A stretch of DNA of 64,000 nucleotides from Octopus sinensis (taxonomy: Eukaryota). Under the pieces are notes generated by a model. It was not told where the DNA came from. It did no database searches and saw nothing but the letters and a program-made list of their open reading frames with translations. Position numbers and translations under genes: made by a program. Where the stretch lies: contig NC_043013.1 of NCBI RefSeq assembly GCF_006345805.1, positions 21,948,001 through 22,012,000 on the forward strand. Reading direction: 5' to 3'. Positions 1 to 64,000 of the stretch are shown in pieces; position 1 is the first letter of the stretch, and each line of letters starts with the position of its first letter.

Positions 1-1210
1 GATTAAGTATTAATCGGTACATTCAAATAAGGCCGTTATAATCTAATTTTTTGGAGTACATATTTTACGTGTTCTACGTGTTGATCCCTGGATTCGTTTT
101 TTTAAGAATTATATTATCCAGATATGGAGTTAAGACTTCACAGTCCGCTAATATTGCATCCAAAATCTCTTGAAATATCGCTGGTGCGACTTTTAAGCCA
201 AATTGTAACCTGTTGTATTTATACAGTCCTTCCTGTGTGTTAATTGTTTTGTATTTAGAGCATTCATCGTCTACTCTAATTTGTAGGTACGTGTCAGAGA
301 GATCCAGTTTAGAAAACATCTTGCCACCGTTGAATTTTAAGAAAAAATAATTTTCAGTTCGTCTGACGACTTATTGTGCTATAGGGAAAAAACCCACTCA
401 CAGTCTTGGAGAAAAGATCTGTGAGAAGGTCCCATAAGCTAAATAATTCCATCCGGTCAGTTCCGATTAAATTTGTCGTATTGTTTAACACAAAAACTTT
501 GGCTTTTAAGGTGTTTTAACGAAACGTAGTGTCTCTTATAAATTCGCCCTTAAAATATAATTTTTTGCATGAAACACCACGGGCAATGTTTGAAGTTTCA
601 TTTAATCATGTATCTGTGTTAATTATCGAGATATCGCTGTCCGCGTCCAAGCGTAACTTTACGTTTGTGTTATTACTTTTTACGTACAAAAATTTCCTTT
701 GGAGCACTTTCGTATGTCTTGTCACCGATAACCGGTTGACGTTATTTTTCTGTTGAACCATTTACGACGTTTTGTTTTACAGTGTGATTTTTTATAACCT
801 ATTCGGCCACTCTTGAAACATTTAATATTTTTAAACGGACAGTTACTTTTAAAACGTAGACCACATCACCCACAACATGTTTTCGGTCTTTATATACTTT
901 TCTCTGATTTCTTATCTGTTACCGGTAGATTCGCTTAAACATGAGATTAACCTCTTTCTTCAAGTTTATCTGCGTTGTGTCGTAGATTTATAATCCCCTG
1001 ATATACTTCTGCTTTCTAACTTTTCAATATCTGGGAGCGTATATCTGCATCGTTGTTTGTAGAAAACCTTTGAACAAAAAACTAAACACTTGAACACGTC
1101 CGGGGTCAACCCATTCAATTTTAATTTCTCACACTCTCTGTTAAACTCTCCGACATAGGTGACGATATCTTCATCATCGTTTCTGACCCAATTTAAACAT
1201 TGCCAGCGAG
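1..1210 (-). mobile_element. Degenerate Ty3/Gypsy LTR-retrotransposon fragment (gag, protease and RT remnants)
   Basis: ORF 74..319 FSKLDLSDTYLQI...GLYKYNRLQFGLKVAPAIFQ...PYLDNI is a Gypsy RT core. Protease-like RLDADSDISII lies near 620-660 and gag-like RWQCLN...YVGEFNRECEKLKL near 1110-1210. Stops, frameshifts and deletions are present. Confidence 0.75.
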
Positions 1211-3268
1211 TAGTGAAGAGGAAAAGTAAAGGCTATCGGTGAATCTTTCGTCATACAAAAGCAACTTTAACTGTCTATGGATCGATTCAGACTGCCTCAG
1301 TACAACAAGTGCTTACAGGAAGAAAAACGAGGACAACCAGCAGAGAAAAAAATCTTCACCTATACACGATGGGTCTATCAGCAGGGACCGTGCCATGTTG
1401 TTCATTATGAGCTTTCCTTTATTATGGATATCCTCCCTCATTTCAGTGAGGTTATCAAGTCATGGGAGAGGCAAATTAAAGACAAGTGCTTCTATTACGA
1501 TTGTCTATGAAAGTTTACGCTTTCGTCTCCTCTAAACAAGTTTTAATACGAATCAAGTCTTTAGCAAAAATATTACAAATCTTCACTGCTGTGACTACAG
1601 CAACGGCAATGCTATCCAGTTAAACATCTTCATATCAAACGAAAAGAAAGTTTTGTAGCCTCCGATTGAGTAACACATCAGTGAAGTTATTAAGATCAAC
1701 CCACTGATTCAGTAAATGCCTAATCTACGAGAAAAATCTCCACAGCAGAAGGGTCTCATCGGTCAGTGAGAATGTTGAAAGTCGGCTGAAAATTAATAGA
1801 GCACTTTCATAAATTTTCATCGTGAGACCGTCATCCCTATATTGAACCAGAGTTGCTTAGAGTTCCGACACCAATTTTCGGCATTAAATGGTGATATCAT
1901 GATAAACCCCTCTTATCTCAATCCGTAAATGCTCCAGTTTCTGAACATTGTTTGTCTCAAATTCATAGCAGATACATTTCAACTAAATTTAGACGCCCTG
2001 GTGTGGTCTGCAAAGCGACTCATCGGGTGGAAGTGACACATCTTGATCTACTTGACCGATTTACTTTCAACAGATTCCTCGATTGGACTGATCGAACTGC
2101 TGCAAGAAGATGTAACACTGCCTGTAAGCACACGGCAGTCTATGAATGAATACTTTCTCAATCTGTAGAGGATAAATTCTTATCAGGCGAGATCCGTGGT
2201 AGACAATAAACCGGACAATTTATGCCGAAGTATAATGAATAAATGGTGTGATGAAAACCTAAATTTTAAAGACATCTTCCTTCGTTTTGCGACACAACGA
2301 CGAAAAGAGAATCACTTTCGAGGAGTTCGTATTTTCATGACTTATATTAGACGGTGCCAACGTTTTATTTATTTGTGATTTTCAATCACGTTGAGAAGTT
2401 GACTTCAAATTTCATTTATTAAATCAAAAGTCAAATTATTATTTATTTAAAATTTTTGCCCGTGCTTTTTTAAAACTAATGCTGACTGGGCTACAACACA
2501 GCGATTGGGTCTCCACTGCTCCAGAACATTAATCGCCTGAAATGCAATCCCTGATCCAATTTTCCCAACAGATGTCGACACACAAATCTTCAAACTAAGC
2601 ATTAACCGTATCGATCTCACCAATCCATAAAGAATTGCAAACACAATGTCCACTTCAAGAAACTATTAACAAAGAATCCAATATTAATCTAAAACTAAAC
2701 AAATGAAAACAAAAGGAACATTTTACGACATGTATGGTCAGCATTGCAATTTATGTTTTTCACAGCAAAAAACTATTTTAACTTTTCGATAACCTGAAAG
2801 AAATCGTGGGGCTTCTGAGTTTACGATCAAATTTCTATTAGATTTCGTTTTCCGTATAATTGATTTCGTGTTTTGGTTTAACCTATTCTTCGTTTAACCT
2901 GTACTAATAAGTTGCAAATAAGTTGCTGAAACACAAACTTTCGTCCATAGAGAAAAAGAAAAGATTCTTATTTTAATTTCGCTTTATAATCCTTAATAAA
3001 AGCAGTTTAGATCAGCCAGCTTAAAATAGTTTCCGAGAGACCAGAGCTAAAACTCAAATTAGCAATCACGTTCTAAGATAAGACTAATTTAGAACGAAAA
3101 ACGTTAGCAATTAAAATTAATCAACAAAAGAAATAACTGAATTAAATTGATTTTATTCACAAAGAAACACACATTTTATCTTATATAATTATAATTAGCA
3201 AACGTGATCCGTTGAAGACTTGCTCACATTTCATGGAGAAGTAATTTTTGGGTGAATTCCATTAAAGT

Positions 3269-3459
3269 TCAGATCAGTTTCTTTAGTAGGCACTTAGTGT
3301 TAGTATATGAAAAGGCGGTACATGTAGAAGATATCAAACATAAACGGGAACAATCCAGAACCGAGTGAGCATGCATTTGGGCCTTGGTAATAAGGTTGTG
3401 ATATGGATTTTGTTTGAAGGAAAAAGTTGAATAAGTTGTCAAATCATTATTTTCTTTTT
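3269..3459 (-). CDS. PAN/apple-domain protein, distal alternative terminal exon (5b)
   Basis: Acceptor ttttctcttgcttttttttctattgcag|AAAAAG, phase 1. Encodes KENNDL...LDCSRLCLISSTCTAFSYTNTKCLLKKLI* (C-x3-C-x5-C-x2-F-x-Y-x4-C-x-L PAN core). AATAAA at 3152-3157. Confidence 0.75.
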
Positions 3460-4034
3460 CTGCAATAGAAAAAAAAGCAAGAGAAAACACAAGAAATATA
3501 ACAACATAAATGAAATTATTGCTCTTCATTGGAGGGTACAAGGGAAACGAATGGATATGGACTATTGATTCGATAGATCGATTTTATTAATGTTCCGTTT
3601 GGACATCTTTAGAGTAGTGAGAGTAGGGAGTGAGTTTCTGAGTGTTGTATAATCTAGAAAGGAAGGATTGGGGATAATAATTGATGCGGGATGTGATCTG
3701 GTTGGTGTAATAGCATGTATGACGGGAGAAGGAGAAGGGGCATGTGGCTGGCTATCTCGGGGAGAGGAATTATAAATTTACTGCTAATATATTTAACTAA
3801 GAATTAGGACTCTAATTAGAAGACATAATGCGATGAAGAAGAAAGCGACATTAATTTCTCTTATTTTTTCGACAAGAACTGGAGACAGAAGATCAATAAA
3901 TTAAATATGAGATACAATAAAAAGAAAAAAGCACACAAAAAAATAAGCAAAATAGGTTAGCAAACCTGATCTGTTGAAGTCTTGCTCACATTTCATGGAG
4001 AAGTAAGTACTTTTTGGGTGAATTCAATTAAAGT

Positions 4035-4225
4035 TCAGATCAGTTTCTTTAGTAGGCACTTAGTGTTAGTATATGAAAAGGCAGTACATGTAGAAGATAT
4101 CATACATAAACGGGAACAATCCAGAACCGAGTGAGCATCCATTTGGGCCTCGGTTATAAGGTAGAGATTTGGATTTTGTTTGAAGGAAAATGTTGAATAA
4201 GCTGTCAAATCATTAGTTTCTTTTT
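4035..4225 (-). CDS. PAN/apple-domain protein, proximal alternative terminal exon (5a)
   Basis: Acceptor ccaatttttctttctcttgcag|AAAAAG, phase 1. Same 191-nt length as 5b, 8 aa differences, Cys pattern intact. Confidence 0.75.
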
Positions 4226-5954
4226 CTGCAAGAGAAAGAAAAATTGGAAAGAGGAAACACAATAAATATAAGAGCATAAATTAAATTATTGCTCTAGTCT
4301 GACAAAGTACAAGGGAAACGAATAGATGTGGCCTATTGATTCGATAGATCGATTTTATTCATGTTCCGTTTGGACATCTTTAGGTTAGTGTGAGTAGGGA
4401 GTGAGTTCGTGAGTGTTGTATAATCTAGAAAGGAAGGACTGGGGATAATAATTGATGTGGGATCTGGCTGGTGAAATAGCATGTATGACGGGAGAATGAG
4501 AATGAGAATGTTGTTGGGTGTCTCGGAGGGAGAGTGGTTCTCGTATTACCGGCGAGATGTATTGAGGTATTTCTTTGCAGATTAGTAAGGAAGCGTGTTG
4601 AGAATTTTAATGACAACGGAGATTAATATTAATCCATTTGCCAGATTTTAAATGTATTTGTGGGTTGTTTTACAACATTCTTTTGAATGGATATTAATAA
4701 TTAATTTACTGTTAATATATTTAATTAAGAATTAAGTTTCTAAGTAGAAATACTCATGTGATGTAGAAGAAAGAGATATTTATTTATTTTTTAATTTTTT
4801 GTGGCAAGAACTAGAGATCAATGAATTAAAGATGAGAAACCAGAAACAGAAACGAAAAACACAAAAAATAAACAAAAATAGGGTCTTACTGTCAACGAAA
4901 TAATTAGAGTCGAAAAATATTATACCACATCCCACAGAGTTAATCTTGTCCAGTGTATTTGACTGTTTGAAATCGTTCCAAAGTTCTGAAATGGAATAAA
5001 AATAGTTTCTTATTCTTCTGATGGTCTTAATATCTTTCGTGGTTTCTTTAATATTAATAAAGAAATCCTAATCTCCTTAATACAATCGAGTTACCTATTT
5101 ATATATAAGATAATTTTATATAAGAAGTCATTACTTCTTTAATATATGTTGAGTTTTATTTACTATCAGTTATTTCTAGTAATAACACAAGGCCTCAGAT
5201 ATGAAGGGACATACGTTTATAAAGATCCTAGCTACGTTCGAAATGTACTTCAAACATGTCTTTATATGTATAACGGTATAATTGTAACGGGAAAAGCGTA
5301 ACAGGCACGATGTAGCAAGTTGTTTGTAACACGTAGAGATGTGACAAGTTGGCGAAAGACTGTGCAATGCGTAGATAATATTTCTGGATGCACTGCAAAG
5401 AACTGCTGAAAGGTATTTCACACTTACTGTAGATTTTACTTACGCGGTTCTGCAAGTGCGACGAATGGGAAGTAAACACAAAATTTAGTTAGTTTTTATG
5501 GATAATCTATTACCATGGCAGTTGTTAATAGTGAACCCTAACTTGAGGTGGGTAAATGGGGCAAAGCTCGCGAGAAGGTGCCATAGTTAACTGTTTGGAA
5601 GTTGCAAAGGAAAGAGAACATTTTTCTCTTGGTATCTCGAATTTATTGCAGTGCTAAAGTCAAGTCAGACCATTGACAATAGATCGGAATGGATTAACAA
5701 GATTACACTCTGTCTCATCTAAAATGGTGGCGAATTAAATAGGTAAAACGAATGGATTCTAAACACAAATGGCGAGAACAATATAAACAAGCGTGAAGAC
5801 CGAGGTTTCGATTCTTGTTAAGGAGTCCGGGGTATATGTCTTACAAATATAATTAGTCCGCATTGGAGTTGGAAAAAATGATTTTTTCTGGAACAGTTCA
5901 GGGAAGCGTGTAGAATAGATCGGAATTAATTTTAATATGTTGTCTGCAATGCTA

Positions 5955-6090
5955 AAGCGGCGGACTGGCCGAATCGTTAGCACGCCAGACGAAATGCTTT
6001 TCGTATTGTCTATTTACCTTTGTGATGAGGTTCGTCAATCCTTCTAAAATACCAAAATCAATAATAATGATAACAATAATAATAATGGTG

Positions 6091-6148
<58 letters not shown>
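5955..6148 (+). repeat. Degenerate tRNA-SINE head followed by (TAA)n microsatellite
   Basis: ggcggactggccgaatcgttagcacgccagacgaaatgc resembles the SINE head at 14247; (TAA)n spans ~6060-6148. Confidence 0.6.
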
Positions 6149-6149
<1 letters not shown>

Positions 6150-6839
6150 GAACGCTAGCCTTGACAGCAACTACACTGACCAGTCAGTAGCCGAAGACAC
6201 AGAAACACTAACACAACCCGGCAGAACAACTGAAATATAACTTTTGGTAATTGGAACATCTACAATCTCCTGTGAGTATTTTAAAATCTCACCACCACCC
6301 CATAAGGCTAGAAACTTACATATCTTTAATTTTCTCTGGGCGAACACACAGACGATCATCTTTAAAATCTTTAAAAATCATTAAAAATATTTACAACTTC
6401 TGTGAATACTATCTCTCTCCTTCCCCTGAATATTCAAAAATATAAACACCCTTTTTATTGCAAGAACGCTACAGTTTTCTCTGGCCGGACATACAAACGG
6501 TCATCTTGAGAAAATTTAAAACTTTAATATCTACAATTTTTTATGAAAATTTTACTCTTCTTTTCACCCTGACTACTCAATTATGTAAACGTACCTTTTA
6601 TAGCAACAAATTAAACGAATGAAAAAAATTAAGGAGATAAGCACCTGCCAATGTATACAAACTGCACAATTACGAAAACTATAAAACACAGAAAAACCTA
6701 AAGAAAGCAAAGGAAAATTTAAAAATATCCACCCCACCTGCAAGCTACTCCTCTTTCTCCTACTATCACCTCCAGCCCTCACATATTTATGATGATATTA
6801 TGTACAAGACAAAAGTGGAAACTAAACAACATATGATAA

Positions 6840-7960
6840 TACCACACAGTAGTAGGAGCAAAGATGGCATCTCAAGACGGTTACAATACCAGTGGTTATA
6901 GGATCACTTGAACTGAAGATTTTTTAAGAATGATCCCTAGATTACCATTCATGTTGGAAATCAACAGATTGTATTAACCGACATGTCACACGTATTGAGA
7001 AGAGCAAAGTCGCTGTGAATTTTCTTTCCTGTTTTTGCCCCTTATTTTCTTTGGGTTTTTTTATTATATTTTACATCTTTTTCTTTTTCTCTGTTTTTCT
7101 TCTCCTTTTTTCCGTCACATAATTTTATAACCGAACAATCTGGTGTGACTATTTTAGTGGCCTGCAAATATATACAGTGGGAAATATAACGTGTCTTCAA
7201 TGGCAGAACAATGCAGAGTGGACTATCATAACTGTTATAAATTAATTACTCATAGTCTGATATAGTAATATTTCGGAATATAAAAATTCCTTCTACAGAT
7301 ATTGCTAGGAATTGATCGAGTTACTGCTATCAACGGTTTTCCCCCAACGCTTACTGAATTTATTTTTCGGAAGCGTCTCTGCAGTGGTCTTACGAAGCCC
7401 CTGCTGGAATTCTTCATGAGAAGTGCGTGAGGGTGGCCCTGTCTCGAGTTCCGGTGTGTTGGCATATCCGCAGCGCTGCTTCTAAGTCATGTATTATTGT
7501 ACGTGCAGTATTTTTTATAATACCTGAGCATGTTACCAGAAATGAACTTACACACATCCAGATGTAGCTGAATTATATGCTGGCTGAAAATATGCAGCAT
7601 GTTGTTAATTTGGGGTTCTAGTCTGTCTATGAGGAAGCTATCTTCATGGACAGACTAGGGCCCTAGTATGTCTGACTACTGAGTTTGGTGTTGCGCTAAA
7701 AATTGACTGGATAGAATAAAATCCAAGCAGTCGATACGTGGGCGATAGCATCACTTCGGTATGGAGTGGGAATTATAAAATGGCAAAAGAGAGAAATGAA
7801 GAATACCAAGACCAGAAACATTTTGACAGTGCACGGAGCTTTCCATACTAAGACTGACACTTGTCCAGAAGAAAGGATGGGAGTGGCTTGATCAATTGCC
7901 AGTTGCCAGGACTGTATCGAAGCAGGGAAAAACAACCTAGGGTGGAATATACAAAAACAA
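6840..7960 (+). mobile_element. Two degenerate R4/Dong-clade LINE fragments
   Basis: ~6860-7020 translates WHLKTVTIPVVIGSL...HVLRRAKSL (endonuclease C-terminus). ~7700-7910 translates NKIQAVDTWAIASLRYGVGIIKW...KTRNILTVHGAFH (RT thumb region). Confidence 0.55.
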
Positions 7961-8559
7961 AATGAAACACACAAAGGCAGGCATCATCGACACTGAAAAT
8001 TGTTTACATCAGTAAATGTAACATTGCTTTCCAAATGACTTCCTTTGCAGTCAACATCATCACTGTTGAGGGATTCATGCAGTCCCTTAAAGGTGATGAA
8101 TTCCCTTTCTCTAGGAAAGTCTGGTACAAGATAGTTTCACTCCACCACTCCTCAATAATGAACCCCGGTTGCTGCTGGGTTTTGATAATAATTCAAAGAG
8201 ACAGGGTCGTAAAAGTAATACCATCTCCCCAGGCACAACATCTGACTTGGTTCTTGGACTTCAAGACAGGTTCTATTGAAAGAATTGGTCTGTCAGCAGT
8301 TTGAAGTATACTTTTGTGTCTGTACACACTTCGCTGTTTCAAATTGTCTTTCAACGCAAGAAGCGATTTGGAGAAAATTCCCGCCATCTGAATGCAATAA
8401 TCATACAGTCGATAAGAAAGCGACAAGGGTTTTGAGATGAGTGAGTTCCCGGTGATTGCAAATGTGTGGTTGAGATCGTGGGACTGTCGATGCATACACT
8501 CAATCGTGTGCATCTATTCACATAAGAATCACAGATGGAATAGTTTGGCAATGTTTTAC

Positions 8560-9180
8560 AAACCTTCACTGTGCCACTAAAACATTGGATTTGGATAATC
8601 CGCGTCAGTTTTTCTTTTGCTCTTTCTCTGTGAAACCGAGTATTTATAGGTTTTTCTGCAAATGTACAAAATTGTTGCTACATAATCTAATGCACTTCTG
8701 ATGAAAGGTGCAAACGAGACTTTATGGTCAGGGTACAAGGACTGTAAGTTTGCCATAAATGTTCTATTTTCCTAAGACTTTTGATTGTACATTCACATCC
8801 TCTGGGCAGCTGACCCCTACAACAATGCATGACATTTTTCCCCTGTAACACAGAACAATATCAGGTCTGCTATATTTGTACCGAATTGACGTTCGTTTTT
8901 GCGGGGAGTTCCAACAGTATTCCTTGCTTTCAAAATGTCTGATTACTTGCTGGTTCTAACATGGCTTCGATGTATACGTCCGAGCAGTCCTTCCTATGGG
9001 TAGCATCGTAAATAGTCTTTGCAACTATATCATGCCTCAGGGGCAGGTAGAATCTCGTAGGCATTTTGTCACAACTACTGATGATGTGGGTGACATCTTC
9101 CACACTGGTATAGCTGAGCCAACATTTTCCATCACAGCATGGAGGTTTGATGCTATCTTTGTCCCTTTTGTTCATCGATT
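8560..9180 (-). mobile_element. RLE-type (R4/NeSL-like) LINE 3' fragment
   Basis: ORF 8930..9175 [21 protein letters not shown]...[10 protein letters not shown] is a CCHC knuckle plus RHD motif. Inverted paralog at 63655-64000. Confidence 0.7.
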
Positions 9181-9326
9181 ATTTAGTAGTTATCTTGACG
9201 TATGAGTGTGTGCGTGCATGTAAGTATGCATGTATGCGTGCATCTATATATGTATGCGAGTATGTATGTATGTATGAATGTATGTATGTATGTATGTATG
9301 TATGTATGTATGTATGTATGTATCTG

Positions 9327-9358
<32 letters not shown>

Positions 9359-9367
9359 ATCGATCTG

Positions 9368-9399
<32 letters not shown>

Positions 9400-9588
9400 A
9401 TTTGGTATTGAGTCCGTACCTTTATATGACATTGGACTTAGCCAATCGATAGAGCCAAGTAAATCAAAGACCCAACCTCAATATAACAGACTAACACATT
9501 TTTGAAGGTGGTGCCTTAGTCTTGTCCAACTGACTGTGTATAATTCCAACAAAATAAATAAATAAAAACAAGAAAATGACGCCCTTAC

Positions 9589-9819
9589 CTCTGTTTATTT
9601 CGGTGTAAATGTAATTTTTGTAAAAATACAATTCAACAGTTCTATGATCTTTAGATGACAAGTGGCATTTTTTGTCATTATAGTGATAGTCAAACGATTG
9701 GCATTTTGCTTTTGCTTCGCAATGAAGCAGACATTGCGTGTAACTGAAGTCTTTAAAGTCACCCAAATCATTGTGAGAAGGTATAGCAGCTTTTTCAATA
9801 AAATCTAAAGGACATCTTC
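9589..9819 (-). CDS. PAN/apple-domain protein exon 4 (second PAN domain), left copy
   Basis: ttttcttcttcttacag|GAAGATGT ... AACAGAG|gtaagg; 231 nt, phase 1-1. GRCPLDFIEKAAIPSHNDLGDFKDFSYTQCLLHCEAKAKCQSFDYHYNDKKCHLSSKD...YTEINR. Confidence 0.85.
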
Positions 9820-10001
9820 CTGTAAGAAGAAGAAAATAAATAAATCACTGTTGTCTTTTGTTGTTTTTCGTAATGGTGGTGGAACTGTTTCACGTTGTAT
9901 AGTGTTATTATTTTTGAATAATGAGAAATAATTAATAGATATATTTTCTACTCTTTAATAAATATCAATATTGTGATAATATTGTGATGATAAAAGTGAG
10001 G

Positions 10002-10073
<72 letters not shown>

Positions 10074-10109
10074 GCAATAACAATAATAATAATGATAATA
10101 ATAATAGTA

Positions 10110-13100
10110 ATAAATTATTTTATTAGCCATGATCACTCACATAAAATAACATTGAATGACATGCAACAACATAACAGACAAAAACGGGAAGATACAATGG
10201 GTTTTACGGCGTGTAAACAATATATATAGCAAGTAAATCAAACAAATAAAAAAACACCTAATAGGGGAGGCGCTTTAAGATCCTCGTGGAAAACCCCACA
10301 AAGGCCACGGGTGCCTGATCAACAGAGCAAGAGGCCTTCTTTAAATCCCTTTTATTGTTTACAGGTGCGCGCAAAGAATTGGTCTTTTTGCACTGGACAT
10401 TCTTCCAACATTCACCCTCCTTTCAACACAATTACTACAAGGCAACACTTCCCTCTCCACCCCCAAATTCCATTTCAAATGAAACTTGAAAAAGTTGGTA
10501 AGGGCTTGGCCAAAGAGGAAGGTCTCTGACTTTAGCCCTTTCAGACGAGTCCACCATACTACCGATTTCGCTACAGCCACTAAACAAATAAAAATTGCCT
10601 GCTCCTCCCAGCCAAAGGAGGACGGTAGGGTAATCCTCACTATGGATTCAGCTGATAGCGGATCCGTCCAACACGTGACAGCAGGTGTTCGACATAAACC
10701 CACAGAGGTCAGCAATATTCGGTCACTGAACAAGGGCGTGTAGAACGGTTTCCTCATTCTGGGCACACCTCGAGCAGGCCTGGCTGACGGCACTTCCGTA
10801 CCTGTAAAGTTTATCTCAAACAGTCAGCGCCCCTCGGTGGCACTGTCAGGCAAGGGACTTCTCGAACTTATTCATAGGCCTAGGCCAGAAAGTTCTCCGA
10901 AACAGACCATTTCGTTGATCTTCATCGATGCCTAGAGTTTCCTTGAGAACGTCGTCGCGATATCCTTCCACTAGCCCTCTATAGAACGCTAGAGTGAAAC
11001 TACACCGACTTCATTGTTCGCCTGGCGGAGGGCTGTGACAAGCACTCCCTCTTCGGTCTACGCTTAATCCAGGTTTGCAGCTCAGTCAAAGGGACGGTCT
11101 GTGGAAAAATGTATCTGACAAACAGTGACCACACCTGCTCACCGCCAAGGAAACGCTAGAGATGCCGCAAACTTAATGAATGTCTGCGAATTAGTAACCA
11201 CGGCATGCCCAGCCCTTCATTCAGCGACTGTTGACAGTTGATGGAGCGCCTGACCAGTGGAACGCGCCCCTTCCACAGAAAAGGGAAGAGTAAACGCACC
11301 AGGTTGGTCAACCAGCAAACGGGGCAAGGGACGACGGTCAAGTGGTAATCGATGACAGATGCGATGTACACATTCGCCTCCTCGCCTCGACCGCTCTGAA
11401 GCAGCTCCCTATAGGCCCATGTCTGTGTAAGGCTGGCTACCTTCCTCGTCACCTCGTCCCAGTTTTTCTGCGCCTGAAGGTCTGGACCAAACTAGATTCC
11501 GAGCAATGCAATTTAATGGGCCCGTCTCTTTCGGTTCGAACACCATGTGTCCTTCCTGGTCCACCAAAGACCGAATGGTGCCTTTATTGTCACTTTTCAC
11601 CTCCGTCACGCGGGCCTATCATTACGCTATCATTCCCTCTCCGCGGCTTTCGTGTTTGGTGTCGAAATATTGGTCATGGGTCAACCTCACCGCCAACACG
11701 TCAGTTCCGATGCATCTCCCTCTATTCTATTTCGTCCTATCGTCAACGCCTTGCTAAACCTAATTAATTCTTCTTCTCTAATTTGCTCTTTTAAAAGCAA
11801 ACCAACAGTTGTTGACGATTGCCCCCGACAACGTCCGCTTAACTAATTCGCTAATCCGGTCACTGTAAGCTTGACACGTCACCTTCGGCTTCCAGTAACC
11901 GGGACCATGTCTATGAAGCCTATCCAAGTCGACTGTACAGATCACAAATTTGTGGTCTGTGTAGTTGACCATGTGAAATTATGAACACCCGATGATATCC
12001 CTGTCCGCTGGCTTACACAATACTCTATCTAGATACGATCTAGATAACCAGATGCGGTTTGTTCAAGTCCACATTGGGACATTCGGATAATCTAGTCGGT
12101 ACCCGGCAGACAATGGAAAACGTCTGAGTAGATTTTTGAGGTTTTTGCACCCCACATCTCTTATAAGAAACTCCCACGCAATCGAAACATCCATCTAAGA
12201 CAGCGTTCTAATCCCCTACTAGTACGAATGTTCGAGACGTACTCCAGACGCTTGAAGTAATCAGACCACCCTGCCCCTGTCAGCCACCAGTTTGAAAGCC
12301 CAGCCGTCACTGCTGTTGACATCTAGGACCACCAACTTACCTTCTGAATCCAGGAAGACTGCCCTTATATTCAAATCCGGACCCTTCCAGAAAAGCACCA
12401 CAGTTTTACTATTACACCACCCAGGCCGACACGGAGAAAGAAAAATCTCCGTGGGTCGGATATCTGGATTCACTAATGACTGCAACATTTACAGTAAGTG
12501 ACCTCAGGTCATTTAAAAGCTGACGTTGTTTCCAAGGTGACCCGAGGCCCCTGGCCTCTATAAAACTATTCTTAGCATCACCAAGTTAAAATAACTATAG
12601 AATGGAGAAGAGCACCTCTTACCACTGTCCTCTGGTATGATGGTACACTTCATGTGGATGTTTCCCTAGGTTTTTATATATTCTTTTTGTAAAAGTCTTT
12701 TGGAGCCACCCCACAGCATCTGGAAATGTTGCTTTTATGGTGTTGTAAATTTGTTGTGTGGTTTTTAATATTTGTATGCGTGGTGGTGGTGGTGGTGGTG
12801 GTGGTGAGTTCTGTCATGGTGGTGTTTGTATTGTCTCTTGAGTATGTAATTAAATCTATTATTGCCTGTATCAATAGCTGTGAAGTTTGTGGTGCTAGTA
12901 GAATCTGTGGTGGAGTTTGTGTTTGAGGTGATAGTGCTGGTGGAGGTGGTGTTGTTGTTATCGGCTGTTGAGTGTGGTGTTGCCGCTGTTGGGACGTTCA
13001 GTGTCCTAGCGCCTCCCCACTTTTTCTTCTACTGTCTCAGTAGATTTTTCTTTTTTTCTTTGGTGGGGGTGGGGAAACTGTTTGCCACTCCCCCCCCTCT

Positions 13101-13284
13101 CGACTTCGTTACTCGAACAGTCCGAGTTGTTTTGGTCGGGAAGGAGGATTGACTCCGACTTTTGGTTTTGTTGGTGTTCATTTGTTACTGCTGCTACTGC
13201 TACAGTAGTTGTTGGTGGTGGTGTTACTGCGACTGGGGGTAGTGGTACCCCGGCCGGTGGCGGGGGTGGGGGGGGGGTACTCCG

Positions 13285-13315
<31 letters not shown>

Positions 13316-14224
13316 TTAGGAGATGTCCCTTTTTCTGGTGTCGGTTGTAGCGTTCGACGCATCTCCTTGTATTTTGGCAGTCGATGTTAAGGTGCTGATT
13401 GTTTCCACAAAAGTAGCACCTCGGCCTCCTGCCCTCCACAGCTACGCGTAGTCTCGTGCTCTTCGGTGAGTTTAAGGAGTCAGGGATAGACTTGAGGTCC
13501 TCTTGTTCCATTTGGACAAAGCGTTCCAACTCCTGACCCGTCCAATTTTGTCGGTGCAACTTATACACCTCCAGGATCGCGGCCGTATCCTCTATATCAT
13601 AGAAGACAGCGGCCATCAGCCAACATATGTTTAATTCAGGGGTACTCCCCCCCCCCGGCCGATATTAATTTTGTTAACATGCCGACCAAGACATGTCGGC
13701 ACGACGATAAGGTCTTCTGAAAATAGTGGCACTGTGGAATGTTTTCTTGCTTCTTCCTTTGCGTAGCGCACTTCCACAGTACCGAACCATTTTCCACGTG
13801 TCACTTATGTTTTCTTCTTCCAAATTGGTTTCAGAATTAGTTCCAGTTATTCTTGTGTTGCTCGTTCCAATGACTTTTTTTGTTTGTTTATACATTTGTA
13901 CGTAATGCTTCTTCTGTTTGTGTCCAGAACAATTTCTTTCGGGGTATTTAGAGAGACATTATTACCTTGTCTCACTAAGAGCCCCTTGAAATTTTTTAAA
14001 TCCTCTAATGTGACGTTTATCGTTTCTCTTGTTTGTTTCGCTGCAGAAGCGAAACCGTGTCTATTGGATCTGTCATTTGCGTTTGTGTTTGTATTTTCTT
14101 CGTTGTTTTTCTTGTTCACAGCGGTGTTTTCTTGACTTTTTTCTTTTTCAGTGTTAATGGTGGTGCCGGTGCAGTTAGTGGTGTTGGTACTGTTCTTTGT
14201 GCTGTTCAGAAGATAAATCGTTGA
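10110..14224 (-). mobile_element. Old Tx1/L1-clade LINE with RT core deleted (probable 5' UTR displaced to ~20370-20520 by nested SINE/LINE)
   Basis: ORF1 zinc knuckle RCYFCGNNQHLNIDC (13224..13616). APE remnants DSEGKLVVLDV and YTDHKFVIC...GPGYWK. C-terminal homology to the other Tx1 copies; 3' end gctaataaaataa abuts (TTA)n. Confidence 0.8.
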
Positions 14225-14467
14225 GGTACTGGGCGTCAGAATGGCAGCGAGCTGGCAGAAACGTTAGCACGCCGGGCGAAATGCGTAGCCGTATTTAGTC
14301 TGTCACACATGTGTTCGTGGTAAAAGTTGCTGTTTCTTGGTGTTAATATTGTTAATAACTGTTGTTTCTTGTTAAACTGTTGAATAACTTAACTGTTGGA
14401 GTTTTTATTTGAAAACACTTAGTGCTTGTAGTAGCACGCGTTGTTCATTCCCCCTTTAGGGGGAAGA

Positions 14468-15993
14468 ATGTCGTCTAGCATAGAGCCTGCCGTTGGAGCA
14501 GAAATACTTGTTTCTCCTGTTGAGAGGAGGAAATACATGTCCGGCGAGGAGCCAACTACAGACAGGGAAATAAGGGTTTCCCTCGCTACAAGAAAGAATA
14601 GCAGAATAGATAATATATTTGATTTTTTTGGAGATGTGTCTGAAAGCTCGTCAGAACTATCACCAGAAGAGTTTCCGACTTTGCCAGAGAACAAAGGCAC
14701 TGTGTCGAAAAGAGTAATTGATGTGCCTAGCATCCAGACAGAACCAAAAAATGGGAAAAAATGTTTTGCGTTGGCAGCTGGGAGTGGAATCTGGCTGCTG
14801 TCGACGAATAAGAGCGACTTTATGAAATATAGCCAAATGATGAAAATAACTGACAACGTTGTGAAAATTGAACCTCCGGAAAAGTTATTACAAGAAAAAA
14901 ACCAAAAAACTTTAATTTTCAAAACATATTGTCTACAAAAAAGAAAAAAATGAAAGAATGTCAGAAGAGAAAATAGAAAAGTGCTTAAAGCCAATATGGG
15001 ACGACATAGTTTATCTGAGAAGAGGCAAGAAATTCGGAACGGTGGAAGTAAGGTTCACCAATAAAGAAATAGCACAAAAGAACTCAGTAGAAACGCTGAA
15101 AACCAACGACGTGGAGCTTATCTCCTATATATGGGGATGAGAACGTCCAGAATAAAAATTACAATGGTCCCACCGGAAGTGGACCCTATGTGGTTGTTGG
15201 CGGCAGTCCTGATCAAAGAGGAAGAAAAAATTACTCTCCTCCAGGCTACCGCTACCGAAAACACACACTGGGATGGTCAAACAATTAATCTCCTTATTCA
15301 AGCGGACCCTAAAATAATTCAAGCAATTCCCGAGACAATTGAGGTAGGGGAGGAGAACCTCGTGGTGTTTGTTGAGAGCCGAAAATCTCGATGTTTTTTA
15401 TGTAGTCAATTAGGCCACATTCGAAGGAACTGCAAGGAAAATGAGGAAGAGGAGGAAGGAGAGAAAAAAGACAAAGAGGAAGATGAAAAAGAAGAAACAG
15501 ATGAGAAAAAACAACAAACAAAAGGAAACTACCAGCAACTCAACTGAGAGCGGCGACTACTACAGAACAACGACCAAAAAAGACTGCCAGAAGAGAAAAA
15601 GAAGAAAAAGGCATAATAGCCGTATACACTAAAGATACTGAGCTCATGAGAGACATTCAACTCATAAAGACTGTAAAAAAAATTGATAACCTTTCAGAGG
15701 AATTTATCAATTACGACATATATGAAGTCTCAAATAAGACTTATAGAATTCTACAAAATAAGTACAGAAAGACTGTATCTTCATTGAGATTAGATTTTAA
15801 CAAGTCGATATTTCAGGGATTACCAGCTCCGATCCCGCGAGAAAAGGAAAAGGTGGAGATTCCCCCTCCACCTGATAATTCTGTGTCGGTGGTGAGACGG
15901 GATTTTGACAAATCTATTTCCCAAGACCGTCCACCTCCGACCCTGGATCAAAAAAAGGTGGAGGGTCCCCCTCCACCCGACAATCCTAATTAA
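14468..15993 (+). pseudogene. Tx1 ORF1 (gag-like, CCHC zinc knuckle), frameshifted
   Basis: Consecutive ORF pieces 14441..14953, 14958..15140, 15131..15547 (SRCFLCSQLGHIRRNC) and 15646..15993. Confidence 0.8.
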
Positions 15994-16004
15994 ACAGGTA
16001 AGTG

Positions 16005-19000
16005 ATGGCTATTCACATTGGTTGTTTAAATGTTCATGGCCTGTTGTCAAGCTGGAAGCAAGGACGCTTTCTGAATGACATCAGGTGGAGAAATTTGGAT
16101 GTAATTGTTGCAACGGAAACCCGGGTGAAGGGGCCAAGAGATCTGCTCCCCCTCCTGAACGGCTACGAGAAATACGTTTCTCCGAGTCGGGCGGGAGGTG
16201 GGGGTGGGGTGTTGGTCCTACTAAAAAGAAACCGGGTAGCCGAGAAAAAGTTGTTTTTTTTCTGACCCAGAAGGCAGGCTGGTCGTTCTCGACTTGACAT
16301 TCAGTTGTGGCAAGACAATCAGGCTGGTCGCTATTTACGCACCAAACATTATTGGCCCGCAAACTGAATATTTTCGTGGCCTAGGAAAGTTCCTAGCCAC
16401 GTCGCATTCACTAGTAGTGTTAGGAGACTCTAATACAATATGTGCAGCACACACAGATTGTGTTGGCTCAAACTCGAACATGAACAGAAAATGTAACCCA
16501 GGCTTTCGGGATCTGCTAAGTCAATTTCAGCTAGCAGATCCATATAGGTTGGAGCACTCGAACACTCCACAGTGGACGTGGTCAAATAGTGACGGGTCTA
16601 CCAGAACATATCTAGATAGGATTTTAATTAGAGAAAAAGATAAGTCCATAGTTGAGTGTCCACAGTTTTTTCTAGTCAGCTACAGTGACCACAAGATGGT
16701 TACCTGTAAACTGACGGTAGATAAGTTGCATAGACAGGGATCTGGCTACTGGAAACTCAATACGTCCCTTTTGGCGATTGAGGAGTACAGAAAGCGGATC
16801 AAGATGTTAATACAGAGGGCATTAACAGGTACCATCATTAATAACAAATGGTGGCACGCCCTAAAAAGAGCCATCAAATATGAGTCTATTAGGTTTAGCA
16901 TAAGTTTAGCTAAGAAGGGACGTAAAATAGGAGATGGTCTAGTTAAGGAACTAGAAGAAGCCTGGAGGACTGGTAATACAGACCAAGCGAGGGTGAAAAG
17001 ACTGGAGTTAAACCAGCATCTTGAAGCCCACCACATGGGAAGTATTACCAGAGCTAAGTTACGTGCAATGGGAAGTGAAGGAATCAAAGCCGCTGGATGG
17101 GCCCGAGTGGTGGAAGCTCGGCAAGGAAATAGTTCCTCTATTCGGTCTTTGACGAATCAAAATGGTGTCTTGATAAACGAACCCGAGAAAATGTGTGAGG
17201 TCTTTCGGGAGTACTTCGCCCAGCTGTTCGGGGGTGACGGCGGTCCTGGTAGTGGGAGAGCCCTCGAGGACTTTCTTACAGGGCTGCCGTGCCTCTCGGG
17301 GTCGGATGCGGAGTCTTGCGAAGGGCCAATCACACCTGAGGAGGTGATGGAGGCTTTGGCCGATTGTAAAGCGGGTAAGTCACCGGGACTTGATGGTCTT
17401 CCGTACGAGCTGTATAAATGTATGCCAGACTTGTTCGGGCAACTACTGACTGACGTGTACGCGAACTGGAAACAGAATGGGTTTATCCCCAGATCTGTGC
17501 GCCGGGGAGTAGTGACGTTGGTCAGAAAGGACCCGGACAAGGGGGACGTTCTAGAGAATTTCAGGCCCATCACTCTGTTAAACGCAGAAGTGAAGATTTT
17601 GGTCAAGGTTCTAGCAAAAAGGTTGGCGCGTGTCGCGAATGGTATAGTCGGGGAGGCACAGACATGTGCCATCCCAGGCAGAACCATTCAGGATACCCTC
17701 CATCTTATTCGCTATACCATAGAGAGGTTTGGTAATAAATCTGGCAAAGGTGGGGCATTGGTGCATTTGGACCAGTCTAAAGCTTTTGATAGGGTTGACC
17801 ATCGATACCTAGCGACTGTAATTGCGCGGTTTGGCCTGGGCCTTGGCTTCCTCAGGTGGTTTATCGCTTTGTACCACAACATTGACTCGATAGTTCGGGT
17901 GAACGGTTTCCTTTCGAAGCCGTTCTGCATCAGACGCTCGGTTCGTCAAGGATGTCCGCTTTCACCACTTTTGTATGTGATGGCTCTCGAGCCATTACTG
18001 CAAAGGTTGAGTGGCATCCCGAGAGAACCAGGACTAGAGGAGTTTTTTACGGCTTTCGCGGATGATATCACTATCAGTGTAACCACAGTGGCACGCCTAC
18101 GTGAAGTAGGTAAGACTATTGAGGCTTACGAGGAGGTAGCAGGAGCAAAGATTAACCAGGAAAAGTCGGTCGGCTTGCAGCTCGGCACCTGGGTTGGCAA
18201 GTCGATGCCTTCAGACAGTGTTGTTGGTTGGAGAGACAGCTCTTTCGCTTTTTGTGGAAGGGCAGGTCTCCACTTGTGAAACGCTCTGTCTGCTGTCAAA
18301 AGCCTTTAAATGGAGGTTTAGGGATGCCTTGGTTAATGATGCGCAGACATGCGTTGAGGTTGAGGCACCTCTGGATTCTCCTGGATAGTGAACGGGTGTG
18401 GTCTCCGCTGGCCAGACAAATGTTCCCTGAGTTCAAGAGTTTTTGCGAACAGGAAGCCTGGTGTTCTCGTAGACCGAGGTCGAGTGAGTGGCATAAAGAG
18501 TGCCGTAAGGCCCTCTTGCTGTTCCGGCGCTCGGGCAACGCCAGCGGTGAGGGTTCCACACGGATTTTATATAGTGGGTTGGTAGAGTCTGAATGCGACG
18601 ATGGCCTGGGGTCGACTCTAGGTCTCGGATTTATTCAACTGGACAGCTTGTTTCATCGTACATTCGGGTTGAGAACGTTGGACAACTTCCAAAAGTCCTT
18701 AACCTGGCAATGCTACAGAGGTGCCTTGCCCGTTTGGGATAAGCTCGCAAGACATGGTAAACGTCAGTCGCCGACCTGTCCAAGATGCGGGGGGGGACAG
18801 GGAAACCGTCCCTCACGCTATTGTTCAGTGTCCGGAGATAACTGAAATGTGGGCTTATGCTGAACATCTGTTGTCCGGCGAAGGAAGAGTACGGCTGTCG
18901 ACTGAGTCAATTATAAAAATTGACCCACCGGGAGTTCTAACGAACGAAGGTAAGAATTGTTTTCTCACGGTTGTAGCAATAGCAAAAGAGGCTGTATGGA

Positions 19001-19179
19001 AGACTAGGATTAAAGGAATTAAGACAGGCAACTTTATCTCTGGTGACAATTTACGATCCTTTTTTTCTTTTCATTTGAAAAGGAAACTGTGGCTGGAGAA
19101 GAGGTGTCTGTCAGAGTGTACGTTCCAAAAGAGATGGAAGTATGTTGCACGAGTGTTGTGCATGCAAGGAACCGTGTGA
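16005..19179 (+). pseudogene. Tx1 ORF2 (APE endonuclease, reverse transcriptase, C-terminal Cys motif), frameshifted
   Basis: MAIHIGCLNVHGL, YLDRIL, SDHK, GYWKLN, PGLDGLP, FRPITLLN, LDQSKAFDRVDH, RQGCPLSP, FADD, CPRC. Frameshift at the poly-T near 16255 and a ~70-codon deletion near 18230 relative to the 28040..30205 copy. Confidence 0.9.
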
Positions 19180-20562
19180 ATAGACGAGGAAAAAAAAAAA
19201 AAAAAAGGAAAAATAAAAAGGTATCAGCGGTAGATCGGGGCTTGTGCGATCGGAGCGTAACTTGATCATCGCTTCATTTGTATTGTTTTTGTACTGTGTA
19301 TTCCATTCGATTTTTATGTATTGTATTTTATTTTTAATGTCACATTTATGTAAAATCATATCGATTCCCTGATCCCATCAGTTGTACTGTCCATATCTAT
19401 GTTTGGCCCCCGGTGGGCAATAAAGAAATTCGTATTTCGTCTGCCGTATTTCGTTCTGAGTTCAAATCCCGCCGAGGTCGACTTTGCCTTTCATCCTTTC
19501 GGGGTCGATAAATTGAGTACCAGTTACGCGCTGAGGTCGATGTAATCGACTTAATACCTATGTCTGTCCTTGTTTGTCCCCTCTATGTTTAGCCCCTTGC
19601 GGGTAATAAAAAAATAGGTATTTCGTCCGCCGTTACGTTGTGGGTTCAAATTCCGCCGAGGTAAACTTTGCCTTTCATCCTTTCGGGGTCGATAAATTAA
19701 GTACCAGTTACGCACTGAGGTCGATGTAATCGACTTGATACTTATGTCTGTCCTTGTTTGTCCCACCTATGTTTAGCCCCTTGTGGGTAGTAAAGAAATA
19801 GGTATTTCTTCTGCGGTTACGTTCTGAGTTCAAATCCCGCCGAGGTCGACTTTGCCTTTCATCCTTTCGGGGTCGATAAATTGAGTACCAGTTACGCACT
19901 GAGGTCGATGTAATCGATTTAATACCTATGTCTGTCCTTATTTGTCCCCTCTATGTTTAGCCCCTTGTGGGTAATAAAGAAATAGGTATTTCGTCCGCCG
20001 TTACGTTGTGGGTTCAAATTCCGCCGAGGTAAACTTTGCCTTTCATCCTTTCGGGGTCGATAAATTAAGTACCAGTTACGCACTGAGGTCGATGTAATCG
20101 ACTTAATACCTATGTCTGTCCTTGTTTGTCTCCTCTATGTTTAGCCCCTTGTGGGTAGTAAAGAAATAAGTATTTCTTCTGCGGTTACGTTCTGAGTTCA
20201 AATTCTGCCGAGGTCGACTTTGCCTTTCATCCTTTCGGGGTCGATAAATTGAGTGCCAGTTACGCACTGGGGTTGATATGATCGACTGAATCTGTTTGTC
20301 TGTCCTTGTTTCTCCTCTCTGTGTTTAGCCCCTTGTGGGTAGTAAAGAAATAGGTACTGACCGTCAGAACTCTTAGTGGAAAAGAATCCCTTCTATACAC
20401 CAATAGGGGTTTAGAAAACAAAAACACTTACATAACAGTCAACAACCTTCAAAAATACACAAGAAAAATTCAAACTGACGGAGCGTTCAAAACAGGTCTT
20501 ACCTCGTCGTCAACGACAACAACAACGACAATAACAATAGCAATAAGAATGATAAGGATAAA

Positions 20563-20611
<49 letters not shown>

Positions 20612-20625
20612 GTTATTATTATTAT

Positions 20626-20680
<55 letters not shown>

Positions 20681-20699
20681 GCAACAATAATAATAATGA

Positions 20700-20969
20700 T
20701 AATAATGTTGTGGTTAATGAGGAGGGTAGACGTGATACCCAGGGTAATTGATGCAGTTCGAAGTATCAGTACTCAACTACCAACATGGCTGAAAAAGATC
20801 GGTGCAAGTGTGAAGGTAGAACGCCTACAAATATCACCATTGCTTGGAACTACAAGAATTTTTCGCAGGGTTCGTGAAGCATGACCAGTAAATATGTGTC
20901 ACCTTAGTCCGCTGCTTGTGGACAGCTGACACTTTCCATCATACCCAGCAAAATAAGTTGTGAGTTTTC

Positions 20970-20971
<2 letters not shown>
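20700..20971 (+). mobile_element. R4/Dong-clade LINE 3' end embedded in (TAA)n
   Basis: LWLMRRVDVIPRVIDAVRSI...ERLQISPLLGTTRIFRRVREA*, with (TAA)n on both sides. Paralog at ~57930-58195. Confidence 0.7.
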
Positions 20972-21023
<52 letters not shown>

Positions 21024-21094
21024 TAATAATAATAATAATAATAATAGTAATAATAATAATAATAGTAATAATAATAATAGTAATAATAGTAATA

Positions 21095-22530
21095 CTTTTT
21101 TATATCGGACCTTTCTTATAAAAATAGGGACAATACAACACAAATGGACAAGTGGGGTGTTGAACAATGCCGTGTATGCAATAAGTAACAGAAAATAAAT
21201 AACAAAAAGAAATTGAACAATAAAAATTCCCCAAAAGGGGTTAGCTCCTCACAGGGACAACCGCAGACCCCCCACACTACCTGGTTATTCCGACCGCCAG
21301 TGCTACTCAGAAGGCGCCTCTCTCCTTCTCAACCCCTCCGGTTTACAAAAGAAAGTTCAGAGCAGGCCCCTTTACTCGGACCATCCTCACCACATACACC
21401 CACCTTTCATCAAATTTACTGGGGAGCAGAACTTCCCTCTCTACCCTCACTTACCTTTTTAAGTGGAACTTGAAAATGTCGATGAGGGTTTGGCCCAAGA
21501 GGAAAGCATTCGCCTTCAGTCCTCTCAGTTTCGTCCACCGCCTTCACCATAGCCACCAGACAGAGGAAAACTGTCTTTTCTTCCTGGCCAAAGGAAGGAA
21601 GGAAGGAGGGTGGCGATCTTCACGATGGACTCAGATGATAACCGGATCTGTCCTACACGCGATAACAGCCGTTTGACAAAGCTGCACTAGTCAGTAATGC
21701 TCAGACAATGAATGAGTGCGTGCAGGACGGTTTTGTCGTTCTGCGCACACCTCGAACAAACCAGACTGACAGCACTTTTGTATCTGCAGAGATCGTTTGG
21801 AGCCGGCAGAGCTCCCCGATAGCACAGGCAGGCCATAGAACTTTGGAAGTTATCCATACGATTCGGCCTGATAGTCCTCCGGAAAAGATCAGTTAGTTGA
21901 TCCCTTCCGTCGCCCAGTTTCCACAAGGACGACGTGATTCTTACCCGCTACTAATCCCCTATAGAACACCGCAGTGGAACTTCCTCTGACCGCGCTGCCC
22001 GACTGACAGGAAGCTGTGAGCGCTGCTGACACTCCACGTTCCACGCGTCCTTTCTGGGTCTACGTTTGATTGAGTACTATAACTCCGTCAATGAGATGAG
22101 CAGCAGAAAATCCTACTTGACACACGGTGACCACATCTGTTCACCGTTAAGAAAATGCTGGAGATGTTGTAGCCTCAGCGCACATCTGTGCATCATTAGC
22201 CACAGCACGCCCAGTCCTCCACTCTGTGGCTGTTGATAGCAGATGAACCGTATGACGAGGGGAAGACGTTCTTTCCACAGAAGGCGGGATATTAAGCGTT
22301 CTAGCTTGGTCAGTTTCAAAGCAGGGCAATGGACTACTGTCAGGTGATAATAGATGAGGGAAGCTATGTATGCATGCGCCACCTCCACCCAACCTTTCGG
22401 GGACAATTTCTTCTCTACCCATTTCTGGGTGAGATTGGCTATCCTGTTCGAGTGGTGGAGTCGGAGACTAGCAAAATCACGTGGGATTTCTTAATCCAAA
22501 CAGATCAAGTGCTAGAGCTAACAGACCGGA
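21095..22530 (-). mobile_element. 5'-truncated Tx1-clade LINE
   Basis: ORFs 22113..22406 (AYIASLIYYHLTVVHCP) and 21687..21926 (MDNFQSS...CYRGALP...CSRC) match the Tx1 ORF2 C-terminus. 3' end abuts (TTA)n. Confidence 0.8.
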
Positions 22531-22599
22531 CATAGTGGTGGTGGACCGCATATGCTATATCGTTGATGCTCCACATTCCTTTGACTCACGAACAGTCAT

Positions 22600-22870
22600 G
22601 TAGGAAGGCGATAAAATAAATAAATACAACCATCTTAAGTACGAAAAACCTCGGTTATGGGAAATGAAGAAGGTGAAGATAGTCCCAATTATTGCTGGAT
22701 CCTTGGGGACATTATCAGAAGGAACCATGAGAGGTATAAAAGACACCGGAAAAAGGGCACAGTAGAACTTTAACAAAAGGTTTTCCTCCTTGGCAAGGCC
22801 ATGATAATCAGGTAAATATTCAGTGATGAAGCGGAGTGGCTGAATGAAATCCAAGATGCGTTAAGAAATA
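22600..22870 (+). mobile_element. R4/Dong-clade endonuclease C-terminal fragment
   Basis: Translates RLWEMKKVKIVPIIAGSLGTLS...QKVFLLGKAMII. Paralog at ~56090-56350. Confidence 0.55.
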
Positions 22871-22929
22871 TAGAAGCCCAAGAAGACATAATGATATGTA
22901 CAGAAAGGAAAAAAAAAAAGCAATTAAGA

Positions 22930-23950
22930 AATTGACCCATAAAGACAGAAGATCTCTCTTGAGCTCTGACACATTTGAATAGGAACGTGCAGAAACACTG
23001 CTCTCTCAGATACCCCAAATTGCAAAGTCCATGGGATTGACGTCCAGACTTAGGAGAGGCCATATTTTCTTATCTCCAAAACCGTTGAAATGCTCTTTAA
23101 ACCACCTCTGTATCAAATTGGATGTGTGGGCCGGAGCCCTGTCTAGAGTGAAGGTGTAACGGTCACCAACTGTTTCTGTGATCCAGGGCAACACTATCTC
23201 ATCCAACATTTCAAAATAAACTTCACTGTTATCCTTCACGCCCAGAATCGATGAAGATCGATGGAGACTTGGACCCATCTGATGCATCTGTAACCCACAC
23301 TATGAGAGAAGCTGTCTTCTGATGGCGTATATGAATCCTGTTACCGTCGGGCAAGTCCCCTGCATTATATGCATAAAGCCTGTCATTCTATTGGAAACTG
23401 CCTCCGCGATGAATAGTTTCTCATCAGACCATATCAACACTTTGTTAGTGGCACGCTTCTTCTCAGCTAACATAGTTTTACCCCTGTCGAGCCGTTTCTT
23501 CTTGGATGTTGCTGAAATTGACCGCTTGGATTGTTTCTTTTTTGCAGCAAGTTTTAAATCCACTTTAAAAATCCTGTTCATTGACGATTTTGAAATATTA
23601 AGAGAGCTTTTGCAGCTTTTCTTGCATCCTGCGGGGATTTCCGTTCATTCGTTTCTTCACAGCTTCAACATTTCAATTGCTCGGTTCCTACCAGGAATTG
23701 GCTTGCTAGAAGTTGTAGTGGACTCCATATATTGTTTCCAGGTATTGAACACTGTTTACGACGCACATTCAACCGTTTTGTTATGTCATCGTTGCTCACT
23801 CTAGCTGCTCTCAAAGCGACAATCTGGTCATGTTTTTACTTTCGACGCCATGTTTGTTTGCAAACCAGTTTTAGACGAACGAAACAATAGAAACATGAAC
23901 AAAAGACATAAGCAAATCTTTACGTTAAATGTAGATATTACCTGAACCGA
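22930..23950 (-). mobile_element. Tc1/mariner-superfamily maT (DD37D) transposase relic
   Basis: LIWSDEKLF, and D-RAPAHT...WPLLSLDVNPM-D with 37 residues between the last two Asp. Frameshifted. Confidence 0.8.
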
Positions 23951-24760
23951 TATTCTTTAGGAAGAGGTTTACACATGGGTAAATCTTTCTGGGGCACTCT
24001 GGACATGAATGACAGATACTGAAAAGAAAGAGAGGGGAGGGGGAGAGAGAATGAATGAGTGAGAGAGAAAGAGAAAGAAAGAGAGAGAGAGAGAAAGAGA
24101 AAGAGAAGAAGAGATATAGAAAAAGGGAGAGAGAGAGAGAGAGAAATATAGAGTGTTACTCAGGATTGTGGGCAATTCTGATTTGATCCAGTTTGAGGGT
24201 TTTCATTCATTTGTGAGTAAGTTACCCTACTTTTTTCCCATTTTCTTTGATTTATATTTTAAAAAACAAAATATGTTTTACACATTCAGTTAAGCATCTT
24301 GTGTAATTATTGTGCGTAATTTTAAAAACTCTTATCATATTCTGTTTTCTTATAAGATCCCTTTTCGTCTCCCTCACAAACTGATGTCATCCATACACAA
24401 ATATTACACACCAGACATGCATTATTTTCATCATCAAATATATTGAGAATATTCTCTGAGAGTCACATGACAAAACGGTCTTATAAAACTTTACATTTTC
24501 TCTTCCCTCCTCGGTAATCTTGTGTCTCAATCCGTTTCTAAATTTTCTGCTAAACATATCACTAAAAACTTTATTAGAACTTTAACTCTCCGGAATGAAA
24601 ACTCTACAAACAATTATTTTTCAACTCACTCTTATCTACATCGACCAGAGAAATCGCAGTCAATTTTTAAATGCTAACCGTATTGTTTCTCATTGGACTA
24701 AAACATAGAATACAAGTGTCAAGGAATGAAATAAACACAGAAAGATTCAAATTTGTTTAC

Positions 24761-25018
24761 CGTCTCTATACTTGGTCGGCACAGATCTTCTCAACTGATA
24801 AAAATGGGTATTAGTTATTTTTATTAGCATCCTCTCTGTTGAGTCTTCTTCGTATAAAATACAGCTTGGACTTATCGTTCTGCTCACGAAGGATTTACAT
24901 GCAGAAGTTTCAAAACAACTCTTCGAACAGTTGAAGGCATCCACGTCAAATGTCATCAATGTTTTGGCATCTTTCAGAGCACAGTTTGGTACTTTCATAA
25001 AATACTTCAGATATTCAA
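24761..25018 (-). CDS. PAN/apple-domain protein exon 3 (first PAN domain), left copy
   Basis: ggctttgttacag|TTGAATAT ... AGAGACG|gtaaac; 258 nt, phase 1-1. EYLKYFMKVPNCALKD...FNCSKSCFETSACKSFVSRTISPSCILYEED. Confidence 0.8.
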
Positions 25019-25578
25019 CTGTAACAAAGCCAGGCAAATTAAACAACCAAAATACGAAGACGAAAATAAAACATTGTGAAAATAGATAATAATAAAGATA
25101 GAGAATATTAAATGTTTGAGGATCAGCATTGATATTTTTACCAGGAAGAAGTGAATAAAGTTGTTACTACCATATTGTAGGTACAAAGCATCTTGGGATA
25201 TATAATCTGTTTAATGAAAATGACTGCGAATGAGTCTTAAATGTTGTTTAATTAATTCTATTATTTAAATGATTCACATATTATATATTATAATGTTTAA
25301 CGGTTGTCTGTTGTAAAGAATGTCCCCTAATACCAGCACTTTTTGTTTTATTTAACAAAATGCTTACAAGCTGACGGAAAACTGAATTATCACCAATGGA
25401 AATTATGTTAAGAATTGAATTCGTCATAATACGAGATTTATCTTGAGTTTTCTTTTCATCAAATTTACTTAGAAAAGGAAAATATTTTCTTCCACTGAAC
25501 TTATAAATTAAAGTTTTGAGTAGTGATTTTCATAATTTTCATAGATATAGGTCTATATATTGATATAAATTTACTTAC

Positions 25579-25614
25579 GTCCATTTCCAAATGTCAGTGA
25601 GATGTAGAAGAGAA
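25579..25614 (-). CDS. PAN/apple-domain protein exon 2 (36 nt, second half of signal peptide), left copy
   Basis: aaattttcgttgcag|TTCTC...AATGGAC|gtaagt; phase 1-1; (V)LFYISLTFGNG. Identical in the right copy. Confidence 0.75.
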
Positions 25615-27133
25615 CTGCAACGAAAATTTTGTAAAAAATTTCCTATTTCATATTATTTTGTAAAAAAATTTCATATTTCATATTCGCGTTTAACATTAAT
25701 TTACAAACAATAAAGATGAAAGGAATAAGAAAGAAAAGTGCTACAAGCATAATTCAGTAACAAATACGGCGATGACCACCACTACATCACCATAAAATTA
25801 TCCATTGAAATAATGAAGGAATGCGATAAATTGGAGAGGGATAGAAAGAGAGGGAACAGAAGAGAGAGGGATAGGAGGAGTGAGGGTGAGATAAAAAAAG
25901 AGAGGAGCAGAAATAGAAAAAGGGAGAGATGAAGAAATAAAAAAAAAATTCTATTAGTTTCAAACGAGATAGGAAGCCTCAGTATTTCTTGGAATAGAAC
26001 ATTCTAGACACTTCAGAGGCTTTAGTGAAAGTATTACGTATATTAAGAGCGGGATAAAGAGTGAATGTAGTGAACCAAGAAGAATATTTAATTAATTGAA
26101 ATTATGCATGTAATGAAGAGGGGGGAAATTATCTGATTAAATGATGACCGTTGTTAAGAGATGGAAGGGAGAGAAATTCTGAAATTGAAATTGATTAAAA
26201 ATAATGTAGAGGTAAGCAGTGGGGAACGAACCTAATTTTTAGTAGGTTTTGGGTTAAATCCGGACATGTTTTCGTCTTATCAGACATCCGCAGCGAAATG
26301 TAGCCTAATACGTACTTATTGGAGAACTTTTTAGGACTGACTTCTGTATGCGGAACATAGATTATACAACGAAAAACATAATGAGAGAGTTGACCACATC
26401 CTTTCCGGTGATCCGTTCCTTTGCCAAGACCAATAATGTTCCCAGACAGGAATATATGTCCATGGATCGCAATTTGAAGAAAAGAACGGATAAGAAATGA
26501 TAAAACATCAAACAGAATCCATTATAACGACCCGACCACAATTAACTGCGGAATGACAGATAAAGACATCAAGGAGAACTGTGCAAAAATAATTTGCCAA
26601 GGAATGAAACAATGATATCTGTACTCTGATTGATATTTCAATTATTTTGTTGTTGAAGCATTTCCAGTGAGAGGGGTAGAAACTGCAAATGTTCAAGTTT
26701 CATGAATTTAAAATGATCAGGAAGCATGTATGAATATGAAAACGCTATCAATAATAATTGAATCACAAGGTATGATAAAAATATGAAGAAAATCGTAAAT
26801 CCCATGTCAACGTTATTCTCCATCCAAAAGATAATCCAACTAAACTCGGCCCACATCGTACGCAAGCCACTTTCAATTTAGTCGTCCATCTCAAATTTTT
26901 CCATTCTCTGCATGCAAAACATTCCATATATAATCACTGGCCAATAAAATGTTTATATTTTACACAACACACACTGCAAACAATCACAACGAAACAATGT
27001 ATCACAACACATTCTCTAGACTTTAACTGATCCAATAAAATATACAAAATATATTCATATATTTGCAAGAAAATGAAATTTGAATTAAAACTCTCAAAGG
27101 AAATACATCCAAAGGTATATTCATTTATGCATA

Positions 27134-27190
<57 letters not shown>

Positions 27191-27209
27191 TAGATAGATA
27201 GATAGATAT

Positions 27210-30200
27210 GTTTCTTTATTAGCCACACAGGGCTGCACACAGATAGAACAAATTACAAGGTAGAGCTTTTCTTTTGAAGGTTTAAAAAAAAAAAGGAAGG
27301 GGGAGTTTCGATCAAAAGGGATCGTAAAAGGAGAGAAAGAGGACAAAAAAAGGGGGGTTAAAAAAAGGGGGAGAGCAAAAAAAAATAAAAAATTTATCAA
27401 TAGGGATCGTTATCACAGTAATGTCAATATGAAGTGTAAAGGGGAGGACAGGTGAGGTTTACCCGTGGAAAGAAAAGCCTACAGAAAAGACCACGGTAAC
27501 CTCGGTCAATGGAGTCACATGTTATATTTCTTTTTTTTTTTTTTTTTGCGAATAAGCAACTCTCTGTTTTCAATTTCTGGGTTCATAGGATCATGCTCAA
27601 GGTGGCTTCGTCATTCATACGTGCCATTCTTGCTACATTCACCCATCTTTTTTTAAAACATTCGCTAGACAAAACTTGCCTCTCTACTCTCACTTTCCTT
27701 TTCAAGTGGTACTTGAAGAAGTTGATGAGAGATTGACCAGAGAGGAAAGTGTTTGTCTCCAATCCTTTCAGACGCGTCCACCAGATACATTCTTTCGCCA
27801 TAGCCACAAGGATGATGAAAATAGCTCTTCCTTCCCGTTTGAAGGAAGGAGGCGTGACAATATTGACGATAGACTCAGCTGGTAAACCGACTCGTCCCAC
27901 ACGTGACAGCAGTTGTTCGACATAAGCCCACAGGTCGGAAATTGTTGGACACTGCACGAGTGCGTGCAGAACGGTTTCGTCGCTCTGACCGCATCTCGGG
28001 CAGGTCGGCCCCGTGTTTCTCGAGCCGTGTCTGTAGAGCTTATCCCGAACGGGTAGCGCTTCTCGGTAGCACTGCCAGGCCAGGGATCTCTGGAAGTTGT
28101 CCATGGGCCCTGGCCCGAAAGTCGTCCTGAACAGGCGGGTCAGGTACTCCTCGTCGACGTCCAGGTTCGCCCCGAGCTCGTCGTCGTACCTCCATTAAAC
28201 CCCTATAGAATGCTTTGGTTGTGTTGAAGTCACTCAAGGTCGACCCAGGACGGCAGAGTTGCTTGAGAGCAACGCGACACTCGCGGTGCCATTCGCCCTT
28301 CCTCGGCCTCTTTTTGATCCACGACTGCAGTTCGGTCATGGAGACGAGCTGCGGGAAAGCGTGCCTCACAAACAGCGACCACACCTGTTCACCGTCGTCT
28401 ACATAGAGCCAGAGATGTCGCAGTCTCAGCGCGTGTCTGCGCATCATCAACCACGGCATGCCCAGCCCTCCTTTTAACGGGTGTTGACAGCAAATGGATC
28501 GCCTGACCATCGGGACGCATCCTTTCCACAAGAAGCGAAAGAGAATGCGTTGTAGTTTGGTGATGGTAGGGTCGGGACAAGGTACGACGGTCAGGCGGTA
28601 GTAGATGACGGACGCGATGTACGTGTTCGCCACCTCCGCCCGACCTTTTAGGGACAGTTTCCTCTCGGCCCATTGCCGGGCGAGAGTGACCACCCTACTC
28701 GTTATCTTGTTCCAGTTCTTCTCCACTTGGAGGTCCGGACCAAACCAGACCCCGAGCAACTCAACCGGGCCGTCGGTCCAGCGTCCCACGACGGAGGCGC
28801 TGGTGGACGGCATGGGCTTGCTTCTCCAGGTGCCTAGTCGCAAGCCCACTGACTTTTCCCGGTTGATTTTCGCTCCTGTCACCGCTTCGTAGTTTTTCAG
28901 TGTCTCGCCGACCTGCTCGATGTGCTCGTGGCTAGACACTATGACGGTGACGTCGTCCGCGTATGCAGACACGCTCGTCCCGCATCCCAGTTCTCGCGTG
29001 ATGTCTCTCAAGGTTGCCAGCTTCCGCAATAATGGCTCGAGAGTCAATACGTATAGAAGCGCCGAGAGGGGGCATCCCTGACGGACCGAACGTGCGATGT
29101 CGAAGGGTCTCGATAGATGTCCATTCACGCGAATTACCGAACGGATGCCTCTGTACAAGGCGGCTATCCAGCCGCGGAAGACGGGACCGAAGCCAGCCGC
29201 TCCGAGGACCGCCTCCAAGTATCGATGGTCTACCCTATCGAAAGCTTTCGATTGATCCAAATTGATCAGCGCCCCACCCATGCCAGGTTCGTTAACTACC
29301 CTGTTTATGATGTAGCGCATCAGGTGGAGGTTGTCATGGATGGTCCGGCCTGGCACGGCGCATGTTTGCGCCTTGTCGACCAGTTTCTCGATGACAAGCG
29401 CCAACCTCTTGGCTAGCACCTTGGCCAAAATTTTCAAGTCTGCATTAAGCAGAGTGATGGGCCTAAAGTTATCTATTACATTTCCCTTGTTTAGATCTTT
29501 CTTCAGCAGTGTTACGGCTCCTCGGCTCACAAAACCAGGAATGCTCCCGTTTTGCTGCCAGTTGCAGTACACCGCCGCCAAGAGATTTCCAAACAAGTCT
29601 GGCATACAATTGTAAAGCTCGTAGGGTAGACCATCCAAACCCGGTGATTTGTCCCTCGAGCATTCTGCCATCGCTTCCTGCACTTCCGCCGTCGTGATGG
29701 CACCTTCGCAGCACCCTGCCTTTCTTGTCGAGAGTCGTGGTAGGCTATGTAGGTAGGCACTGAAGTCCACCCTACGTTCTTGCCCTCCACTCGTTCCGAA
29801 CAGTCGGGTAAAATGCTGCTGAAAGGCCTCACACATTTTACTTGGCTCGAGCAATTCGCGCCCCTGTTCATCTACCAGGGACCGAATGGTGGCTTTGTTG
29901 CCCTGTTGCGCCTCTGCCACCCGGGCCTCTCTCGCGGCTCCAACACCTTCGTTCCTTAGAGCACGCATCCTAGCTCTGACAGCACATCCTTCGTGTTTGG
30001 CGTTGAAGTGTTGGTCGAGGGCCAACCTCGCCGCCAAAACGTCGGATGCGATGCCGCTTCTAATTGCCTCTTCTAGCTTCTTAACTAGCTCACCATCTAC
30101 TCTATTTCTATCTATGGCTAGTGCGTTGCTGTACCTAATCGCTTCTGCTTTTACTGCTCTCTTGAGGGCAAACCACCATTTGTTGTTGATGATGGCTCCC

Positions 30201-30322
30201 GTCAAAGCCCTCTTTACTAGTGTGCTAATCCGGTCTCTGAAAACCTGTCTCGATGGGAAAGACGCGTTTAGTTTCCAGTATCCGGGACCCTGCCTAAGTG
30301 TCTTACCTAAGTCTAGCGTACA
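27210..30322 (-). mobile_element. Young 5'-truncated Tx1-clade LINE inserted in (GATA)n/(GACA)n microsatellite
   Basis: 721-aa ORF with complete RT (RQGCPLS, YADD), continuing after one frameshift into 27583..28104. 3' end gcagccctgtgtggctaataaagaaac. Tetranucleotide repeats flank both ends. Confidence 0.92.
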
Positions 30323-30697
<375 letters not shown>

Positions 30698-32930
30698 ATT
30701 AGACCAATCCAAAGCGTTCAATAGGGTAGACCATTAATATCTGGTGGCGGTCCTCGCGGTGGCTGGCTTCGGCCCGACCTCCCTTGGATAGATCACCGCT
30801 TTATACAGCGACATCGAATCGGTAGTTCGGGTAAACGGTTTCTTTTCGGAGCCGCTCTGCATTGAACGATCGATACATCAATGGTGCTCTCTCTCTCCGC
30901 TTCTCTATGTCTTGGCCCTCGAGCCATTGCTGAGGAAGTTAGAGGCTCTGCAAGATCTAGGGTGTAGAAAGTCAACTTTGGCATACGCGGACGACACCAC
31001 TGTCATCGTATCTCGGATCGAGCATCTACAGCAGATAGGTGAGGCCTTAAGAGATTACGAAGCGGTGGCAGCGGCGAAACTTAACCGGGATAAATCGTTC
31101 GGCTTGCAAATCGGCACCTGAAGGGGCAAGTCGATGCTTTCCGACAGCGTCGTGGGACGTTGAACAGAGGGGCCGGTGAAAAAGCTTGGAGTCTGGTTTG
31201 GTCCAGATCTCTAGATAGAGAAAAATTGGAGCGAGGTGCGAGCAAGGTGGCTCTCCTAATTCAGACCTGGTCTGAGCGGAGGCTGTCCTTGAAAGGGAGG
31301 GCGAGGGTTGCAGAGGTGTTTATTACCTCTGTAATCACTTACCACCTGACCGTCGTGCCATGTCCCGATTCGTGGTTAAACAAGATGGAACACATGCTCT
31401 TCCGCTTCTTGTGAAGGGGCAGCAGATCTCTTGTAAGGCACTCAATCTGCTGTCAAAAGCCGCTGAAGGGTAGGCTCGGGATGCCGTTGCTAAAAATGCG
31501 CAGACATGCGCTGAAGCTTAGGCACCCCTGGTTTTTCCTGGACGGTGAGCAGGTGTAGCTTCCGTTCGTCAAGCTGGTATTTCCATAGTTCACATCTTTT
31601 ACTGAACTGGACCCATGGATCAAGCGTAGAACGAGGTTGGGTGCGTGGCAAGCAGAGTGCCATCAGGCACTCGTGTTTCTCTCCCAATCGGACAACGCCG
31701 GAAGCAGGGGTACTACCTCGTCTTTCTTATTGAGGGTTAGTAGAGTTCAAGTGTGACGACGTCCTGGGAATCCTAGGCTTCGACGAAGACCGACTCGCCA
31801 AACTATTCCGAAGAGCCTTCGGGCCAGGACCTATGGATAATTACTAAAAGTCTCTGGCTTGGAAATGTTAAAGAGGAGCTTTACCGGTTCGAAATAAGCT
31901 CTTTAAACACGGGTGTGCGCCTTCGCCGGTTTATGCAAGATGCGAGCAGGACAGTGAAACTGACCTGCACGCGATTGTGCAATGCCCCAAGGTGACTGAG
32001 CTCTGGGCTTATGTCGAACACCTACTGTCGTATTCGAGAAGAGTACAACTGTCGAACGAATCTGTAATTAAGATCATTCCGCTGCCCTCCCTGAATAGGG
32101 AGGAGCGAGCTTGTTTTCTCTCGGTAGTTGCTGTTGTGAAAGAGGTAGTATGGAAGACGAGAGTGAAAGGAATTGCGACAGACATTTTCGTCTCAAGCCT
32201 AGGCTTAGTCAACTGCTTCCATTTCCACAAGGAAAGGAAAATAAGGCTGGAAAAGAAATGCCTGTTGCAAAGTGTGTCGCGTAAGAGATGGAAGTCAGTA
32301 GCAAGTATGTTGCGAGTGAAAGATCCTGCTTAAGCGAGGACAAAAAAAGGGAAAAACAAAGTCTTCAGGGTGAGGGTGTCGACCGCATCCTCCGCTTCAT
32401 TTTTTGTTAATCATTCATTCTCATTTAATTACTCTTTTACTTGTTTCAGTCATTTGACTGCAGCCATGCTGGAGCACCACCTTTAGTCGAACAACTCGAC
32501 CCCGAGATTTATTCTTTGTAAGCCCGGTCTCTTTCGCCGAACCGCTAAGTGACGGGGACATAAACACACCAGCATCGGTTGTCAAGCAATGCTAGGGGGA
32601 CAAACACAGACACACAAACACACACGCACACACATAGATATATACATATATACGACGGGCTTCTTTCAGATTCCGTCTACCAAATCCACTCACAAGGCTT
32701 TGGTCGGCCCGAGGCTATAGTAGAAGACACTTGCCCAAGGTGCCATGCGGTGGGACTGAATCCGGAACCATGTAATTGGTAAGCAAGCTACTTACCACAC
32801 AGCCACTCGTATATATTTAAATTTTCTATTCATACGTTTCGTTCCATTCGATCCCCTGACCCCAAATATTGTTTTGTCTCCTCCTATCGTCTCCTCTTTT
32901 TCTTAACCTTATATGGTGAATAAAGAAATT
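30698..32930 (+). mobile_element. 5'-truncated degenerate Tx1-clade LINE, interrupted by a SINE
   Basis: Starts LDQSKAF, then LEPLLRKL...YADD and C-terminal 31977..32333. 3' end ggtgaataaagaaatt. Confidence 0.85.
32428..32808 (-). mobile_element. Second tRNA-derived SINE family containing (CA)n; further partial copies at ~34320-34555, ~36010-36420, ~42470-42680 and ~45860-46110
   Basis: tRNA-like head gagtggctgtgtggtaagtagcttgc...ggattcagtccc. Shared body/tail (gctccagcatggctgcag...gaaacaagtaaaaga) among the copies. Confidence 0.7.
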
Positions 32931-33282
32931 GACTGTTCACGAGTTCCTTCAACATTTGACGGGTCTTATTTTTTATCTAGCATGATGTCCAACACCCTCC
33001 ACACCAAGCACGCCTGGTGGGGTTGCCAGTTTAGTCGCCGACGGCCCCACCATGCGACAGGTTGTACTGGATGACATGATACCAGTAGAACTCAGGAGCG
33101 ACCTGATATAACGTACGTAATATACATAAATACATACTTAAATACATACATACATTACATACATACAAAACATATATATATATAAGTATATATACACATA
33201 ATACATTGATAACATACATAATACACACACACACACACACACATATATATATTTATATTAAATATAAATATTATATATATGT

Positions 33283-33340
<58 letters not shown>

Positions 33341-33424
33341 GCTTAAATAAAACATATTACTCTACCTCTGGTATGTTAGTACTTTTTTCCACCTTGTTTC
33401 ACATTTATGTGCTTTTTCCGGTAT

Positions 33425-33481
<57 letters not shown>

Positions 33482-33674
33482 ATATATATACAAATTAATT
33501 GTTATCGCCATATTAATATGGCATTCTTATAGATATAAGAATAATCGCTGCCAACAGTTAATTAATTGATAACAATTAATTTCCAGTAAACGCTGCCATA
33601 ATCTCTTTTATAGAGACTTAGTAATTTTAATATTTCTATCATATATATACATATATCTATCAATCTATCTATCA

Positions 33675-33730
<56 letters not shown>

Positions 33731-33771
33731 GTCTGTCTATCTATCTATCTATCTATCTATCTATATGTATG

Positions 33772-33840
<69 letters not shown>

Positions 33841-34807
33841 TACATACACGCATAACATACACACATGCACACATACATACATAATACAGTGAGAGAGACA
33901 GTGATGCAAATAAACAGGTTTGGTCTTGGTATATGAAATTAACAATCACACACACTGCCAAATGATGATGTTCACGCATTATATCTCGCTTTTTCAGGAC
34001 TAGATATTATCATATTATCAACCATCCATCCAGTGAGTTATGAGGCGCATAATCAATCCGACACGCGCTCATTGTTCTCAGACGGCATTGCTTCGATTTT
34101 CCCCTTTTGCTTCAAATACTAAAGTCACATTTTCCCCTTCATTTACGTTGAATGACAATAAAACTGGGGTTAATTTAGATAAATCTCTCTCTTACGAGAG
34201 GTTCTCTCATGGAATGTTACTCAGTATCCTGTGTTCTAACACAACATCTACTTTAAGGTATGAGACAGATATTACCTTTTGGTAGTTAGACAGCTTCTGT
34301 TGCTATTAATTACGTTAGACGTGTGTGTATGTGTGTGCGCGTGTGTGTATGGTTGTGTGCGAGTGGGGGTGCGCGCGTGTGCATGCGCGTGCGCCCCCCT
34401 CAACACCGTGTGACAACCAATGTTGGTGTGTTTAGAGACCGAATTTATAAGTATTGAGCTTGAAAAACGATAAATACTGCGATCAGTTCATGCTTCAAGG
34501 CGATGCCCCAGCATGGCCACACTCTAATGAATGGAACAAGTAAAAGATAAAAGAACAAATAATTTCCAAAGAAATTTCATATTTTTGCAGTTTTCTTCCA
34601 GGATTCCAACAATTTTATCATTTTGGAAATGATTGTGAAATTCCTTCGTGTAGCGCTAGTTTTGTACAGAATCACTTTATAGAGAAAACATCGTATTTAT
34701 ACACAATCACTAAATATTATTATGGAACACATTAAAACTGCCATTGAGTGTGATTTTGAAAGAAAACTGGGAATGCGTGGAGAGAAATGTAAGAATATTT
34801 AGCTTAC

Positions 34808-34844
34808 CAAAAATGGAGGACAACCTGCGAAATAGTTTGAGCAT
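34808..34844 (-). CDS. PAN/apple-domain protein exon 1 (start of signal peptide)
   Basis: caaaATGCTCAAACTATTTCGCAGGTTGTCCTCCATTTTTG|gtaagc, phase 1. Splicing to exon 2 gives MLKLFRRLSSIFVLFYISLTFGNG, a typical signal peptide. The join is inferred, with no transcript evidence. Confidence 0.65.
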
Positions 34845-34943
34845 TTTGAAACGTTGAAAGTCTTGAAACTGCAGAGCGAACCGTTGAGTGTTGAGTGCCT
34901 GAGAGGAAATTGTAAAAATATATTCTCTCGACATCGCCGTCTG

Positions 34944-34978
34944 TTTATATTGGTCTGAAGGATATTTGTTTTGCGTCA
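34944..34978 (-). promoter_or_regulatory. Candidate core promoter of the PAN gene
   Basis: TATAAA at 34949-34944, ~100 nt upstream of the ATG, with TGACGCAA ~25 nt further upstream. Confidence 0.4.
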
Positions 34979-35454
34979 TTGGTGGGGAGTAGGACCTCAT
35001 CATCATCATCATCATCATCATCACTAGTTGTAGTGGTAGTTATAGTAGTAGTAAGAGTAGCAGCGGTTTCTCAATCACTATGAAGACGATGGTGATTCAA
35101 ATAGGTACGATGATGATGATGATCATGTTGATAGTGATGATGATAATGGTGGTAGATCATTATTATTCTTTTTTTGTAACTCCCACACATTCACACAAGG
35201 TGACCAAAATGACAGCAGCAGCATCAACAACAACAACAACAACAACAACAACTATTACTAGTCTTATTATTATTGTTATTATTAATATTATTATTATTAT
35301 CATTATTGTTGTTGTTGTTGTTATATCTTCTTCCGTTGTTAGTATACACTCCTGTTTATCAAATTCCATCAATTATTTCTCTAACAATCATGAAACGTGA
35401 ACTTGGTAAACAACAGATGTGATGCATTGGAGCTCTTGTTATTTAGTAACGATA

Positions 35455-35670
35455 AGTCGGTGAGCTGGCAAAATCGTTAGCCCGCCGGACGGAAAGCGTA
35501 GCGGTGTTTACCCCGTCGCTACGTTCTGAGTTCAAATTCCACCGATGTCGACTTTACTTTTCATCCCTTCCGCGTCGATAAATTAAGTATCAGATGAATA
35601 CTGAGTTCCATGTAATCGACTAGCCCACACCCCACAAATCTAAGCCCTTGTGCCTCCAGGAGAAAGGATT
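35455..35670 (+). mobile_element. tRNA-derived SINE monomer (related to the 14242 family)
   Basis: ggtgagctggcaaaatcgttagc...gttctgagttcaaattcc...gtcgactttacttttcatcc. A similar copy lies at ~45630-45808 on the minus strand. Confidence 0.75.
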
Positions 35671-36369
35671 ACTCAATGTCGATGTTACTCTAAAAATCGA
35701 CTCCTTTCATTGGTTTTATATAAAGTAGACGGTCGAGGTGAACCGGAGTAATGAAAACACAATGATAACAAGGTTATCAAGATTCTCTATGAAGACAAAT
35801 TTTAAACGGCGACATTCCGGTATCTGAGTCTTGCTCATTCCTCTTTTAATATTCTCTTTAAAGATACTTTGGTGTGAATTAAAAGAAATTGGCAGCTATT
35901 TCTAGCCAGTCAAATTAGGAAACCTTTACGAACATGTTATCACTGTGTTATCAAAACTCCAGTTTAAATCCAAAGAAAGGCATTCCAGTGATGGCTATAA
36001 GAGGATTCCTTTTTTAGTATGGCTATGAGATAAGAGATTTGCTTCCCGACCACATGGTTTCGATTTCGATTCCTGTTTCGGCACCACTGCGTGGTACCTT
36101 GGGTAAGCATCTTGTATTATAAGTGTCGGGCCAACCAAAACTTTGTGAGTGAATTTGCAGCACGAACCCAAGAGAAAACGGTTGTATGCATATATATATA
36201 TTATATAGTCACAATGAGGATATTCAAACCTCTTATAAGGATATTTATCCAAGATACACTGGTTTCATATATTAAATTTAAAATCGTTTCATATCAAACA
36301 TTTTTATTGGGTGAATAAACCATGTGAGTGGATTTGGTGGAAGGAAAGTAAAAGAAGCCCATCGTATAA

Positions 36370-36423
<54 letters not shown>

Positions 36424-36429
36424 TGGTTG

Positions 36430-38800
36430 TGTACTCCTTATACAGAGTTTGACCACCTCCTGTACCTACAGCTTAGCACCATCATGGCGTCTGATGTAGC
36501 TTTTTAAACCAGACAATGTTCTTGAAAGAGACCCACATAGGTTGCACCTCTGATTTGGACCACCAATACCTACAGATAAGTTCTGCTATTTGTGAGTCTT
36601 ATCATGTCTTTTGAGGCCTCCGTTGGAGTTGCAAACCATCTGGCATACACTGCATTCAAAGTTGTGCACAGACATATAGGCAGAATAGTTGGTGGAGGTT
36701 CGTTTTCCAAAGGTTCACAAATGAGATTTGATGCCAGCCAAAGACAGGCATGGTCTGTCACAGATTGTACACACAAAAAAGGTCATTGTCATTCACCTTC
36801 TCGATCATTACATTCTTCTTTAGATCTCTTTTGATTCTTACTTGCGTTATCCTGGCCTCTTGAAATGATTTTACTCCACTCCACACTTTTGTTCGCCATC
36901 CAGCTCGATCCAAAGCAAGGGTTTCTATATCTTTTGGAACTATTCCAAGTGACTTCATAGTAATCCTTATGTCGTCCTTAAACCTTTTTTTAGGTTTACG
37001 CCGATAGCGTTTCCCCTCTGCAAGGTCGACATAAAACAAATATTTCGGCATACGTTCATCTGCCATTCGAACAATATGGCCACACCATCTCATTTGGTTC
37101 CTCAAAACCATAGCTTTAATTGAGATGATACATGCAGATGCAAGGACATCTTTGTTTGGAGTAAAAGAATTCCATTTAATGCTTCGCTGGCACCAAACGC
37201 GCGACTCTAAGCCACCAAATGCTTTTGATACCCTTTGAATTCACAGATGTATTTTTGTATCAAAGTTTTCAGAATTTTGAACAGAGCTTCCAAGTTAGAA
37301 GGACGAATCGATAACCTCAAGTAACTTACCCTTAACAAAATTTTTAGTGGGGTTAGTACCACACGCAGGTTGATGCATTACGACCGTTTTGTTTCAAGTT
37401 GATGGTCAAGCGAAAGTCATCACAAGCTGAGTCAAATGCAGATACAAGAGATTGCAGACCTGATTCAGAATGACAGACAAGATCGCAATCATCAGCAAAG
37501 AAAAGTTCCCTAATGGGTGAAGTAAAAAACCTTCGTTTTAAATTTCAGTCTGGTCAGATTAAAAACATTTCCTGTGGTTCGATATTTTATGTAAATATTT
37601 TCCTCGGAGTTTTGAAAAGCATGTGACAACACAACAGCAAAGTATATTACAAAGAGGGTGGGTGTATCAAGGTCTCCATGCTTTACTCCATTTTCCACGG
37701 CAAAAGATTCAGAGAGCCTACCACCAAAATTATATCTAGCTTTCATATCTTGATGCAAAGCCCTGATAATGTTTACAAATTATTCTGGACAACATATTTT
37801 CTTTAGAATTAGCCTCAGAACATTTCGATTATCAGTATCGAATGCGTTTCTCAAATGAACAAAGCAATGGTATAGAGCAAGATTCTGTTCAATGCTCTTT
37901 TCTTGTAATTGTCTGACAATAAAGATACAATCAGCTGTGCCTCTGCAGGAACGAAAACCACACTGAGACTCAGACACTATATTTGGAACTATAAAGGAAA
38001 TATAAAGGTATAAAGGTTGTAACAAAATGCAGGCAAGTACCTTTCCAACCACAGACAAAAGCGAAATCCCACGAAAATAACCGCACAGATCCTTTGGTCT
38101 CGATTTATACAAGGAGACTAAAATGGCATCAATCCAGTCTTGAGGCACTTTCTCAGTTCTCCAACAGTGACAAATTAATATATTTAAGAGTTCAAACATT
38201 CCCCCCCCCCATATCTCAAGACTTCTGTACAAATTCCATCAGACTCTGGAGACTTATTGTTATTCAGCTTATTCACAGCTAAAAAAATGTCATTTAGAAT
38301 TGTTTCAAATGCCATCTCTTCTCTAACTGGAAGGTGTTCAATTTTTTTCTATCGCCCTCATGTCAACGGATGGTGGTCTATTCAAAAGTACAGAAATTGT
38401 TCTACCCAACGCTTATGAATAGAAGCGGTCTCAGTCAAAAATAAACGTCCCTTTGTTGTTCTCACTAGAGCTATTGAGGAAGATTTTGGGTCATATACCT
38501 CCTTAACATAAGAGTACAAACCCTTGGGATCATTTCTATCAGCTACTTATTGTGCTCCTTTTGCTCTATCATTCCACCATTCTTGTTTAATTTCCCTCAG
38601 AGCAATCTGCACCCCCCCCCCTTTCAGCTTTCTGTAAGTTTCGTTTGACTTGGGTTTCAAGGACTGAGAAAGAAGTGTATTGCCTAAGTTTTGTTTTTCT
38701 AAAAGTAAATCATGAAATTCTGCTGATCTATCTGAGAACCAATCACTGGATTTATGAGATTTAAATTCCACCGATGAACTTGCAGCCTGAAATACTTTTG
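36430..38800 (-). mobile_element. Degenerate RTE-clade LINE
   Basis: VPQDWIDAILVSLYK, FRGISLLSVVGKV, ESQCGFR, VENGVKHG and RWCGHIVRMADERMPK...GKR...PKKRFKD. Confidence 0.85.
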
Positions 38801-38807
38801 TTTTGAA

Positions 38808-38873
<66 letters not shown>

Positions 38874-38896
38874 ATATGTATATGTATATATATATA

Positions 38897-38931
<35 letters not shown>

Positions 38932-39028
38932 ATATATATGTGTGTGTGTATATATTTATGTATGTACGTTTGTGTGTATGTGTGTGTAGGTAGATTGACA
39001 GATAGATAGATAGATAGATAGATAGATT

Positions 39029-39130
<102 letters not shown>

Positions 39131-40239
39131 ACATATCATATTAATATCAAGTATTTCATTATGTCTGACTTTATCTTTTGAACAATATAAATATCCTTTT
39201 TCTATCTCTAACAGATTATGTCGAATTGGTTCCTAAGTTACACCCTTAGATATAAAACAACAGAATAATACAGATAACGCCAAGTGTCGAAAAACAACAT
39301 TATCGATCGCGTCGTCACGTTTCAAACTCGTATTTATTTATTTACATTTTGAAGCCATTTCTTGTGATCATAGTTTTTATTTGTAAGTGTAGCCTGTATG
39401 CACCTGTTTATATTCACTTATTACCTTCTAAACATCATTGTTTGGATTTTGACAGAGAACTATTTGTCAACAAGCCTGTGGTTTGAGTCCTTGTGGGTTG
39501 GTTGCTTGAATTTTTTTATGTTCTGGACACCTTCCCTACAAACACGTGTCCTTGGCTCAAAGTTAGAAATCATTAAACTATTGAACGAATGCAAAAATAT
39601 GAAATTGATCGGCCGATGAATTATTAACATGCAAATAGGCAGGGCTTTTCCTTTTCATCTTACAATCATGTTTCAGTTTAAGATGTTCGATTTCGTTCAA
39701 GGATAGGCAGAATCAATAAAATGAGAGACAAAATCGCATCCAGTATTTAGTTACGATCCTTCCCATCTTAAGTTCATATCCCACTCAAATCAAAGTTGCT
39801 ATTTCATTCTTCCTCGAATTCACTTTAACATTCATTTAGAGGTCCTGAAATTTGAATGGAATTATTATGGAAGGCCAAGATATTTATCCAAAATCGGTTC
39901 TCAATTGGTGGTCATTTTATCAAAAATATTAAAGTCGTTGTATTCAGCTCCCTTCTCCTCTGTTCCTATTTAAATATACTTCAATATAAAATTATTTTTA
40001 GCAGGCGATAAATTGAATTTGATTGTTTTTTTTAACTCTTTCTGATTAATAACTTGAATCAAATATCTTATGGGGTTTCCCTGACCGGAAGTGAAGCAGA
40101 TGCTTTCATTTTTTCAGTCACGCATACATACTCTAGGTACAGACAAACATACGTGCATACACACATTCATATACAAGAATCCTTTTCTAATCTAGGAACA
40201 AGGCCCGAAATTTTGTGGTGGTGGTGGTGTTGGGGGGAA

Positions 40240-40778
40240 CAGTTCATTATATCGGCCACAGTGCGCAACTGGGACTTAATTTATCGACCAGGGAAGGATG
40301 AAAGGTAAAGTCGACCTCGGCGGAATTTGAACTCAGAACCCAACGGCAGACGAAATACCTATTTCTTTTCTACCCACAAGGGGCTAAACACAGAGAGGAC
40401 AGACAAGGACAGACAAACGGACGGATTAAGTCGATTATATCGACCCCAGTGCGTAACTGGTACTTGATTCATCGACCCCGAAATGATGAAAGACAAAGTC
40501 GACCTCAGCGGAATTTGAACTCAGAGCGTAACGGCAGACGAAATACCTATTTCTTTACTACCCACAAAGGGCTAAACACAGAGAGGACAAACAAGGACAG
40601 GCAAATGGATTAATTCGATTATATTGACCCCAGTGCATGACTAGTACTTATTTAATCGACCCCAAAAGGATGAAAGGCAAAGTCGACCTCGGCGGAATTT
40701 GAACTCAGAACGTTACGGCAGACGAAATACAGCTACGCATTTCGCCTGGCGTGCTAACGAATCTGCCGGCTCGCCGCC
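40240..40778 (-). mobile_element. SINE with one head and ~3 tandem tail units
   Basis: Head at ~40725-40778. Junctions cagacgaaatacctatttc at ~40350 and ~40540 match the junction in the 19431 array. Confidence 0.85.
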
Positions 40779-40788
40779 TTATTCATAT

Positions 40789-41512
40789 ACTAAAATTGAA
40801 AAATTCGCTCGTTCAAAAGGGTTACAGAATGTTATGATAAACCTTTAAAAGCATGGGAATAGCATTGTTGCTCAAAATTATTGGAATCACTATATATTGT
40901 ACATTGTACGGCATTTTAAAACGAAAAGGGACTTATGTGTGACTTACGATGTCACGATAATTATTAAACCGAGTTCTTAATAAAATTAAAAAAATCTGGA
41001 AATGTACAAATTATGATCTTTAACTTCAATAAGTAAATTCGTTTGAATACTTTGATACCAAAGTATATAAAAACATATTTCACACTGCATGTGAATCTAT
41101 ATAACAGCGAAAGTAATAAACCAAAATAATTATATGCAAAGAGAATTTGCCTTATGATACACATATTAATGGAATCGTTATGCGAATTAAACAAATTACT
41201 ACTAAAATATTTTTGATTCATTACTTGTAAATTTATATAAATTATCATTGGTAGATTGAATTATCGCCTAAAGATGTATTTGTTCACAAAAGTTTTGTTA
41301 AAAGTGAATATACGATAATCTAACTTAATTAATTTTTAATATAACTTAATTTCGATGAACTAAACAAATTTCTTGTGATAAAAAGATGCCACAGAATGTA
41401 CAATATATAGTGATTCCAATATTTTTGAGTAAGAATGCTACTCCTATACTTTCTAAAGGTTTATTATAACATTCTGCAAGCCTTTTGAGCGTTCGCATTT
41501 TTCAGTTCTAGT
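40789..41512. mobile_element. MITE/foldback-like element with ~125-bp terminal inverted repeats
   Basis: 40789-40915 is the imperfect reverse complement of 41385-41512 (e.g. ttggaatcactatatattgtacatt / aatgtacaatatatagtgattccaa). Confidence 0.7.
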
Positions 41513-41543
41513 TTCGTACTTTCTAAGGCAACGCTTGTAATAT

Positions 41544-41902
41544 TCTATATATATAAAGCTGAAGTTGTCTGTGTATGGCAGGTTTGGTAGCCTTCAACTA
41601 ACACTATCTCCTCCGAGACCCTGAGGCGCAAGTTGACCAAAATTGAGAGTAAGATAGAAGAAGGCTTGTTCTTCCTTCCGTAGAAGAAAATTTCAAATCA
41701 GACCATGTTAAGACCAAAAATTATTTACATAAAAAGGTGCTTTTTTTCTATGAAAATCCCTATTTTTTACGAGTTTTGGCTGCTGTGTCGCCATTTTCGG
41801 TGTATTTCAAGCAGAAAAATTTTCACTTAAAGAGAATAACAAGCTATATTCCAATTCTAAAGGGTTGAAACAAATCCGAGCAACGTCAGGCGATATTATT
41901 AG
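41544..41902 (+). mobile_element. Non-autonomous Helitron-like element
   Basis: 5' TCtatatatataaag. 3' degenerate hairpin ccgagcaacgtcagg followed by ttag (canonical end is CTAG). Confidence 0.5.
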
Positions 41903-42799
41903 TATTCTATATATGCACCGTATTTCTCCTAATGGTGTGGCAACCTCTAATAAAGTGACATCCAAACGCCGACCAATTGAATAGTGTAACTGTTACAATA
42001 TTATTTGTTTATTATCATATGGAGAGATACTGAACAGTAGCTCGTATATTATAAGCTGTACTATAAAGAAATCCATTTTAAAAATTATCAATAATATTAA
42101 TTTTTAGAAAATCATTAGCAAAATTTAAAACGACATACCATGCAAAGCGAGAAGGCGAAAATGAGTAAGAAAAAAATTCTCGAAGATAGCTGCATGCCAA
42201 ACTATCGCTCATTGGTTGATTGAATTAAAAATTAACCGATAAGACGCGATCACCACGCAAACGGCCACGGGACCCTTACACGTTCATTCGCATCCTAAGC
42301 ATATATTGTCATACACCCAGTAGACTCGACTATAGCATTCTATTGTCGGTCACTGCGTGCTTGACAGATACAGTACTAATAGAGTCTTATAATACGCGAA
42401 TCCACCCAGCCGTTTGGCTGAGAATCTCGAGAAAGAAAGAATACAATGATCCCCATGTCCAGTTTATTTATAGAATGTGTGTTTGTGTGTGTGTGCCTTT
42501 GTGTCTGTGGTTGTCTCCCACTAGCGATTGACCTAGTAACTTAGCGATTCGACAAAACAGTCCAATAGAATATGTTTCAGGCTTCAAGATCAGTACTGTA
42601 GTCAGTTCGGCGAAAATTCCTCAAGGCGGTGCTCCAGCATGGCTGCAATCTAATGAATGAAACAAGTAAAAGAATAATAAAACAGAAGAATGGAACTCAG
42701 TTTATCTCTGTACAGCAACTTCTAAATAGCAGCGTGTTCGGAAGAGATGAAACAATTTTTGAAATATTCAGATGGAAGAAAGAGATGAGGTACAGTGTG

Positions 42800-44810
42800 T
42801 ATATATATGTATGTATGCATGCATGTATGTATGTACATACGTATGTATGTATGCATGTATGTATGATGTAGTATGTATGTATGTATGTATGTATGTATGT
42901 ATGTATGTATGTATGTATGCATGCATGCATGCATGTATGAATGTATGTATGTATGTATGATGTAAGTATGATGTATGTATGTATGCATGCATGTATGTAT
43001 CCAAGGATGCATGTATGAACGAATAGTTAAGTGTGTGGATGTATGTATATTTATATACACCTATACATACACACACGTATACATTTAACCATCCTCGACT
43101 TTGCTTTCATTAAAATTCACTGAGTCAGAAAATATTTTCAGCGATTGATCATTTTTATTGTTCAATCCCAAACATGTTTTGACGGATCTTGTTGCTTGCT
43201 TTGACAGCCCGCTCAGCCTTGATCAATTCAGTTAAAAATCGAGACATCTTCCACCTCTACTCGAAGCAATGTATGCTGCTATTCTCGTGCCTGATACAAC
43301 CTTCGAACTTCGTCATATTTCAGTCACTTTCTTTCATATTTCCACTCCGGATTCCTTCTCTATGGCACAGTCAATTCAACAAGTACTTAGATTTAATCAA
43401 GTTGGACCACGCAAACATACATCATTGCAATGATGCTTGAAAAAAGAGAAAACGAATATTTTCTCTAAATCTCCCTTTCAACCATTTGCACAAAATTTTC
43501 CGCGCCCTACTAAAGTTATGCTTCCACCAGGCCTTTTCTTGCCTTCCTTGGAAGAAACAACGGGTCTTAATTGAGGGTTGTTTGTCATCGCATAATTCTG
43601 TTGCATTTTTTCTGTGTGCAAGCAAGCATGTTATAACTTAGTTATTCTGCTGGGAACATTCTCAGATAAATGACTTCTTTGTTGTCGAAATGTTCTCTTG
43701 CCTGTGATATAGCTTCGTAACATAAACTTTACAATAGCTTTCTCTCTCGTGTGGTCCATACACTTTGGTTTCGTAACGCTAGTCTCTTCACATGTCCCTC
43801 CGCTTTAATATGGTGAAGGGAGATCCGATCGATGAAATTAGTTCATGCGGCGTTTATAAACCAAAAAAAGTCAGTATGTATGAGAGGTGAACATATTTCT
43901 TTAACCCTTTATCCCACTTTGTATTACGGCCGTTTCGCAGCCGTCTTTATGTAACAAAAATGTCAGTGTATAAAAAAGTATGTTTACATGCCTGCATCAA
44001 TATATATGCTACGCATTTTACAATTCAGCTGTATATTCACAAATCAAGGCAAAAGGAGGAAGCCAGCTCATCAGATAACCAGAACAGCATGGTTACATCA
44101 ACGATTCGACTCTGCATATACATACAAGATTTTCACATTATAAATATACTGAATGGTAGACCGGGGCTAGGTAAAATTAGCTCGGTATGAAGAGTAAAAA
44201 TAAAGAATATGTTGTATCATATAAATAAATGTGCTAGATTTAAGTTCAGTTCAGGGAATTCACCGTCCTTAATGTTATAAAAAAAAAACAGGAAGGAATG
44301 AGGAGAGAGAGAGAGAGAGTAAAGTAATTATAGTAGATATAATAAGAAATGAATAGCTTTCGAAAGTATATAAAACTATATATAAGAAATATAAATGAAT
44401 CAAATAGGCAAGAGACAGCTGGAGATGTTAAGATTAAACCAAGAAATAGTATTGAACCAAAGCGGACCTAAATTTTAATCACATTTTCTAATCAAACCTC
44501 AAGATATTTTCTAACTCAATGAATTGTAGTGAAAGCAAAACCGAGGATGGTTAAATTTAAACGGGTGTGTATATATAAATGTATATAAATGTACATACAT
44601 CCACACACATAACTACTCCTTCGTACATGCATCTTTACATGCATACATACATACATCAGACATACATACTTACATACATACATACATACATACATACATC
44701 ATACATATATACATACATACATACATACATCATACATACATACATACATACATACATACATACATACATACATACATACATACATACATACATACATACA
44801 TACATACAAA
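42800..44810. repeat. Imperfect inverted repeat (~42800-43140 vs ~44500-44810) including (TATG)n
   Basis: atttaaccatcctcgactttgctttcattaaaattcactgagtcagaaaatat matches the reverse complement of atattttctaactcaatgaattgtagtgaaagcaaaaccgaggatggttaaat. Confidence 0.75.
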
Positions 44811-47187
44811 GATCCACAAACAGTTAAAAGGGAGTAGAAAGCCACTGCACAAATCATTTATTCAGGACTACAAAAATGCGCAACATCAAACCAGTTGCAC
44901 ACTAATGTTTGTGATCCCTTTCAAATGTGGTATATAAGTTTTATCGATACAAAATGAATAAAAATCGATCTACCAATCATTGCAGGAGCTACACTTCTTA
45001 TTCTTCGACTGCAATTTCATTCGCATTTCCTACAAATTCCATTGACTGATATTTATCTTTGTTGATTCCGGGAGGATTGACCTCATCGCGATTTCAGTAC
45101 AAACTGTAACGAAAGGCCGTAACGAAGGACTACATCATAGGGTGATAACTAAGGGCCATAACAACGGACTATAACAAGGGACGGTAACTAAAGGCCGTAA
45201 CGAAGGACAATAACAAAGAGTGGTAAATAAGATCCGCAACTAAGAGCCGTAAGGAATTAGGGCATAGCATTTTTGTGCGATACTCAAACCATTTTGCCAG
45301 AGGTTTGACCGATCCGACAGTAGGGTGCAGATTAAATAATGTAGTCATTCATTCCTTAAAGGCAAATAAAAGGCAAGATGGCTGAGAAGGAGAAGCCCTT
45401 GTATCAGATGCCAGTTCATTCATGAACGGACAGTGTTGAACAATAACAACGATCGTAGCCACAACGAATTTACCACACACTGATACGTCTATAACATTCA
45501 CATTTGTATTTATACATAGATATACATACATTTATAACGTTCTTACCTCTTTGCAACAAATATTATAAATACAACATATTATAGTTTTGTTGTTTTTCTG
45601 AAATTTTAGCAGAAGGCTAGCAATTTCGGGGGAGGGGTATGTCAATTACAACGAGCCCCATTGCTCAGTTGGCGCTTCTTTTATCGACCCCCGGAGAAAT
45701 GAAAGGCAAAGTCGAGATAGACGGAATATGAACTCAGAGCGTAATGACAGACGAAATGCCACTCACCATTTTCACCGATGTCCAAATTATTCTGCCAGCT
45801 GGCCGCCTTTCTTTTAGAAATTTCATTCTGATTCAAATTATTTATCTATTCCATCTTTAGACTGCGACCAAGCTGGGGCATCGCCTTGAAGAATTTCCGG
45901 TTAAGTGCACTGAACACGGTATTTCCTTTAAGCCTGGTACTCTTTATATCTGTCTGTTTTATCGAACCGCTAGGTTACTGGGATGCAAACACACCAACAG
46001 CGGTTGTCAAGCGGTGGTTGGAGACAAACACACATACACACTCTCACACACACGTGCGCACGCACACACGCAGACACACACACACATGCACGCACACACG
46101 CACACACGCAGACACACACAAATATACATATAAAAAGAGAGATAGAGGGAGAGAAACATGCAGAGAGAGAAAAAGGAGAGAGAGGATATAGAGGAGAGAG
46201 AGAGAGAGTCAATTATGCAGATAAACAATTTTGATATATTGAATATAACAGATTGGTTATGAAATATGTATATAAAGTTCAAGGGTTGTTTCTGGGGGCT
46301 CGAAGTTCCATCACAATGTCGACAGATTTACTTCATGACAAAATGCGGCCGTAATGGAAACAATCAACATTGGACAACTCGAACCTCCGTCGTTAGGGTA
46401 GAGAAGATCTTACATTTCAGATGATAATGCAGAGAAATTCAAAGATGGAATGATTAAATGTGGAGAACAATCCGTAATGAAGAAAGGAAGTAGGAGGGTC
46501 GGTGGGGTTATGAGAAATATTAAGACAGGAAATGGTGAGAGGAAGTGGGTTAATAATGAGAGTATTGAGTTGGGTGGGGTAGTAGAAATGGAAAGTTGGG
46601 AGATGAGTGGGAGAGGTGGGATTGATAATAATGTGCGATCAGTTGTCGTAGGTTTTGTGTAGAGATTTCAAAGTTCAAGGGTAGAAGCTGTAGAATTATT
46701 GGAGGGTGACAATACAGTTCACGTGTATTATTGCATCTCTCTACTCACTCTACAATAAGGATGTGGTGCATCGGGTATCTGGGTGATGTGATAGCTCTGA
46801 CAGGGAACATGTGGTGCTGTTCGGAGTAATCCGTCCGCCTTTCTCACATATGGTTCCGCTCCAACAACGGTGCCACCTCCTGAGAACAAAACAGTTTTCC
46901 ATGGTCAGAAAGAAAACGCAAACTACGCAAGTCCTGAGCCAACAACTGCTTTCCTTCAGTCCCCCGCAGATCACCGGTGCCTCGCTTTTTGCGGCAGAGC
47001 CTTCTGGACACGCATCAGACTAATGGATCGCAACTAGACACACCATAACTTGTCTCTTTCTGCCATCTGATCTCATTAGTCATCGTCGACAACGACGGAC
47101 GAACTAATAGCTAACACAACAACAATAGCTGTCTAAACTTTTCTACATTATCACTGCTTGGTTATAGAATTCGATGTTTACACACCT

Positions 47188-47241
<54 letters not shown>

Positions 47242-47249
47242 TTACTACG

Positions 47250-47580
47250 CCACTCCGTCGGTTACGACGACGAGGGTTCCAGTTGATCCAATCAAAAGAA
47301 CAGCCTACTCCTGAAATTAATGTGTAAGTGGCCCAGCGCTCAACAGACTCGAGTCGACCAAAGCTTTGTAAGGGAAATTCCGGAGAAACTGTGTAGAATC
47401 CCATCCAGTTGATAACAGTTGTAATTTAAAGGTGAAACCGTGTCGCATTGTCTCAGTCTGGTTCTATCTGAGAATTACGTTAAATGTACACCTATCAATA
47501 GAATGTTCAGCGACTTGTACACTAATTCAATGAGTAAGTTGTCCTGAGGATCGAATTCATCGTCGAAATCAACGGAGATC
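47250..47580. mobile_element. Degenerate repeat with inverted ends (MITE-like)
   Basis: ctccgtcggttacgacgacgag at the left end vs catcgtcgaaatcaacggag at the right end, with further inverted similarity internally. Confidence 0.4.
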
Positions 47581-47976
47581 CACTTAATCATCATATCAAA
47601 TGTATTTTCATAATTCTTCTCCAAACTTTATCCACGTCCAAATAAGTTGTATATTACTTGAATCATCGCGTAAAGTGAACATTTTGTAGTTTTAATTTCA
47701 AATTCTTATAGTAAGATTTCTACTTTGTAATTAACCTTGTTAATTTCTGAGAGTGTGCAAGAGATCGTGAAATTGTTTAAATTGCTGATATCATCATTTA
47801 CCGTTGATTACCAATGTGTTAGAATGCTGAACATCCTTTGCTACTCTGCTTATAGTGTCCCTTCGTTCGGATCCCCTATTGATTTCTTTATAAGTTCTAA
47901 AATCACGTCAGCTTAATAGGAATCTATCTGACTGATACAGCAACAGAAAAAGAATAATATTCCTCACGGTCATTAG

Positions 47977-48076
<100 letters not shown>

Positions 48077-48189
48077 CTCTGTGTGTGTGTGTGTGTGTGT
48101 GTGTCCACATTCATTTTATTTAGAATTCTCTTTCGCGACAAAAGAAAACGAATAATAAAATCAAGGTGTGTGCTGATTTTTGCACTGTT

Positions 48190-48575
48190 TTAAACGAATG
48201 TTTTAAAACGTGCCACAATCCGTTACTTTCTACAGAGGATATTTTTGCGAAATTAAACGGTGTCAAGATTTTTTCTAAATTGGATCTCTCTGACGCGTAC
48301 CTACAAATTAGAGTAAACGATGAATGCTCTAAATGCATAACAATTAACACACAGGAAAGACTGTATAAATACAACAGGTTACAATTTGGCTTAAAAGTCG
48401 CACCAGCGATTTTCAACATATTTTGGATGCAATATTAGCAGACTGTGAATTTGCAATTCCATATCTGGATAATATAGTCATTAAAAAAACGAATCCAGAT
48501 ATGAACACGTAGAGCACGTAAAGTATGTACTCGAAAAAATTAGATTATTACGTCCTTAATTGAGTGTACCGATTG
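48190..48575 (+). mobile_element. Ty3/Gypsy RT fragment (same family as 1-340)
   Basis: CADF...PLLSTEDIFAKLNGVKIFSKLDLSDAYLQI...YNRLQFGLKVAPAIF. Confidence 0.8.
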
Positions 48576-49853
48576 GCAGTTCAAGTTGGTAAGCAGTTCA
48601 CTGTGAGCCGTGATTGAGAGCGTTGAATCTCAGGTAATAGTAATAGTAGGGAGAAGTTGTTAAATTATATATCGAACACAAGGACATAAAATAATATTAC
48701 ATGCAGAGGACTCGTTGCAAATAGATCAAATTGTTTGCAGCAGCGAAGTTTCTGTCGTAGAAACTGAGCATTTGTTTCATGATATTCTAAAACAACACGC
48801 ATGAAGCATGGACCTGAGAGTGAAAGACACCTGAGAGGATGTTTGCATGGTGAACGGACACTGTCAAAGAAGATTCCTAGCGAATTTCTTGAAGAAACAT
48901 GAGCCAATGACAATGGTTATCCATGCTACAGGTGACGCCAAGGTGGGACAATACAAGTTTATAAAGTTAATAATAGGTGTGTAGTCCCCAATAGAAAGGA
49001 CCAATGTCGTACTTTCAAAGCGCATGTAAATATGCAAATATGTCCGACTACCAAGTCAATGAAATACATATTCAAGTAACATTATAAAGGCTACAAAAAC
49101 ATTAAATTTAATATAAGTAAAAGGAAGATGGACGTTGAAGTTGTACATGATGAAAATATATAACAGACTCCATGCTATTATACTCGCTGCCAGTGCAACA
49201 GCAAGAATCTGTCTTTTACAGAGAAAGTAATGAGAAAGAAGCGTTAGAGAGAGAGAAGAGCTGCCCGTCGTAACACGCCTCTACCATCATGGTTTGTCCT
49301 TAGTAAATGATACAGAAATACAAGACGCCGGTTGCATATTGATATTCCTTATCATTATATGTGTGACAAAGGGATGACTGTTTGGAAAGTACACGAGAGA
49401 TGAGAAGAGAGAATTATGTCAAGACTTTAATTTCCAAGTCCAAAGCAAGAAGAAATATTTTATCTGAGGTTGTAATTGTTACATGTTGAAGGAGCTCGCA
49501 TTTTTTGATGATCTTAAAACAGCTGATATTGTGCGATATGAGTTGGCATGAAATAGCTGTCATCGTTTTTATAACACAAGTGGAAGTATACTTTATAAAT
49601 GAGTGCGACCCTTTAGTTTCAACTCACAGCGGGAAATGTCACATTTAAGAATTATTGGAATTTTTAAAAGAATGAAAAACGGCAAAGTCTTTAGATACGA
49701 AATTTATCAATGGTTGCTTTAATCGTTTTTTGATAAAGTTGTTGGTATTTTTGTGTAGTAGTATAAACATGCATACGCATACACATGCAAAAGCACACAC
49801 ACATACACAGACACAGACAACCACACATATGTATATATCTATATATATATATA

Positions 49854-49958
<105 letters not shown>

Positions 49959-50437
49959 ATCATCTGGTGATCTTATGCCATCTCAATCGTTAAGTCAATA
50001 CTTTTTCACCCGGAGTATCTTTATAAAGTGTATTGAATAGATACAATCACTTCATTAAGAGGATAAATTCAAACAAGTAACATCTCGTTCTTGAAAGCCA
50101 TTTCTACCTAGAAAACAGACAGGATGTTAAGGAGGAATTATCTTCAAATTATTTGTATGTAAATGTTTTATTGTATAATTAATATATGCTTTTAATTTTT
50201 AAGAGTTTAGCCATCACGACTGAGACCCTACAAGAACACAATTTATATATATATGAGTTCAGTAAAAATTTAGATTCACATGAATACGGTACTTAAGTTG
50301 AGGGACCAGAATTTAGTACGGTTATTATCCATACAATTTCAAAGTAAGGTGATTAAAATCAAAATAAGCAACAAGGATAATCAAAAGTAATGCAATTTTC
50401 TTTTCCTCCCTCTATTGTGGTAAAACTTTGATATATA

Positions 50438-50953
50438 CCGTAAATCCTCGAGAATAATCTGCATTTTTTCCTAAAATTTAAAGGTCAAAATACCTAGTGC
50501 GTACTATATACGAGGTTAAACATGAAAATTATTTTCTAATCTATGTCCGAGTCTCAATTTGCTCTCTGGCTATGTTTATTCAGACGCATTTTGTGATGTC
50601 GGGCGTGAAAATACCTTAAGCTAAACATGAAAGCAATGAAGTCATAAAAGAATCATCCATAACTTGCAGTAAGCAACATTTATTAAACGTTATTACTGTT
50701 ATTTCTTTATTTTCTGCAAACAAAATGCACAAAAATACTACACGTTCCCACTATGATATATAAACAATAATAATAAAGGACGTTACCGAATACATTTTTA
50801 CAAACCAAGGACGTTATATAGACCTCCTTGACTCAAGTTAGAGAAGGAGTGCATATTATACACAAGTTTAAGTTTTTTCAGAGGTAGAGCCCCTCCCCAA
50901 AAAAATCCCCTGCGTGTTATACTCAAGGGTGGACTATAGTCGAGGATTTATGG
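50438..50953. mobile_element. pogo/Tc2-like MITE
   Basis: TA|ccgtaaatcctcgagaataatc ... gactatagtcgaggatttatgg|TA: terminal inverted repeats with TA target duplication. Confidence 0.75.
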
Positions 50954-52096
50954 TACTCTAAATATTCAAAGAAGTTTTATCCTTATGTTAAATTTTCATT
51001 CTTAATAATCTTGATTACCCTAAACTTTAACTTAATACAATAAGACAATATTGTTTGAAATGATCTTTAGAAATTACTTGACTTATCTCTTTCTTTAATG
51101 ACTCTATCCTCCTGATCTTAGTATTGACAAGGGCCTTTATTAAATAACCCTTCTAAACAAGTACAACTAAGAAACTATAAATATCGTGTAGGGAGTAACA
51201 ATATTAACTTCTTAAATCTTTGATATGACTCTTAATTTAAAAAAAAAAGATTAGTGTAAAATACGATTGTTCCGTAACTTAAATATTCCTTTAGCTGACA
51301 TCAAACATCAGCCTTTTATTGATATTAGCTAAATAAGTAAATATATAATTTTTAGTCTAATATATTTTGAAGTATTATCCTTTTTCTAAAAATCATTTCT
51401 ATTGGTGTTAATAAGCTACATATGCTTTACCATAGTATTGGAAATTAAGTTATTTTCTTTCCTTTTCTATGGTGTTCTGCCCTACCTGATCATTTTATTG
51501 TATTTCTTTATTATTTTATAATTAGCCTTTATTTATAAAATTAATTCTAATTTTTGTATCTCTATAAATTCATACTATACTGGTATATTCATTACTTATA
51601 AAAAAACCTGCTTAGATTATAATTTTCTTAATATATAATTAACAAGTTCCTTTGCCTCAATACTCCTTTATTAATACCAGTTTATACCAATTAATCAATA
51701 TTTTATTCACCACTGAGTATCACAAGGAACGATTGTCATGTGACTATATCTTAATAATGTTACATGCAGACGACCCGTTGACGCAACAAGAATTCTCAAT
51801 GAAGAGAAACGTTTGCGTAACCAAATTCCTGCCAAAATGAAAGACTGCATGCCTGGAAACAATTTTAGGGTTTACAAATAAATGTTCCTTCGTATTCCTT
51901 CTTGTTACTCCAACTTATGCAATTATACATGTATGTATGTATATGTATATGTGTGTTTTTATATGTATGCACATATATATACACATGAGTATACATATAT
52001 ATTAAAATGAATATACATATGTGTATGTATACATACATTCATACATATACACATACATACATACATACATACATACATACTTATATATATATATAC

Positions 52097-52173
<77 letters not shown>

Positions 52174-53351
52174 AAATGGGTGAATATTAACATGACCTAA
52201 ACCTTCTGAACTATGCCTATCCCTTGTCCAGTGAGATCAAAATTAATCAGGGATCGTTGGTTGTTACTAGACTCCACGACACTCACCCTCAGTGTTCGTT
52301 GGCTGTCACTCATTTCCACGACACTCCCTGTCTTGAGATATTGGCTATTTTTATGCCATCTCTATTACTTAAATCCAACAAGACTATTTTGAATCGTTGT
52401 GTAAAACTCTGCTAGTTTCGTATGGAAGAATTAGTTAATATAAAGTTTATGTCGTAACTCTCTACGACAATTTTCTTTGACTTCTAAATGTACTGTAAAT
52501 ATTAAATGTACGTAAATAAACTAATTTAGTAAATAATTACTCTTTCTTCATTTTCTTCAACCTGTTAATGAGATTTATTTCTGTATCCATGAAACTGTTA
52601 TTATAGCGGTGACCTTTCAACATGTACGTTTCAGCGTCTTCGTGTATAATTCATCACGGTGTTTACGCAGCCTGAGTTAAGATTTATGTATAGTGATAAC
52701 ACTTATAGTTAAGTTATAAGTGACCGGTTTATCACTATAGATTTCTACTCAGTAAACATCTATATTTATTATCTTTTCCAAGTCAAAAACATTCTATACC
52801 AGATTATCCAACACAACCTTATATATTGGTGACAAGCCGACGTGAACTTAGAAAAGTCTACTCAGGAGAATAATCACTCTATAAATAAGATAGAATCAAC
52901 CCGTTATAAAAGTGGTGAATCGCCTTTATAAAAAGTGGTTAATTCTACGAACAAGTTATACGTAATACTTTCACTAAAGTCTCTGAAGTGTCTAGAATGT
53001 TCTCTTCCAAGAAATACTGATGCTTCTGATCTCGTTTGAAACAAATAACATTTCTTTTTCTTTCTTCCTCTTTTTCTATTTTTGCTCCTCTCTTTTTTTA
53101 TCTCACCCTCACTCCTCCTACCCCTCTCTCTTATGTTCCCTCTCTTTCTATCCCTCTCCAATTTGTCGCTCTCCCTCATTATTTCAATGGGTAATTTTAT
53201 GGTGATGTAGTGGTGGTCATCGCCGTATTTGTTACTGAATTATGCTTGTAGCACTTTTCTTTCTTATTCCTTTCATCTTCATTCTTTGTAAATTAATGTT
53301 AAACGTGAATATGAAATATGAAATTTTTTACAAAATAAATTTTCATTGCAG

Positions 53352-53387
53352 TTCTCTTCTACATCTCACTGACATTTGGAAATGGAC
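53352..53387 (+). CDS. PAN/apple-domain paralog exon 2 (36 nt)
   Basis: aaattttcattgcag|TTCTC...AATGGAC|gtaagt, identical to 25579-25614. Confidence 0.7.
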
Positions 53388-53947
53388 GTAAGTAAATTTA
53401 TATCAATATATAGACATATATCTATGAAAATTATGGAAATCACTACTCAAAACTTTAATTTATAAGTTCAGTGGAAGAAAATATTTTCCTTTCCTAATTA
53501 AATTAGATGAAAAGAAAACTCAAGATAAATCTCGTATTATGACGAATTCGCTTCTTAACATAATTTCCATTGGTGATAATTCAGTTTTCCGTCAGCTTGT
53601 AAGCATTTTGTTAAATAAAACAAAAAGTGCTGGTATTAGGGGACATTCTTTACAACAGACAACCGTTAAACATTATAGCATATAACTTGTGAATCATTTA
53701 AATAATAGAATTAATTAAACAACATTTAAGACTCATTCGCAGTCATTTCCATTAAACAGATTATATATCCCAAGATGCTTTGTACCTCCAATATGGTAGT
53801 AACAACTCTATCACTTCTTCCTGGTAAAAAATATCAATGCTGATCCTCAAACATTTAATATTCTCTATCTTTATTATTATCTATTTTCACAATGTTTTAT
53901 TTTCGTCTTCGTATTTTGGTTGTTTAATTTGCCTGGCTTTGTTACAG

Positions 53948-54205
53948 TTGAATATCTGAAGTATTTTATGAAAGTACCAAACTGTGCTCTGAAAGACGGT
54001 AATACATTGATGACACTTGACCTGGATGCCTTTCACTGTTCGAAGAGTTGTTTTGAAACTTCTGCATGTAAATCTTTCGTGAGCAGAACGATAAGTCCAA
54101 GCTGTATTTTATACGAAGAAGACTCAACAGAGAGGATGCTAATAAAAATAACTAATACCCATTTTTATCAGTTGAGAAGATCTGTGCCGACCAAGTATAG
54201 AGACG
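53948..54205 (+). CDS. PAN/apple-domain paralog exon 3
   Basis: ttacag|TTGAAT...AGAGACG|gtaaac; 258 nt, open, 5 aa different from the left copy. Confidence 0.78.
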
Positions 54206-54792
54206 GTAAACAAATTTGAATCTTTTGTGTTTATTTCATTCCTTGACTTGTATTCTATGTTTTAGTCCAAAGAGAAACAATACCGTCGGCATTTGAAAAT
54301 TGTCTGCGATTTCTCTGGTCGATGTAGATTAGCGTGAGTTGGAAAATAATTGTTTGTAGAGTTTTCATTCCGGAGAGTTAAAGTTCTAATAAAGTTTTTA
54401 GTGATGTGTTTAGCAGAAAATTTAGAAACGGATTGAGACACAAGATTACCGAGGAGGGAAGAGAAAATGTAAAGTTTTATGAGACCGTTTTGTCATGTGA
54501 CTCTCAGAGAATATTCTCAATATATTTGATGATGAAAATAATGCATGTCTGGTGTGTAATATTTGTGTATGGATGACATCAGTTTGTGAGGGAGACGAAA
54601 AGGGATCTTATAATAAAACAGAATATGATAACAGTTTTTAAAACTATGCACAATAATTACACAAGATGCTTAACTGAATGTGTAAAACACATTTTGTTTT
54701 TTAAAATATAAATCAAAGAAAATGGGAAAAAATGAGTGAAAACCCTCAAACTGGATCAAATCAGAATTACCCACAATCCTGAGTAACACTCT

Positions 54793-54847
<55 letters not shown>

Positions 54848-55009
54848 TTTTTCTATATATCTTCTCTTTCTCTCTCTCTTTCTTTCTCTTTCTCTCTCAC
54901 TCATTCATTCTCTCTCCCCTCCCCTCTCTCTCTTCTCTTTCTCTTCTATATCTGTCATTCATGTCCAGAGTGCCCCAGAAAGATTTACCCGTGTGTAAAA
55001 CTCTTCCTA

Positions 55010-56040
55010 AAGAATATCGGTTCAGGTAATATCTACATTTAACGTAAAGATTTGCTTATGTATTTTGTTCATGTTTCTATTGCTTCGTTCGTCTAAAACT
55101 GGTTTGCAAACAAACATGGCACCGAAAGTAAAAACGTGACCAGATTGTCGCTTTGAGAGCAGCTAGAGTGAGCAACGATGACATAACAAAACGGTTGAAT
55201 GTGTGTCGTAAAACTGTTCAATACCTGGAAACAATATATGGAGTCCACTACAACTTCTAGCAAGCCAATTCCTGGTAGGAAGCAAACAATTGGAATATTG
55301 AAGCTGTGAAGAAACGAATGAACGGAAATCCCAGCAGGAGTCAAGAAAAGCTCCAAAAACTCTTGATATATAGAAATCGTCAATGAACAGGATTTTTAAA
55401 GGGGATTTAAAACTTGCTGCAAAAAAGAAACAATCCAAGCGGTCAATTTCAGCAACATCCAAGAAGAAACGGCTCGACAGGGGTAAAACTATGTTAGCTG
55501 AGAAGAAGCGTGCCACTAACAAAGTGTTGATATGATTCGATGAGAAACTATTCATCGCGGAGGCAGTTTCTAATAGAATGACAGGCTTTATGCACATAAT
55601 GCAGGGGACTTGCCCGACAGTAACAGGATTCATATACGCCATCAGAAGACAGCTTCTCTCATAGTGTGGGTTACAGATGCATCAGATGGGTCCAAGCCGC
55701 CATCGATCTTCATCGATTCTGGGCGTCAAGGATAACAGTGAGGTTTATTTGGAAATGTTGAATGAGATAGTGTTACCCTGGATCACAGAAACCTTTCGTG
55801 ACCGTTACACCTTCACTCTAAACAGGGCTCCGGCCCACACATCCAATTTGAGACAGAGGTGGTTTAAAGAGCATTTCAACGGTTTTGGAGACAAGAAAAT
55901 ATGGCCTCTCCTAAGTCTAGATGTCAATCCCATGGACTTTGCAATTTGGGGTATCTGAGAGAGCAGTGTTTCTGCACGTTCCTATTCAAATGTGTCAGAG
56001 CTCAAGAGAGCTCTCCTGTCTTTATGGGTCAATTTCTTAA
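55010..56040 (+). mobile_element. maT (DD37D) transposase relic, right-arm copy
   Basis: Paralog of 22930-23950 (ORF 55677..55958). Confidence 0.8.
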
Positions 56041-56429
56041 TTGCTTTTTTTTCCATTTCTGTACATATCATTATGTCTTCTTGGGCTTCTATATTTCTTA
56101 ACGTATCTTGGATTTCATGCAGCCACTCCGCTTCATCATTGAATATTTACCTGATTATTCTGGCCTTGCATAAGAGACAAACCTTTTGTTACAGTTCTAC
56201 TGTGCCCTTTTTCCAATGTCTTTTATACCTCTCATGGTGCCTTCTGAAAATGTCCCCAAGGACCCAACAATAATTGGGACTTCACCTTCTTCATTTCCCA
56301 TAACCGAGTTTTTTTGTACTTAACAAGGGTTGTATGTATTTATTTTATCGCCTTCTTTCTTGACTATTCGTGAGTCAAAGGAGTATGCAGCATCAACGAT
56401 ATAGCATATGCGGTCCACCACCACTATGT

Positions 56430-57840
56430 CCGGTCTGTTAGCTCTAGCACTTGATCTGTTTGGATTAAGAAATCCCACGTAATTTTGCTAGTCTCCGATT
56501 CCACCACTCGAGCAGGAGAGCCAATCTCGCACAGAAATGGGTAGAGAAGAAATTGTTCCCGAAAGGTTGTGTAGAGGTGGCGAATGCGTACATAGTTTCC
56601 CTCATCTCTTACCACCTGACAATCGTCCATTGCCCTGCTTTGTAACTGACCAAGCTAGAACGCTTAATATCCCGCCTTCTCTGGAAAGGACGTGTTCCCC
56701 TCGTCATACGGTTCATTTGCTAACAACAGCCACAGAGTGGAGGACCGGGCGTGCCCTGACTAATGATGTACAGATATGCGCTGAGGCTACAACATCTCCA
56801 GCATTTTCTTAACGGTGAACAGATGTGGTCACTATTTGTCAAGTAGGATTTTCTGCAGCTCATGTTATTGTCGGAGTTATAGTACTCAATCAAGCGTAGA
56901 CCCAGAAAGGACGCGTGGCACCTGGAGTGTTAGGAAAAGCTCAGAGCCTCCTGTCAGTCGGGCAACGCGGTCAGAGGAAGTTCCACTGCGGAGTTCTATA
57001 GGGGATTAGTAGCGGGTAAGAATCACGTCGTTGTGGAAACTCTGGGCGTCGGAAGGGATCAACTAACTGATCTTTTCCGGAGGACTATCAGGCCGAATCG
57101 TATGGATAACTTCCAAACTTCTATGTCCTGGCTGTGCTATCGGGGAGCTCTGCCGGCTCCAAACGATCTCTGCAGACACGAAAGTGCGGTCAGACTGGTT
57201 TGTTCGAAGTGTGCGCAGAATGACGAAACCGTCCTGCACGCACTCATCCTGTTTCCTTGCATTACTGATTTGTGGAGCTTTGTCAAGCGGTTGTTATCGC
57301 GTGTAGGACAGATCCGGTTATCATCTGAGTCCATCGTGAAGATCGCCACCCTCCTTCCTTCCTTCCTTTGACCAGGAAGAAAAGACAGTCTTCCTCTGTC
57401 TGGTAGCTATGGCGAAAGCGGTTGATAAAACTGAGAGGACTGAAGACAGATGCTTTCCTCTTGGGCCAAACCCTCATTGACTTTTTCAAGTTCCACTTAA
57501 AAAAGTAAGTGAGGGTAGAGAGGGAAGTTCTGCTCCCCAGTAAATTTGATGAAAGGTGGGTGTATGTGGTGAGGATGGTCCTAGTAAAGGGGCCTGCTCT
57601 GAACTTTCGTTTGTAAACCGGAGGAGTTGCACTGGCGGTCGGAATAACCAGGTAGTGTGGGGGTCTGTCGTTGTCCCTGTGAGGAGCTAACCCCTTTTGG
57701 GGAATTTTTATTGTTCAATTATTTTTTTGTTATCTATTTTCTGTTACTTATTGTATACACGGCATTGTTCAACACCCTACTTGTCCCTTTGTGTTGTATT
57801 GTTCCTATTTTTATAAGAGCGGTCCAATATAAGAAAGTAT
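56430..57840 (+). mobile_element. 5'-truncated Tx1 LINE, right-arm copy
   Basis: Paralog of 21095-22530 (ORF 57033..57371). Confidence 0.8.
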
Positions 57841-57864
57841 TACTATTATTATTATTATTATTAT

Positions 57865-57930
<66 letters not shown>

Positions 57931-58194
57931 AAGAAAACTCACAGCTTATTTTGCTGGGTGTCATGGAAAGTGTCAGCTGTCCACAAGCAGCGGACTAATG
58001 TGACACATATTTACTGGTCATGCTTCAAGGACCCTGCGAAGAATTCTTGTAGTTCCAAGCAATGCTGATTTTTGTAGGCGTTCTACTTTCACACTTGCAC
58101 CGATCTTTTTCAGCCATGCTGGTAGTTGAGTGCTGATACTTCCAAGTGCATCAATTACCCTGAGTATCACGTCTACTCTCCTAATTAACCACAA

Positions 58195-58246
<52 letters not shown>

Positions 58247-58436
58247 GTCGTTGTTGTTGTTGTTGTTCTTGTCGTCGTCGTCGAGGTAAGACGTGTTTTG
58301 AAAGCTCAGTATGTTTGAATTTTTTTCTTGTGTATTTTGAAGGTTGTTGACTGTTATGTAAGTGTTTTTGTTTTCTAAACCCCTATTGGTGTACAGAAGG
58401 GATTCTTTTCCGTTAAGAGTTCTGACGGTCAGTACC

Positions 58437-59210
58437 TATTTCTTTACTACCCACAAGGGGCTAAACACAGAGAGGACAGACAAACGGATTAAGTCGATTA
58501 TATAGACCCCAGTGCGTAACTGGTATTTAATTTATCTACCCCGAAAGGATGAAAGGCAAAGTCGACCTTGGCGGAATTTGAACTCAGAACGTAACGTTAG
58601 ACAAGATACCTATTTCATCACTACCCACAAGGGGCTAAACATTGAGGGGAGAAACAAGGACAGACAAACGGATTAAGTCGATTACATCGACCCCAGTGCG
58701 TAACTGGTATTTAATTTATCTACCCCGAAAGGATGAAAGGCAAAGTCGACCACGGCAGAATTTGAACTCAGAACGTAACCGCAGACGAAATACCTATTTC
58801 TTTACTACCCACAAGGGGCTAAACATAGAGGGGACAAACAAGGACAGACAAACGGATTAAGTCGATTACATCGACCCCAGTTCGTAACTGCTACTTATTT
58901 AATTGACTCCGAAAGGATGAAAGGCAAAGTCGACCACGGCGGAATTTGAACTCAGAACGTAACCGCAGACGAAATACCTATTTCTTTACTACCCACAAGG
59001 GGCTAAACACAGAGGGAACAAAGAAGGACAGACAAACGGATTAAGTCGATTATATCGACCCCAGTGCATAACTGGTACTTAGTTAATCGACCCCGAAAGG
59101 ATGAAAGGCAAAGTCGACCTCGGCAGAATTTGAACTCAGAACGTAACAGCAGACGAAATACCGCAAAGCATTTCGCCCGGCGTGCAAACGTTTCTGCCAA
59201 CTCCCAGCTT
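58437..59210 (-). mobile_element. SINE head plus four tandem tail units, uninterrupted
   Basis: TSD ttctgacggt(c/t)agtacc at 58420-58436 and 59211-59227. No LINE insertion. Confidence 0.85.
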
Positions 59211-59227
59211 TTCTGACGGTTAGTACC

Positions 59228-62200
59228 ACGGCGATTTATCCTCTGAACAGCACAAAGAACAGTACCAACACCACTAACTGCACCTACACAACCATTAACA
59301 CTGCAAAAGAAAAAAAGTCAATTAAACGCCGCCAAAGCCACCACCGCTATGAGCAAGAGAAACAACGAAGAAAATACAAACACAAACGCAAATGACAAAT
59401 CCAATACACACGGTTTCGGTTCTGCAGCGAAACAAACAAGAGAAACGATAAACTTCACGTTAGAGGATTTTAAAAAAATTCAAGGGGCTATTAGTGGGAC
59501 AAGGTAATAATGTCTCACTAAATACCCCGAAAGAAATTGTTCTGGACACAAACAGAAGAAGCATTACGTACAAATGTATAAACAAACAACAAAGTCATTG
59601 GAACGAGCAACACAAGAATAACTGGAACTAATTCTGAAACCAATTTGGAAGAAGAAAACATAAGTGACACGTGGAAAATGGTTCGGTACTGTGGAAGTGC
59701 GCTACGCAAAGGAAGAAGCAAGAAAACATTCCACAGTGCCACTATTTTCAGAAGACCTTATCGTTACTGCTACCCCCAGTAGCAGTAACACCACCACCAA
59801 CACCTACTGTAGCAGTAGCAGCAGCAACAAATGAACACCACCAAAACCAAAAGTCGGAGTCAATCCTCCTTCCCGACCAAAACAACTCGGACTGTTCGAG
59901 TAATGAAGTCGAGGGGGGAGGGGAGTGGCAAACAGTTTCCCCACCCCCACCAAAGAAAAAAAAGAAAAATCTAGTGAGACTGTAGAAGAAAAAAGTGGGG
60001 AGGGGCAAGGACACTGAACGTCCCTACAGCGGCAACACCCACACACAACAGCCGATAACAACAACACCACCTCCACCAGCACTATCACCTCAAACACCAA
60101 CTCCACCTCCACCAGCGCTATCAACTCAAACACCAACACCACCTCCTCCGGTGCTATCACCTCAAACACCAACTCCACCTCCACCAGCGCTATCAACTCA
60201 AACACCAATACCACCACAAACAGATTCTACTAGCACCACAAAGTTCACAGCTTTTGATACAGGCAATAATAGATTTAATTACGTACTCAAGAGACAATAC
60301 AAACACCGCCATGACAGAACTCACCACCACCACCCATGCATATACTAAAACCCAAACAACAAAATTACAACACCATAAAAGCAACATTTCCAGATGCTGT
60401 GGGGTGGCTCCAAAAGACTTTTACAAAACGAATATATAAAAACCTAGGGAAACAACCACACGAAGTGTACCATCATACCAGGAGACAGTGGTAAGTGGTG
60501 CTCTTCTCCATTCTAAATTTATTTTAACTTGGTGATGCTCAGGATAGTTTTATAGAAGCCAGGGGCCTCGGGTCACCTTGGAAACAACGTCACCTTTTAC
60601 ATGAGCTGAGGTCCCTTACTGTAAATGTTGCAGCCATTAGTGAATCCAGATTATCCGACCCACGAAAATTTTTCTATCTCCTTGTCGGCCAATGTGTTGT
60701 AGTAGTAGAACTGTGGTGCTTTTCTGGAAGGGTCCGGGTTTGAAAATAAGGGCAGCCTTCCTGGATTCAGAAGGTAATTTGGTGGTCCTAGATGTCAACA
60801 GCAGTGACAGCTTGGCTTTCAGACTGCCGGCTGCCTATGCTTTGACAGGATCAGGGTGGTCTGATTATTTCAAGTGTCTGGAGTACGTCGCGGACATTCG
60901 TACTAGTAGGGGACTGGAACGCTGTCGTAGATGGATGTTTCGATTGCGTGGAAGTATCTTATATGAGAGATGGGGTGCAAAATCCTCAAAAATTTACTCA
61001 GACGTTTTCCATTGTCTGCCGGGTACCGACTAGATTACCCGAATGTACCAATGTGGACTTGAACAAACCGCATCTGGTTATCTAGATCGTATCTAGATAG
61101 AGTATTGTGTTAGCCAGCGGACAAGGATATCATCGGGTGTTCATTATTTCACATGGTCAGCTACACAAATTTTTTATCTCTACAGTCGACTTGGATAGGC
61201 TTCATAGACACGGTCCCGGTTACTGGAAGCCGAAGGCAATGTGTCAAGCTTACAGAGACCGGATTAGCGAATTAGTTAAGCGGACGTTGTCGGGGGCACT
61301 CGTCGACAACTGTTGGTTTGCTTTTAAAAGGGCAAATTAGAGAAGAATTAATTAGGTTTAGCAAGGCGTTGACGATAGGACGAAATAGAATAGAGGGAGA
61401 TGCATCGCAACCGACGTGTTGGCGGTGAGGTTGACCCTTGACCAATTTTCGACGCCAAACACGAAAGCCGCGGAGAGGGAATGATAGCGAAATGATGGGC
61501 CCGCGTGAAGGAGGTGAAAAGTGGCAATAAAGCCACCATTCGGTCTTTGGTGGACCAGAAAGGATGCAAAGTGTTCGAACCGAAAGAGACGATCACATTA
61601 AATTGCATTACTCGGAGTCTGGTTTGGTCCAGACTTTCAGGTGGAGAAAAACTGGGACGGAGTGACGAGGAAGGTAACCAACCTAACCCAGAAATGGGCC
61701 GATAGGGAGCTGCTTCAGAGCGGTCGAGGGGAGGAGGCGAATGTGTACATCGCATCTGTCATCTATTACCACTTGACCGTCGTCCCTTGCCCCGTTTGCT
61801 GGTTGACCAACCTAGAGCGTTTACTCTTCCCTTTTCTGTGGAAGGCGCGCGTTCCAATGTTCAGGCGCTCCATCTACTGTCAACAGTCGCTGAATGGAGG
61901 GCTGGGCATGCCGTTGTTACTAATGCGCAGACATTCATTAAGTTTGCGGCATCTCTAGCGTTTCCTTGGCGATGAGCAGGTGTGGTCACTGTTTGTCAGG
62001 TACATTTTTCCACAGACCGTCCCTTTGACTGAGCTGCAAACCTGGATTAAGCGTAGACCGAAGAGGGGGTGCTTGTCTACGCCCTCCGCCAGGTGAACAA
62101 TGAGGTCGGTGTAGTTCCATTCTAGCGTTCTATAGAGGGCTAGTGGAAGGATATCGCGACGACGTTCTCGGGGAAACTCTAGGTGTCGATGAAGATCAAC

Positions 62201-62600
62201 GAAATGGTCTGTTTCGAAGAACTTTCTGGCCTAGGCCTATGAATAAGCTCGAGAAATCCCTTGCCTGGCAGTGCCACCGAGGGGCGCTGACTGTTTGAGA
62301 TAAACTTTACAGGTACGGAAGTGCCGTCAGCCAGGCCTGCTCGAGGTGTGCCCAGAACGATGAAACCGTTCTACACGCCCTCGTCCAGTGACCGAATATT
62401 GCTGACCTCTGTGGGTTTATGTCGAACACCTGCTGTCACGTGTTGGACGGATACGGCTATCAGCTGAATCCATAGTGAGGATTACCCCGCCGCCCTCCTT
62501 TGGCTGGGAGGAGCAGGCAATTTTTATTTGTTTAGTGGATGTAGCGAAATCGGTAGTATGGTGGACTCGTCTGAAATGGCTAAAGTCAGAGACTTTCCTC
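59228..62600 (+). mobile_element. Old RT-deleted Tx1 LINE, right-arm copy
   Basis: Paralog of 10110-14224. Additionally lacks the ORF1 knuckle (junction ~59760) and the 3' end, and carries a 36-bp x4 expansion at ~60065-60215. Confidence 0.8.
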
Positions 62601-62634
62601 TTTGTTGTTGTTTTTGTTGTTGTTGTTGTCGTTG

Positions 62635-62702
<68 letters not shown>

Positions 62703-62866
62703 TTCATTATATTTATTATTATTATCCTCTCTTAAAGAGTAGAAAATATATCTGTTATTTCTCATTATTCAAAAATAATAACACTGTACAACGTGAAATA
62801 GTCTCACCTCCATTACGAAAAACTACAAAAGACAACGTTGATTTATTTACCTTCTTATTCTTACAG

Positions 62867-63097
62867 GAATATGTCCTTTAGATTTTATTGACAAAGCCGC
62901 TATACCTTCTAACTATGATTTGGGTTTCTTTTCTGGTTCCAATTATACGCAATGTCTGCTCAATTGCGAAGCAATACCAACTTGCCAATCGTTTGACTAT
63001 AACTTTAATTACAAACGATGCTTGTTGTTATCTAAAGATCATACAACTGCTCAATTGAATTTTTACACAGATTGGACTTACACCGAAATAAACAGAG
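62867..63097 (+). CDS. PAN/apple-domain paralog exon 4 (divergent second PAN domain)
   Basis: cttcttattcttacag|GAATATGT...AACAGAG|gtaagg; 231 nt, open. GICPLDFIDKAAIPSNYDLGFFSGSNYTQCLLNCEAIPTCQSFDYNFNYKRCLLLSKD...YTEINR. Confidence 0.85.
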
Positions 63098-63287
63098 GTA
63101 AGGGCGTCATTTTCTTGTTTTTATTTATTTTTTTGTTGTTGGAATTATACACAGTCAGTTGGACAAGACTTAGGCACCACCTTCAAAAATGTGTTAGTCT
63201 GTTATATTGAGGTTGCGACTTTGATTTACTTGGCTCTATCGATTGGCTAAGTCCAATGTCATATAAAGGTATGGACTCAATAACTAA

Positions 63288-63288
63288 T

Positions 63289-63384
<96 letters not shown>

Positions 63385-63511
63385 CAGACTGACAGGAAGA
63401 TAGACAGACTGACAGGCAGATAGACAGACTGACAGGCAGATAGACAGACAGACAGACAGGTAGACAGACAAGTAGACAGACAGATGGCTAGATAGATAGA
63501 CAGATAGATAA

Positions 63512-63578
<67 letters not shown>

Positions 63579-63615
63579 CATACATACATACATACATACA
63601 TACATACATACATGC
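63288..63615. repeat. (GATA)n/(GACA)n/(CATA)n compound microsatellite
   Basis: Direct inspection; expanded relative to its paralog at ~9260-9400. Confidence 0.9.
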
Positions 63616-63654
63616 ACACGCATACACTCATACGTACAGATAAATACTAATACT

Positions 63655-64000
63655 TGATGAGCAATAGGAACATAGATAGCACCAAACCTCCATACTGTGA
63701 TGGAAAATGTCGGCTCTGCTATACCAGTGTGGAAGATGTCACCCACATCATCAGTAGTTGCGACAAAATGCCTACGAGATTCTATCTGCCCCTGAGGCAT
63801 GATATAGTTGCGAAGACTATTTACAATGCAATGCTACCCATAGGAAGGACTGCTCGGACGTATAGATCAAAGCCATGTTAGAACCATCAAGTAATCAGAT
63901 CATATGAAAGCAAGGAATACTGTTGGAACTCTCACCACCAAAAACAAAGAACAATTGGTGCAGAGATAGAAGACCTGATATTGTTCTTTGGCACAGGGAA
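63655..64000 (+). mobile_element. RLE-type LINE fragment, right-arm copy
   Basis: [21 protein letters not shown]...[10 protein letters not shown]. Confidence 0.7.

Follow-up and report, generated by a model that had tools for sequence, protein, structure and literature searches.

The observations set out below are consistent with a proposed history in which the middle-domain exons of duplicated Octopus sinensis genes for predicted secreted three-PAN proteins were likely diversified by selection and exon exchange, altering what their products bind, a reading that we hold with somewhat better than even confidence. The window, by which we mean the whole stretch of DNA analysed (64,000 nucleotides of contig NC_043013.1, positions 21,948,001 to 22,012,000), holds two such genes, A and B, on the arms of an inverted duplication. 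Their fourth exons, which encode the second PAN domain (PAN2), differ in 39 of 231 nucleotides (9589-9819 on the minus strand versus 62867-63097 on the plus strand), and a gap-free alignment confirms the count first made by hand. In this model, positive selection would act on loop and hairpin residues of PAN2, exon 4 would be exchanged between gene copies, and the resulting changes would alter binding by the protein, with little change in the first or third domain. The product would most likely be a secreted, noncatalytic binder, variable in its middle domain and constant in the two outer ones.

Aligning the family to the window by tblastn yields six exons with 31, 36, 258, 231, 96, and 191 coding nucleotides (Table 1). 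One PAN domain is encoded by each of exons 3, 4, and 6, and every exon junction is in phase 1; exchange of the phase 1-1 exon 4 therefore keeps the reading frame. Copy B is readable for exons 1 to 4, the window ending before exons 5 and 6, and its exon 1, with a GT donor in phase 1, matches the N terminus of database proteins P0007 and P0021 at 10 of 10 amino acids. Copy A comprises exons 2 to 6, the last of them duplicated in tandem, and each of these exons has an open frame and its splice sites. Homology of A to B stops inside intron 1 at 26042, and neither blastn (word size 7) nor tblastn with family N termini found an exon 1 for A on the minus strand of the window; an ungapped scan, in which the best score was 36/71, was negative as well, as was a search of that strand for an ATG..GT pattern. 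Since no first exon for A lies within the window, A may be a truncated copy.

Table 1. Exons of gene copies A and B and arms of the inverted duplication, in window positions
Feature	Position	Strand	Remarks
Copy A exon 4, PAN2, hypervariable	9589..9819	-	PF00024 40.2 bits; AG/GT ends, 231 nt, phase 1-1
Copy B exon 4, PAN2	62867..63097	+	PF00024 32.8 bits
Exon 1 coding part, ATG and start of predicted signal peptide, oriented for copy B	50124..50154	+	
Copy B exon 2, rest of predicted signal peptide	53352..53387	+	identical to A exon 2
Copy B exon 3, PAN1	53948..54205	+	
Copy A exon 2	25579..25614	-	
Copy A exon 3, PAN1	24761..25018	-	PF00024 24.0 bits
Copy A exon 5, linker with one Cys	4890..4985	-	tblastn; AG/GT, 96 nt
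Copy A exon 6, PAN3 and stop	4035..4225	-	PF00024 24.7 bits
Exon 6 tandem duplicate, open frame	3269..3459	-	11/191 nt from first copy
Inverted duplication arm A	8841..26042	-	self-blastn
Inverted duplication arm B	52957..64000	+	self-blastn; continues beyond window end

Both exon 4 copies exceed the PF00024 gathering cutoff of 21.4 bits, as do PAN1 and PAN3. The AlphaFold2 model of the A PAN2 domain (pLDDT 91.7) has five strands and a helix at residues 26-35, with the antiparallel sheet cradling this one helix and the core cysteines at 29, 33, 39, and 51, as in the PAN fold. A model of the family protein P0002 contains three PAN folds (pLDDT 79), and the modelled domains match those of plasminogen, hepatocyte growth factor (HGF), MIC4, and SML-2. 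Matches in the ESM Atlas were to generic PAN clusters only. The N terminus is hydrophobic and modelled at low confidence; given this stretch and since no catalytic or membrane domain is seen, we predict that it is a signal peptide and that the protein is secreted. Exon 4 encodes five cysteines, versus six in a strict apple domain with its end-joining third disulfide, and the unpaired fifth may form a bond with the cysteine of exon 5. By analogy with other PAN/apple proteins, the family would have a binding function, and copies A and B may then differ in ligand specificity.

How does exon 4 differ between the two copies? Each copy is an AG..GT exon with an open frame and no indel or stop, and the five cysteines (positions 2, 29, 33, 39, and 51) are common to both. 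Of 76 complete codons, 27 carry a replacement and 3 have silent changes alone, in line with the approximately 27 of 77 and 3 of the initial annotation. Changes at codon positions 1, 2, and 3 number 13, 17, and 9, and path averaging in codons hit more than once gives 6.25 silent steps. Seven codons carry two or three changes each, and multibase mutation or microconversion in such codons can inflate omega. Relative to B, A gains four histidines and loses an N-glycosylation sequon at position 25. The neighboring PAN exon 3 differs at just 9 of 258 nucleotides. At the protein level the first domains are 94% identical and the middle domains 64% identical, so that the pair amounts to a natural experiment, with a near-constant PAN1 and a divergent PAN2.

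That exon 4 has diverged faster than the introns is borne out: 17% versus 6.7% (639 of 9,589 aligned intron columns, counted after microsatellite masking). None of 9,359 sliding intron windows of 231 columns reaches 39 differences (maximum, 35), and the excess has a P value of about 0.003 with overdispersion allowed for; against the most diverged flank alone it is marginal (Fisher P = 0.045). The flank figures first given, about 5% downstream and 11% upstream, shift somewhat under the same masking, to 5/179 (2.8%) near downstream, 13/137 (9.5%) upstream, and 43/370 (11.6%) far downstream. Being unusually alike in A and B and near identical in pieces from other sequencing runs (0 to 3 differences in several of them), the near-downstream flank is a poor neutral control. 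The tract 63078-63200, which covers the last exon 4 codons and the first 100 intron bases, is near invariant in pieces from three runs and is conserved or homogenized. Pairs of adjacent differences within exon 4, a possible sign of conversion, number 10 versus 6.4 expected (P = 0.08).

Might the two copies be an artefact of assembly, with two haplotypes or misjoined contigs set as an inverted pair? The homology does break off abruptly inside intron 1, and many O. sinensis gene models are near duplicates on small scaffolds. Against this, the arms are 6.7% apart and differ by multikilobase insertions, the window is without N, pieces resembling B occur in two other runs (11 differences in 238 and 6 in 160), and among the matches listed the A letter is found at 20 of the 29 exon differences. 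In the two runs, one of which may be the source of the window, 58 and 23 contig pieces fall on B exon 4 and its flanks, at identities from below 90% to above 99%. The B-like pieces and the many A letters fit a multicopy family and argue against an artefact, which we regard as very improbable. Of the 29 run differences listed in exon 4, 8 are silent and 21 are replacements, near the neutral ratio; this ratio reads multihit codons one base at a time and is given no weight here with regard to selection.

The initial annotation proposed diversifying selection, to be assessed by dN/dS. Selection is supported, but the whole-exon route is not significant: for A versus B, Nei-Gojobori (NG86) omega is 1.5 to 2.1 (Fisher P = 0.05 to 0.21), maximum-likelihood (ML) omega is 1.7 to 2.2 (likelihood ratio test, P = 0.12 to 0.37), and the codon bootstrap gives 0.13 (kappa 1) or 0.035 (kappa 2). 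Setting neutral time to 0.07, as in the introns, raises ML omega to 3.3 (P = 2e-8), and setting it to 0.12, near the most diverged flank, gives 1.9 (P = 0.001); these P values take no account of uneven rates within the arm. A second approach did without the introns: sites were grouped by how variable they are in 10 further paralog domains, and the clock was taken from the silent sites of the exon itself. At family-variable sites, omega is 3.4, 3.9, and 5.4 at three thresholds (P = 0.018, 0.008, and 0.0015; simulated P = 0.01 at the middle threshold, 1,000 draws). A and B differ at 20 of 40 family-variable sites versus 7 of 36 elsewhere (P = 0.008), or at 18 of 35 versus 9 of 41 if P0001 is left out. 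At family-conserved sites omega is also near 1 (0.86 to 1.17). With two sequences, few silent sites, and the seven multihit codons, these comparisons suggest moderately supported positive selection on exon 4.

Could age, and not selection, account for this divergence? Exon 4 of A or of B may have been imported from an older paralog, or its flanks and the constant exons may have been homogenized later, all under ordinary constraint. Mosaicism is indeed family-wide, the B PAN2 domain is equally near to P0001 and to A (64% each), and an A+B clade has approximately unbiased (AU) test P values of 0.39 to 0.43 in PAN2. The silent clock of exon 4 (0.10 to 0.13) lies above the intron mean of 0.07, although not significantly (P = 0.43 to 0.46), and the far flank is likewise above the arm mean, so this segment may be somewhat older than the arm as a whole. 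However, the null for the site-class test needs a neutral time of 0.28, four times the intron value, whereas the exon shows only 2 differences at 14 fourfold sites and 1 at 35 two- and threefold sites, and simulation puts this account at P = 0.01. Because omega at variable sites is high on the exon's own silent clock, age alone is rejected as an explanation, and we consider this alternative unlikely. Import of exon 4 from a third paralog had been named in advance as a finding that would undo the case for selection; such import may have occurred here and appears to be common in the family, but age alone fails to explain the A/B difference.

Another alternative is relaxed constraint: A would be a duplicate that has no promoter and drifts neutrally, and the divergence of exon 4 would lie in the upper tail of chance variation. 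A is without exon 1 in the window, and its PAN2 branch is the longer one (0.43 versus 0.16), with 11 derived residues versus 4 when P0001 is the reference; this asymmetry between A and B is not significant (11:4, P = 0.12; 12:6, P = 0.24). The omega values near 1 at conserved sites, and of 0.8 to 1.0 between the exon 6 duplicates, would also fit drift. Yet a neutrally drifting exon should diverge little more than the introns do, and 39 of 231 is above every intron window. Moreover, exon 3 shows purifying selection between A and B (omega about 0.35 to 0.37; P = 0.008 to 0.010 at a time of 0.07, at which omega is 0.37), and frame and splice sites are intact in all six A exon copies. We judge neutral drift to be a distinctly unlikely source of the divergence.

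Where do the changes fall in the protein? Variable sites, mapped on the predicted structure as the initial annotation had suggested, peak in the b3-b4 hairpin (45-50) and at 63-70, 55-62, and 19-25, with the b2 region among the peaks; b3, the helix, and the last strand (b5) are conserved. The A/B differences align with a strand-hairpin-strand stretch of Sarcocystis SML-2 that we take to be its sugar pocket. Galactose binding in SML-2 and in Toxoplasma MIC4 presumably needs a lysine three residues after the last core cysteine; in PAN2, B has Leu at this position, whereas A and each of the 10 further paralog domains have Ser, and Lys is present in PAN3 only. Because PAN2 is without this lysine and PAN3 keeps it, PAN3 may, by analogy, be a constant glycan anchor.

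These genes belong to a family of octopus proteins known in databases only through automatic annotation ("Apple domain-containing"), with a hydrophobic N-terminal stretch, three PAN domains, and 280 amino acids. Its O. sinensis loci include LOC118766701/702/704/705/713/692 and LOC118761179; other members are O. bimaculoides LOC106868906, O. vulgaris CAI9735246.1, and Argonauta GAB1605676.1. Their PAN1 exons are 66 to 92% identical to those of the window genes, but the PAN2 type of the window is at most 64% identical to that of any listed protein and sits on another backbone than those of the listed O. sinensis ones. Only one longer database relative of exon 4 was found, an O. sinensis protein of 280 amino acids, and the searches for family relatives gave 11 near-length proteins and 1 shorter one, all from Octopus. 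Cluster lookups brought 19 O. sinensis locus identifiers with 10 distinct PAN2 sequences, several of these loci probably being duplicate haplotypes; six lie on one 59-Mb sequence. Members occur in O. bimaculoides and O. vulgaris, one occurs in Argonauta (36%), and remoter three-PAN proteins are also present in Octopus. The 30 clusters examined included none from squid or cuttlefish, which is no proof of absence. The literature searched, mostly outside the subscription journals, contained no paper on this octopod three-PAN family. Long multi-PAN Octopus proteins (P0023, P0024, P0033, and P0039; 667 to 2,643 amino acids, up to 13 matched stretches) are distantly related to this family.

The variability of the middle domain extends across the family. 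Median identity is 0.44 in PAN2 versus 0.75 in PAN1 (11 genes) and 0.81 in PAN3 (8 genes). PAN2 identity does not exceed that of PAN1 in any of 55 pairs (one tie at two decimals, P0003/P0017, at 0.76 for both) and is below that of PAN3 in 28 of 28, pairs that are not independent. Among nine paralogs, at least four residues occur at 39 of 76 PAN2 sites versus 11 of 85 in PAN1. We excluded P0011, P0013, P0021, and P0030, which are without a full PAN2, and left Argonauta (the outgroup) and the near duplicates P0004 and P0006 out of the site classes; P0082, found later, is outside both the site classes and the 55 pairs. In P0007/P0082, PAN2 is not the more diverged domain (0.88 versus 0.82 for PAN1), any more than in the tied pair, and two O. 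vulgaris/O. sinensis pairs have PAN2 domains that are 99 to 100% identical. Because PAN2 is not faster in two pairs and is nearly identical in these cross-species ones, PAN2 types seem to be kept across species, with divergence that would be episodic after duplication and not a steady arms race.

Exon-level mosaicism in the family is well indicated by sequence comparison, with the reservation that public gene models in a tandem array may hold misjoined exons. PAN1 and PAN2 identities are uncorrelated across the family (rho = -0.10). Two O. bimaculoides genes pair in PAN1 (72/89; 88% identical), but their PAN2 domains are 43% identical, each grouping by type with O. sinensis genes, and an O. 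bimaculoides clade is rejected in PAN2 (AU P = 3e-6). In the window genes, exons 1, 3, and 5 and the start of exon 6 are 100, 88 to 89, 90, and 80 to 83% identical to P0082 (LOC118766701), and P0007 (LOC118766702) is similarly close where its model has these exons; exon 4 is 37 to 39% identical to both, the lowest values in its rows, and is best matched by P0001 (55 to 64%), the PAN1 of which is the most distant among full PAN1 domains. The A+B+P0001 clade seen in PAN2 has an AU P value of 0.038 in PAN1, and a clade of A, B, P0007, and P0082 is not formally rejected in PAN2 (P = 0.059); the groups tested were named partly after the identities had been seen. We infer that exon 4 was transferred, that constant exons were homogenized by conversion, or both. 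With that P value of 0.059, an extreme burst of change in the PAN2 domains of P0007 and P0082 would be an alternative to either route.

What might such proteins do? Within the reading favored here, of selection combined with exon exchange, we lean weakly toward recognition of foreign surfaces, that is, of microbe or parasite glycans or proteins; saliva or venom comes behind it as a possible role, and reproduction is a doubtful one. No RNA data set was listed for A exon 3, and two runs guessed to be RNA showed no exon cover at B exon 4, results that say nothing about expression. Numerous paralogs, of types that persist from species to species, would suit immune recognition or a venom cocktail better than single-locus gamete recognition. 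As background, cephalopods are described as having few C-type lectins in PMC10140915, and the accessible part of PMC8878817 makes no mention of PAN. A venom origin would involve the same evolutionary process, with salivary or venom proteins whose middle domain tracks prey targets; it differs in role only, its weight being the share that this role takes inside the favored reading, and we rate it as unlikely. By its size and predicted secretion, the family would be at home among the 27 salivary superfamilies without annotation (median length below 300 amino acids) described in 10.64898/2026.02.02.703354, the main text of which, as far as accessible, does not name PAN, apple, plasminogen, or lectin families, although its File S1 may list this one. 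Leeches do have salivary proteins with the PAN fold, namely LAPP (1i8n, Z 8.4) and saratin (2k13, Z 5.5); these small secreted fold matches have a single domain and 16 to 18% identity and are salivary, an origin that for the octopus proteins is only putative.

Comparison with other PAN proteins offers partial parallels. The apicomplexan apple lectins SML-2 and MIC4 are secreted, PAN-only adhesins, and SML-2 is the best PDB match in sequence (E = 2.6e-4) and a fold match (TMq 0.72 to 0.74). To our knowledge, these lectins have no hypervariable paralog repertoire. Matches to the plasminogen/HGF and factor XI/prekallikrein folds reach Z 12.6 (root mean square deviation [RMSD], 1.9; 78 aligned) and 12.0 (RMSD, 2.2; 75 aligned), and A PAN2 versus plasminogen/HGF gives Foldseek TMq values of 0.78 to 0.82. 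The N-terminal PAN domains of plasminogen and HGF and the apple domains of factor XI and prekallikrein share the fold, but the octopus family is without kringle or protease domains, at 11 to 20% identity to these proteins, whose genes are conserved and single copy. Families with a constant frame and a variable exon include MHC exon 2, plant NLR LRRs, sea urchin SpTransformer, snail FREPs, and amphioxus VCBPs. They combine selection in one binding exon with exchange between paralogs, as proposed here, but their folds are unrelated to PAN, and an immune role in octopus is putative. The pattern is familiar; the family and fold are not, in that the literature searched contains no description of this family. 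If our reading is correct, octopuses would carry a set of binding proteins in which the frame is constant and the recognition domain is variable and likely under positive selection, a candidate diversified recognition repertoire in animals reported in PMC10140915 to have few C-type lectins; if the proteins are salivary, they would be an unrecognized venom family.

A single exon 1 lies between the two inverted gene bodies (26042 / 50124-50154 / 52957), and an arm-to-arm crossover would turn the spacer around, so that exon 1 came to precede the outer exons of A. We speculate, as a long shot, that exon 4 is a specificity cassette in an immune-type repertoire, which conversion moves between gene backbones, the donors being inverted copies that have no promoter, A among them. 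A spacer flip by arm crossover would put A exon 4 under exon 1 and could then act as a specificity switch, whether germ line or somatic.

Several further observations concern the locus itself. In exon 3 (24761-24890 on the minus strand versus 54076-54205 on the plus strand), all nine differences fall within codons 16-42, and codons 43-85, together with exon 2, are identical in A and B, a possible recent conversion tract. Exon 4 is flanked in both copies by (ATT)n and (ATAG)n/(ATAC)n microsatellites (10000-10100 and 9260-9390; 62620-62730 and 63290-63600), which could seed exon exchange, yet such repeats occur everywhere in the window. The PAN3 exon (3269-3459 and 4035-4225, minus strand) is duplicated in tandem along with its upstream intron; both duplicates have good acceptors and differ by 8 replacement and 3 silent changes, and they are possible alternative last exons. 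An 83% match to the non-PAN tail of the O. sinensis model P0011 at 2223-2378 (minus strand) implies that the duplicated unit reaches past the last exon and that the P0011 model is likely misspliced. About 5.3 kb (14302-19617) is found in arm A only and contains a 679-amino-acid reverse transcriptase frame (16240-18276, plus strand; PF00078), a LINE-like insertion after the duplication. Finally, a SINE-like unit of about 184 bp forms head-to-tail arrays of four to five copies in intron 3 of both arms (19396-20356 and 58433-59200), and a third such array lies in the spacer (40246-40780).
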